A stretch of 64,000 bases of DNA from Strigamia acuminata. Lineage: Eukaryota. A program made the position numbers and the translations under genes. The notes beneath the pieces were generated by a model. That model was not told the origin of the DNA. It saw only the letters and a program-made list of their open reading frames with translations, and made no database searches. The stretch lies in contig OX442314.1 of the NCBI GenBank assembly GCA_949358305.1, positions 2,542,001 to 2,606,000 on the forward strand. The letters are read 5' to 3'. This document shows positions 1 to 64,000 of this stretch, in pieces (position 1 is the stretch's first letter; each line of letters opens with the position of its first letter).

Positions 1-372
1 GTCTTCTTCACATCTTAAAACTTCATCATTTGGTCTGCAAGGACTTCTCGGGGTATTTAATCGAACAAGCTGGAAAGATTAATCAACTAAGTGGCAATTT
101 GAACAGATTGAACAAATTGGGGCCCCAAATCAAAGAAAAATTTGATTTTGTCAAAACTGTCGATAATTTCTCAAAAGTGACAACAATTTATCAAATTTGA
201 TAAATCCGTCAATTTACGGTCGGCGCATTCAATAGCACTCGTTAAACATTTTTTCTATTTATATTTTTTTAATCAAGAGATTTAAATGACAACTGATGCA
301 GATTAAATTGGGTGCCATTTTTGAAATCTAATCACTCTATTTAAAATATTGCAATGGCTTTTCGAATGTGCT

Positions 373-976
373 TATACTCTGGCTTAGGTTGGCCTTTCGC
401 CCATTGGTCGAGCCACACACAAAAATAGACCAAAACACCAGAAATGCAATTCATGTTCACTACAAATTTTTTCAAAGTGAACCAAGTTCTAGATCGCGAA
501 CTTGAACCAATAGTTCAGTTTACTTTTCAAAATTTGTTTTTAAATTGAAATTACAACACTCAGCCCTGATTGGCTGTCACATAAAACGTCTAGTGGACGT
601 ATCATCAACATTTTCAAAATGTTGATGATATTTCCACTAGAAATGTCATTTTGTAAATTTCGAATTTGAATTTGAAATTAAAAAATTATCGAAAAAATTC
701 AATTGAATTGAAATTGTCAAATTGAGTGACTAATACCAACAGCCTCTAGGAACTTCCCTGCAACACAATCACTGATTTATTTATATTTTAAGAACTTAAC
801 AAAGTGAACGCAAACTTCGTTCACTTATAAAAGTGAACTAGTTCGCGATCTTAGTTCGCGAACGCGAACTAATAGTTTGCGTTCGATACAACACTGGTTG
901 TAGTACAGTTTACAGTTAGAAGTAGTGAGACTCGGCCAATGGCAGAAAAGGCAACCTTATAGTGAGCCAGAGTATA
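373..976. mobile_element. Degenerate MITE-like element
   Basis: Imperfect terminal inverted repeats TATACTCTGGCT (373-384) / AGCCAGAGTATA (965-976), extending to about 40 bp; non-coding interior. Confidence 0.45.
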
Positions 977-1389
977 GTGGAGTTATCATTTTTTGAATTC
1001 ACCGTTTGAGGGTTAAAGTTGACAAAAGCACTTAATTTGCTGGGTACATCAAAAAGATATTTCGGATGAAAAAATTGATTTGTTGGCAAAATGAAGTGCT
1101 GGAATACATAAAGTCAAATTAGTAACTACTGCAATTAACAGTGCGAAGGATGAACTTCTATCTCACTTCTCGTTTAAGAGGACAGTAGGGACTGGGCTGA
1201 TCGACAATCAATAGAAAGGTTCCTTTTCGAACAAATGGCCGGTCACCTGTGTACAAATATTTTAGTGAGAATTAAAAGAGACTTTTTTTTTTTTTTACCT
1301 TTATTGAATGCAGTACACATTCCATACACTGTTTGTTTTAATGAGAAGTTGGCAAAATAAAATGCAATATCCTCTGCTGTTGCCCCATA

Positions 1390-4300
1390 CTATAAGTTTG
1401 TTAAATTTTTACACTTTTGAATTGATAATTTAATATTCTGATTTTTTTTTACCTTGATTGCAGATCTTCGGTCTTTGTCGTATAAATCAAGACGAGACGA
1501 GACATTCCATAATTGCAGTGTTTGATTTGCGAATTCAGATAGTGGATGGAGTAAATCCAACAGTTGTAAATGATCACAATCAGTTGTGTTGAGTTTTTGG
1601 GCTAAGTCCTTTTTAGCAGCTGATATGATTGTACTATCTGTACATGCAATGATGAGTGGAAAATGAATTTTTTCATCTCTAATGAGTTTAACAGTTTTCA
1701 AGAGTTGAAATTGAAAATATGAATCAATCAAATGGTAAATGTAGTAGACAGATATCAAGCCAAAGAATAGTGAAGTTGTGATTTTGATCACTTTTTGAAC
1801 AAAAGTTGGTTTTCGGTTATTCTGTATCTTTTCAAGTGACATTTCAATTTTATCTGTCAACTTGGAATTTGCTGTTGTTGGTTTGTTGGTGCATGTTTTG
1901 CATGAGTGAATGAATATTTCGACCAAAGTCAAGCAAGACATGCCGAAATAGAGGCCGATGTTTCCTCCAATGTCGCATAGCAAATTGATGATGTCATAAG
2001 AAAAGCGTTCGACTAATGTTCGAACGAAAGTATTGACAACATAAATTTCTATTTTATTTCCATCATCAGGTGTTCTGTCGAATGTTTGGCTGAACCTTGT
2101 CTCATCACATACATTACCACATCCACACTGTGATGCTGTATCCTTATTTCTGATAACTCTTAGTATTTGTTTGCACTGAATCAAAGTGTCTTTGTCATTG
2201 CATTCCGGTAGATATTTCGCTTCATAAAATGGATATCTAATGTGACAACTTTTATTAAAGTTGACTTCTAATTTTTATTAATAACAGTTAAAGGTTCATT
2301 TTTCCCGCCATTATTTTTTTCCCGGGAAACGGGAAATTTTAATTCAATTTCCCGGGAATTCCCGGGAAATTCCGGGAATTCAACAAAATTAGGTATTTTT
2401 GCATTGAAAACAACAAAAAAAACCACTAGTCATTAAAACGAGTGTAAACACACTTTAAATGTGTTCACACTCGTTTTAATTGCAGCTAAGAATTGCTTTT
2501 CCTTTTCAAAACTGCAATCTTTCATATTTTGTGGTCCAAAATTGCAGTTAAACACATTTTGTTGTTCAAAATTGCAGTTAGACACATTTTGTTGTTCAAA
2601 ATTGCTATTAAACACATGATCTGGTTGTCAAAAATTTCAGTTAAACACATCTTCTTGTTTAAACTTGCTGTTAAAGAAGTTTAGTTGTTCAAAATTGCTG
2701 TTAAACAATGCGATGAGAAAGCGAAACGAATATGACGGGGACCGGAATGCGAAGCAAATACGACGGGAATGCCAAACGAATAAGAATTGCGACGGGAATG
2801 TGAAGCAAAGGCGACGGGAATGCGAAGCTAATGGGATGGGAATACGACGGGAATGCCAAAAGAATGCGAATTTTGACGGGAATGCGAAGCAAATGCGAAT
2901 TGCGACAGGAATGTGAAGTGAATGCAACGGGGATGCGATGGGAATGCGATGGGAATGCGACGGGAATGCGAAGAGAACACGACGGGATTGCGAAACAAAT
3001 GCAAATTGCGACGGGAATGCAAAACGAATGCGAATTGCGACGAAAATGCGAACCGAAGGAGACGGGAATGGGATGGAAATGCAAAGCAAATGCGACAGGA
3101 ATGCAACGTGTAAGCGACGTGAATGGAAGTTGCATTCACGCCGCTTACACGTTGCATTATGCAACATGTATGCGACGCAAATTCACCGAAAATAGGACTG
3201 TCAGACTGCCGGGAAAACCCGGGAAATTAAAATAAAATTCCCGGGAATCGGGAATTGAAAAATTGCGAAAATTCCCGGGAATTCCCGCCCGGGAATTCCC
3301 GGGAATGAACCTTTAATAACAGTCAGATAAAAAAAAATATTTTTGAAATGTGTTGATTTGTGATTTATGCACGGAAAGGAATATTTTTTCATTGATTTCT
3401 GTTATTGAGTCGAATTAAAAGACTTACTTGCATTTCATTTGTTTGACGAGACATGGGCGTACGCAATCATGTAAATAATTATTACATGGATTTTTCTTAG
3501 TGTTGAAATAGTGATACTAAAATACAAGTTTCATATTCTTGTATTATTATAGGGCTTTCTCTAAATTACGTAGCGTCTTAGGGCGGTTCTGTTTATTATC
3601 TTATTTTCTAAGGAGGGAGGGAATTTGTTACAGAGATTTGATATTAAGTGTTGATGTTAATTCTAGTCAACCAAAACACAGCATTACGTAAATTACTGAC
3701 AGCCCTTATTACTCATTAGGAAATAATTGGCAGTTGTGCTTAAATAAAACTGATAGATTGAAGAAATGCTTCTGATTAATGGCTAGAAAATAATTCACTT
3801 TTCTGTTTGAATTAATTATTAATTTAATCCTTACTTCTTGCACTCTAATTCCAACTATATTTTTGCCATTTTTCATTTCTAAGGCATTTTTCTCTTCCGC
3901 GTATAAATGATAAACGACTGCTGATGGATCTATTAACACCTTGAAATTGAATGTAATGGTTTCAAGAATGAGTATTAAACTTTATTACGAAATATTTCAC
4001 AATTTTGACAGCTCATTTTGTAAATATGTGGTGTCTAACTTTGTGGTGTGAGAAATGCAAAATAAATTGTGAGAATTGTCGATGAAATTACATACTCACC
4101 TGAAGATATTTACAATGCTTGGGAAAATTAAGATTTATGACCATCTTATGAGCAGCATTCCCATATGGGAACGAAATTGCTAAGGAAAAAAGGAACTTGT
4201 AAAAATAAAGAATACAGGAATTATTGTTGACTTACGACTGGAAACTTGTGCAGTGGTCTCATCCACAGTCTCATAATTTGCAATTGTAAGGTTAATGCGC

Positions 4301-4865
4301 GTTTTAGGCTGCAAATATATTTTTTTCCAAATTCGATCAAACTTTTCTCGTTTGGTATAGAGAAAAAATGAAAAAGATTTACTGTTTTGAAGTAGGCATC
4401 AGTTATATAACTAAGTGAAGTAGAATATTGTAGAATATCACTGACATTAAAGTCTGAAAATGGTGGGTGCATTCGACCATAACTACATTGATCTTTGTCG
4501 GCAGATTTTTTTGTGTTGTTGAAAATGAAATTGTTAAATTCTTGGTTAGTAAATGGATATAAATACAAATAGGGAGAGGAACCATGCGTTGTATCAATCA
4601 TGTGTGCATCAACTGCTGTGGGTTCGTCCATGAAATACAATACCCGATCTACTGTTTGATACACACAAGCTGCCAAATTGATAATTAGTAACACACAAAG
4701 TAAAATCTTGATATTTCGTTTCTTCTCCGAGATATTTGTCAAACATTTGATGAATGCCGGAGTACTCTGTTGCTTCGACATAGTAGTGCGAACAAGTTGA
4801 AGCAGTTTTCGTCTTCTCATTTGTTGGATTTGGCCCACTGGTCGATTTGATTCCTCTCTCTCCAT
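1390..4865 (-). CDS. Multi-exon DEG/ENaC (pickpocket-like) channel gene, probably continuing leftwards; exon boundaries approximate
   Basis: ORF 4221-4865 has the N-terminus and TM1 (ILLCVLLIINLAACVYQ...YF.EPT). ORF 1390-2184 has Cys-rich thumb residues and the TM2 signature LCDIGGNIGLYFGMSCLTLVEIF (GxS filter). Minus-strand GT/AG sites lie near 4180, 4099, 3940, 3833, 3428, 2252 and 1452. Confidence 0.75.
2289..3315. mobile_element. hAT-type non-autonomous element (MITE) in an intron of the ENaC-like gene
   Basis: TIR TAAAGGTTCAT/ATGAACCTTTA; 8-bp TSD ATAACAGT (2281-2288, 3316-3323); subterminal TTCCCGGGAA motifs; internal 30-bp tandem repeats and GCGACGGGAAT repeats. Confidence 0.85.
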
Positions 4866-5133
4866 TGTTCCTTTTAAGTGCAGTTATCGATGTGGTACGA
4901 AGCTGTTGAGATTAATATTTAACTTATTACTTTAATTTATTGTCAGCTGACATGTATAAATTCCTTCCATGTGTAGTAACATTTTTTTTATTTAATCAAG
5001 TGTGATCAGTTTCAAGTCAACCAGACCAACAAACACTCAAATGACCTACTTCGGTCAGTTCAGAAAGTTTGGAATAATCCAAATTTTCATGAGCACATCA
5101 TTGTTAGAAGGCATTTTGGCATTGCTGGAATAA

Positions 5134-6180
5134 TAATGGTATTAGTATCACATGATCTGATCGTGGGATCATCTTGTAATGAATCTGTAGGCATGTCACT
5201 AACAAGTTAGTGACATAAGATGATCCCACGATCAGATCATGTGATACTAATACCATTATATCATATTCACATTGCTCTTTAGATGTATGTGAGTTATTGT
5301 AGCAAAATCTATTTCTATAGGTTCAGGCAAACAACTGATCTTCAGCGGTTAGGATGAGAAAATTTTCAAAAATTTTGCAGTCAGCATCGGAATTTACAGC
5401 TCCTCAAATGAAACATAAGCTCCTTTTGTCATTATAATCGACACAGCTCCGCATCATTACTTTAGCAGAAATTTTTACAGTTTTTTATTTCGAAGTGGCT
5501 ACGTTCATGTCTCTCTTGAACGTATTATTTTCATGACGCTCTGTGATTGGTTGAGAGATGCATTGAAATACATTGATGAAAATCCTCATTTTGTTGACTT
5601 TGCTAAAAACGGATAAGGTTAGGTCTGTAAAAGGGAAGCTAAAACCTTGAGAACATCAAATTTGAGAAAACTTATGTCGAGGAAACGAATTGACATCAAT
5701 GGGTCTCAGCTAATCACAGCGCGTCATGAAAATAATACGTTCACGTCGGACATGAACGTAGCCACTGCCTTTTTATTTAGATTATTTAGACCAACACAAA
5801 ACATGATTTTATCACTAAAGCAACCACCTATCCATTGTTCAACTATGAAATGCTTATATTTTTAGGTCTAAATAATGATGAGAAGATTTGGAGACTCAAA
5901 CATGAAACTAGCCACCCAGATGGCTTAAAACAAACTGTAGAAATATTTGATAAAATAATGATGCAGAGTTGTGCCGATTATAATGACACAAGGGGCTTGA
6001 GTTTCATTTGAGGAGCTGTAAATTTCGATGCTGACTGCAAAATTTTTGAAAATTTTCTCATCCCAACAGCTAAAGATCAGTTGTTTGCCTGAACCTATGG
6101 TGATAGATTTTGCTACAAAAACTCACATACATGTAAAGAGCCATGTAAATATGACAGAATGGTATTGGTATCACATGATC
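5134..6180. repeat. Foldback/MITE-like inverted-repeat complex
   Basis: Palindrome at 5134-5259, and inverted arms of about 240 bp at ~5234-5475 and ~5945-6180. Confidence 0.65.
5495..5766. mobile_element. Small MITE nested in the foldback
   Basis: TIR AGTGGCTACGTTCATGTC / GACATGAACGTAGCCACT, extending imperfectly to about 60 bp. Confidence 0.65.
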
Positions 6181-7574
6181 TTGTAATCGTTATTCTGGTT
6201 CGTGTCGTCTAATTCTTCGTCTGTATCGATCCGAGAGGTGCGGTTGACTTGCTTGCACCGCCACAACTTAGGATGGACATTGGTTTAAATAAATGACTCC
6301 ATTTATTTACCAATGTTATAAATGTTATAAATGTAATAAATAGGGTTAACTTTGCAATCACACAGTTGCCATCGTAATTTGCCTTGCCATGTAGAACCGT
6401 ATCGCGCGTGCTCTATGCAGCAACACAGTCATCCATTTAGAATGGTAGACGGGACTGCACAAACAGGGCAGTATAGCACCCAGCCCCGCACAGCAGTTTA
6501 ACCACACGTGGTACTACTGGCAAACAGACTGGTTTGGCACAATTACTGCAGAAATCAGTTGGCCAAACACTTGGTGATACTTCGGTTAACTACTTGCTCT
6601 TTACCAAGCATGCAGACTGTTTTGGCACCGCCAGGTGATGGAAGCAATTTTTTACAATAACAGTGGCTGAATGTTTTGGTACCGCACAAGGCCACTCAGC
6701 TCTGCCAGGAGAATGCATGTTTACCTACACAGCAGTGCACACTCGGCAAAGCCGTCGACTGAAACATGAATATCTAGACCTACGTCTTCAATTGACGGAG
6801 TTGCATTGTTCAGCAGAACAATGTACGGTTTCAAAAGATACAAATCAATATGAAACCAAAAAACCAAAAGCAAGACTGGGGACTTCCTGTTAGGAAATAT
6901 ACAGTGTCGATGGGATTAAATCCTACCACTCCCGTGTTACAGGAAGTGGATACGAAGGAGCATAATTCAGATTATGCTAATCCTTGTCACAAACCGGACC
7001 TGGATACCCAGGACCGGGAATGAATTCCGAGAACACATTCCGCATCGCAATCTATAAACCAATAATCCGTAATGGTTTAGTTTCTCGTAGAATTAACAGG
7101 TTACTTCCGTTCTTATTAAATAATGATATATCATTATATTATTGTTCAAATATTACTCTTTACTTGCAGTAAACATATCAATATGCTCACATTATTATTT
7201 TCATGATAGTTTTGTGATTCCATATTTGAATCTGTCGCTAGTACCTAGTGGCGCCCTCTATAAATACTATCGCGCTTTTATAATTGTGGTTTTATTTTGT
7301 CACAAGTGGAACAGGGTGTCAGCGATGAGAGAGCAAGCGACAAAAGAATTTGCGACTGTCTATGTTCAAAAATGTGCACAAACTAACTTTATTCGGTTTT
7401 TACAAATTCCAAAGTAAACAAATCAATTTTCCGAAAATATATAATACGATGTCTTCCATTGGCCGCTCTGTCCCGACGTCATCAAGCAACACCGACAGGT
7501 GCGCCGCGTGGCAGGTGTTTGCCTCGATCGTCAGGTCAACGAACGTGAGGTCAACGTGAGGTCAACGTCTGACC

Positions 7575-8460
7575 TCACACAGGGTTTCGGGCCTGACCAG
7601 CGGTGGTGTCTACGTACGTACGGTCAAGTGGGTTGAGTGGATTAGGAGTGTCGGTCCTCGTGTGTGTAGGCAAGGCCGGGATCAGGAGTGTGGGAGGCGG
7701 TTGGCGCAACGAAGCAATGAGATCGTCGTGGCACGATAATTTCGCATTCATGCCAGACACGAGACTATGGAGTTGGTGCAAGGACGTGCGTATCTGGTCT
7801 AGGTCGCTGGTCGTGGGGGTGGTGGCAGAGGCGACGGTATTTACTGTGACCAGCTGCCCCTGCGCACGGGTCGCTGCACTGCAACAGCAATACACTTGGC
7901 GCAGCTCCAGCGCCTCTCGTCTCTTGCGCAGCCTGTTGCGGTCTTCCGCAACCAGGTGGAGCTGCGGGCCTTTGGTCAGCAGGATCGGGCCCCGGAAGTC
8001 GCCTCTTCCGGAAGTGGTTGGGCCCCGTAGGGACCAGGGAGTTGTTCAACAGCCAGCAAGGTGAACGGTCGCGTTGCAACCACCTCCAAACTGACTGCTA
8101 CGATAACCCAAGCTATCGGCGTGGCGACGCTGTCGCCCGCCGGGACCTGAGCATCCAGTTGCGCCACGTCTGCCGTACGTTCTCCGTAACTTACAGCGGC
8201 GTGGCCCAAACCGATTACCGACCACGCGTGTCATGGCGGCCGATGGCGGCCGTGCCACGCGATCTGATTAGGGGCGGTTTGAAGGAACCGCCGCATTAGG
8301 GAAATACACTATGGGACACTGCTTCATACCCCTAGACAACTAATAAAGCCAATAACCAAAACTATATTGTGTCTCCGTGTATTTCGTGGTTAGTTTTATC
8401 GTGTGTGTTGCGTCCAGCGCCTCATGGCCCTCCCCAAGACCACATGGCGTCCGTCCGAAC
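7575..8460. pseudogene. GC-rich, degenerate LTR-retroelement remnant (possible Gypsy gag fragment on the minus strand)
   Basis: GC island in AT-rich DNA; minus-strand fragments AQLDAQ and TSDLDQIRTSLHQL resemble Gypsy gag; plus-strand AATAAA...CCACA followed by TGGCG (LTR end/PBS-like) at ~8342-8450. Confidence 0.35.
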
Positions 8461-9424
8461 ACTCACATTACGTTGGTTAGTGCGGCGGCGGGGGCGGTAT
8501 AGTAGGTGCGGGAGCGTTACCTTCCGTTATTTGGGTGGCAATATTATCGTCAGGGTCTGTAGGAGGGTCCTCGTCATCAGTCAGGATGGAATTTACGTCG
8601 TCTTGATCGTTAGCGGAACGTTTTGGATGGTCTTGGCAAGTCGGCGCCACGTGGTTGGCATCGGCGCGAAATTGAGGATAAGTCGAATTTTTTTGGCTCC
8701 AGATTCAAATTTGTTTTTTCTAGCTTTTGTAGCAGATTTTCCAGTACATATTTCGTTGAAAATTCCAATGAAATCGCTTATATTACCTAAAATTAAGACT
8801 CGGTTCGGCAGAGTGGAAGATTAATGGAATTGCCACTGCAATGCAGTATATTGATGTTGTGTCTGTTGGAAGAGTAATTTAAAATTAATGACAACTTAAA
8901 TAATTTATCACTAAGACTTGATTATAACTAATCACCAGTTGAATGTCAGAAAACCAACCATTAAAATGTTTTGAAAGACATTTGCTAGATGAAATAATGA
9001 TGTTGCTCTGTAATAACTATGTTCATGTTTCTTCTGGACAGTAAACATCAATAATATTTTGCAAAGAAATATGATTGCATCTTCCATGTACTTGACCCAA
9101 ATGCCAGGAGCTATTGAGCAATATATAGTACGGTATACAGGGTGGTCAGAAAGTCTGGTTCTCAGTAAATAATTCCCAAACTGTTCTAGATGTTGATTCA
9201 GCAAAATTATTGTAAGGGTGGTATGTCGGGGGAAATCCAAGTATGACATCCAATTTGACCTCTGAGGTCATCTTCGAGGTCATCCATATTGTAACTCGAG
9301 AACCGCGACAGATAGACCAAAAAGGTGAATTAGAAAGTTGTAGAGCATCATCCAATTAGTCTAGAACCGTTCTTAAAAAAATTATTTCTTACTGAAAAGT
9401 TTTGTATACAACACTGGACATATA

Positions 9425-9655
9425 CAGTGGTGGCCAAAAGTTTGGCACCATCCCCAAGCCATTTCACCAATAAAAAATACTACGGTATTATTAATTACAA
9501 TACATGGTTTGTTTAAATGTTTTAGCATTTTCTAAGGCAGAATTTAATGCTAAATTCATATTTTGTATCAGAAAGATGTTGCAGGCTTTACTTTTTTGTC
9601 AAAACACAAAATCGTGCAAGTGACAGTAGTGGTGCTAAACTTTTAGCCACCACTG
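9425..9655. mobile_element. Tc1/mariner-like MITE
   Basis: TIR CAGTGGTGGCCAAAAGTTTGGCACCA / TGGTGCTAAACTTTTAGCCACCACTG, preceded by TA. Confidence 0.6.
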
Positions 9656-10555
9656 CATATGTCCAGTGTTGTATTTGTTACTAGAGGACATATAATATGT
9701 CCTCCACTCACCACCACCTGGTTAGTTACAAAAATTTTGACTAAGTTTATATGATGATAGTTTTCCAGATAAGTGAAAAATTATATTTTGTTTACTATCT
9801 AGAAAACAGTGTGAGTTTACACGGCATTAGTTTACTTACGGTAATTACACCTAATGCGTTGACAGGAACACCAAAATGGCTGTCGATCTACTTCAATTCA
9901 AGCCTTAAACAAACCAAATTTAGCACGTCTAACTTCACCCAAAAGCTAGAAACATTAACCTTTTTACACCTAGTGATATCACTTGTCAGGCCCACTCATA
10001 ACTATAATATTGAAACTTAGATTAATGTTTAACGTGTGTAATGTTTCAGTGGCACTCAGGGCCCACTTGCCATTAGGCAAGCTGGCCCTATTGCCAGCCC
10101 GCCACCGCTTTGCGCTCATACTGGACGGATAGTTTCAGAAGGGTTAATATCACCGCAAATCCTCCAATAGAATGAGGAGTGTGTTCTAATTTCAAAATCC
10201 TGAATTTTTTCCTTCTCCTATTAGAGACCTGGAAGCATTCTGCAAGAATCTTGCGTGAATACTGCGCATCTGCGCAACATCCTGCATTTTATTATTTCTT
10301 GTGCGATGCAGAGAAGATTCAAGGGGATGTTTTAATTTTAAATAATTTTAGTTTCTGATCCAAATAAGCATAAGAATGAATTCAACAAGCAGATTGTCCT
10401 TCGAATTGATACGAAAGAAAACGTTGAATTTCAAGCACCTCAAAAATGAAGGAATTCTCTACAATTTTGTAAATTTTATAAAAATAGAAAAACAAATAAA
10501 AACATAATCAGAAAACGATTTTCTTTATGTCTATACAGAGAGTAAAGTTAATAAC

Positions 10556-10763
10556 TGTTGGGATATTTGTTGTGGAAAATCACCACTTGATGTCATTAAC
10601 TGTGTAGCTTGCGTAGTTTTTTGCTTGTGTATCCTGTGGTGACACTCATACCATATATGGAGTGCTCACTTCCTGTGTTCCCCACTCATCTGCTCAATGT
10701 GTAACTGTGAGGACACACATTTCATTGTATTAAACTCAACCGTATTTATCTTGAATCATAACA
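10556..10763 (+). repeat. Copia 5' LTR
   Basis: TGTTGGGATA...CATAACA; only one mismatch seen versus 45076-45283. Confidence 0.97.
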
Positions 10764-10765
10764 AA

Positions 10766-10776
10766 TGGTAGCAGAG
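10766..10776 (+). promoter_or_regulatory. Primer-binding site, tRNA-iMet
   Basis: TGGTAGCAGAG 2 nt after the LTR, complementary to the 3' end of animal initiator tRNA. Confidence 0.85.
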
Positions 10777-11065
10777 AGGAAGGTTGAACACACATCAGCC
10801 ACATTGAATTGAAGAAAAACGGTATTGAGACCGAAATTTGAGCAGATTCGAGGCGGCGATCGAGAGCAGACACGAGGCGAAAATCGAGAGCAACGCCGCG
10901 CCATCTTGAAGCGCACGATACGAGACGAGAAGCAACTTCAACAAAAGCAGTGACAAACAATTCGAGGTGAATTAAACAATATTGAGATTGTGTCACAGCA
11001 TCGAGACGGAAGAAAAAGCTGAACAATACGTGCAATTCAAACAACGAGACGAGAAACCAACAAAG

Positions 11066-14000
11066 ATGAGCAATACCGGTAATTGGAGTTTGGCAAACAT
11101 TGAGCCATTAAATGATGCGAATTATTTCCTATGGGAATCAAGAGTGGAGGGAATTCTTAGAGCCAAGAAATTGTGGAAAGAAGTAATTGTAGGAGCCGAA
11201 CCGCAACGAGGAGTCCAAGGAGAAGCGGATTTTGCCGCAAAAGAGAAGACCTGGGACGAATGGGACGATAAAAACGCGGCGGCCCACTTCACGATGATCA
11301 GCACAATGACGGCACCACAAGTTTTGAAGTATTCAAACACAAAAGGTGCAAAGGCACTTTGGGATTTGGTAAAAACCAACATGGCGGCGAAAACCCAATA
11401 ATTACAGATGAGAAGTGCCCGCGAGCTGACGCAGCTAAAGATGAACAGCAAAGAAGATGTAGACACCTACATAAACAGAGCCGAAGCCATAATTAACCGC
11501 TGTGCAAAACTTGGCAAACCAATTGACGACTATGAGAGCAAGTTTTATGTGACGAAAGGCTTACGACGAGAATTTGACGCGAATGTGCGCGCAATTGAAG
11601 TGCAGGCGAATTTAGACATGTCAAAAATTCGTGACATACTAAAACTGGAAGAAGGACGAATTTCAACCAGAAAAGAGAGAAAAATGCGACAACAAATGAA
11701 ACCGCACTCAAGACACGTGAGAGAGGGCAGAAACCAAAGCGCACATGTTTCAACTGTGGTCGCGGAGGGCACATGGCGAGAGAGTGCTACAGTGAGGCAA
11801 AATGTTTTAACTGCCAGGAGTTTGGCCACCTATCGAAAGATAGTTCGAAACCAAAGCGAGAGTTTAAAAGTGGCGACTCAAGAGGACGTGGACGAGGCAG
11901 AAGCGGTCAGCGAGGTCGCGGCAGAGGAAAGAGCGAGACGTCAATGATGGCATTTGAAGAAAAGGCGGAATTCACGCTCATGACGTACGAGATGGATGAA
12001 AACACCAATGATGAAGAGACGAATGAAGAAAGCGATTGGGTGTTGGATTCCGGATCGACAAGCCACATGACGGCACTGGATGCAAAACATTTTGATGTAT
12101 TTGACGAGGATGAAAAGAATATCGGAATGGCGAAGAAAGGAAAAAGCATGAAATTGATTGGAATGGGCGAGATTGTGCTCGAACATGACGGGAAAAATTC
12201 CAGATTAAAGAAAGTGTTGTGCGTACCACAAATTGGAAACAATTTGTTGTCAGTATCGAAAATTGTCGATAATGGACTAAAAGTCACATTCTCCAAAACA
12301 AGCGCAACAATTAATGATGAAAATGGAGAACAAGTTATGATGGTGCCAAGAAAAGGAGGAAAAAGACAACAATTGGCACGTGAGATTGGGACATTTAAAT
12401 TACAACACCCTGAGAGAGATGAAAAATGAAGAACTAGCATACGGCATAGAAATTAGCAGCAAAGGTGGTGCCGTGTGTGAACCATGCATCGCGGGAAAGA
12501 TGAAAAAGACGTCGCACAAGTCGGTAACAGATCGCCAATCGTCAAGCATCATGGAATTATGGCACATTGACCTAATTGGACCAATTGGACCCGAATCTCG
12601 AGGAGGCGCAAACTATGTGATGACTGTAGTGGACGATTGGAGCCGGATGTTGATGGTAAAAACATTAAATGCAAAAAGCGACGCGAAGGAGAAGTTAACA
12701 GAACTTATCATTGGGATGGAAAGACAAACTGACAAAAAGCTGAAAAAATTGCGGAGCGACAATGGAGGCGAGTTCTTATCAAAAAGCATGAAGGAATGGA
12801 CAACAAAAAGAAGCATTGAACACCAGCTGACCACAGCATTTAACCCGGCTAGCAATGGCGTCGCGGAACGCGCGAACCGGACAATCATGGAGATGTTGAG
12901 AGCAATTTTGAAAAACTGCAAACTGCCAAAGATTTTTTGGGCAGAATGCGCATCGACAGTGGCACACATCCGCAACCGGTGCAAATCGTCAGTTCATGGA
13001 CGCACACCATTTGAGATATGGTTTGGCAGAAAACCAAATTTAAAATATTTGAGAAGATTTGGATGTATAGCATATGTGCTAATCAAGGATCACAAACGAA
13101 AGAAATTGGATCCCAAGGCGGAAAAAGCAATATTTATTGGCTACTCAAATACAAGGAAGGCATACCGGATTTACCACCCGGAAAGCGATTCGATTAGTGA
13201 AGAAATCGATGTGAAATTTGATGAGAGTAAAATTGGCGCAGATTTGCTGAATGAGGGCATCCAAGTTGATGAAGAGATTGAAACAGTCAAAATCGATCTG
13301 AACTGCGAAGAAAATGAAGATGAAACAGACGATAGCGAGGAAGAACAAAACGAGATAAATGAAGAAGATGAAGCCAATGAACCGGATGACAACACGGAAG
13401 AAAACGACACTGAGGTCGAACGTGACGAACCACCACAGAGGGGGCGACCAGCGGGGGTGACCAGGGAAATGAAATTGGTCGCCGATAAAGTGCAAAGAGA
13501 AGAACACGAGAAGAGACTGGTTGACCAGGGAGCGCGAAGATCTGAGAGAATTAAGACGAAGCAAATGGCATTACTAGTAGAAGAAATCTTAACGCCGAAA
13601 AATTTCCACGAAGCGACAAACTCCCATCACGCGACAGACTGGAAGGCCGCGATGGATGACGAGATGAGCTCGATGAAACAACACGGAGTGTGGAAAATTG
13701 GAAAATTGCCAAAAGGAAAGAAGGCAGTGAAATCCAAGTGGGTTTATAAAGTCAAGTTAAATTCCGAAGGAGAACCGGAAAGATTCCGAGCAAGACTAGT
13801 AGCCACTGGATACTCGCAGAAATTCGGGGACGATTACGAGCTGACCTTTGCCCCGGTCATCAGGATAGAGACACTGAGAATGCTGATCAACGTGGCAGCA
13901 AAAATTAATAGACCATTAAAACAACATGATGTAAAAGCCGCAGCAAGCTGAAAGAGATGATATTCATGATACAGCCAGAAGGATACATTGAAGGAGGAAA

Positions 14001-14573
14001 GGAACATGTGTGCCAATTAATCAAAAGCATTTATGGATTAAAACAGGCAGGGAGATGTTGGTTTGAAACGTTGGACAAAACATTGAAGAGAATTGGATTC
14101 AAACCATCGCCAGAGGACCCATGCCTTTACGTGATTTTTGTTGATGGCAACTTTATGTTCCTAGGCGTATATGTGGACGATGACTTGTCCTTGGCATCCA
14201 CGGACGAATTCGAGACGGAATTAATGTCAAGAATGAAGGAAGAAATTGAGTTCGTGAGCATAGGCAGACTGGAATACATCCTGGGAATCCAAGTTGAGTA
14301 TGGAAATGGAAGAATCAGCATCCACCAAGGCGGATACATTAGACGATTGGTGGAGAGCGAAGGATTGGAGGAATGCAACGCCGCGATAACTCCGGTGAAC
14401 CCCAATCAAAACTTAGATGAATTTGAAGAAAGTGAGAAAGTTGACGCAACACAATACCAGGAACTGCTGGGCAAGATGATGTACCTTGCCACACACACGA
14501 GACCAGACCTGAGTTTCCCGATGAGCCTGTTATCTCAATATAACAAGGACCCACGAATGATCCATTTTACCGC
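11066..14573 (+). pseudogene. gag-pol: Copia gag-pol, 5' part (gag, zinc knuckles, protease, integrase, RT), disrupted
   Basis: LNDANYFLWE gag start; two CCHC knuckles; WVLDSGSTSHM protease; WHxRLGH; integrase core LWHIDL, RSDNGGEF, NGVAERANRT; RT KSIYGLKQA and YVDD. Stop at 11399 and frame breaks near 11690, 12360 and 13945. Confidence 0.93.
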
Positions 14574-15166
14574 TGTGACTGCTATGGTCTCTTCCGGTGT
14601 AGTCAGGGGACTGAGAACACTTGGTAGGGACGCATACTTCACGTAAATGACGGAGACTTCCCACAATATTGGTTGGTTGTCCTTTATTGCGTTGTCTAGG
14701 GGTATGGGGAAACCCGTCACCCGCTGCAGAGGTGCCACGAAGGCACACCGCACCGGCAACCGACCCGCCACACATTGGGTGGGAACCCAATGCGTGGCGT
14801 GGTCGGTTCGACTTAACATTCGTGTCGTACTTACCTACGACCCACGCGTCCACTCATGGAGGCTGTACAACGGTGGGAGCCGTCATACTGAGTATCATCG
14901 TGGTGAATGGTGAGGAGTACAGAGTCAAACCGGGACACTGCTTGTCCCTCCCAGATGAACACCTTCTCCTCTCGGGGAGCTGCTGCAGGCACGTCCTTCT
15001 CAGGCCGTGTCCAACACTCAACTCACTCACACCACTCCCTCCTCACCACACCACTCCACTCCCTCCTCCCTGGGCTAGGTCAACTACCCACGTAGGGGTT
15101 GACCTTTGGGGCCGCACGGTGGTGTGTGGCAGTGCCGCAGGTCACCTAGGTGGCCTGGCGGTCACA
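14574..15166 (-). repeat. 3' LTR of the nested element
   Basis: About 4 mismatches seen versus 43782-44374; minus-strand AATAAA at ~14683-14688; adjacent polypurine tract. Confidence 0.95.
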
Positions 15167-15879
15167 TCTCCCCCCCCAAGAAAAAGGTAGGTCTAAGGGG
15201 CCACACACAACACCGACGGGGACACGCAAGTCGAGGCAGACACAACCACGAAGTCAGTCGAAGACCACAACTTGTCGGGTTACCGGCGCCGACCTTCGGT
15301 GCTGGCGGTCCGAAAACCACTGCACTGTCGGTCCACGATGTTAGCAGCATTGGGCGACAGGAAACACCTCGCCCTAGACTGGCCGAAAACAAAACAAACT
15401 ATTGATGTAATACAATGTAAAAAATAATTCACCGGGCCTGAACGTAACAAGCCCGGGACGAAATCATAAACAAAAAAAAATTAAAAAAAAACGAAAAATA
15501 AAATAAATACGGTAAAACAAAACAAGGATGGGAGAGGCTGGTCAAGCCTCTCATAAAATAATTGAACTAAAGCTATACGTTAAACAACATGAAAATGATA
15601 AAAAAGAAAAAAAAAGAAATAATATATATACAACGACCGGGACCTGACCAAGATCCACAGTCGGGAGGTCCACCGATGGGACGGGAAAAACTCCGGTACC
15701 CGTTTTCGTCGGGCACGTGGGCTTGTGGCGTGGCGTCTCCGTCTCGTCACTTGCTTCCGGCTCGGCGTTCATGTCCCGGGACAGGCATCTCACGGCATGC
15801 TGCTGGGGAAAAAATATTATCGGGACCAGAGGTCCGTCGTTTGCACAATTTCGCGTCCAAGGACGACAGTCGAGGCTTT

Positions 15880-18189
15880 TCACGGCTCCGGCTTGTCGTT
15901 GGACGGTGGTTGCGGCTGAGAGGGGTCTTGCGGCTCCTCCTCAGACTCGGTTGCAACCGCTGCGGGTCCTGCTGGGGCTGGCGAAGTTCTCGCCGCCTCC
16001 AGTACAGACCGTATCGACGGTGGGGGAGGCATTAGTTGCCTGCCCTCCGCCTCCGCCGCTCCTGCTGTAGTTGATGGTGACTGGGGGGGTAGCTGGGGTA
16101 CCTCCTCCGTCGCCGTCGTTTTGACTGTGGCCAAGGCACGTCGCGCCGCCGCTTCCTCTCTCGATGCCGCCACGGATGCAGCGCTACGGGACTTCTTCCC
16201 CTTCCCTTTCTGCTTGCGTGCATCGTGGGTCGATTCGATTAGATCCCAGACGTCGGGGCTAAATTGGTCGGGATAGGCCTTCCGCCTGTGCACGCGTTTC
16301 ATCAGCACCTCTTCGTACGTAGGCGGGGGTGGAGGTGAGTGTGCCGCCAACTCTGGTGGCATCACGATAGGTACAGGCTCGTGGGACGCCGGTACAAACA
16401 TCCGCTGGAAACCATAATTGTTGGCCAGCCTAGGGAGTCCGGCTAGTGTCTCCACGTAGCCCCGGCAGATTGATGCGTCGAAATCCGCGTAGCCCGCCCC
16501 CACCGTCTGTTCCAGTGTCCAAGTCTGGACCACGAACGGGGACGGTAAGTGGAGATACCACGCGTTCATAGCAGTACCGACCGACCACGCGACGATGCGG
16601 ACCGTCTCATACCACCGTATCCTCCGTGCCGCGGCTGTTGCGACAGGGGGAATGTTGAGGATTATCCACATCCTCTGTCGAATCAGGGCGATTGCTCTGG
16701 TCATCCTGATGTCGCTCCCGGCCGCGTCTACAAAGCGCAGGTGAAGTTCCCTCCACCGCTTAGCTTCGGCGACCCAGAGCGCCACCACCTGAGCGTTCGC
16801 ATGCTTGAGGCGTGGGATTGCCATCAGTACCAGCGCCGTGCAGACCACTGGGGCACCAGGCGGTAAGTCAGCGACCTCGAGCGGAACCTGGCCCTCGACG
16901 GGTTCCAAGAACTCCGCTCCTTCGTGCTGTCCAGAGGGGTGTGGTTCCTGGGAAGGTCCCTCGCCTCCTCCGGCAGCTTCTACTCCTGCGTTGACCATCT
17001 CGGGGTCGCCGCACCGCAACAGTTGTGCTTCGAGAGACAAACCCTCCAGCACCGACAATTGCAGCACATCGTCCTCCGAAACAGACAACTCCATCGTCTC
17101 GTCATCTGGTGCTGGCATCTGGGGTTGCACCATTGGCGGTTCGGCGCAAGCGCCGTCCTGCCTCTGGGAAACAACACAGTCTTCCCGCAGGGTAGAAGGT
17201 TCCGACCGTCCCGCGAGATTCATGAGGCTACCCCAAGTGCGATGAGGCAGTCCTCCCGTCCCGTCGAATGCCGCCACGGGGATTCCAAGCGCGAGTGACG
17301 CGCAAGCGATCGCCTGCTCACTACAACCGGCTTCCTCCGTGGGCATCTCGACCATTTGTTCGCCAGGCACTCCGGGAAGGTCCAGAGCGGGTGACACTGC
17401 TGGATCAGCTTGTCCCTCGTCTCCTAACACTTCCGGTTGTTGCACGGGCTCCGATGCGTCGTCAACCACGGGTAGGACGACAACCATAGGAATGGCCACA
17501 ACTTCTGGCTCGACGGCACCGGATCCACATGACTGCCGCGCGACCGGTGGTACGGCAGCAGCTTCAGCCTCGGCCACCGCCTGCCTCGCCGCCTCAGCGG
17601 ACCGCGCCTTCCTCGCATTGTCCTTGATACGACGACGCAGCAGCTTCCCTGCGGACTCGATCTGAACCGCAGTTGCTCGCGGGTAGGACGCCCGCCACTC
17701 CGCCAACGAGGTCTCTAGCCGTACGGTCATCTCTTCCGTCCATTTCGACGGCGCTGGTTCTTGCTTCTGGCGCTTCGGGTTCGGCTGGGCTGGGGCCTCT
17801 GCCGAAGCCGCCCGCCCCGCCTGAACCCTTGGTGCCGAAGGTGCAGAACCCGATGGACCAGGCTGCCCGTCCCGTGCTCTGACAGCTTCCACCGTCAAAC
17901 CACGTGGTAGGAGGGCATGCCCGTGTCGCAACAGATCCTGCGTCCTCCTTTCCCACAAGTCAACGCTCATCCACGATACCATCGAACGGGTGCGGCTCCG
18001 GTCGCCGCCCGGTCGTTGTGAGTGGCGCGCATACCACCTCTGCCTGGGGGTGGAGAAGTGCACCAACCCCATGCCGAGGCAGTTGCCGCACGGTGACTCC
18101 CAACTGCCCGCCGATAGTTCCCAACACTCGCCCGAGCAAACAGGGCAGATGTGCCACTGTTCGCCTCCATCTCCGCCTCCGTTTCCCAA
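15880..18189 (-). CDS. Orphan 769-aa accessory ORF in the env position; probably spliced
   Basis: Long GC-rich open frame; N-terminal CPVC...CGNC; WTEE helical segment; acidic/Pro-rich linker; PPPPPTYEEV; basic NLS-like runs. No ATG at the start, but a U-rich tract ending TGTTTAG lies immediately upstream. Confidence 0.75.
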   Translation of the reverse strand: MGNGGGDGGEQWHICPVCSGECWELSAGSWESPCGNCLGMGLVHFSTPRQRWYARHSQRPGGDRSRTRSMVSWMSVDLWERRTQDLLRHGHALLPRGLTVEAVRARDGQPGPSGSAPSAPRVQAGRAASAEAPAQPNPKRQKQEPAPSKWTEEMTVRLETSLAEWRASYPRATAVQIESAGKLLRRRIKDNARKARSAEAARQAVAEAEAAAVPPVARQSCGSGAVEPEVVAIPMVVVLPVVDDASEPVQQPEVLGDEGQADPAVSPALDLPGVPGEQMVEMPTEEAGCSEQAIACASLALGIPVAAFDGTGGLPHRTWGSLMNLAGRSEPSTLREDCVVSQRQDGACAEPPMVQPQMPAPDDETMELSVSEDDVLQLSVLEGLSLEAQLLRCGDPEMVNAGVEAAGGGEGPSQEPHPSGQHEGAEFLEPVEGQVPLEVADLPPGAPVVCTALVLMAIPRLKHANAQVVALWVAEAKRWRELHLRFVDAAGSDIRMTRAIALIRQRMWIILNIPPVATAAARRIRWYETVRIVAWSVGTAMNAWYLHLPSPFVVQTWTLEQTVGAGYADFDASICRGYVETLAGLPRLANNYGFQRMFVPASHEPVPIVMPPELAAHSPPPPPTYEEVLMKRVHRRKAYPDQFSPDVWDLIESTHDARKQKGKGKKSRSAASVAASREEAAARRALATVKTTATEEVPQLPPQSPSTTAGAAEAEGRQLMPPPPSIRSVLEAARTSPAPAGPAAVATESEEEPQDPSQPQPPSNDKPEP

Positions 18190-20578
18190 ATTCTAAACAA
18201 TAAAACAACAAAAGACAAAATTAATAAATTATACAAAATGAAAAGGGGAAAAAAAAAAACCGGGTTGAGAGTATGATGCAAGGGTTATGAATTTAGGATT
18301 CCGGCACGAGGGGGCGACAAAATCAACCTCCCACGCAAGCACTTGATCACGTGCAAACACATGACGTCAGTGGATGCCACACAATCGTCGAAGACACCGA
18401 GCTGGCGGAAGCCATTTTCGGTGCTCCGGTGATGCAAGCCGAAATAATTTCCTGAATTCGTTAAACCGAATCAGGATGATATAAAATCCTGACCAAAGCG
18501 TGGTGCCTGGTCTAAGAAATGATGGTTGTAAGAATTTCACACACGACAAGGCAAGAGATGGTGACGGCAACGCAAACCGCAACCAACATGGCGGACCGTT
18601 CTGCACAACGGCCCGGCATGTCGGTGAAGTCTGGCGCCTGAATCAGAACCCAATCCAGTCGCAGAAAACCCGAACAAACCATCGATTGTGACAAAAAGGA
18701 TGTCTCGAAAAGAAATACGCGAACGAGCGAAAAAGTGATACACCTTTTCTGCCTGAACGCAAGCGAAAAGAGAAAAGAAATAAAACCAAATAATCTTATT
18801 GAATAATAAAAAAAAATAAATTTAGTTGCGCCGGCTGAGAAAGAAACTCGAGTTCGGGGCAAAATAAACAAAGGAGGGGTTGAAGACTAAAGAAAAGAAC
18901 GAAAAACTCCAAACGGAAGTGGACTTTGATTTCTTCGAGTCGCGTCGCGGCGGCGAGTGATTCGGGAAGCGAACTTCTCGGCTCCTCTTACCGCTGCGAC
19001 AACCCCTCACCGCCCGCTATTGTTTTCCCAGATTGGGGGTCTCAGATCGTGCCGCTGGCCACTCAAGTGACCAGCATACAGGTCATTGACCTCAATTAGG
19101 GACAATAGGAACGAGGGATGCACGAATTCCGAGGGGTTAGGCGTGGGTCACGGTGTAACCTTTGCCAGCTGACTCGCGAATTCGACGCCGATACCCACCC
19201 ATTTCAGAAAGAAAAACCGGGGACACGGCGAATGGAGGCAAAAAACAAAAAAAAAGATACGTAATCAAAAAAAAAGAAAAATAAAACAAAAAAAAAAAAA
19301 TTAAAACTGAATTGAAGAAGGAAAACTAATCGAGAGAACTTTTCACAGAAACATCGGGAAAAAGAAGAAAGAGAAGAGAAAAGAAGTGATAGAAAATTCG
19401 AGACGGAAGACGGATGGCAAAACGAAACCAATCGCATCAGGTATCACGAAGCGCTTCGTGAGAGAAAACGCCGAAATTTCAGGTTTTCTTCACACAAAAC
19501 ACTTCTCAAAATGTTTCCCGAACACTAAATGGTCGAAACCACAAGTGTTTCAGTGAATTAATTCGATCGCGGCGGGTTAGAATCAACTTAACCTGCCTGC
19601 GTCCCTAGCGAGAAGCGGCGGTCGAAACTGCCTGCTCGATCGCTAAGTTGCACGTAATATCGGGGTCGGGGTACGAAAGAAAGCAATCGGTCACGGGTTT
19701 TATCGAGAAAAAGGGCCACAGTAAATGATGCAAAAAGAAAATAAATTTGTGTCTTACCCTCATATCGCAACTCAAAAACTTTTTCTCAAACACGAACACA
19801 AGCAAAAGTCAGCTGATGCTGTATGATCGCCCTCTCGAAAACAAGTGACACACGGGGACTATGTCCAGAAACAAGAAACCTCGAGTCTAAACAGAGAACA
19901 ATCCTCGACCCGTGACCTGTGATTGGGTCCCACGACACCCTCACCCCTCCAATTGGTGCAATAACTAATTCCCAATCTAAAGAGACAATCTTTCTCAGAA
20001 AGCGCAGGAAAAACACCACGAAACAATATTATTTTATTGCCACGACAATTTTCCGAATTTTTTAGCGAAAAACTCCCACGATCCCCGGGCAGAGAAATAA
20101 AACCTGCTTAAAAATCGCGGCTGCGGTGCTGAGACCGTCGCCATGGTTACGCTCCTCCGCGAGATTTCGTGACGTCACATGAACGCCACGATTCTCATCG
20201 GTGGAGACCGCAACATGACCGCTGAAACTGGCCACGGAAAGCAGGTAATTAAACAAACTTCTCCGACCAATCTCAGTGACTTAATCAATCAATTCCAACA
20301 GTGTTATCGGTCCAGTGACCAACACTGATCGATCGGCGACCATCGAGACGAATCACGGGCCTGCAAATCGATTTTTTCAACTTCACCGTGCAACAGGTGA
20401 CCTTTACAAAAACGGGTGAGTTAGATAAAAAATAAAAATCATCCATTTCAATAAGTCACCGTTACAGGGTAACTTACGGGTTCAATTCTGTGTTTGTCGG
20501 TGTGACAATGACGAGGATTCGCCGTGTCTACGCCTGACGAACGTTCTTCACTTTAAATCCAGCCGAAACAAGGAATTT

Positions 20579-21709
20579 CTAAGTTCCTGGCCAGAAAAAA
20601 ATGCGTCGTAGTCTTTTCACCATGTCGGCCGCGTTATCCTGCATGTAGCGAGGGTGCAATCGAATGACGTCGAGGCAACGGTCAGCTAGCGGTGCAGGCA
20701 TCAGGATTTTTACGTCCAAGCCTTGCTCCGCCCTGGTTAGTGACGATTCGGGTGAGAACGGGGTATTGATACACAATTCTCCGCACTCGCCGAACGTACA
20801 ATCGGACATGTATTGCGCCATGGATGGTGGGATTTGGGCCAGAAGACTGTCGTCATCTCGGTCCTCGTCTAACCATCTCATGATCGCGCTACAGTCGGCG
20901 TCTGCCCGCTGGTACTGCCTAATCTCATCGTAAGACATGATCGTACCAGTGAGGCTTTCTGAAACGAGAGTGTGGGCAAGCGCGGAAGCAGCTTTTTCTT
21001 CGCGTGAGGCCGCCAATGTCGTATCCTCGTCATCTAGGCCCACACGAGAAAGAGCGACTGCGATCCGATCGTCCACATCTCTCCTAAATTTAAAAGAGAA
21101 TCTCACCTGTTGGAGCTGCATTGCCCTCCGCACCAGGCGACCTGACGTGTTGATTGAGTGTAATAACCAAAACAACGCCACGCAACCTGTTTCGATAACG
21201 AATTTTGAATACGCGATGAAAGACCGAAAGGAAGCGACTGCCTGCAGAACTGCCAGACAATCGAGTTCCGGCGGGCTTAACGCTGTCTCGGCGCCTTGCA
21301 GCGCACGACTCGCGTAAGCAACAGGTCTCCTGACCCCCAGATGATCGATCTGCGTGAGGACTGCACCGAGCCCGGTCAAACTTGCGGCAGCTTGAATGAC
21401 GAAGATCTTGCCGAAATCAGGCATCGGCTGCACGATCCCACGCGAAAGATGATCCTTGAAAAATTCGAATACTCCCTGACACTCGTTGGACCAATTCCAT
21501 TCCGCACCCACGGCGAGTAGGTCATCCAGCGGGTTTGACAGATGTTCCAGTCCCTCGATCGGCGGTGTGTCCCCTCCAAACATGCCGAGGAAACGTCGCA
21601 GCTGGGCGACATTCGCCGGTCGCGGGTAGTCCACGATCGCCTGGACACGGCGTTCGTTCGGTCGAAAACCTGCGGGAGTCATAGAATAGCCAAGAAGTAG
21701 ATACCACAC
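20579..21709 (-). CDS. pol: RT connection, catalytically substituted RNase H, and a truncated start of the integrase Zn-binding region
   Basis: P.NVAQLRRFLGM, GLGAVLTQ, RPVAYASRAL and ALSR retained; ORF ends at RLRRIFFWPGT*; one frameshift relative to the upstream ORF near 21705. Confidence 0.85.
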   Translation of the reverse strand: MWYLLLGYSMTPAGFRPNERRVQAIVDYPRPANVAQLRRFLGMFGGDTPPIEGLEHLSNPLDDLLAVGAEWNWSNECQGVFEFFKDHLSRGIVQPMPDFGKIFVIQAAASLTGLGAVLTQIDHLGVRRPVAYASRALQGAETALSPPELDCLAVLQAVASFRSFIAYSKFVIETGCVALFWLLHSINTSGRLVRRAMQLQQVRFSFKFRRDVDDRIAVALSRVGLDDEDTTLAASREEKAASALAHTLVSESLTGTIMSYDEIRQYQRADADCSAIMRWLDEDRDDDSLLAQIPPSMAQYMSDCTFGECGELCINTPFSPESSLTRAEQGLDVKILMPAPLADRCLDVIRLHPRYMQDNAADMVKRLRRIFFWPGT

Positions 21710-23474
21710 AAGATCCAGACGGGCTAGCGGTCAAGCAAAATTTGCTCAGCCTGCTCAGCACGTCGGACAGGTGTGTCAGGTGTCGCTCAAAAGTTTTGCT
21801 GAACACCACGATCGAGTCCAGGTAGGGCAACGCCCACTTAAACTTCGATTCGCCGAGCACCTTCCCCATCAGCCGTTGGAATGCCACAGGGGTATTTAAC
21901 AATCCGTAGGGCAATTTCACGAACTGAAAGGTATCTTGAGGTGTGTAAAACGCCGTCTTAGGTCTGTCCTTGGGCGCAATCCTTACCTGAAAGCAGCCCA
22001 TAGCCAGATCCAAAGTGGAGAAAAACACACTCCCTTCTAAACAGGCCAAAATCATGGGAATAGACGGTACTGGGTACGTGTCTCTCTCCGTGACTGAATT
22101 GAGCTGTCTAAAATCGATGCAAGCGTCAAAGGTTCCGTCAGGTAATATACTTATCACCGGCTGGTTCCTATAATCACTGACACCTCTTTCTATCTCACCC
22201 TTTTTCAGCGCGCATCTCACCAAACGGCGCAGAGCTTTCGCTTCAGCAGGGGATGTCGGTTTGATATCGCACGAGAAGGGTGGCGCATTACCCGTGGGGA
22301 TCCGAAGTTTTACCGTCGGATGACAGCCTCCTATCTCGCTGAAGGTGTGGCTGAACTCGTCGAGCACACGAGCCAATCTCATCTTCCGCATATCTTCTAT
22401 TTTGCAGTCTTCCAACAAATCTAATTGTTTGGATGATAGTGACAGTGCGGCCGTGTCGACGCCGTATTCCAGCGTGACCCTTGCCCACTTGTCAACATCT
22501 GCACCACCTTCGTCTAGCTGTCTAGGCCGAGGAGCGAAGGGAAACGTCATCCCTGGATCATCGGCTTTAAACCAATCGTTCCGGGAAATGCGAATTACAA
22601 TGCCATATTCCCTCAACCAACTACACCCCAAAAGGATAAAGCTAGAAGAAGAAGGTAACACTGCAAACCGTAACCAATCTTCTCCCGTCTGCCAGCTGAC
22701 GTACAATTTCACCGTCCCCAAGGGACTGGTTACTCTGTCGCCTGTCATAACCCTAACGAAATCATTACAGGGTTCAATCGAGGCTGTCAGTCCGTATTTC
22801 TCCGCCGCGGCACTACTCATATACTGCCCTGAAGCAGCAGTATCCATAAGTGCCACCGCTTCACGGTCGGAAAAGCGAATGTCGACGAACGGGAGAGGGA
22901 AATCTCTGCCCAGTCCGGCGACACTCACTGTATCCCAGACCGCTCCGACGGCTAAGCCTACGAAACAGACTTGGTCGGGCGGTGAGCCGTCCGCTACGAC
23001 GCCTTCATCCGCCTCAATCAATTCCAGCGGCTGGGGTGGTGAGATCCGGTCGTAGAGTTCGGCGGGCTGAACCACACCGTTCTCCGCAACCAGGTCCACC
23101 TCCTCCGGCTCGCTTTCAACGTCCGAATCGTCCGATGCAGCGGCCCGAGTTATCGTCGACCTGCTGGACAATTCCATGATACGTTTACTGAAATCCAATT
23201 GCTGCGACACCGCGGATCTTGCCCAAGCCTCCGCCATGTCGCTGGCCTCATTCCGCGCACGAACAGCTGCTTTACGCGCCTGTTCTGCAGCAAAATTCGA
23301 CCAAATTGCTTCGCCATGTGCAGCGGCGGCATCAAGTGCTGCCAGCTGCTTTTCGCGTTGAAATAACCGAATGAGTTCCATGACATCGTCCTGCGTCTTA
23401 ATGTCGCATGGATCGACGTCGCAAAGAACAGCCAGTTCTCTGGCCCAAGCTGAATCGAGATCCTTGCTTGCCAT
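21522..23474 (-). CDS. pol: N-terminal helical domain, aspartic-protease-like domain and RT-like domain, with variant catalytic motifs
   Basis: ALMDTAAS, ILLGCSWL, CIDFRQLN, LDLAMGCFQV, KTAF, LPYGLLNTP and YLDS. Confidence 0.88.
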   Translation of the reverse strand: MASKDLDSAWARELAVLCDVDPCDIKTQDDVMELIRLFQREKQLAALDAAAAHGEAIWSNFAAEQARKAAVRARNEASDMAEAWARSAVSQQLDFSKRIMELSSRSTITRAAASDDSDVESEPEEVDLVAENGVVQPAELYDRISPPQPLELIEADEGVVADGSPPDQVCFVGLAVGAVWDTVSVAGLGRDFPLPFVDIRFSDREAVALMDTAASGQYMSSAAAEKYGLTASIEPCNDFVRVMTGDRVTSPLGTVKLYVSWQTGEDWLRFAVLPSSSSFILLGCSWLREYGIVIRISRNDWFKADDPGMTFPFAPRPRQLDEGGADVDKWARVTLEYGVDTAALSLSSKQLDLLEDCKIEDMRKMRLARVLDEFSHTFSEIGGCHPTVKLRIPTGNAPPFSCDIKPTSPAEAKALRRLVRCALKKGEIERGVSDYRNQPVISILPDGTFDACIDFRQLNSVTERDTYPVPSIPMILACLEGSVFFSTLDLAMGCFQVRIAPKDRPKTAFYTPQDTFQFVKLPYGLLNTPVAFQRLMGKVLGESKFKWALPYLDSIVVFSKTFERHLTHLSDVLSRLSKFCLTASPSGSCVVSTSWLFYDSRRFSTERTPCPGDRGLPATGECRPAATFPRHVWRGHTADRGTGTSVKPAG

Positions 23475-24751
23475 AAGATGCTATTTCTTTGCAACCAGTG
23501 GTAACCAAGTGTGTGCAGTCAAGACCACGCACAGGCAAGGAGTGAGAAGGAATCCAAGGACACTTTCACTTCCTACAGCCAAACCAAAGTCAGGGGTACC
23601 TTGACCAATTACAGCCGCCTACAACTAGGTCGACCATAATTATTTTACAAAAGATCTCAGCATCCCTTTCAAAGGAATGTCCAACCACTGGCCATGTGTT
23701 GGACCTTCGAGCGCTTTTCCAGTGCTTCAAGGATCCTTGATTCTATTTTTAGCTAATTGGCAACTGAGCATCTGGTGAAGACCAAAGTCGCGCACCGGGG
23801 TGCCGTCCTGTTCTTTCGACAGAGTCCATGCCCTTTATGCTAAAATTGATTGGACAGAGGAGTGGCGGGTCAATGGTCGAATCCCTGACCTCGTCATCAA
23901 CCTGTTACTGCATCCTGTGTACCTTCAAAATAAAATATGATAAATTACAATGAAAGTCCTTTTATTGAAAACAATAAAACATTAAGTTTTGGTTCATCTC
24001 TCCGCCCCAAAAAATAAAATTAGCGGTTATATTTTGGTTCTTAATCCACGCCCCAAAATAAAAAATTAGCGAACACCTTTCCGGCATTTATCCACGCCCC
24101 AGAAGATAGAAATGGGCGACTGGAAGTTCTCTGACACTCCCAAACTAACAAAACAATGCATGCTTCGTCTTTCCCCTCGTGTTCCAAATTATTCGCGCCA
24201 GAACCAAGTAGAAAAAACTGCGTATATCGATTTTTTGTGGCATTTTATCCTCGCGCCCCACAGCTTCGATGCTAAGGCGTACGTTTTCCTTTGCACTGGT
24301 GTACACGTCTACCACCAGTTTTAACCTCTGCTGAAAACGCTAAAATCGCGTGTTTTAGGATTCCTCCGATATTGCCTGCTCCTGCACCGAAATCACACCC
24401 AAAACACCATCAAGATCGCGATAATCCTGATGAGGCAAAAAATTGTGACTCAGTCGCCTCAGACTAAGAGTGAAGGGAAATTGGCGAACCGAGTCTGAGT
24501 CAGATTGGAGAATATTGCAACTGAACACGGTCCAGCGCCAAGGAAAGTTAGGTCCAATCCCCGGGAGCCTCACTCCTTTCCAACCCGGATATGAAATTAG
24601 AGTAGAAATAGGATAAAAGAAGGGAACAAGAAAAATGTGGTGTGTTTCACAAAATTTGGGAAAAGGGATCCACACACAGCACATTGAAAAAATAAAAGTT
24701 TGAAAGATGTTGGGCTGGATTCACAGTCTTCGTTTGAAGCTGTTAGCCACC

Positions 24752-26742
24752 TGTTGTTGGAAAATTTACTCCATTGGATCAAGCACCAAAGGTGCAATCC
24801 TACATTTCTGGCTCAAACTTAGAGGCATGAGGAAGTGGTTCGAGGGCGGGAGAATGAGGATGTTTAGGTTAGGTTAGGTTTAGGTTTAGGATAGGCAGCG
24901 CCATCTACTAACAAAATTGGCGAGTAAAAGTGGCCCATTTGGTCCGACGACAAAATGAACAAGATGGCGGTGAGTCATACTAGGTCGCGAGCAACCTTGG
25001 AGGGAAAAACGTCTTTTGACCTTTGACCTTGACCTTTGACCTTTGACCTTTTTAAGCGGCCCATTTGACCTTTGACCTTTGACCTTTGACCTTTGTGGTG
25101 GAAAATTTGACCTTTGACCTTTGACCTTTGAGGTGGAAAATTTGGCATCTGAAGGTGGAGAGTTTAACCATTGACCTGTATGACTCACTTCCTGTTTTGG
25201 AATTTTCTAGAATTTTTATTATCTCTTATTTCTTCCTGGATTGTCCTTGATTGGAATTTTCTAGAATTTTTATTATCTCTTATTTCTTCCTGGATTGTCC
25301 TTGATTGGAATTTTCTAGAATTTTTATTATCTCTTATTTCTTCCTGGATTGACCTGGATTGGAATTTTCTAGAATTTTTATTATCTCTTATTTCTTCCTG
25401 GATTGACCTTGTTTGGAATTTTCTAGAATGTTCTGTGATGACTCATCACTTCCGGTTTTGTGGGTATATAAGGAGTGACAAATCAGAATTTTTTCAGTTG
25501 ATCAACGACTTTGGACCCTGTCGGACTGGGGTACCTATGCCCAAATTTTTGATTTTTTTTTCAAAAAAACTTAGAAAATTTTGAAAAAAAAACTTAGAAC
25601 AATTTACAATAAAGCGATCTTAGGACAAGAAAGGACACAGATGGATTTCAGGAGCATAAAAAAATGATGCTTACCCTTCAATTTTTTTTTCACAAATGAA
25701 GAGATATTTAATTGCGTGATGTTATAAGGTACTAAACCGGTTCAAACTGGTTTCTAATTGAATTTTTTTAAAGGTCACATCACGGGTATATAATGAGTGA
25801 CAAATCAGAATTTTTTCAGTTGATCAACGACTTTGGACCCTGTCGGACTGGGGTACCTATGCCCAAATTTTTGATTTTTTTTCAAAAAAACTTAGAAAAT
25901 TTTGAAAAAAAACTTAGAACAATTTACAACAAAGCGATCTTAGAACAAGAAAGGACACAGATGGATTTCAGGAGCATAAAAAAATGATGCTTACCCTTCA
26001 ATTTTTTTTTCACAAATGAATAGATATTTAATTGCGTGATGTTATAAGGTACCAAACCGGTTCAAACTGGTTTCTAATTGAATTTTCTTAAAGGTCACAT
26101 CACGGGTATATAATGAGTGACAAATCAGAATTTTTTCAGTTGATCAACAACCTTGGACCCTGAAGGAGTGGGGGACCTATGCTCAAATTTTCAAAATTTT
26201 TCAAAAAAACTTACAAAAATTTTGAAAAAAAACTTTGAAAAATTTACAACAAAGCGATCTTAGGACAAGATAGGACCAGATAGGACAAGACAGGACAAGA
26301 AAAGGCAAGATAGGACAAGACAGGACAAGATAGGACAAGAAAAGGCAAGATACGACAAGACAGGACAAGAAAAGGCAAGACAGGACAAGACAGGACCAGA
26401 TAGGACCAGATAGGACAAGACAGGACAAGAAAAAGGCAAGACAGGACAAGACGGGACAAGAAAAGACAAGATAGGACAAGATTTTCAAGGTAAGCAAGAG
26501 TCAGAAGTGACTGAAGTGACGGAACTAATGATGTCGGCCTGTTTATGGCACGGCTGACTTAGCTCTGGCATTCAGTTGATGTGTGTTAATTGAGCAGTTG
26601 ATGATTTGTGGCTGCTGGTTGAATTGTTTGCACCCCCCCTCGAGTGGTGTTTGTTTGTTTGTTTGTTTGATCAGTCAGGCTAACAAAGTCGGCCTGTTTA
26701 TGGCACGGCTGGCTTAGCTCTGGCATCATGCTTAGTGTTTGT
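24752..26742. repeat. Polinton left TIR (about 2.0 kb, composite)
   Basis: Outer ~170 bp and inner ~600 bp are reverse complements of the right end; contains a TGACCTT array, 54-bp and ~320-bp tandem units, and a GGACAAGA microsatellite. Confidence 0.9.
25200..25500 (+). promoter_or_regulatory. Putative stress-inducible promoter: 5 HSEs, AP-1, ETS, TATA and Inr
   Basis: GAAttTTCtaGAA at 25200, 25254, 25308, 25362 and 25416; TGACTCA 25439; CACTTCCGG 25447; TATATAA 25465; TCAGTT with its A at 25496. Confidence 0.65.
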
Positions 26743-26806
26743 TTAATTTATTTTATTTCTTAAATTATTTTTATATAAAAAAATGAAATCCATTTAGATT
26801 CGCTCT

Positions 26807-29800
26807 GTGCTTAAGATGAATAGATACAAAGTCAAGAAATGTGTAGAGTTTTTAAAAGGAAAAAGAGAAAGTGGACAACTATCTAAGGATTTTAAGTTAC
26901 ACATCAAGTTGGAACAACTCTTGGCAAAATGCCGAGAATATGATGATTTTGTGAACATTGAGCCTCGGCCGTATTACCTTTTCAAAAATATCTTTGACGG
27001 ACAAGTGCTTGATTACATTGTCGAATTCGACGAAAGGATTTTTGACATAGAAGACGTGATGAAAGACGCTACTCCAAATATCCGTGCATTGGCAGCAGAA
27101 GTTGCAGCCAGCATGAATTCGTGCAAAGTGAGCGTTATGATGCTATTGAGATATCGGCATTCCCTGAGGACGACGACTGATCAACATTATTGGTACCGGG
27201 CCGATCCGTTCGTGATGCATTCGGACGATGTTGACCACATTCTGGATTCAGCTGCGAAACAACTGGCCATACAAAATGCCGAATTTGTCGAAACTCACGA
27301 CTATTTATATTACCTTTGTGTGGACGAGATTAAAATTGGTTTTGGTGCTTTACACCAGAAAGGTGGATGGTATAAAGATGTTCCGTCATTTCCGTTGAGT
27401 TTGAACAACGATTTACCGGCCGTCATTTGCAATAAGAAAGCCGTGTTAACATTTAAAATTGAGTTGCAAAAGTCTTTTGTTTGGGCCGTTCTTGCATCTT
27501 TACATCCTGTAGCCAATAATGCTGAACGCATAATTAATTACTTGAAGTATGAGCACGAATTGAACTTGCAAGGCTTTGAATTTCCGTTGACTTACAGAAA
27601 CGTAGAAAAATTCCAGTTGCAGAATCCCGATATCGAAGTGACTATTTATTTTTGGGACAGCAATCATGTGCAAAGATATGTGACCGTTCACAGAAACAGG
27701 AAACATCACGTCGATCTATTCTTCTACGGAAACAACTGCTACGGACATGTGAGGAATCTAAAACGTTTGCTCGGATATTTTCCGTGTCATTACTGCGACA
27801 ACCAATTCAAGAGCATTGTGGGTAGAGACAAACACTTGACAGTATTCCACTCCGTTCCCGAAGAAGAAGAATCGTCATATCAGGAACTGGATGAACATCT
27901 GCGCAGCAAAAAGGCAGTGGTAAATGTCCAGAACTCGGATCAGAAAAGTTTTTTGTGGTCCATATTGGCTGCCTTGTATCCGGCACCCGATAATGTATGC
28001 AGAACGGGTTATTACGTACAGTTTATGGACAAACTCAATCTCGAAGGGCTAGTTTTTCCTGTGGGGGCGAAAGAAGTGCTTACGTTCGAAAGACGAAATG
28101 AAAGTTTGAACATTAATGTATTTGCTTTGCTGCCCACGTCACGAATTGTTCCGATAAAAGTGAATATTCAGACGAACCGCCTTACCACTATTAACCTACT
28201 GAAGAAACGGAATCATTACATGTGGATCAAGGATTTCTCACGACTCATGAGCGTCAGCGATGGCAACAAGCGGTATTATTGCATGAATTGTATGAACGGG
28301 TATTCCAGCGCCAAAGTGCTAGTTAAACATAAACATTACTGCGGAAAAAACACTCCTTCCGCCACTAAATGTCCTAAAGAAGGAACAATCTGTACGTTCA
28401 AGAGTGAGAAAAAAAAATATCCTTTACCGTACGTTTGCTACGCTGATTTCGAAGCATTCTTAGTGCCTGAAGTGGAGACCGAACCCACTTTACATTCGGA
28501 CACCATTAATTCTCACGTTCCGTGTGGTTATTCTTTTAAAGTGGTGTGCACGGAGAACGAAGCTTATTCCAGACCGTTACAGCTGTACAGAGGTCCGGAT
28601 GCCGTCGATCATTTTTTGCAATCGTTGCGTGCAGAAATTAAAGCCGTGGTTTGTCAATTTTCCCAATTGGAAAGACAATTCGATACCAAAATGATGACTC
28701 CACTTGAATGGAACGCATTTAGAAATGCAACAACTTGTTTCTTATGCGATGGCGAGTTCTCCAAAGCTGAAGGATGGACTAAAGTCTTGGATCACAACCA
28801 TTTCACTGGAAAGTTTCGCGGAGCCGCACATGGCAAATGTAACCTCAACTACCATTGGCGGAGATCTGTGCCGGTAGTTTTCCATAATGGGAAAAGGTAT
28901 GATTTTCATTTAATATTCCCACATTTGACCGTCGAGACAGAAAAAGTGAACGTCATCGCCGAAAACTCGGAATTATACAAATCTTTCACGCTGAGAATCA
29001 ATACCAGCGATGATCCAAAAGTGCCCCGTAAAGTTACGTTAAAATTCTTGGATAGTTTCCAATTTCTCGCGAGCAGTTTATCCAATTTGGCTAAAAATTT
29101 AGAGAAGTCGCAGTTTGCTGTATTTCGAAGCGAGTTTAAGGGCGAGGAAATTGATTTTCTTTTGAGGAAAGGAGTATACCCGTACAAATATATGACTGGT
29201 TGGTCAAAATTTCTAGAAGATAAACTTCCGCCGATAGAAGAATTTGAGAACATATCCGCCGATGAATACCAATATGCTCAGTTAGTTTGGAATACGTTAG
29301 GGATTAAAAACATGGGCGAATATCACGATTTGTATCTGAAGACTGATACTCTGTTGTTGGCGGATATATTCGAGCAGTTTAGGAAAATGTGTTTGAATCA
29401 CTACAAGCTGGACCCCTGTCATTATATCACGTTTCCGAGTCTGTCTTGGGACGCAGCACTGCTCATCACCAAAGTTAAATTGGAGCTTCTGTCTGATCCA
29501 GATATGTACATGTTTGTCGAACAAGGAATAAGAGGCGGTGTTGCCACAATCAGTCAACGCTATGCCAAAGCTAATAACCCTCTTCTGGCATCGGGATACG
29601 ATTGTGAGAAACCAGAGAGTTACATCGTCTATTTGGATGCGAATTCCATGTATTCCTGGGCAATGAGCAAACCGTTACCCGTTGGCAACTTTGCCTTCGA
29701 CGATAATTTAGCCGAATGGACGCAAGAAAGGATTTTGAAAATGGGAGAGAACGATACGATGGGATGCATCTTGGAAGTGGATTTGGGATATCCGCAAGAA

Positions 29801-30829
29801 CTGCACTTGGCCCACAATTGTCTGCCTTTGGCTCCGGAAATGATACGTTCAGCGGACGACACTTGTCCCAGATTAATCCCGCATTTGCAAGGTCGTTGTA
29901 ATTACATTCTGCATTACAGAGCTCTGCAATTGTACTTGTCCCTGGGCATGACGTTGATGAAAATAAAAAAAGTGCTGACGTTTGAGCAAAAACCATGGCT
30001 GGCCAAGTATATCGAACTGAATATTGAGAAACGGAAGTCCGCTACCAGTGATTTTGAGCAGGAATTAGCGAAATTAGCTAACAATTCGGTCTTTGGAAAA
30101 ACCTTGCAGGACGTGAGGAAATATAGACAATTTTATCTGGTGAATAATCAGAAAGACTGGGATAAACACCTCAACCACGCCGGTTACAAAGGATATAAAG
30201 CCTTGAATAGTAATCTGATGTTGGTTGAACGTCGTAAGCTGGAATTGACGTTAGACAAACCTATTTACAGCGGATTAACTATCCTGGACTTGTCTAAATG
30301 CTTGCTATATGACTTTCATTACAACGTCATGAAAAAAAAATTCTCAGACAAGCTGAGATTGCTGATGACGGATACGGATAGTTTGATGTATGAAATAGAA
30401 GCTCCGTCGGTCTACTCGTTCTTCAGAGAAGAAATACCAGAAGTGATGGATCTGTCTAATTACGACCCACCTGATGGCAGAAACAGGCGTGTCATAGGAT
30501 GCTTCAAAGACGAGACTGCCGGCGAGCCGATAGAAGAGTTTGTAGGGCTAAGAGCCAAATGTTACGCTTATAACGTGAACGGGAAAACGAGCATGCGATG
30601 TAAAGGCATAAAGAAAGCCGTCGTGGAGCAAGAGCTGGACTTGGAGGCGTACAAGAAGATATTGTTCGGAGAACGGGAGGCCCACAGATTGAAATTTGAA
30701 ACGATCAAATCAAAACTGCACGTTCTCACAACGGTCGAGGTGGACAAATTGGCATTGTCAGCGAAAGACAAGAAGCGAGTGATATTAGATGATTGTATTC
30801 ATACCAAAGCTTATGGTTATGTTGAGTAA
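26807..30829 (+). CDS. pPolB: Protein-primed family B DNA polymerase (TP-like N-terminus, two vOTU-like domains, C2H2 fingers, exonuclease with EndoVII-like insert, polymerase); likely ATG at 26816
   Basis: Exonuclease motifs YADFEA, FHNGKRYD, YLKTD; polymerase motifs YLDANSMY, KLANNSVFGK, TDTDS; insert DHNHFTGKFRGAAHGKCN. Confidence 0.96.
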   Translation: MLKMNRYKVKKCVEFLKGKRESGQLSKDFKLHIKLEQLLAKCREYDDFVNIEPRPYYLFKNIFDGQVLDYIVEFDERIFDIEDVMKDATPNIRALAAEVAASMNSCKVSVMMLLRYRHSLRTTTDQHYWYRADPFVMHSDDVDHILDSAAKQLAIQNAEFVETHDYLYYLCVDEIKIGFGALHQKGGWYKDVPSFPLSLNNDLPAVICNKKAVLTFKIELQKSFVWAVLASLHPVANNAERIINYLKYEHELNLQGFEFPLTYRNVEKFQLQNPDIEVTIYFWDSNHVQRYVTVHRNRKHHVDLFFYGNNCYGHVRNLKRLLGYFPCHYCDNQFKSIVGRDKHLTVFHSVPEEEESSYQELDEHLRSKKAVVNVQNSDQKSFLWSILAALYPAPDNVCRTGYYVQFMDKLNLEGLVFPVGAKEVLTFERRNESLNINVFALLPTSRIVPIKVNIQTNRLTTINLLKKRNHYMWIKDFSRLMSVSDGNKRYYCMNCMNGYSSAKVLVKHKHYCGKNTPSATKCPKEGTICTFKSEKKKYPLPYVCYADFEAFLVPEVETEPTLHSDTINSHVPCGYSFKVVCTENEAYSRPLQLYRGPDAVDHFLQSLRAEIKAVVCQFSQLERQFDTKMMTPLEWNAFRNATTCFLCDGEFSKAEGWTKVLDHNHFTGKFRGAAHGKCNLNYHWRRSVPVVFHNGKRYDFHLIFPHLTVETEKVNVIAENSELYKSFTLRINTSDDPKVPRKVTLKFLDSFQFLASSLSNLAKNLEKSQFAVFRSEFKGEEIDFLLRKGVYPYKYMTGWSKFLEDKLPPIEEFENISADEYQYAQLVWNTLGIKNMGEYHDLYLKTDTLLLADIFEQFRKMCLNHYKLDPCHYITFPSLSWDAALLITKVKLELLSDPDMYMFVEQGIRGGVATISQRYAKANNPLLASGYDCEKPESYIVYLDANSMYSWAMSKPLPVGNFAFDDNLAEWTQERILKMGENDTMGCILEVDLGYPQELHLAHNCLPLAPEMIRSADDTCPRLIPHLQGRCNYILHYRALQLYLSLGMTLMKIKKVLTFEQKPWLAKYIELNIEKRKSATSDFEQELAKLANNSVFGKTLQDVRKYRQFYLVNNQKDWDKHLNHAGYKGYKALNSNLMLVERRKLELTLDKPIYSGLTILDLSKCLLYDFHYNVMKKKFSDKLRLLMTDTDSLMYEIEAPSVYSFFREEIPEVMDLSNYDPPDGRNRRVIGCFKDETAGEPIEEFVGLRAKCYAYNVNGKTSMRCKGIKKAVVEQELDLEAYKKILFGEREAHRLKFETIKSKLHVLTTVEVDKLALSAKDKKRVILDDCIHTKAYGYVE

Positions 30830-30833
30830 AATG

Positions 30834-32174
30834 TTAATCATTAAACAAATTAAAGTGAACAAACACTTGATACGTTAGTGGTATTTTACCAACTTCTTCT
30901 GCTTGCCCTATAACCAAGAGCGTTTCTCTAGCATTTATTTTTACCGGAGGTTCGCAAACATGATTCCAGAAAAACTTAGTGGCATCTGCAAGGAGGTCAA
31001 TGTCAGCAATCTCAACAAACTCAAAGTCATCCGCCAAAGAGAAATAACCAATTACTATGTTTCTAATGTGAACTTCTGGATATACTTCAGCTGAATGCAT
31101 GTTGTGCGACAAAACATTTATTTGTGTAATTTCACATCTTTTAAATGTTGTAAATTCTGATGTTTCTTTATCATCATAAGAGAAAGTTACTCCTCCTTTC
31201 TCGTTGACTGGTTGATAATTTTCAAATTTCACAATATATTTTTCAACTTGTCTGATGTGCTCTAGTTCTGCATTCACTTCATGCATTGCTGTAATTTGCA
31301 CATCATCTTGTAACCTCTGTTCATCCGCATTAATCTGTATTGTCTGTTTGATGTGTTCTATTTCTGTAGCCATTTCAATCTTATATGCATCTAGCATTGC
31401 TTTAACTTGCTCATCATCTTGTAAACTCTGTTTCTGCTCTGTTTCTGAGATTATTTTAGCCTTATATGTATCTAGCATTGCTTTAACTCGCTCATCATCT
31501 TGTAAACTCTGTTTAATATGTACGATTTCTGCAGCCATTTCGGCCTTATGTGTATCTAGCATTGCTTTAACTCGCTCATCATCCTGCAAACTCTGTTTGT
31601 TGTGCTCTATTTCCGCAATTATTTCAGCCTCATATGTTTCTATCATTGCTTTAACTCGCTCATCATCCTGTAAACTCTGTTTGATGCGTTCTATTTCTGC
31701 AGTCATTTCAGCCTTATGTGCATCTATGCTCGCTTGAATTTGCACATCATCCTGTAAACTCTGTTTGATGTGCTCTATTTCTGCAGTCATTTCAGCCTTA
31801 ATTTGTCCATCATCCTGTAAACTCTGTTTGATTTGCTCTATTTCGTCAGCTATTTCTGTCTTATGTGCATCTATGTTTGCTTTAACTCGCACATCGTGCT
31901 CTAAACTCTGTTTAATATGATCGTCAACTCGAGATTTCATATCATCCATAAGCGTAGCAGTGCCTGCAGCTGCCGGGTCTGGTATTCCGACGTTAAAATC
32001 TTTTTTTAGTTGAGCGATATCGTTTCTGTGGCCGAACACCATTCGCCTAATCTGCTCTTGTTCGTCATGCGTTAAATTACTTCCGTCTCGTTTGGCAATT
32101 TTGCGTGGGGTCAGTCCAAATCTATGCACTGGATTTAAGTGGAAGTCGTCTCTCGCCTTATTAATGCTCCCCAT
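30834..32174 (-). CDS. Coiled-coil repeat protein with a beta-rich C-terminal domain (fibre-like)
   Basis: ATG at 32174 after an A-run; seven 21-28-aa KQSLQDD repeats; C-terminal ~130 aa rich in V/I/F. Confidence 0.7.
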   Translation of the reverse strand: MGSINKARDDFHLNPVHRFGLTPRKIAKRDGSNLTHDEQEQIRRMVFGHRNDIAQLKKDFNVGIPDPAAAGTATLMDDMKSRVDDHIKQSLEHDVRVKANIDAHKTEIADEIEQIKQSLQDDGQIKAEMTAEIEHIKQSLQDDVQIQASIDAHKAEMTAEIERIKQSLQDDERVKAMIETYEAEIIAEIEHNKQSLQDDERVKAMLDTHKAEMAAEIVHIKQSLQDDERVKAMLDTYKAKIISETEQKQSLQDDEQVKAMLDAYKIEMATEIEHIKQTIQINADEQRLQDDVQITAMHEVNAELEHIRQVEKYIVKFENYQPVNEKGGVTFSYDDKETSEFTTFKRCEITQINVLSHNMHSAEVYPEVHIRNIVIGYFSLADDFEFVEIADIDLLADATKFFWNHVCEPPVKINARETLLVIGQAEEVGKIPLTYQVFVHFNLFND

Positions 32175-32520
32175 TTTTTTAATACGAACAAACACAAATG
32201 TCCGCACGTGACTTCGTCAAACGATTGATATTGATAAACGTTATATTTTATATTGTCTCCCAGGTAACGGTACAATTCAATAGGAGGTGGAAGATCGCCG
32301 AAACTATCAAAGTATAATTTATCTCGCTTATTTTTAGCGTACGCCACCCAATGGCTACCACTTTGCAGATGCTTATTCAAATTAACAATCCCACATTCGA
32401 AGGGTCTGGCTTTGACGGGCAACGTGTCTCTGGAGAACACGCCTCTGAAGAATGGAATATTCATTCGTCTAGCCAATTTGCCCAATTGCAGGGAATCCAG
32501 CGGTTGAATTATTGCCCCAT
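32135..32520 (-). CDS. Adenain-like cysteine protease 1; no in-frame ATG at the expected start
   Basis: FRGVFSRDTLP, GSHWVAY, YFDSFG, Q...CGHLC; H/D/Q/C all present. Confidence 0.92.
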
Positions 32521-32989
32521 CTTTCCCGCCGCCGACGAGCCGTACGGTTTCAAGTAGAAACCTTTTCCAGTTTTGCGAATCCGTAATTTTTTTTTTAACG
32601 ACTGTCGTAGACCTTTGCCTTCGGTGGCTAGATTGTGGCGCTTGGCTTCATCGACCATTTCCTTATTTGTTTTTGCCGAGTCTACGGCTTTAGCGATCCC
32701 TGCCGCACCTCCAGCCAGTCCACCCAATGCCCCCAATAATGGAAGCAGCAATGGAAAGAATCCACCAGTTTGTCTAACCTGTTTCGTAGGTATGCTTAAA
32801 GTCATTCCTTTCTTTTTAGAACCGGCTTTTTTGATCTTATTTATCTGTCTATCAGTAAGAGACAAGCCATGATTGCCGTTCAATTGTTTATACTTCAATC
32901 TTAAATGTAAGGGTATCCTTTTTTTTGATGGATTTGGATACCTTTCGTTGCTGATTGGGGGTTAACGCTACCTTATGTATTTTATACAT
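32509..32989 (-). CDS. Basic virion core/membrane-active-like protein; frame broken in an A8 run at 32919-32926
   Basis: MYKIHKVALTPNQQRKV from ATG 32989, continuing as LSLTDRQINKIKKA...TGGFFPLLLPLLGALGGLAGGAAGIAKAV; GG/GxG cleavage-like sites. Confidence 0.7.
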
Positions 32990-33008
32990 CTCTTATTTTT
33001 TTATAACT

Positions 33009-34331
33009 TTAATATAACACTTCGATTTTGCCTTTGTCCAATTTCATATTCATCAACCTGTCACCTATTATCAAAGCGTAGGCTTTAGTATTGGCCGGGA
33101 CTGCCGTTTCAAATTTCATTTTTATTTGCACGTCAATTATGCCGGTTTTCAACCTCTCGCTCTGTTTTGAGCAATCGATCACGATCAGCGGGTAAAGTTT
33201 CGCATAATCCCACGCGTTGAACATTATATCGGATGCGCCGTAATAATCTTTCCTAAATTGGATGCATGATTCCAGAAACCTACTGAAATTACTATTTTCA
33301 AAGTTCTCATTCGAGTCTAAATAGGGGTACCGCTCGGAGTTCAGGAACGCATGAACTTCGTTGACTTTAACGGTGTCGAATATCGCCGTATTTTTGGTTT
33401 GGTCGTTTCTTTTATCGGTCTGAAATCCGACGATGATGTACCGCGGTTTCTCGGAAGTGCTGGTGGTTACCACTCGCCAGGCATGCTCCGTGGTTTGGGG
33501 CAAGTCCGACATTTCGAACGACCAATGGCGGAACGCTAATGGAATATTCACGCCTCTATCCATGGCTGCGAGCAGTCGACTCTTTTGCACGTCGGATGGA
33601 ATCACGTGCGGCATTAACCAATATAGTTGTTGGAGAACTATTTTACCTTCGGGTATGGCTTGCGCGGCTCCAGCCACAGTTTTGGTCGCGGCTTTAAAAA
33701 TGGCATCATCGTTGTGCGTTCTCATCAAAGTTAAAACTTGTTTGGCTCCGTAAATGACTTTGTTATAGTCTTCAAAAAATCCCATCAGATGGGTCAGTGG
33801 CACTAACAACGAAAAGGTGCCGTGCTTTTTAGGCAGCAAGTTGTATAACCTGCGCCGTTCCTCAAATCCGGGATTGTCGAGATCCACTGATTTGCCGGAC
33901 TTGTGGTCGGGTAACCAGCCCATATTTTCGATCGCGTTTTGGTGATTGTGATACGTCAAAGCGCCTTTCATAGTGGTGGCATAGCCCGGGTAATTAATCT
34001 CGTCGATTAGTTTATCTCCGATGTGATATTTCAGGTTGCTGAAGAGAAAAGGCATGAAATTATTCACTAGCGTTGCCGCATCATCGGTGTCTTTTCCCTC
34101 CGACGCATATTCTGTTCCATCATTCTTTGTCAACTGCCCCGTTACGCATACGTAACTTTTATGGGGGTGTGTCCAGATATCTTCGTTCTGTATGATTAGG
34201 CGAATTTCAGAGTTCACATTATTCAAATTTGTCCCAATAATCGGGTGATACTCGTGGTATCTGTATGCATTTACGGATTCGTCGATGACGAACGGTTGTT
34301 CGACGTCTAAATAATTTTCAGCGACTTGCAT
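33009..34331 (-). CDS. Major capsid protein (PY, double jelly-roll)
   Basis: 440 aa; IRLIIQNEDIWTHPHKSY, LVNNFMPFLFS, EKPRYIIVGFQT, LNSERYPY, PLIVIDCSKQ; position in the morphogenetic cluster. Confidence 0.88.
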   Translation of the reverse strand: MQVAENYLDVEQPFVIDESVNAYRYHEYHPIIGTNLNNVNSEIRLIIQNEDIWTHPHKSYVCVTGQLTKNDGTEYASEGKDTDDAATLVNNFMPFLFSNLKYHIGDKLIDEINYPGYATTMKGALTYHNHQNAIENMGWLPDHKSGKSVDLDNPGFEERRRLYNLLPKKHGTFSLLVPLTHLMGFFEDYNKVIYGAKQVLTLMRTHNDDAIFKAATKTVAGAAQAIPEGKIVLQQLYWLMPHVIPSDVQKSRLLAAMDRGVNIPLAFRHWSFEMSDLPQTTEHAWRVVTTSTSEKPRYIIVGFQTDKRNDQTKNTAIFDTVKVNEVHAFLNSERYPYLDSNENFENSNFSRFLESCIQFRKDYYGASDIMFNAWDYAKLYPLIVIDCSKQSERLKTGIIDVQIKMKFETAVPANTKAYALIIGDRLMNMKLDKGKIEVLY

Positions 34332-34377
34332 AGTTGCTATTTTTTAATTACGTAATATATATATATATATTTTTTTT

Positions 34378-34530
34378 AAAAAGAGTTTATGTAATCTCGG
34401 TTATCGGCACGAAGCGAAGCTACTTTCATTTCCACATTGCCACCGCCTCTCATAGCCTGTTCTATTGTAGGGTTCTCTTTCGTGACGACATAATGCGTCG
34501 TAATATTTTTTTTCTTAAATATAATCGGCA
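34378..34530 (-). CDS. Small (~50 aa) ORF between penton and MCP, broken in an A7 run
   Basis: MPIIFKKK, then in the -1 frame NITTHYVV...AMRGGGNVEM...NRDYINSF*; MRGG/G fits an adenain consensus. Confidence 0.4.
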
Positions 34531-34540
34531 TCTTATTTTT

Positions 34541-35272
34541 TTAAACTGACGTTTTTCTTCTCAAATGGAACCGCGCGGTAAAAACTTCCCCTCTGAGATC
34601 GATGGGTTTACTATCTTGATCGGTCAACCATATCCTGACTTCGTGAATTTTGGATTGATTTTTTACCGGCAAGTACAGTATGTTATTCGGCATTTCGACT
34701 ATTTTGAAACCGGCCGGAACGTTCGGAAAAAACGCGTAAATAATCGGAGATGCTTCGCCGTTCAAGTACGAATCGGTAATTAAATCGCAGTGCACCAGTA
34801 TGGTGTTTATGTGGAAAATGTTAACGGGATTGACCGACTCGCTGGTTCCAGCCGTATATTCACGTTTTTCAAATCCAAATAAATGAGCCATGTTATTCTC
34901 GTGCGTGAAATCTACGGCATATTCCATTTGACTTATCGTCAACGTTGTGGATAAAGTGTTAATATTCTCTTTTATGTCGATGAACGGTAGATCACTGTTT
35001 TGGTCCCAATGTCCTCTCGCTTTCATCTCGGTATGTAATCGAGCGATAATGTCGACGAGTTCGTAACTACCAGGTGGGAAAGTAATGATGAGCGATGTTT
35101 TTGTTTTATCGATCGAATACACGAATACGTTGTTATTCTCGGTGATATTTGGCATTGAATTAAAAGTCTCCAGACTCACTAATCCCAATTCAAATTCATC
35201 CTCGCCCAGTAATAAAGGCGACGAGAATGTGGTGAGAAAATCAGTCTTTGTGCTACTCAATACAATAGACAT
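34541..35272 (-). CDS. Minor capsid protein (PX/penton)
   Basis: ELGLVSLETFNSMPNI..NN, FPPGSYEL, ILVHCDLITDSY, FFPNVPAGFKIVE.P...YLPV, LTDQD..PIDLRGE. Confidence 0.9.
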   Translation of the reverse strand: MSIVLSSTKTDFLTTFSSPLLLGEDEFELGLVSLETFNSMPNITENNNVFVYSIDKTKTSLIITFPPGSYELVDIIARLHTEMKARGHWDQNSDLPFIDIKENINTLSTTLTISQMEYAVDFTHENNMAHLFGFEKREYTAGTSESVNPVNIFHINTILVHCDLITDSYLNGEASPIIYAFFPNVPAGFKIVEMPNNILYLPVKNQSKIHEVRIWLTDQDSKPIDLRGEVFTARFHLRRKTSV

Positions 35273-35282
35273 GTTGTTTTTT

Positions 35283-36506
35283 TTAATTCGCGAGAATTTT
35301 CTTGCGCATGTTTTCAAACTTGGTTTTATCGAGGACTCTTTCCTCTTTTAGTTCCATAAGTATTTCTACAATTTCATTGTCGTGAGACTGGTTTCCAGCA
35401 TCCCGTGATGCATGCAACAATCGCAGCCTGTCTATTAATTCGTCCGGGTTATTGTAATACTTGTAGTCTACGGAGTTGTGCGGCCGAAACGTTTTCTTAA
35501 CGCCTTTGCCAGCTTGGGGTGTGTTCTTGCCAGCTTGGGGTGTTGTCTTTGGACGATTTTTATACAGTTCCCAAATTCGTTTAACCACTGTCATATACTT
35601 TTCTCCTTTACTAGACTTTGGCATATTAGTTGCCGAATTGTTCTTTTTAAATAACCCTTGACTAGAAATGAGAATCCTGCCGTAATCCACAAAATTTTGG
35701 TCTGTCATAGTTCCTTCAATCGGTGGAAGTTTTTGCATGAGGAGATGCATTAATGTTGGAGTACGTGAATACTTTACGTTTTTCACAAGTATATGAGTTG
35801 GAAAGAATTTAACTTCTTCGACTCCTATTTTAAATTTTGAATCATACGGGTCATATCTAATTCCAAACACCGTATCTAAATGAGCCGCATTTTCGGCGTA
35901 ATATTTCAAGAACTCTTGCTGTACTGCGTTTTGCGATTCTTTGTCCGTCATTTTTAATTCGAGACTTCTTCTTATGTCTCGTTGATATTTTATATTTGGA
36001 AGCACATGAGCAAATTGCCAATCATCATCATCAACATCATCTTCTACGAGGCTCGTCTCTCCCTCTCTTTGAAATGAAACATTTTCCTCTTCATTCCCAT
36101 CATCCCGGCCAAACTTAAGTCGAGGAGTTTCAATTTTACTCGAGGACAAGCTTTGGCGACTGAACTGCCTTTTTAAGGATGAACTTTCCCAAGGTAAGAG
36201 CGGTGATTCTAGATCCATTTCGTACTTTAAATTATTGGACTTACTTGTAATGGGTGTGAAAGATGACAACTCTCTTTTAATGGGAGTGGAAGGTGAGGAT
36301 TTGAAAGTCGTAGGTGGTAGAGCAAGGGGTGGAGATAGTTGCTGCTGCTGCTGCGGCAGGCTATGCAATGCGGAAGTTACAGGTTTGAAGAATGCACCGA
36401 GCGCTTCATCTTCGGATCCTCTGTTTAACTTATCTTGCAGAAACTTTTTTTTCAAGCTCTGTTTTAATTTCTCGTAATTTCCACGCTGCTGTTTATTCAT
36501 GTTCAT
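35283..36506 (-). CDS. Hypothetical Polinton protein (407 aa)
   Basis: Intact ORF in the gene run, overlapping the ATPase stop; FKPVT, DTVFGIR..., C-terminal YYNNPDELIDRLRLL..S..AGN.SH.NEI. Confidence 0.75.
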   Translation of the reverse strand: MNMNKQQRGNYEKLKQSLKKKFLQDKLNRGSEDEALGAFFKPVTSALHSLPQQQQQLSPPLALPPTTFKSSPSTPIKRELSSFTPITSKSNNLKYEMDLESPLLPWESSSLKRQFSRQSLSSSKIETPRLKFGRDDGNEEENVSFQREGETSLVEDDVDDDDWQFAHVLPNIKYQRDIRRSLELKMTDKESQNAVQQEFLKYYAENAAHLDTVFGIRYDPYDSKFKIGVEEVKFFPTHILVKNVKYSRTPTLMHLLMQKLPPIEGTMTDQNFVDYGRILISSQGLFKKNNSATNMPKSSKGEKYMTVVKRIWELYKNRPKTTPQAGKNTPQAGKGVKKTFRPHNSVDYKYYNNPDELIDRLRLLHASRDAGNQSHDNEIVEILMELKEERVLDKTKFENMRKKILAN

Positions 36507-37170
36507 TTTTTAAAAATGGGGAAAATTTATTTTTATATCTCCCGCTCGACATAGACTTGGTCTTGTCAATGGTGAGAAAGCCAAACGTATCATCATCCCA
36601 ACACGACTTACACATGTCTCTGAATCGAACGTACGTCATGTCCGTTCCAACATGGTTGTCAAAAACGTGTTTCATGTTTCTTTCGTCTTGTCTGAACATG
36701 ATTATTAAATTGGCATTGTCTCTTATCACCTGTTTTGGGATCCGGCTATAAGTCTGACACAAGTAAAAAGAGTCTACGTTACTATGACGGCCCTGGGCAA
36801 AATATTTCTCAATATTATGTTGCTTGTCGGTCATCACATCGTCAAACACAAAAATAGACTTGTTCACAGTTTTATCAAAAAGTTGTTCGGGAGACGGCAC
36901 ATCTTCGTTGCTCGGGAAGAAATGAGCTACCTGTTTGCCCAATTCCGATTCTAGATCCTCGAACAACTCTCTTAACCGCTCGTATTTTGGTTGAAATAAA
37001 GTTTTAGAAAACACCATCAGCTTGTCAAACCGTAACCAGTGCAGGAAGTTTAGCAACAGATTCGTTTTCCCACATTCAGCCGGGCCACACATGATGCATC
37101 TTATGTTTTTCGGCAGAATCGACTTATCACATTTGTCCAAACGCCCCGTGTCAAAATTTATGACATTCAT
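36493..37170 (-). CDS. A32/FtsK-like genome-packaging ATPase
   Basis: Walker A GPAECGKT; Walker B FVFDD; GRH; YLCQTY..IPK..IRDN. Confidence 0.95.
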   Translation of the reverse strand: MNVINFDTGRLDKCDKSILPKNIRCIMCGPAECGKTNLLLNFLHWLRFDKLMVFSKTLFQPKYERLRELFEDLESELGKQVAHFFPSNEDVPSPEQLFDKTVNKSIFVFDDVMTDKQHNIEKYFAQGRHSNVDSFYLCQTYSRIPKQVIRDNANLIIMFRQDERNMKHVFDNHVGTDMTYVRFRDMCKSCWDDDTFGFLTIDKTKSMSSGRYKNKFSPFLKNEHE

Positions 37171-37205
37171 TTTTTATATTCCCGTAATAAAAAAAGAAGA
37201 CAAAC

Positions 37206-37711
37206 ATGTTTTGCGTTAAATGCAAAAAGTCTACTCCTACCGGCACGTTGGAAATGGGTGTCACTAAGAACAACAGAGCCTACAAAAGAGGCAAATGCTT
37301 GGCATGCGGGACCTTGAAATATCAGTTCATAAAAAAAAAAAATCTCCAGCAACCGGAAAAGGACTTTTGAATAAACTAATCAATAAATTACCGGTAGAAA
37401 TGCATATCCCCGGGTACAACTATTGCGGTCCGGGCACAAAATTAGATAAACGTCTAACAAGAGGTGATAAAGGCATAAACCCATTGGATGAAGCGTGCAA
37501 ACTGCACGACATTGCTTACATAAATGAGAATTTAGAAGCCAGACACGAAGCAGACAGAAAGTTGGTCGAAGCGTGCGTTTTAATCATCTCCGATCCAACA
37601 GTCAGTTTAAGCACAAAATTAGCCGCCAAAGCAATCAAAGCAACGTTCAATACCAAACTTAAACTGGGAATGGGACTAAAAAAAAAAAAAAAAAAAAAAT
37701 GCCCGACATAG
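37206..37711 (+). CDS. Zn-ribbon plus parvovirus-type PLA2 protein (PW-like); frame broken in an A12 run at 37331-37342
   Basis: MFCVKCKK...TKNNRAYKRGKCLACG from ATG 37206, then in the -1 frame HIPGYNYCGPGT...NPLDEACKLHDIAY (Ca-loop and HD dyad). Confidence 0.85.
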
Positions 37712-38652
37712 AACAACTGGTATCTGAATTACATAAGCCGGCACGTAGGCATTACGACAGACGTCCGGTCGTATCTTTTGCAATCAACGACTTATGGCAG
37801 ATCGATTTAGTCGAATTGATACCTTTTTCCCGTGTAAACAAAGGTTATAAATACTTATTAACGGTTATAGATGCGTTCTCTAAATATGCGTATGCGGTTC
37901 CCATCAAATCAAAGACTGGCAAAGACGTAACCGCTGCATTTGAAAAGGTGCTTGTCAAAGCGGGGAATAAGGGGCCGGTCAACATGGCATCCGATTGGGG
38001 GAAAGAATTCTACAATTCCCATTTCAAGGCACTGGTCAAAAAGTTCAACATCAACCATTTTTCCACACACTCGCCGTTGAAAGCGAGCATGGTCGAGCGG
38101 TTCAATCGCACGCTCAAAGAGCGCATGTACAGGCATTTTACTTTGAAAGGTTCGAGGAATTGGATTACTATCTTACCCCAATTGATGACCCGTTATAACT
38201 CTTCGGTTCACCGTACGACCAACATGAAACCCAAAAATGTGGCTCCCAAACATGAAAAGGCGCTCAGACTAAAATTACTTCCCGAACCAGCAACGTCCAA
38301 GCCTAAATTCAAAGTGGGCGACCGAGTGCGTATTTCCAAATCCAAATCCATATTTGACAAAGGGTTTTTGCAAAATTGGACTAATGAAATCTTTACAATT
38401 GATAAAGTGGACACGACGTATGAACCTCCAATTTTCAAATTGAAAGACAGTTTGGGAGAATCGATCGAAGGTTCCTTTTACCGTGAAGAACTCCAAAAAA
38501 CTGAAACCAGGGTAGATGATCCCTATTTGATCGAGAAAGTCATTAGAAAAAAGAAAAACAGCGATGGATCATGGAAGTACCTAGTGAAATGGGTCGGCTA
38601 CGATCAGAAGCATAATTCATGGGTGGATGATCTCATCGACATTAAAAAATGA
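37699..38652 (+). CDS. int: Retroviral-like integrase with a C-terminal chromodomain
   Basis: WQIDLV, IDAFSKY, SDWGKEF, VERFNRTLK; YLIEKVI...YLVKWVGY...NSWV. Confidence 0.96.
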   Translation: MPDIEQLVSELHKPARRHYDRRPVVSFAINDLWQIDLVELIPFSRVNKGYKYLLTVIDAFSKYAYAVPIKSKTGKDVTAAFEKVLVKAGNKGPVNMASDWGKEFYNSHFKALVKKFNINHFSTHSPLKASMVERFNRTLKERMYRHFTLKGSRNWITILPQLMTRYNSSVHRTTNMKPKNVAPKHEKALRLKLLPEPATSKPKFKVGDRVRISKSKSIFDKGFLQNWTNEIFTIDKVDTTYEPPIFKLKDSLGESIEGSFYREELQKTETRVDDPYLIEKVIRKKKNSDGSWKYLVKWVGYDQKHNSWVDDLIDIKK

Positions 38653-39068
38653 ATAACGTGGAAATTTACAACTGGGCGAAGAATAAACTACGTATCGCTC
38701 ACTTCAACAACGTGTTGCCCATCGATTGCTTGAAACCGCTCGCGAATCACCGGGGCAAGAATGAAAGCTTCGTCATCAATTTAGACCCATCGACGGGTGG
38801 TGGTACCCATTGGGTGAGCTTGTATCTTTGCAATGACAGAGGCATATACTTTGATAATTTGGGAAACGTTCCACCTAAAGAGATCATTGATTTCGTCGGA
38901 AGAGACGTTACCCTAGATTATGCTACAAAAGAAGTGTATTCGTTGACAAAAGAGGATTCTTGCGGGATGTTTTGCCTCTTTGCGCTCTATTTAGCAGCCA
39001 ATCTTAATCTCAGGCAGAATACAATCATTAAAATCATTCGAGGAATGAATAATCTTGAGTTGTTGTAA
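38649..39068 (+). CDS. Second adenain-like cysteine protease
   Basis: VINLD...GGTHWV, YFDNLG..PP, SCGMFCL; the oxyanion Gln appears replaced. Confidence 0.85.
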   Translation: MNNVEIYNWAKNKLRIAHFNNVLPIDCLKPLANHRGKNESFVINLDPSTGGGTHWVSLYLCNDRGIYFDNLGNVPPKEIIDFVGRDVTLDYATKEVYSLTKEDSCGMFCLFALYLAANLNLRQNTIIKIIRGMNNLELL

Positions 39069-39304
39069 AGTAAACCCAATTTCCATTTTTCACAAAAAAA
39101 TGAAATTATTTAAGAAGTTAAAACGAACCTAATTTGAAATCAACGAAGATTCACACAAAACCTTGCGGAAAGTCTCCAAACAAGCACGGGCATGTGTTAA
39201 AGTCCGTGTTAAATCAAAAAATGAAACCGTAACAAAAATTTTCTATATATAAAAAAAAGCAACATTATTATATTCACTTCAATTTGAGAAAGAAAAGAAT
39301 TAAA

Positions 39305-39586
39305 ATGTATCTCTTTGAACTCCAACAGAACAAAACTACCGATGAAAGGAAAATAATTTTGAAACATTTATCCTTATTTTTATTGGTCCATTATGGTGGC
39401 TCAATAGATGAGAGAACTGATTCGTTACTTTTGTGGCGACCGGCATTTCAGATTAAAATCCAAACCCTGCTGGAAAAACTTGGAAGATTTTCCAGTGAGA
39501 ATATTGAACACGTCAAATACGTACATGACAATGTAACTATAGCAGAAATCCAGGAATTGGCCGAGATAAGCCATTTATTCGGATAG
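39305..39586 (+). CDS. Hypothetical 93-aa Polinton ORF
   Basis: TAAAATG start with TATATATAAAA about 60 bp upstream; no recognised motif. Confidence 0.45.
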   Translation: MYLFELQQNKTTDERKIILKHLSLFLLVHYGGSIDERTDSLLLWRPAFQIKIQTLLEKLGRFSSENIEHVKYVHDNVTIAEIQELAEISHLFG

Positions 39587-39703
39587 ACAAAGAAAGAAAA
39601 TAAAAAAAAAACAAAAAAAGGAACAAAACTTAAAGAAGAAAAAAGCTACATTCATATATTCCATTTTTTGCACACAAACGGCCACCATTTGACCCTCAAA
39701 CAC

Positions 39704-42078
39704 ACAAACACTAAGCATGATGCCAGAGCTAAGCCAGCCGTGCCATAAACAGGCCGACTTTGTTAGCCTGACCGATCAAACAAACAAACAAACAAACACC
39801 ACTCGAGGGGGGATGCAGACAATTCAACCAGCAGCCACAAATCATCAACTGCTCAATTAACACACATCAACTGAATGCCAGAGCTAAGTCAGCCGTGCCA
39901 TAAACAGGCCGACATCATTAGTTCAGTCACTTCAGCCACTTCTGACTCTTGCTTACCTTGAAAATCTAGTCCTATCTTGTCTTTTCTTGTCCCGTCTTGT
40001 CCTATCTTGCCTTTTCTTGTCCCGTCTTGTCCTTTCTTGCCTTTTCTTGTCCTGTCTTGTCCTATCTGGTCCTATCTTGTCCTGGGATCGCTTTGTTGTA
40101 AATTTTTCAAAGTTTTTTTTGAAAATTTTGAAAATTCGGGCATAGGTTGCCCACTCCTTCAGGGTCCAAGGTTGTTGATCAACTGAAAAAATTCTGATTT
40201 GTCACTCCTTATATACCCGTGATGTGACCTTTAAGAAAATTCAATTAGAAACCAGTTTGAACCGGTTTGGTACCTTATAACATCACGCAATTAAATATCT
40301 ATTCATTTGTGAAAAAAAAATTGAAGGGTAAGCATCATTTTTTTATGCTCCTGAAATCCATCTGTGTCCTTTCTTGTCCTAAGGTCGCTTTGTTGTAAAT
40401 TTTTCCAAATTTTTTTTTAAAAAATCAGAAATTCGGGCATAGGTTGCCCACTCCTTCAGGGTCCAAATTCGTTGATCAACTGAAAAAATTCTGATTTGTC
40501 ACCCCTTATATACCCACAAAAGATCATTCTAGAAAATTCAAGTAAAAACTAGTTTGAACCGGTTTGGAAGGGGATTCCCCGTTTTTTTTGCAGTATATAA
40601 GGAGTGACAAATCAGAATTTTTTCAGTTGATCAACGAATTTGGACCCTGAAGGAGTGGGCAACCTATGCCCAAATTTCAAAATTTTCAAAAAAAAAAACT
40701 TTGAAAAATTTTCATTTTGTCCAGGAGTCAAATTTAGGATTTTTGGTTGCCAATTTTGTTAGCAGATGGCGCTGACACACGTCTATTCAACCACGAGTTC
40801 ACTCACTTGGATTTCACTGCCTCCAGCTATCAGCCGCGCCATTCACTGAAAAAACCTGCTTTGCAAGTGACCGGCCTGTTGCGTAACCGTAGTGAGCGCC
40901 GTCTGGTGAGTTTTAGATGAATTAAAGGTATAAACAAAGCAGGAAAAAGCAGTCGGTTAACGGTATGATTCTATCCTTTCTTGTTCTTTCTTGTCTTTTC
41001 TTGTCTTTTCTTGTCCTTTCTTGTCCTTTCTTGTCCTTTCTTGTCTTTTCTTGTTTTATTGTAAATTTTACTAAGTTTTTTTTTTCAAAAAATTTTCAAA
41101 GTTTTTTTTGAAAAAAAATCAAAAATTTGGGCATAGGTACCCCACTCCGACAGGGTCCAAAGTCGTTGATCAACTGAAAAAATTCTGATTTGTCACTCCT
41201 TATATACCCACAAAACCGGAAGTGATGAGTCATCACAGAACATTCTAGAAAATTCCAATCCAGGTCAATCCAGGAAGAAATAAGAGATAATAAAAATTCT
41301 AGAAAATTCCAATCCAGGTCAATCCAGGAAGAAATAAGAGATAATAAAAATTCTAGAAAATTCCAATCAAGGACAATCCAGGAAGAAATAAGAGATAATA
41401 AAAATTCACTCCTTATATACCGCAAAACGGGGAATCCCCTCCAAAACCAGTTTGAACCGGTTTGGAACCGTATGACATCACGCAATTAAATATCTTTTCA
41501 CTCGTGAAAAAAAATTTGAAGAGTAAGCATCATTTTTTTATGCTCCTGAAATCCATCTGAGTCATTGCCTGTGAGACATGTCACGTGACCGGTGAAAAAC
41601 ACACAACCATTTTTTTGGACCGATCCTAATGAAACTCGACCATCTAGTCAAACCCGTATATAAACGGCCGCCATTTTGTCCATTTTGCCCTCGGGCCAAA
41701 TTTGGGACTTTTAGTAGCCAATTTTGATAGTAGATGGCGCCGACACGTGTCAACACAGAAGCTATTGCCCGAGGGCATGACGAGTGACCGGTTCATACAC
41801 ACAACCATTTTTTTGGACCGATCGTAACGAAATTCGACCATCTGGTCAAACCCGTATATAAACGGCCGCCATTTTGTCCATTTTGCCCTCGGGCCAAATT
41901 TGGGACTTTTAGTAGCCAATTTTGATAATAGATGGCGCTGCCTATCCTAAACCTAACCTAACCTAAACATCCTCATTCTCCCGCCCTCGAACCACTTCCT
42001 CATGCCTCTAAGTTTGAGCCAGAAATGAAGGATTGCACCTTTGGTGCTTGATCCAATGGAGTAAATTTTCCAACAACA
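39704..42078. repeat. Polinton right TIR (about 2.4 kb, rearranged relative to the left)
   Basis: Reverse complement of left-TIR blocks; extra internal inverted pair 40428-40513/40593-40678; ~200-bp duplication at ~41585-41940. Confidence 0.9.
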
Positions 42079-43781
42079 GCCACCCAATTCGTATTTGCAA
42101 GCATTCCACGCGCGGTTTGAAAGCAAATACCGTTAGGCTCGACACTCCAGCAGTCCCCTGCAAGAGCCGCCCTCCCTGCTGTCCGAGACCCAATTTCGAC
42201 AGTAAGGCAGTGAAATTGACAAAAATGTGCCATAAGTGGCCACAAAAACACAAAAAAGCCAAAATTACGCCGAACTGCTTCCACCAGTGCCCGGGACAGG
42301 GTTGGAAACCCAGTCTCCGTGTGCTCTCCTTAAGTACGCGTGCCTGTAATTCAAAAGATTAATCAAACCGCTGAAACCAGGAATGTACCTCTGGCCAGTA
42401 ATGAACAGCGCTTCCCTAAATATACCGCATTAGTTTATTGCTGTCCGGGCGAAGCACAGGGCTGAACTGGGATATACTGCACCCAGCAGCATGCCTGCCC
42501 ACCACAACAACACTACAAACACATTTCCCGCCAAAAAACACACTCGGAAAAAGCACCAAATTGCCCGACCCTGAGGGAGAAATAAAAGAACTTAATCCAC
42601 CAAATGTTAGGTGTGGTGTCGACCCTCTAAGACACTCATTACGTCAGCGTAACCTCAGGAATGTCATGAGTAACACATTGTTGGTTTGTGAAAACCTAAC
42701 CTCTACACACCCCACTTTCAAATTGTGTTTGAAATGACGAACCAGATCCAATCCAACACTCCAAACCACAACATCCGAGCACCTACAAATGGTTTCTCAC
42801 CTCTATAGGTTGCACACCAAGAAAAGAAAAATTATAAAATTAAAAATAAGGGGGTGCCCAACTTGTGTGCTGGTTGACCCTTGTCCCCCCAAGCTAATTA
42901 TAGGAACAAACGAGGTCAGACTCAAGCCAAGCCAAACACACAAAGAAAAACACCAAACAAAACAAAATAAAATTGGAAATCAAACTAATGTGCTGACTGG
43001 ACATTACCTTCATGAGATGAATTTAAAAAGACAACTCAATCCAATCCTAACCAGACCAAACACAAAAGAAAAATAAACCAAAAAAAAATAATATAAAATT
43101 GCACAAATTAACCCAAGACTTGAGCATTACCCAGCCCAAACAAGAGAAAAAGATGTGGCAGAAGAAAAATAAATGTTTCCCAACCCGGCACAAAAACCAA
43201 ACAAACAGTAAAAATGAGGTTTTAAAACAAGGTCACTGCAGTTCAATTAAGTACAAGGGGTGGAGAACACAAAAGAAGATACACAATGGTGCCCATTCCT
43301 GTAACTGCATAAGGGAGAGAGCAAGACTCCCCAGGCTAATTAGAGGAACAAAACATCAAAGTGCTTTGGTCAGTTGCAGTGCGTCTGAAAATAAATTTCA
43401 GAGCCCCAACCACAACAGCACTGAGAAAAATACAATTCCAAGACCTTCAAATGAAAAAGTGCCCAGCCCTCACAACTAAGCCTCTCACGCGACTCAAAGT
43501 GACAAACAAAAACACCCTCCAAATTCCTCAGTCTCAAAGAAAAACATTTAACCCAAAATCCAAAAAATAAGAAAATGAAAAACAATACAATTGTCCCCCG
43601 CCAAAAAAATAGAGCCAAAATGTACCAACACTCTGAACAATGAATAAAACAACCTGCAACAAAAACAAAATTGAAACAAGCGACAACCACAATGTAACAA
43701 AGGGTCTGCACACAAAGCAAAACAAAATGGCGGGCAAAAAAAAAAATTTTACAAGTTCAAATCCAGGACAGGGCCCTCAAT

Positions 43782-44374
43782 TGTGACTGCTATGGTCTCT
43801 TCCGGTGTAGTCAGGGGACTGAGAACACTTGGTAGAGACGCATACTTCACGTAAATGACGGAGACTTCCCACAATATTGGTTGGTTGGCCTTTATTGCGT
43901 TGTCTAGGGGTATGGGGAAACCCGTCACCCGCTGCAGAGGTGCCACGAAGGCACACCGCACCGGCAACCGACCCGCCACACATTGGGTGGGAACCCAATG
44001 CGTGGCGTGGTCGGTTCGACTTAACATTCGTGTCGTACTTACCTACGACCCACGCGTCCACTCATGGAGGCTGTACAACGGTGGGAGCCGTCATACTGAG
44101 TATCATCGTGGTGAATGGTGAGGAGTACAGAGTCAAACCGGGACACTGCTTGTCCCTCCCAGATGAACACCTTCTCCTCTCGGGGAGCTGCTGCAGGCAC
44201 GTCCTTCTCAGGCCGTGTCCAACACTCAACTCACTCACACCACTCCCTCCTCACCACACCACTCCACTCCCTCCTCCCCGGGCTAGGTCAACTACCCACG
44301 TAGGGGTTGACCTTTGGGGCCGCACGGTGGTGTGTGGCAGTGCCGCAGGTCACCTAGGTGGCCTGGTGGTCACA
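43782..44374 (-). repeat. 5' LTR of the nested element
   Basis: 593-bp copy of 14574-15166, adjacent to a PBS-like sequence. Confidence 0.95.
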
Positions 44375-44378
44375 CCGC

Positions 44379-44928
44379 ATTAAAGCGTGTATTGAGATAC
44401 CTGAAGGGGACGGTGGACTACAAGCTCAACTACGGAGGAGAAGAAAGCAACATCCACGGTTATTCAGACGCAAGCTGGGACCGGACGGCAAACGCACGAT
44501 CGTTTTCAGGATTTATTGCGATGGACGGAGGTTCGATCATTAACTGGAAGTGCCAGAAACAGGCGATTGTCGCAATGTCGAGTACAGAGAGTGAGCTCTT
44601 GGCGCTGACCGAGGGAGTGCGCGAATTAATTTGGTTGAAGCAGCTCGCAATTGGATTAAATGGAGAAATAGATGACGGAAATCCAACAACAATGCACTGT
44701 GACAGTTTGAACGCGGTGAAGCTGTTGCGAGGCGATGCACAGAAGACGAGGACCAAGCACTTGAATCGAAAAGTGCATTTCATCAAACAAGAAATCGAGG
44801 ATGGAAACATTGTCGTGGAACATGTCGCAAGCAAAGACATGTTAGCAGACTTTTTGACGAAACCTTTGGCGGGACCTGCACTGAATGGGATATTAGAAGC
44901 ACTAGGACTAAAGACTGTGGGGGAATAA
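44379..44928 (+). pseudogene. pol: Copia pol 3' part (end of RT and RNase H)
   Basis: LKRVLRYLKGT, GYSDASW, SSTESE, CDSLNA, RTKHL, MLADFLTKPL. Confidence 0.95.
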
Positions 44929-45075
44929 TAACATTATTGTGTGCAGTGTTCATTTTTTATTCATTTGATTTGTTAGTTGTGAATTACCATGAAAGTTGAA
45001 GATTTGTTTTTGATTGATTGTGTTTATTGAGAAGTGTTTTTATAACGAAATCGAATTGTTGATTTTGGGGGAATT

Positions 45076-45283
45076 TGTTGGGATATTTGTTGTGGAAAAT
45101 CACCACTTGATGTCATTAACTGTGTAGCTTGCGTAGTTTTTTGCTTGTGTATCCTGTGGTGACACTCATACCATATATGGAGTGCTCACTTCCTGTGTTC
45201 CCCACTCATCTGCTCAATGTGTAACTGTGAGGACACACATTTCGTTGTATTAAACTCAACCGTATTTATCTTGAATCATAACA
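45076..45283 (+). repeat. Copia 3' LTR
   Basis: 208 bp; preceded by GGGGGAA PPT; followed by TSD ATAAC. Confidence 0.97.
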
Positions 45284-46084
45284 ATAACGACGAGCACTAC
45301 GATGACGTGGCTTTGGTGCAGGTAGTCCAAAAAGATCGGGGTTTGGCGCAGGTTGTCCAAAAAGAAACGGGTCTGGCGCAGGTATTACCGGCGGGGGCCT
45401 CTGTGTAGGTCACCAAAAATTAAAGGGCCAAGGCAAGTTAAATGTGTGTAGATGATGGCGCTGTTGAGTGAAGACTTCAGTTTTGTAGCTGACGCTTGTT
45501 TCGACGCGGTGTACGGAGGTGCTGAAAGATCGAAGACAGACTTGCTCTGAATTGGCGATGAAACTTGTTTGGGCATCGCTCCGGTCGTCTCCTGTGAGGG
45601 TTGAGTGGTTAGTGTAGACGTGCGAATCGAATGAACCTATGAAAAGAAGAATTTTAAACTTGTTTTACAATTTTAGGGGCGTTTAACAGATTTTTGTCGA
45701 TTGATTGGATTTAATTTTTGTTCTTAAAACTGGTTTTTATGTTTTTACATTTGAAGTGCATTATTTCGATTGAAACGTACATATTTTTCCCAGAAAAATG
45801 CATATTTTACAAGGGCAATGCTTATTTTACACGAAAATTGCTCAGTTTACATAAAAAGTGCATATTTTATATTTAAGAAATCGTAAATGCAATTCCTGCT
45901 AATTATTTTACACTAAAAAAATTGAAAAAGAAATTTTAACATACAAAAACTACTCGTTTTTCTCATTCTAAAATATTTTTTAAAGAAGCATTTTTTTTAT
46001 TAACATCAGAAATCAAGTTTTCCAGTAAAAAAAATCACTTTTCCATTAAAAAATGCACATCTCTCCGGTTAAAACAAATACTTT

Positions 46085-46740
46085 GCTTTTTTAGATTTAC
46101 ATTGATTTTTTCAAATTTTCATTGATTTTTTTTTTAGATTTACATTGATTTTTTGAGATTTTCATTGATTTTTTGAAATTTTTATTAATTTTTTGAAATT
46201 TTTATTGATTTTTGAGATTTACCATTGATTTTTTGAGTTTTACCATTGATTTTTTGAGATTTCATTGATTTTTTGAGATCTTCAATGTTTTTTTTTAGAT
46301 TTTCATTGATTTTTTGAAATTTTCATTGATTTTTTGAGATTTTCATTGATTTTTTAAGATTTTCATGGATTTTTGAGATTTTCGTTGATTTTTTTTGGAT
46401 TTCATTGGACATGACCTCTGGTCTGAGCAAAAAATGAACCAGAATGCTGAAAAAGGAATTTTAACATACAAAAACTACTAGTTTTTCTCACTCTAAAATA
46501 TTTTTTTAAAAAGCAATTTTTTTTATCAATAACATCAGAAATCTAGGTTTCCAGTAAAAAATTCATTTATCGTTGGTTAAAAAAATACATTAATTTTATT
46601 TGGATTTACATTGATTTTTTGAGATTTTCATTGATTTTTTGAGGTTTCCATTAATTTTTTTGATATTTTTAATGATTTTTTGAGATTTTCATTAATTTTA
46701 ACGGATTTCCATTGAATTTTTAGAGATTTTCACTGAATCG
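46085..46740. repeat. AT-rich ~20-bp minisatellite (TTTTCATTGATTTTTTGAGA) in two blocks
   Basis: Visible tandem copies. Confidence 0.85.
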
Positions 46741-47253
46741 CAGACATTTTCATTCATTTGCAGACACTACACTAATTTTTTTTCGCCGGCCGCCACTATT
46801 TATCCAATTATCTATCATTACCCCACCCAGCGTTCAATTTTTGTACATCCAAACTAAAACAAAAAACAATAATAAACCAAAATGCCCCAGTCTTCTTGAC
46901 AAGATAGTCACATTTAATGCTCAACAGATGGCTCTATCTGTTTAGTTACTTGACTACCGACAATTTGCTGATCAGCTCATGTTGCGCGCGCTTTTTCAGT
47001 TGAGACAATCGGAGATTCGTTAGGCTTATTTGAATTCTACGAATTGAGGTACGTAAGACATGCCATTAAATAAATTAGGACGTGGAGATGTACTTTTCAC
47101 TGTTTTATGATCTGTTAGTTCTTGAAGACTGTCCAAATATGTACGGAACATTCAATTTCTTGCAGGTTGAGAGTGCATCCATTTTCCGTGTGATGAACGT
47201 TGTGATTGCCAATGACCGACCTAGCTACAAATCTCGTTATTTTTCTATTTAAA

Positions 47254-47856
47254 ATGGAGCAAAAAAACAAGGATTACAGTTGCAATTTGTGTGATTTTTC
47301 GTGTTCATATTATTGTCTTTTGAAACAACACGTGCTCAAACACACAGGTGAAAGGCCTTTCCAATGTCAAACATGTTCACTTTCCTTTCGGCTAAAACGA
47401 TGCATGATTGTCCATATGAAAATTCATACAGGAGAAAAACCATTCGAGTGCCATTTGTGTGATTATTCCTGCAGTCATAGTGGATCTCTAAAACTACATT
47501 TATTAACCCATACGGGAGAAAAACCATTCAAGTAACATTTGTGTGATTATTCCTGCAGTCAAAGTAGTAGTTTAAGAAAACATTTATTAATCCATACGGG
47601 AGAAAAACCATTCAAGTGTCATTTATGTGATTATTGCAGCAGTGAAAGTGGAAATCTAAAACAACATCTATTAACACATACTGGAGAAAAACCTTTCGAG
47701 TGCCATTTGTGTGATTATTCCTTTATTTTAAGTTCAAATTTAAGAAAACATATTGCAGTTCATACTGGAGAAAAACCATTCAAGTGCCATTTGTGTGCTT
47801 ATTCAAGTAGTCGAAATGATACTCTTAAAAAACATTTAACAAAGCATACAAAGTAA
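47254..47856 (+). pseudogene. Tandem C2H2 zinc-finger gene (7 fingers) with an in-frame stop at 47533
   Basis: HTGEKPF linkers; TAA replaces the first Cys of finger 4 and the frame continues. Confidence 0.85.
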
Positions 47857-48699
47857 AAATCACATTGTTCATTAAGTTCATAATTCTGTAATACCAATTT
47901 TATTTCAAATGACATTTTGTTTTAGTTTTCAATTTCTTTCATTCACAAATCAAAACCTGCTACTTGCCGCGTTTGTATATTTTTCTCATTTCATTTCCAG
48001 TTATTTATGGTGAACGACACATGAAAAATTTGTGCTTCATCTTGCAATCGAAATGGGAATTTGAAAATTCATTTAAAAGTTCATACCGATGAAAAACCGT
48101 CTACCGGTACATCGTGCGCATTAGTGGAAATGCGGTGCCGACTTTAACCCTAAGATGGGCAACCTTATACCTATTTTGGGACAATGACAACACTCTTCTT
48201 GAATAGGAAAACCTTTTTTTGGTTTTATATAATTTTCTGAAAATTTCTGACTTTGTTCACACAACAATGTTTCATTCCCAGAAATTTTCGTCTATATTTT
48301 AGCGTGGATACCACAAACCTTGTGAGTGTTAACCTTCCCATACATAAACAATAGCTATTAATTTTATTTTGATTATACCGAGAATACATTACACACGAGG
48401 AGTGCTTGTGTAATTGCGGACGTGCATTACAGACCGGGCTGAAGTTGGCAGAACATTCGATTCGCCCATCTAGGAGTAGGACGGAACCTATTGTTAAAAC
48501 GTAAAACATGTCTCAAACGTAAAATACTCGGTTCCACAGCACGTAGGTGCATAGGGTAAATGACCCTCGTAGACACCGATTTTCCAAATTTCAAATCGTT
48601 TCGACGAGCCGTTTTCTAGATATCGCCTTTTTTCGGCCAGCAGACTATTCAAAAAATGCGTAAAACTGTAAGTTTCAAATCGATCCAATAATTCGTTTT

Positions 48700-49366
48700 G
48701 GACACACTGGTGAAAAGCCTATCAAATGTCAAACATGTTCACTTTCCTTTCGGCTTAAACAATACACCATTCAAGTGCCATTTGGGTGATTATTCCTGCA
48801 GTCAAAGTGGACATCTAAAAAGACTTTTATTAACCCATACTGGAGAAAAACTATTATTGCAGCAGTGTTGAAACTGAAGTTCCTGTAGAAGCCAACGTTT
48901 AGGGGGGATTGGAGATGGCGCCATGTTTGGCCACTAGAGGGTCACTTCGGTGACCCACTCTGTACTGGGACATTTTATTTAGGGATTAAGGGTGGGGAAT
49001 AGAACATTTCTTATTTCCTGTTTTAAATAAAATTATTCACTGTCAAATGTAAATCCGTGTGAAAGCGTGCTTTATTTGTCATCCACAAGAATCAGCCAAA
49101 TTTCGGAAACATCGTGAATCCAAAGTAACTTTTATTTGTCCAATATTGTCTTAGGAGTTGCAAAAGCAACAAGCAGTGACAGTGGAAGTTTAAAAATACA
49201 TTTATTAACCTACACAGGAGAAAAACCATTCAAGTGCCATTTATGTGATTATTGCAGCAATGACAGTGGAACTTTAAAAAGACATGTATTAACCCATACT
49301 GGAGAAAAACCATTCGAGTGCCATTTGTGTGCATATTCCTGTATTCTTAAATTCAAAACGATTTAA
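48700..49366 (+). pseudogene. Fragmented C2H2 zinc-finger paralogue interrupted by a solo LTR
   Basis: HTGEKP linkers on both sides of the insertion; frameshifts. Confidence 0.75.
48866..49171 (+). mobile_element. Solo LTR (306 bp)
   Basis: TGTTG...CAACA; 5-bp TSD AGCAG (48861-48865, 49172-49176); internal AATAAA. Confidence 0.85.
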
Positions 49367-50168
49367 TTTCTTTTTTTATTGGTGCATTTCAATTTGATTT
49401 TTAAAAATAACTACGGAGTATTATATAAACATTTTTTTATCAGAATTCCTTTCAACCGGTGTTGAAAATGTTCCCTGTAGAAAATATTCCTGTTAAAAAA
49501 ATAAGGTTGAATGGAATCCTGCTTACCATGAATATGTGTTATTGTTTCTGTATTTATTTATTTATGCATTGAAAGTTCTGTAATTAAAATTAAAATTAAA
49601 ATTTAAGAAAACTAAAACTTGTTTTACCGGTAATTTGTTTCATCTACGAAACCTGTGTGTGCACCGTCGGGTGTGGGTTTGTTGTAACATTGGTTACCAT
49701 ACCTCACATCGCACTTTCTCGTTTGTGCACGATTTAATGCATTTCTATTACGTTTTAAAGGTATCAAAATTTCTAAATACTTGAAAAATGGTAGCAGATG
49801 TGCTGATGATGGTTGAAAGCAGATACTAATCTGTGGTTTTCTTTTGACTGCGTTTTATTTATATATTTTCCAGGTTATAAACGTATGGTGCAATTGTGCT
49901 CGGGCGACGAACGTTAGGCCTAACAGATGAACTCCATTCGACTGTGATTCTTGTCTTCCAGGACTCATTACGACTGGATTCTTTGTGATCAGGGATCTCT
50001 ACTGACCTCACAAAGTATATTTTTTAAGTTTAAATCAGTTACAGGTTTGTAAACTAATTAACTATTTATTTGAGTGGAGAAAAGCGAGTAGATTGATCAG
50101 AAGAGTTGTTGAGCAACAAGTTAAAAAATTAATTTCTTTTTTCAAATTTTAGAACCTGAAAGTCAAAA

Positions 50169-50939
50169 ATGGAAAGAAAACTTCAAAAGTACAGTTGCAA
50201 TTTGTGCGACTATTCGTGTTTATCTTATTATCTTTTGAAACATCACATGCTCAAACACACTGGTGAAAAGCCTTTCAAATGTCAAACATGTTCTCTTTCT
50301 TTTCGGGTTAAACAATGCATGATTGTCCATATGAGAATTCATACTGGAGAAAAACCATTCAAGTGCCATTTGTGTGATTATTGCAGCAGTAAAAGTGGGA
50401 GTTTAAGAAGACATTTATTAATCCATACGGGAGAAAAACCATTTCAGTGCCATTTGTGTGATTATTGCAGCAGTGAAAGTGGACACTTAAAAAGACATTT
50501 ATTAACCCACACAGGAGAAAAACCATTCGAGTGCCATTTGTGTGATTATTCCTGCAGTCAAAGTGGGAGTTTAAGAAGACATTTATTAATCCATACGGGA
50601 GAAAAACCATTCAAGTGCCATTTGTGTGCTCATTCCTGTATTGGAAGTGGGGATTTAAGAAAACATTTATTAACTCATACTGGAGAAAAACCATTCAAGT
50701 GCCATTTGTGTGATTATTGCAGCAGTGAAAGTGGAACTTTAAAAACACATTTATTAATCCATACTGGAGAAAAACCATTCAAGTGCCATTTGTGTGATTA
50801 TTCTAGTACTACAAGTAGTAATTTAAAAATGCATTTGTTAACTCATACTGGAGAAAAACCATTCAAGTGCCATTTGTGTGATTATTCTAGTAGTCGAAAT
50901 GATACTTTTAAAAAACATTTAAAAAAGCACACAAATTAA
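50169..50939 (+). CDS. Tandem C2H2 zinc-finger protein (9 fingers)
   Basis: Intact ORF of 28-aa CxxC..H...H units with TGEKPF linkers. Confidence 0.9.
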   Translation: MERKLQKYSCNLCDYSCLSYYLLKHHMLKHTGEKPFKCQTCSLSFRVKQCMIVHMRIHTGEKPFKCHLCDYCSSKSGSLRRHLLIHTGEKPFQCHLCDYCSSESGHLKRHLLTHTGEKPFECHLCDYSCSQSGSLRRHLLIHTGEKPFKCHLCAHSCIGSGDLRKHLLTHTGEKPFKCHLCDYCSSESGTLKTHLLIHTGEKPFKCHLCDYSSTTSSNLKMHLLTHTGEKPFKCHLCDYSSSRNDTFKKHLKKHTN

Positions 50940-51869
50940 AAATCACATTGTTCATTAAGATCATAATTCTGTAATTCTAATTTTATTTCAAATAACATTT
51001 TGTTTTTGTTTTTTAACTCAACATTTTACCTCAATCTGTTTAATCCACAAATCAAAACCTGCTATACTCAAAACCACCCCAACGTTGATCTATTTAGCCT
51101 GTTTACGCTTAACTTTGTACTGTATTCTACTACGTGGAAAAGTAGTTCTTTGTCAAAGCATCACCTTTGACAATGTCTGGAGTTCGATTACAATTCTGGT
51201 GTTTTGGACTACTTTTTTGTGCCACTACACCAGTGAAATAGATCAACGTTGGAGTGGTTTTGAGTATACTTGCTGCGTTTGTATATTTTTCTCGTTTTAT
51301 TTCCATTTTTTTATGGTGAGCGACACACGAAAAACTTGTGCTTTATCTTGCAATCGAAATGAGATTTTGAAAATTCATTTATAAATTCATACCGGAGAAA
51401 AACCATGAAATTGCCATTCGTGTGCTTTCTCCTCGACTCAAAGTGAGGATTTAAATAAACATTTATTAACCCATACGAGAGAAAACAATTCAAGTGCAAT
51501 TCGTGTGCATATTCCTGTATTCTTAAATTCAAAACGGTTTAATTTCTGTTTTTATTGGTGCATTAATGCATTTCAATTTGATTTTTAAAAATAACTATAA
51601 AAAATATTTTTTATCAGGTCGAAAATATTCCTGGTTGAATGGAATCTTGCTTACCATTAATACGTGTTATTATTTCTGCTTTTATTTATTTATTTATGTG
51701 TTGAAAGTTCTGTATTTGAAATTGCATTTTGTCTTCAACTCAAATTTAAGGAAACTGAAACTTGCATGCACACTAATGTTAAATCCAAAAGACTTGCACA
51801 TGCAACATGCCATTACTGTGTGCGACAAAAAAAATTGTTTTAATTTTACTAATTGTGTCTATTCGCACA

Positions 51870-54184
51870 GAATCTGACAACGTTAGAACTACCATATGGA
51901 TGTACACTGACAGCTAATGCCTGCAAAAGAATGTGCCAGATTTGCCAAAGCTATCGAGGCTCGATATCTCTGACACTGAGGCTGAAGACGACGTGGCGAT
52001 GTACCACTCGATGGGCTGGTTGCCCAAGGAATCACTCAAGATTTCGTAAAAAAACTGTGCGCAGACGACTCCACCCTCAGAAAAACATTACAACGTTTCA
52101 CGCTTAGCAATGAACTTCCACTAGACTGCTTCCGTTTGATATTGAACACGATGAAATCCATAAGGCCAATAATAAAACGCCCCCCAGAAAGTATGCAATC
52201 CCCGCAAAAGAATACGAACTGCCCCCCTCTTTTAGATCCCCCCAAAAATATCTACTTTTCCCCCCTTAAAGTTACGCTACCCCCCATTTTCTCGAAACCC
52301 CCAAAACAAGGCGTTTTATCCTCGGTACGTCGCATTCACGTTTTTGCGATAACGTTTGTGCGGCTTATGTGTCTGTTTGCATATATATACCAGCTTCATA
52401 TTCATATTCTTTCATATTCCTTCAGCAATGGCGATGACTTCACAACCATGTGTGTTCGCTAATTCCGATCCCGAATCAGATTCAGAGGAACCTCGAAAGC
52501 GCCGGAAGTTTGGATTGAAATGGGTCAAACAGAAAGTATTTGACAACATCGACTCGGCATCGTTGGCTCTAAAAGCTGAGCAGATGTGGGAAAAGCGACA
52601 AAACTTCACCACGCTCGAAGGAAAAAAAATTTTCTACGACTGCAAATTTTCACGGGAGTGTGATGCGAAGAAATACTTATTTCTGAAGGCCGATACTGAT
52701 TCTGTCTTACTGATTCCTGGTCTTAAAAAGACACTGCGCGAAAATGACATAGACAAGTACCTCCCACCTAAAAAATTGGCGCCACTTCAATACCTACATA
52801 CTGTCGAAGAACAGTTTATGGCTTGTTACCATAGAACATAACGACTGGGAGAAAGGGACTTGTACGTGTCAAATTTTTTTTAAGACCTACATGTGTAAAC
52901 ACATTTTAGGTATAGCAATTGGTGAGAAGCTATACTCTGTTCCACTTGAGGCAAAAAATGTTCCTCTAGGAGAAAAAAGGAAACGTGGCAGGCCGTCTAA
53001 GGCTAAAAAGGCACTATTTGTGCAATAACTGCAACTTCTTGGGGGATAATTGATTGATTTCAGATTTTTGTATTTGGGGGAAATTTAGTTTTTTGGGGGC
53101 CCAAAAATGTATTTTGGGGACTAAGCGGATTTAATTTGGGGGGCCAAGCAAATATCTTCGGGGAGCAAACCGGTTAATTCAGGGGGGCCATTAATAGCAA
53201 TCCAATCAATAATATTCTTGGACACTGACGATTCCAGGTGGCTCAAAGCGCTGCAGCCGATCGGCGCGCTACCGCAGCAATACTTTCTGACAAGATTGGT
53301 CTTCCAGTACCCCCACGACGACATTGAAGACGAAATGGAGATAGCCGCTCTCAAGTGTCCTAAAGTTTCCGCAATCAACATCGCCCCTTACATCTTCACC
53401 CTCAAAATGCTGCAGAGTTTGACGAAATTCAAGAAGTTGAATGACTTGGTCGTCTTTATGGGCGATGACGCGGACGTGATAGCGAAGCAAAAGGATGCTT
53501 TTGATCGAGTTTGTTTGCGAGATTTACGGTTTGATAACTTGGCCGAACTTACCCTGTTCGATCAACACGATCGGTGGGTTACCTCTGGTTTTTTGTTCGA
53601 GTTGTTGGCCATGTGTCCCAAATCTAGAGAAACTTGGTATTTTGCAGTGCTTGGGCTTCACTAACAAAATTGCGTACGAGTTGGCCGACGTGATGGCGAA
53701 AAGGAGCGCTGGATTTTCACCGATCTGTGCGGCTGTCAACTATTTTTTCTCGTTTTTGTTGTGGCCATTTTTTGGCAGTCCAGTCATGGCGAAGACACTG
53801 AAACGTCTGGAACTTGTGGAGTGCGATTTGTTGGGGCAATCGGGGATAGAGGATCTCTTAAAAATCGGTTCTCTGAAGGAGTTAGAAGTCAGCTTGCGCA
53901 TTAATAAAATGAGAAGACAACATTTTGACGTTGGTGCGCTGCAGTTAATGGCTGAAAAACACGGAGTGAAGCTGGAATTAGAATTTCTAGACCCGAACGA
54001 TGTACTTGAAGATGATGTACTTGAAGATGATGTACATGAAGATGATGTACATGAAGATGATGTACATGAAAATGATGGTGGCAATGATGGCGATGAGAAC
54101 AGCGATGACAACGACGATTGGAGCGACGTTGAGAGCGACGACTGGAACGACGTTGTGAGCGACGATGGTGACGTTGGCGACTAA
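51870..54184 (+). pseudogene. LRR (F-box/LRR-like) gene with an acidic tail, frameshifted and interrupted
   Basis: NLTTLELP, LSRLDISDT, CPKV, CVPNLEKLGIL, LKRLELVEC, LKELEVS; EDDVL/EDDVH repeats. Confidence 0.55.
52170..53190 (+). mobile_element. Internally deleted MULE/MuDR-like element; boundaries approximate
   Basis: SWIM motif CTC...CKH (~52861-52902) followed by the AT-hook KRKRGRP; C-run left and G-run right imperfect inverted ends. Confidence 0.65.
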
Positions 54185-55772
54185 CGAGTTGTCAGAGGCT
54201 GCGTGTCTACATTAATTCGATTTCTTTGTATTCAACAATAAAAAGTCAATATGCCATGTCGAACAAGTGTCATATGTTCTTTCCCAATGCAAAATTTGAT
54301 TTTGAGTTTTTTTCTTAAAGTTTGCGGTCACAAGTTAAAGGTGAGTATCAAAGGAGGACTTAAACTGCACACTCAGTGGCCGAACGTGAACAAAAAATGA
54401 CAAAAAGAAGAAATATAGTCAATTAGAAAATAGACTTAATTATTCAATAATCGCTGCTTCTATTTTAGACTTCGAAATCTGATGTTTAGAAAGTCTGTTA
54501 AAACGGTCAAGTCCGTCTGTCTGTCCGCGCACTTCCGGTCAAACAAGAAATGACGTAATATGAAGTCATTTCCTGAAGCATTTTGTAAAATGCCGTTTTC
54601 AATGTCAAGATGAGATTTATAATTTCCGAAAACCAGGCTCAATCGATTGGAAATCAAAATCTGCACCAGCCTGTATAGTTTTTAATTCGATTCGGTAAAG
54701 AAAAAGTGGCGTTACAATTCACGAAAGTGGGAATTGTAGTGGGGGAAATTTGAAAATGTTCGTCGCGATACGTTTTTTGTTGTTTTTTTGTGTCCAGATG
54801 GGATTAATAAATTTGGAAACCAGGCCCATTTGATTGGAAATGAAAATCTGCAACGGCCTGTATGTTTTATTTCGGTTGGCCAAAGTCGGGGTAAGTCACG
54901 TAATAATTGTAGAAGGGTAGAAGGGGCTTCAATGCATTACAGATGTTTACTTGTTTGTAGCTGCTTTCGCATCTTTCTGCCCACCCAGACTTTAATAAAA
55001 CGCGACAACATCGTGCAAGAATTCTGCTTTTGCTGGATTTATTGGTCTGTCTTTGCATTTAAATGCTCGTGCGTCACTTGTTGGTTTTGCATGTTCCAAC
55101 GTTGGATGGCAAGTTGCTTGGTTACTAAAAAACTTTGTTGTATTTACTAATTAAAGTTTTCAACCTCATTTGTTGTTTTTGTGGGAGTTTGCAATTTACA
55201 AAAAGTTTTTCTTCAAGAGATTGTTTTGACGGTTCTGCAACCTTCACACTGTTTGTACAGTTGTTGCAACATGGCTTGAAACGACTCCAGCTACGGCAAT
55301 CTGAAGAGTTCCCACTAAAAAATGTATTTGGGGATTAAGTTTAATTTTTTTAAATTGCTTAAAATACATTTTGAGATCAAAATTTTATTATGCCCAAAAA
55401 TTGCCTTTTTTCCATTTAAATTACAAAATTCTGCTTTAAATTTTTTTTAAAATCAAAATTGCAATATTACGCTTAAAATTTGTATTTTTTCAACCAAAAG
55501 TGCAATATTCTACATAAAAATTACAGTTTCTGATCTGACATTGCTTTTTTTTTGTCTAAAATTGCTTTTTTTTTGGTCTACCATTGACTCCATTCCCTTC
55601 TTATGCAATCGTTAGTGCACCACTGTCTGGTGTCCCCTCTTCTTGGTTCGACGTTTTATAAGAGCTTCAACAATAAATGGACATGACTTCTGGTCTGAGC
55701 AAAAAATGAAGCCAGAATGCTGAGATGCGCTCAACTAATCCTCTGAGTGCTTATTTATTGGGTTTGTGTGAG

Positions 55773-57990
55773 CGCCGTCGGGTGTGGGTTTGTTGTGACA
55801 TTGTTTACCATGCCATACATCGCACTTTCTCGTTCGTGCACGATTTAATGCATTTCTATTACGTTTTAAAGGTATCAAAGTTTCCAAATACTTGGAAAAT
55901 GGTAGCAGATGTGCAGATGATGGTTGAAAGCAGATACTAATCTGTGGTTTTCTTTTGACTGCGTTTTATTTATATAATTTCCAGGTTATAAACGTATGGT
56001 GCAATTGTGCTCGGGCGACGAACGTTAGGCCTAACAGATGAATTCCATTCGACTGTGATTCTTGTCTTCCAGGACCCATTTCGACTGGATTCTTTGTGAT
56101 CAGGGATCTCTACACAAAGTATATTTTTTAAGTTAAAATCAGTTACAGGTTAGTAAAGTTACGGTATTAACTATTTTTTTTGAGTGGAGAAAAGCGAGTA
56201 GATTGATAAAAAGAGTAGAGCTAGCCTTGTTGAGCGGTCAGGCAAACAAGTTAAAAAAATAATAATTTTTTTAAATTTTAGAACAAGTTTATTTCAGCGT
56301 CATCAGGAGTCATCTGCTAAAACCTGAAACTCAAAAATGGAAAGAAAACTTCAAAAACACAATTGCAATTTGTGTGACTATTCGTGTTCATTTTATTATC
56401 TTTTGAAACATCACATGCTCAAACACACTGGTGAAAAGCCTTTCAAATGTCAAACATGTTCACTTTCCTTTCGGCTTAAACAATGCATGATTGTCCATAT
56501 GAGAATTCATACTGGAGAAAAACCATTCAAGTGCCATTTGTGTGATTATTGTTCGAGTCGTAGTGAACATTTAAAAGAGCATCTATTAACTCACACTGGA
56601 GAAAAACCATTCAAGTGCCATTTGTGTGCTTATTCTTGCAATCAAAGTGGGACTTTAAAAAGTCATCTATTAACCCATTCAGGAGAAAAACCATTCAAGT
56701 GCCATTTGTGTGATTATTGTTCGAGTCGTAGTGAACATTTAAAAGAGCATCTATTAACTCACACTGGAGAAAAACCATTCAAGTGCCATTTGTGTGATTA
56801 TTCTAGTACTACAAGTAGTAATTTAAAAATGCATTTGTTAATCCATACTGGAGAAAAACCATTCAAGTGCCATTTGTGTGCTTATTCTTGCAATCAAAGT
56901 GGGACTTTAAAAAGTCATCTATTAACCCATTCAGGAGAAAAACCATTCAAGTGCCATTTGTGTGATTATTGTTCGAGTCGTAGTGAACATTTAAAAGAGC
57001 ATCTATTAACTCACACTGGAGAAAAACCATTCAAGTGCCATTTGTGTGATTATTCTAGTACTACAAGTAGTAATTTAAAAATGCATTTGTTAATCCATAC
57101 TGGAGAAAAACCATTCAAGTGCCATTTGTGTGCTTATTCTTGCAATCAAAGTGGGACTTTAAAAAGTCATCTATTAACCCATTCAGGAGAAAAACCATTC
57201 AAGTGCCATTTGTGTGATTATTCTAGTACTACAAGTAGTAATTTAAAAATGCATTTGTTAATCCATACTGGAGAAAAACGATTCAAGTGCCGTTTGTGTG
57301 ATTATTCTAGTAGTCAAAATGATACTTTTAAAAAACATTTAAAAAAGCACACAAACTAAAAATCACATTGTTCATTAAGATCATAATTCTGTTATTCTAA
57401 TTTTATTTCAAATAACATTTTGTTTTTGGTTTTTAACTCAACATTTTGCTTCAATTTGTTTAATCTACAAATCAAAACCTGCTACTTGCTGCGTTTGTAT
57501 ATTTTTCTCGCTTCATTTCCAATTTTTTATGGTGAGCAACACCCGAAAAATTTGTGCTTTATCTTGCAATCAAAATGGGAATTTGAAAATTCATTTAAAA
57601 ATTCATACCGGAGAAAACCATGTAATTGCCATTTGTGTGCCTTCTGCTCGACTCGAAGTGAGGATTTAAATAAACATTTATTAATCCACATGAGAGAAAA
57701 CAATTCAAGTGCAATTTGTGTGCATATTCCTGTATTCTTAAATTCAAAACGGTTTAGTTTTTGTTTTTATTGGTGCATTAATGCAATTCAATTTGATTTT
57801 TAAAAGCAACTATTATATAAATATTTTTTATCAGATTTCCTTTCAACCAGGTCGAAAATATTCCTAGTTGAATGGAATCTTGCTTACCGTTACCTAATAC
57901 GTGATATTATTTCTGCATTTATTTATTTATTTATGAGTATTTGAAATTACATTTTGTGTTCAACTTAATTTAAGAAAACTGAAACTTGTT
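55773..57990 (+). repeat. Duplicated ZNF gene unit (paralogous to ~49663-51765)
   Basis: Near-identical upstream and 3' flanks. Confidence 0.85.
56337..57359 (+). CDS. Tandem C2H2 zinc-finger protein (12 fingers)
   Basis: Intact ORF; repeated 84-bp finger units. Confidence 0.92.
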   Translation: MERKLQKHNCNLCDYSCSFYYLLKHHMLKHTGEKPFKCQTCSLSFRLKQCMIVHMRIHTGEKPFKCHLCDYCSSRSEHLKEHLLTHTGEKPFKCHLCAYSCNQSGTLKSHLLTHSGEKPFKCHLCDYCSSRSEHLKEHLLTHTGEKPFKCHLCDYSSTTSSNLKMHLLIHTGEKPFKCHLCAYSCNQSGTLKSHLLTHSGEKPFKCHLCDYCSSRSEHLKEHLLTHTGEKPFKCHLCDYSSTTSSNLKMHLLIHTGEKPFKCHLCAYSCNQSGTLKSHLLTHSGEKPFKCHLCDYSSTTSSNLKMHLLIHTGEKRFKCRLCDYSSSQNDTFKKHLKKHTN

Positions 57991-58330
57991 TTAATTTGTT
58001 CATCCACGAAACAAAATTTGCCGTTTCTCTATATTTTTCTCATTTCATTTCCAATTTATCATTTCTTCCCAAAACTTGTAAAAAATAAAAACATTTTGTT
58101 TTTCTTTTAAACTCAAAATTGTGCTTCAATTTCTTTCATCCACACTTGCTGTGTTTGTACATTTTTCTCGTTTCATTTCTAATATTTTATCGTGAGTGAC
58201 ACAATCGAAATGGGAATTTGAAAATTCATTTAAAAATTCATACCGGAGAAAAACCGTCTAATTGCCATTTGTGTGCTTTGTCTTCTGTTCGAAGTGAGAA
58301 TTTAAGGGGACATCTTTCAACCCACCCAAG

Positions 58331-59550
58331 TGTTATTTGAGTGATTGGGCTCACGAAAGATTGACACTTTTCCAGGACAGGCTCGTGGACGACGAGGAGC
58401 GGCGCTGGACCGACGAGAACATCAACTGCGTGGCGCTCAAACACTAGCCGAACATTGAGCGGGATGTCCAACTCGCCCGTCCCATCCTCTACAGCAACTG
58501 GCTGTCCAAGGACTACGTGAAGGCGCGTCTCAAGTGTTGTGACCCGACTGGACCGGGGTCAACGAAGAGTTTCTCTCGTGACCTCGTTTCGGGTGTAAGG
58601 GGAGCCGCAAGCGCGTCTCCCTTCCCTCAGTGCATTGACATCTAGTCAATGGACAGGCGTCTGCCCTGAGGGAGTGGGGATGGCTCGTCCACCCCACCAT
58701 TGGGTGATTCCGGTCACCTGTCAACCCCGCTTTGTGCAAAGAAATGTGCCTTGCACTGAGCGGGCAGAACCAACACAACCATCAAACGAGAAACACACGT
58801 AAACCCGTCGTCCTACAAGATCAGGCCCAAGTAAATATACTGGGATTGACCAAGGACAAAGGACAATTTACCGTGAGTACGTTTGGTCAGTGTCAAACTC
58901 CGCAGAGTAACCTGCGAGATAAGATTACCACACTATTTTAGCACACCAGCTAGAAATAGTAAAAACCACTCCAGTTTAGCGAGTTGTGCAGACAAACGGT
59001 CGCACAAGCCTAAACTGCAGTAAAACCACGACGAGCGTTCCCGCCGCTGTGTGACCGCCGGGAGCCAGAAGAGTCCGCCGCTGTGTGATCGCCGGACACC
59101 ACACAAAAACCTAGACAACAGCCCGAAGTAAGCCTTTTAACTAAGCATTCACTCGCGCCCGACCAGCGTGAGCCCGAAGGACCAGCCAGAGACGAGCCGA
59201 GGACGCCATATTGCCACGCCGGCCCAAGACGACATCGCGTTGCCACAACGAGGACGCCATCTTGGACGCGAACGAAACAAAGGACGACCTCGCCGATTCC
59301 AGCCAGCTTTCATCATACCTTTACATTTCCATTTCCCTTCACCCATTCCGATTTACCTTTTACCTACCTTTCATATATATATATAAGATATATCTGTATA
59401 TTGTCCCACAGAATAAATCTATATTATATTTTACCTTTTATATCTGTGTAATCATTTCTTTGGGTAAACCGCTTGAGACAAAGCGGTAGTGAGTTAGTCG
59501 AATTAAGTAATCAACCCACGAGTTAGCGACGGTTAGAGTTGAGCGCGACA
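58331..59550 (+). repeat. Putative 5' LTR (about 1.2 kb)
   Basis: TGTTAT start where the ZNF remnant breaks; TATA at ~59375; AATAAA 59412; ends GCGACA 2 nt before the PBS; second LTR not in the window. Confidence 0.65.
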
Positions 59551-59552
59551 CG

Positions 59553-59570
59553 TGGGGGCCTGTCCGGGAT
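59553..59570 (+). promoter_or_regulatory. PBS, tRNA-Pro-like
   Basis: TGGGGGCCTGTCCGGGAT, close to the canonical Pro PBS TGGGGGCTCGTCCGGGAT. Confidence 0.8.
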
Positions 59571-59621
59571 CAAGTTGAATAACTGATTCTAACCTGTGAT
59601 TACATCATACCCAAAGCAAGA

Positions 59622-62600
59622 AATGGCAGATAATACTCGAGTAACAGACTCCGACTCAGACGTTAACAAACGAGCCGGTAGTCGCAAAGGAACCGACTAT
59701 CATTTGAGGTCGGGAGGTCCTTTGCCCAAAGCCTCAGCGCACGAGTCTAGGCAAAAACGCCGCAAGGCCAAGCCAGACCGACGAAGCGCTTCGGAGGCAT
59801 CGCACCCGTCTCACGCCGAGACGAGGCCGCGATTAGACGAGACGGAGCGGAGTGAGGATCCGTCCCACCCCAAACCGCCGCGTCCCAATCGTGACGGCGA
59901 GACGAGCGGAAACGAGGTTTTGTCCCGTAACCAATCGCCTCGTCTAACGCACGATACCGAGGTGAGCGATCCGAGAGCGACGTCTTCGATACAAAGGACG
60001 GCGTCCGACACGACAGCGAATTCAGCGCTAAACACGCCAATTACGCACAGTCGACCAGCCTCGGTAATGTCTGAAGGACACAAGTCCAACTCATCCTCTG
60101 TCAAGCGTGTTTCGAGCCAGCCTTACAGCGTCTCGGGCACCTTGATTGATGCGATGCAATTGGCACAGGCGGAAGGAGTGAGATACACCCTTCCGACGGG
60201 AAAGATTACAGTGTAGGAAACGTTACAAATCGTACGTGCAGCTTTAAAAGCGCACAGTGTATCCCCACAAATCACCATTGTTGAAGGTGCACACGCTCAA
60301 CAATTGGTTGATTCCGCTCAATTTGAAGCGGATGCAGAGAACGAGGCTCGACAAGCCATTCGCGAGAGACGGAGGAAGCTGGCGGAAAGAGAAGCGCAAG
60401 CTCTCGAGTACGGCAGAACCCAGCCCAATCCGACTACTCCCGAGGAGGTAGAAATAGTTGACCGAGCCCTGAGAGCACATCGATATGCTTTCCACTCGCA
60501 ACAAGAAGCAGAGCGAGCATTTATGGCCAGATTGCGACGAGATGACCCGAAATCCGTACGCAAACCAGAGGTCAGTTCATCCGAGCTGTCCGACGAGAGC
60601 CTAGAGGGAGACCCAAAGCGCACGCCGAAGGCCAAACCCAAACCCCAGCCGGAGAGGGCAACACCAGCTACTCCGCGCAAGAGAGATGCGTCGGCCAGAG
60701 AACAACAAACTCGGCCCCGCATGCAAGCTCTCGATTCAGCCACAAATAATGCGATAACGCGATTAATCAACGCTAATAATGCTAGGCGAAATGAAGAGCA
60801 AGCTCTCACAAGCCAACAGCATGATAATCCACAAGGGACTGAGTGGCAACAACCAGTGCCCATCCTTAAAGACGACGAGTCGTCAAGGAGACAATCGCAT
60901 GATCGCACCTCTTCGCGAGAAGAAGGCAAACGCGATGAAAGACCGAAATATTTTCACTACGGAAATAGTGATTCGTCGTCAGATGGACTGGAGTCAAATG
61001 CACCCAGTCATCACGATTCGGAGAGAGGTTCCGGAGAAAGACGAAGGGAAAGAGAACGCGATGAACGCAGGGAAAGGGAACGTGACGACCGTCGTAGGGG
61101 CCGGAAAGAGTCAAACTCTTCACGGCGCAACCCGCCACGCCGCTCACCGTCTCCCGACCCCAGCTCCGACCCCTCGTCCAACGACGACAGACGAAAGGAT
61201 AAATCAAGTAATCGCCGGAAGAGATCCAACTCTCCGCGCGATAGAGAGAAACGACGTCGATCGGAAAATAGCGACCACCGACGGGAGGAGTTTCAGGACC
61301 CTCCCCGACAAAGCGCGTTTACCGATTCGACGGGTCGGCAGTATACGATGGGAGAGCTTGGAAGAGCCCTACTCGGCTCGTTAAAAGCCGAGGGAATCGA
61401 TCTGAGCAAACGAAACGATCGTAATCGTAGCACTGGTGACCGCGTAAAGAAAAAATACGCTGTCTCCCGACGTGACACCATGAGTGTTACCGGGAATATT
61501 AGGTGGCAATTTTATATTCAGAACCGTTTCGACGGGTCATGGAAAGCGGGAGATCGCTTCCTTGACGAAGTAATTCGAATTAAGACTGCCACTAAAGCCA
61601 CCGTAGGAGACATGCTCACCCACGGTATTGTCGAGCTAATGACAGGCTCGGCACGTGAGTGGTACCAAGGATTGAAAGGCGTCAATTGGGACGACTTTTT
61701 AATGAGATTCGACCTGCGCTACGGCGAGACACCCGAAGAGGTGAGCCGAAAGATGCGAGGTCTTCGCCAGATGCCTGGTGAAACCATAATGGATTACGAC
61801 ATTCGCGCCAGATTGTTGTTCGAAAAGGCCCCGATGGAATTTCATGCCACGGGATTCAACCTTTTCTTTCTCGGCGGTTTGTCGGAATACTCGCAACGGG
61901 TGCTACTTGAAGAAAGGGCACCGACAGGAGGTAGCTACGAGGAGATGAGCGCCTTCCTGTTCGAGAACACGATAGATATCGAGAAGAGGTATTATTCCGC
62001 TTTACCAGAAGCGGAGAAAGCAGCGACCGCGAACCGTCTCAAGTTGAGTGCGGAAAGATATGGGGCGACAGATAAGATTATGCGCCCTACTGAATATCTT
62101 AGCGGTATAATGGAGCTGGCAGAAGCTAGCGTTGGTTTGCAAATAAAAAATAAACTGACATCCACGCTGCCTTCCAACCCTTTGGCCGCCCCTAAAAAGG
62201 CACCGACAGCGTCAGCCATGCAAGCGACACTGGAGGAGGTCAAGGAGGGGGAGGAAGCCGGACAAGATGCCGGAAAATTAGACGAAAAAGAAGAAAAAGA
62301 CGATTATTCGACGGACGAAGAAATACGAAGCTATCGCGATACCTTATCAACGGGTTGCGATGAGGAAGGACCGCTAGTACATCTCATCCATCGAGATAGA
62401 GCGGTAGAAGAATTTCGCGCCAGGTTAAAACCAAATGCCGGCCGAATTCCGAAGTATTTTCGGAAAAATTACACGCCACCGTCGAAAGCAGACCCTGAAA
62501 AGAAAAAATCGACTGAAGCCCCAAGAGACAAATCAAATATTCGCTGTTTCAAGTGTAACCAACCGGGCCACTACTCCAATGAGTGCCCAAGAACAGCGAA

Positions 62601-62706
62601 AGAAGACGCTAAATTTGACGCAATAATGAAGCAAATGGCAGAGATTAAACTCGCCATGGCAAAAAACGAGTCAAAAAACGAGTCAGCGCAGGCGGCGAAG
62701 AAATAA
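59622..62706 (+). CDS. gag: Gag with a long R/S/E-rich N-terminus; one frame break at ~60200-60250
   Basis: MTGSAREWY...WDDFLMRFDLRY...LRQMPGETIMDY capsid-like region; CFKCNQPGHYSNEC. Confidence 0.85.
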
Positions 62707-64000
62707 CTTCTCGACCGTCTGCGCCATTCATGAAGAAGAAGGGGTTTAACAAAGGGTTCGATAAGCCGCCACCAGTCAAAGAAATGGGTAGTGACATAGC
62801 TAACGCCCAAATTCAAGACAGGGCCAACAACGCTTTGCAGGTAATTACCGCAAACGCTGAGGCTGAGGCGGAAGAACCGAACCTACTGCTTGAAGAATTA
62901 CCTCAAGTAGTCGAAGACACAGAAGAATTTCGTGTTTTCATGTGCAACGTGGCGGTCGAATACACCAACCGCCTATGTATGTTGCCCATGACAATAGAAC
63001 GTGAAAAAATTATGGGACTGCTAGACTCGGGAGCAGATCGCTCGTTCGTTTCCGAAGACATAGTAGCATCATTGGGTCTCACCGATAAGATAAAAGGCGT
63101 TAATAAAAATATACGTCTAAAAACCGCCAACGGAATGGCGCGTCCAAAAGGAGTTATATTATTGACCATGGAGTGGCTCGGAGGAGTAGAACAGCACCCT
63201 TTCCTGGTCCTGCCCACATGCGACAGAATTTTTCTGTTGGGCTTAGACCTCATGGCGTCAATGGAAATACAACCAAATCCAATAACGAAATCTTGGAATT
63301 ATATCAGAAATGATAAGGAAAGACCCGCAATTGTCGTGCCACCAGCTCTTGTAAAAGAAGCGGCCGACAAGACACAGGGGGAGAAAGGCCTAAAGAAATT
63401 CGTTCAAGACTACGATTTTAAAGCATTCGTAACAGAATTGCAACGGGACAATGTAGTGGAAACGCTTGTCGCCGACGCCGCTTTAGAATTAAACGAAGCG
63501 GCAGCCCTACGAAGGGTCCTACTTAAATATGAGGGGATCCTGTCGAAAAAACCGGGCCGAACGAATAAGGCTATTCACGAAATTAAATTGACGGATAATA
63601 AACCTATACGAGTTGCGTATAAGGGAATGAACCCGCAAAAACGTGAAATAGTGCAAAAAATGTGCCAAGAAATGCTAGACAGTGGCATTGTCTCCGAGGC
63701 CCAGGGAGAATACGCGACGCGAGTTGTACTCGTGATGCGCCCGGGCTCGGACCCACGCCTATGCATTGATTACCGCCCATTAAACGCGGTGACAGAGATA
63801 GATCCCATACAGATGCCGTCTATCGAATCCATTTTGAGAGAGCTTAGCCCCTTTTCTTGGGTTACGACGATGGATCTGTCGAAGGGGTACTGGCAAGTTG
63901 AGATGAGGCCAGAGGATAAGATAAAAACAGCATTTTACTCGCCAATTGGACGGTTGATGTTCAACGTCATGCCATTTGGTTTAGTGAATGCTCCCAGTAC
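62679..64000 (+). CDS. pol: Pol (protease and RT, partial) in the -1 frame
   Basis: LLDSGA at ~63018; RLCIDYRPLN, MDLSKGYWQV, KTAF, VMPFGLVNAP. Confidence 0.92.

Follow-up and report, generated by a model that had tools for sequence, protein, structure and literature searches.

What keeps a Pol reading frame open in a retrotransposon that has lost most of its RT and RNase H catalytic acids, and how did such an element come to move? The question is raised by a minus-strand LTR element of the Gypsy lineage in the window analysed here, a stretch of 64,000 nucleotides from Strigamia acuminata (Table 1). Its LTRs (TG..CA) are 593 bp long and differ by four substitutions without any indel (4/593), and the element is flanked by an intact 4-bp target-site duplication (TSD), CCGC, at 14570-14573 and 44375-44378, as a sequence-only reading of this DNA had described. 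The LTRs are spaced 29.2 kb apart because a 17.3-kb Maverick/Polinton lies inside the leader, while the net size of the element is about 12.5 kb. The element is itself nested within a young Copia, and the Maverick that it contains is intact, with genes for PolB, a double jelly-roll capsid, an A32-type ATPase, a protease and an integrase with a chromodomain. The Maverick is a passenger and no part of the LTR element's design; its 4,063 codons are unbroken, which indicates that assembly indels are rare here. No Rfam family was matched, and no tRNA genes were found.

Table 1. Features of the locus, in coordinates of the window
Feature	Position	Strand	Remarks
Host Copia, interrupted by the Gypsy-lineage element	10556..45283	+	208-bp LTRs with 1 difference; TSD ATAAC; serves as dating bound and decay control
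3' LTR	14574..15166	-	593 bp
Polypurine tract (PPT)	15167..15177	-	adjoins 3' LTR
ORF2	15880..18192	-	770 codons stop to stop, inside the element; no homologue found
Spacer	18193..20578	-	T-rich; 3' end is a long pyrimidine tract with TTTAG at 18193, splice-acceptor-like
Linker and N-terminal half of integrase zinc region	20579..21043	-	followed by stop; no integrase core
RT thumb and RNase H	21044..21694	-	changes in YYRRF-type thumb motif and 4/4 RNase H acids; no gaps relative to references
Frame break	21695..21725	-	31 nt against 42 nt (14 residues) in 30/30 intact references
RT fingers/palm	21726..22427	-	YLDS 21824-21813; fingers Lys and Arg lost
Protease, retropepsin fold	22566..22889	-	catalytic Asp retained, but not three further conserved positions; DTAA 22844-22833
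ORF1 N-terminus, aa 1-111	23142..23474	-	short helix and one long predicted helix; no homologue found
Leader part 2	23475..24745	-	
Maverick/Polinton in leader	24752..42078		long TIRs; 6-bp TSD GCCACC
Leader part 1	42079..43760	-	T-rich; longest ORF at most 128 codons; no Pol/Gag similarity
PBS-like sequence	43761..43779	-	presumably of tRNA-Pro type; two substitutions and one extra base against the PBS of the neighbouring Gypsy
5' LTR	43782..44374	-	593 bp; TGTGACC...GTCACA on the minus strand; AATAAA at LTR position 479
Neighbouring Gypsy	58539..64000	+	shares an RT clade with the pseudo-Pol element; LTR start TGTGACC and similar PBS; no LTR sequence in common

ORF1, of about 960 codons, has the make-up of a retrovirus-type Pol. 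Frame A runs on the minus strand from the ATG at 23474 through the protease and the RT palm, and the thumb, RNase H and the beginning of the integrase zinc region are encoded in frame B (21730-20579). Much of the earlier description of this frame was borne out: there are 0 internal stops and one break, between 21725 and 21695; the frame reaches 20585 within the integrase zinc region, ending ahead of its CxxC half; and the N-terminal 111 residues, which stand where a helical segment of ~110 aa had been noted, are indeed predicted to be helical. This N-terminus showed no similarity to the neighbouring Gypsy Gag or to 184 proteins with which it was compared as a possible gag remnant, and it had no homologue in Atlas. 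Frame A matched ordinary Pols only, at 25-45% identity, with no match spanning the N-terminus (nine matches in one search; the best 150 of 66,076 in another), and ORF1 had no match in metagenome contigs. The absence of a visible gag was also upheld, since no gag with a capsid domain was seen upstream of ORF1, and neither a gag remnant nor an integrase core was found elsewhere in the element in comparison with 159 Pol-type proteins.

The DTAA and YLDS motifs were read directly from the sequence. The proposal that catalytic motifs are substituted in all three enzymes holds for RNase H, in which none of the four acidic positions is preserved (codons at 21388, 21262, 21187 and 21058; one change, from Glu to Asp, is conservative), but it is only partly true of the other two enzymes, in which the protease catalytic Asp and two of the three RT Asps are retained. 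In the protease, the Gly after the catalytic Asp-Thr is changed (Gly in 24 of 26 filled reference rows), as are the Ser four residues past that Gly and the second-motif Asp (25 of 28 reference rows). It is improbable that some enzyme function, most plausibly that of the protease, is what has been kept while RT and RNase H ride along: the retained Asps would agree with it, but the changed protease Gly, Ser and second-motif Asp speak against it, and the gapless RT-RNase H would be left unexplained. The fingers Lys and Arg and the YYRRF-type thumb motif, which we take to be nucleic-acid contacts, are lost as well. With these contacts gone, the ORF1 protein probably had no grip on RNA through the RT cleft, and the suggestion that it acts as an RNA-binding adaptor is weakened. 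An AlphaFold model of ORF1 was obtained (mean pLDDT 69.6), but it is driven by intact homologues and is no proof that the natural sequence folds.

About ten substitutions are expected in ORF1 since insertion, far below the number of its departures, so ORF1 was already defective at the time of the move. In agreement with the earlier proposal of recent movement in trans, the element was likely mobilised with the enzymes of an active relative. Its RT falls in a clade (support 99/96) with the tick elements P0131 (Ornithodoros) and the P0111 cluster (Rhipicephalus), P0039, P0079, P0088 and the neighbouring Gypsy, the last of which may illustrate the kind of helper needed.

The pattern of loss was assessed against 30 intact RT-RNase H sequences, with columns at least 95% conserved counted as near-invariant. 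ORF1 keeps 29 of the 41 near-invariant RT/RNase H columns and departs at 12, whereas each intact reference departs at 0-5 of 39-45. Catalytic acids are lost at 5/7 positions against 7/34 for the other near-invariant columns (p=0.016), and when the fingers Lys and Arg, picked after inspection, are added, the figures become 7/9 against 5/32 (p=0.001). Enrichment of loss at catalytic sites thus exceeds chance, and so does the open frame. Under a neutral codon process fitted to loss at columns at least 85% conserved, 8.8-16.7 stops are expected in 954 codons and 0 were observed; if the terminal stop and the break are scored as a lesion each, P is still ~0.007 (Poisson at 8.8). No in-frame indel relative to the references was found outside the break over ~450 aligned RT-RNase H residues. 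In each careful tree the longest branch is that of ORF1 (2.24 for thumb/RNase H against 0.76-1.06 for clade-mates; 2.21 for fingers/palm). Among the losses at columns at least 85% conserved, 10 of 31 need at least two base changes, compared with 2.6-3.5 under neutrality, which indicates that the released sites drifted for long.

The host Copia shows the opposite of ORF1, as it carries four breaks (one stop and three frame changes) and keeps all its catalytic motifs. Zero stops against 9-17 expected, together with this opposite decay pattern, suggest that ORF1 was likely under selection for its protein fold after catalysis had been lost, as judged from one copy of the family; close relatives of ORF1 were not found in protein or contig searches. 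The frame break in the copy studied may, judged from the same single copy, be a lesion of that copy. Ordinary decay of a once-autonomous Gypsy, or hypermutation, with the frame open by chance, would fit the frame break, the truncated integrase and the single copy seen, but is very improbable in view of the missing stops, the contrary behaviour of the Copia control and the ~10 substitutions expected since insertion. Hypermutation of ORF1 was rejected, as only 5/31 departures fit A>G editing and 3/31 fit G>A. The argument of the sequence-only reading that random decay would give stops rather than targeted loss therefore stands as to the missing stops, the missing in-frame indels and the preferential loss of catalytic acids, but 'targeted' loss is equally explained by selection relaxed at catalytic sites.

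Selection on the protein itself appears weak. Compared with the references, ORF1 has lost columns of the different conservation classes to a similar extent (ratio ~0.55-0.8), and its substitutions at columns at least 85% conserved show no excess of conservative changes over the neutral expectation (z 0.1-1.1). Changed hydrophobic columns remain hydrophobic in 30/43 cases against a neutral 18-21 (sd 3.2), an excess that partly reflects change in the active ancestor, since the nearest references are only ~38% identical. The near-uniform loss and the BLOSUM scores, close to neutral at the most conserved columns, would also be accounted for, together with the zero stops, if the frame were kept open at the RNA level, through escape from nonsense-mediated decay or translation-coupled routing to packaging sites, with the protein hardly mattering; the stop lies 2.4 kb upstream of the splice-acceptor-like site, which may make RNA surveillance relevant. 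We regard this as unlikely, for it predicts in-frame indels where none occur, and it does not sit well with the preferential loss of catalytic sites or with the survival of 27/34 non-catalytic near-invariant residues on a branch twice the length of its sisters.

Our preferred explanation, to which we give a probability of roughly 0.45, is that this is a young Gypsy-lineage LTR element, likely mobilised by a helper, whose Pol is likely selected as a folded, non-catalytic protein that would co-assemble with the helper particle; the element would be a satellite retrotransposon that codes for protein. Genomic RNA of the element itself would serve as the mRNA for the ORF1 protein, whose protease, RT-RNase H and integrase N-terminal folds would dimerise with helper Pol in a p51-like manner and whose N-terminal helix would anchor it, so that the element RNA would be drawn into helper particles in cis. 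Dimers in which one RT subunit is inactive and structural are described for HIV-1 and Ty3 (PMC8387031), and the likeness of HIV-1 p51 and Ty3 RT subunit B to ORF1 would be the structural use of an RT fold in a dimer. However, p51 and subunit B share their gene with the active subunit, and subunit B of Ty3 supplies the RNase H activity that ORF1 has lost.

The same losses would also suit a poison subunit, as catalytic residues and nucleic-acid contacts are both gone while the fold is kept. Selection might then act on a master locus of benefit to the host, encoding a decoy or dominant-negative Pol that restricts active Gypsy elements through Fv1- or RTL1-like co-option, with the present copy an occasional by-product moved in trans. 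A precedent is RTL1, a domesticated Gypsy-type gene of mammals, for which PMC10516033 describes a protease together with RT and RNase H domains whose structure is conserved although they are likely inactive; the likeness to ORF1 is by sequence alone. RTL1, though, is fixed as a gene of its host and has a capsid domain, whereas the element has young LTRs, a TSD and a recent move into a young Copia behind it. Co-option of this kind seems a minor prospect here, since this young copy retains its LTRs, PBS-like site and PPT, and a poison subunit would impede the element's own copying. Co-opted genes usually lose such LTR, PBS and PPT signals.

The earlier picture of the element lacked ORF2, which begins at the splice-acceptor-like site. 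CxxC...CxxC stands at its start, and the sequence has NLS-like basic patches as well as long tracts rich in Ala, Pro and Glu; helices are predicted for about aa 450-640, and there is a PPxY at aa 623. No match was obtained in two protein searches or in Atlas, PDB sequences, Pfam, metagenome contigs or viral contigs, and PHROG gave one weak match (E 0.25). An errantivirus-like envelope was rejected: no Pfam family was found, and the best 19-residue hydropathy (1.85) falls in a Pro/Glu-containing stretch, with none near the C-terminus. Residues 486-629 align weakly with the capsid region of the neighbouring Gypsy (E 0.18; P 0.10 with BLOSUM62, and P 0.001 with BLOSUM45 for a region chosen afterwards). 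In hmmsearch with a 98-segment capsid profile, the score of ORF2 was equalled by 6/1000 shuffles and by several unrelated ORFs, hhalign gave a probability of 0.3%, and the mean score against the 98 capsid segments was matched by 7/27 (BLOSUM62) or 3/27 (BLOSUM45) control windows. A single-sequence model of the helical region reached pLDDT 38.9, with uninformative four-helix-bundle matches. That ORF2 is a relocated capsid is thus quite unlikely.

ORF2 might rather be a spliced nuclear accessory protein for RNA export or anti-silencing. An analogous case is CERV of Cer1 in C. elegans, which PMC10309623 presents as the orphan product of a spliced mRNA of that LTR element; it has an NLS and a C4 cysteine region and is needed for export of genomic RNA. 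The analogy lies in the C4 motif, the basic patches and the acceptor-like site, with no homology shown; splicing of ORF2 is a prediction, and Cer1 keeps gag. Putative donors for a junction at 18193 lie at 44042, 22928, 21986, 21106, 19757 and 18991. Since GTRAG donor-like sites occur within ORF1 at about chance frequency, splicing of ORF1 aa 1-182 to ORF2 through the site at 22928 is no more than a lead. A more elaborate version of the preferred explanation is tentative and rather doubtful: a satellite retrotransposon whose whole Pol would be a pseudo-enzyme scaffold, plugged into the helper Gypsy particle or RT dimer for copying its own RNA, and whose second protein, made from a spliced mRNA, might be a factor for export or anti-silencing or else a capsid that has been relocated and has diverged greatly; this second protein may share the ORF1 helical N-terminus by alternative splicing.

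The element resembles Ty3/Gypsy elements in its LTR/PBS/PPT layout, 4-bp TSD, PR-RT-RH-IN order (with only an N-terminal remnant of integrase) and Gypsy-type RT. Unlike autonomous members, it has no recognisable gag, no integrase core and an extra 3' ORF, and its RT/RNase H catalytic residues are lost. Among non-autonomous forms, LARDs are defined by an internal region without retroelement coding capacity; they likewise keep cis signals, lack enzymes and have moved recently, but in them the coding region is replaced, while the present element has two long ORFs, including a Pol-shaped one that appears to be under constraint. HeT-A keeps its own protein gene and lacks pol, but it is a non-LTR element and retains gag rather than pol. 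Movement in trans is on record for non-autonomous LTR derivatives (LARDs) and for the protein-coding HeT-A (PMC6431247, PMC5443660). No loci related to the element's ORFs were found in the metagenome or viral contigs searched, and no prior description of such an element was found in the literature searched, whose coverage is poor for subscription journals and Repbase Reports.

The usual view of non-autonomous LTR elements is that they discard pol. If the preferred explanation is true, Pol would have a selectable non-catalytic role, in particle entry, cis preference or interference. The element would then provide a naturally occurring tool for studying how access to a helper particle is gained by parasitic retroelements, as well as a route by which RTL1-like pseudo-enzymes may arise within a selfish element, before host domestication.

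Three elements are nested in the window: a Copia element is interrupted in its pol by the young Gypsy-lineage LTR element, which in turn carries a Maverick/Polinton. The LTR element lies on the minus strand, as indicated by the placement of its PBS-like site and polypurine tract. Without the Maverick it is about 12.5 kb long and possesses two long sense ORFs, the Pol-like ORF1 and a second frame, ORF2.

Coordinates of the nested elements and of the principal features of the LTR element
Feature	Position	Strand	Description	TSD
Copia	10556-45283; 208-bp LTRs at 10556 and 45076		LTRs differ at 1/208	ATAAC
LTR element	593-bp LTRs, 14574-15166 and 43782-44374	minus	four substitutions between LTRs; TG..CA ends	CCGC
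PBS-like site of the LTR element	just inside 43781	minus		
Polypurine tract of the LTR element	15167-15177	minus		
Maverick/Polinton	24752-42078		in leader of the LTR element; unbroken ORFs	6 bp
ORF1	23474-20579	minus	sense of the LTR element	
ORF2	18192-15880	minus	sense of the LTR element	

The Maverick looks complete, with PolB (1343 aa), major capsid, ATPase and a chromodomain-bearing integrase, as well as two short ORFs that resemble proteases (32135-32647 and 38649+), an ORF at 37295 which we take to be phospholipase-A2-like, and complex, repeat-rich TIRs. The Copia gag-pol has a stop and three frame changes. Such lesions are numerous given the youth of the LTR pair, and Copia may therefore itself have been copied in trans. 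Elsewhere in the window are three tandem C2H2 zinc-finger genes with 84-bp repeat units and a partly duplicated block (47250-57400), and fragments presumably of a DEG/ENaC channel-like gene (1390-4883).

According to Pfam and PDB searches, ORF1 has the Gypsy-like domain order of protease, RT and RNase H, and its alignment with intact Pols extends to 20585, midway through the integrase zinc region, while neither an integrase core nor a gag remnant was found elsewhere in the LTR element with 159 Pol-type proteins. The substituted protease, RT and RNase H motifs, from which the sequence-only reading had proposed a decoy-Pol, are present at the positions it named when the sequence is read directly. 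Residual protease activity, suggested by the retained catalytic Asp, is improbable, as three other conserved protease positions are changed. The RT retains two of three Asps; Lys and Arg have been lost from its fingers and the YYRRF-type motif from its thumb. We take these positions to be nucleotide and nucleic-acid contacts; if so, their loss speaks against the earlier suggestion of an RNA-adaptor role via the RT cleft. The AlphaFold model of ORF1 (pLDDT 69.6), driven by intact homologues, shows a long helix at its N-terminus, together with a retropepsin fold and the palm of an RT, and matches the Ty3 RT structurally (rmsd 2.7). The coding strand of ORF1 (20582-23474) contains 22-23% A and has lost the A-rich bias of Copia and of the pol of the neighbouring Gypsy, where A makes up 32-38%.

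For comparison, intact RT-RNase H segments were taken from 45 of the 159 proteins fetched; of these 47 segments, 30 were retained as references once those more than 80% alike had been dropped. Of 41 columns with conservation of 95% or more, ORF1 deviates at 12; the count for each reference is 0-5 of 39-45. A neutral codon model, fitted in four settings to ORF1 loss at columns with conservation of 85% or more, predicted 8.8-16.7 stops in 954 codons, whereas none was observed (P ~0.007 by hand calculation, with the final stop and the frame break counted as two lesions). At least two base changes are needed in 10 of the 31 departures, against a neutral expectation of 2.6-3.5, so the true neutral distance must be larger and the expected stops more numerous, rising to 21-31 at 0.3-0.6 substitutions per site. 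Copia, the control, is the mirror image, its lesions leaving all catalytic motifs intact. Editing-type hypermutation was rejected, since, of the 31 departures, no more than 5 fit A>G and 3 fit G>A. Plain decay of ORF1 is thus very improbable, and the argument against it, based on one broken copy, survives quantitative tests. The frame break spans 31 nt of ORF1, as against 42 nt in every one of the 30 references; assembly noise is unlikely because no break occurs in the 4,063 codons of the Maverick, and one private deletion in this copy after insertion is plausible. Going by the divergence of the LTRs, about 10 substitutions can have arisen in ORF1 since insertion. The LTR element, whose cis signals are intact, was therefore defective before its recent move.

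The ORF1/reference identity ratio is alike across conservation classes (~0.55-0.8), which counts against strong protein-level selection, and where conservation is highest the substitutions are no more conservative than expected under neutrality (z 0.1-1.1). Both favour selection for an open frame at the RNA level, which we nevertheless consider doubtful, because the alignment to the references contains no in-frame indel, despite the ORF1 branch being the longest in both careful trees, and because catalytic acids were lost preferentially (5/7 vs 7/34 other near-invariant sites, p=0.016). Hydrophobic retention (30/43 vs 18-21 neutral) is confounded, because changes that arose in an active ancestor contribute to it. 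We infer that ORF1 was kept open and Pol-shaped by selection after catalysis was released; that it reflects a host-selected dominant-negative master locus is unlikely.

No close ORF1 relative was found in the searched protein and contig collections, the best identity among the matches listed being ~38% over RT-RNase H. In trees, ORF1 groups with the neighbouring Gypsy and tick elements (support 99/96). The LTRs of this neighbour and of the LTR element start identically and the PBSs are similar, but the two share no LTR sequence, suggesting the kind of helper required rather than the helper itself. The neighbouring Gypsy (58539-64000, continuing past the window edge) has an LTR-like region of ~1 kb, a PBS at ~59554, a gag with one in-frame TAG (60214-60216; mutation or read-through), and a pol in a different frame from gag with DSG intact.

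ORF2 is open for 770 codons, where its own composition predicts 21-23 stops. The frame opens exactly at TTTAG, directly 3' of a long pyrimidine tract and ranked 2 of 242 YAG sites in the element's 3' part by a crude score, and its first in-frame ATG is codon 41, beyond most of a CxxC...CxxC motif; a spliced start is therefore likely, as predicted from these signals, although an out-of-frame ATG lies ~20 nt past the acceptor-like site. ORF2 has basic patches and a PPxY motif and lacks a membrane anchor; no homologue was found in protein searches, Atlas, PDB sequences, Pfam, or metagenome and viral contigs. A weak collinear match to the neighbouring Gypsy's capsid region has one post hoc pairwise score behind it and was unsupported by profile tests. 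A phase-0 donor-like site at 22928 (minus), just upstream of the ORF1 protease, and the acceptor-like site at 18193 would fuse the N-terminal 182 residues of ORF1 with ORF2 in frame; since donor-like sites are about as common as chance predicts, this splice is a lead only.

Dimeric RTs in which one subunit is inactive and serves structurally have been described (PMC8387031). RTL1, a fixed host gene unlike the LTR element, resembles ORF1 in that its RT and RNase H are likely inactive yet conserved in structure (PMC10516033). LARDs have replaced interiors and are mobilised in trans (PMC6431247), HeT-A retains gag and has no pol (PMC5443660), and CERV, an orphan protein which an LTR element makes by splicing, is required for RNA export (PMC10309623). 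The literature searched yielded no mobile LTR element whose pseudo-Pol is conserved, and repeat-database entries could contain such families. Judged from one broken copy, the LTR element is a non-autonomous Gypsy-lineage element. Tentatively (probability about 0.3), it is a satellite with a decoy-Pol: its pseudo-Pol would co-assemble with a helper's Pol or particle, which would favour the element's own RNA, and ORF2 may contribute a putative nuclear export or silencing function.
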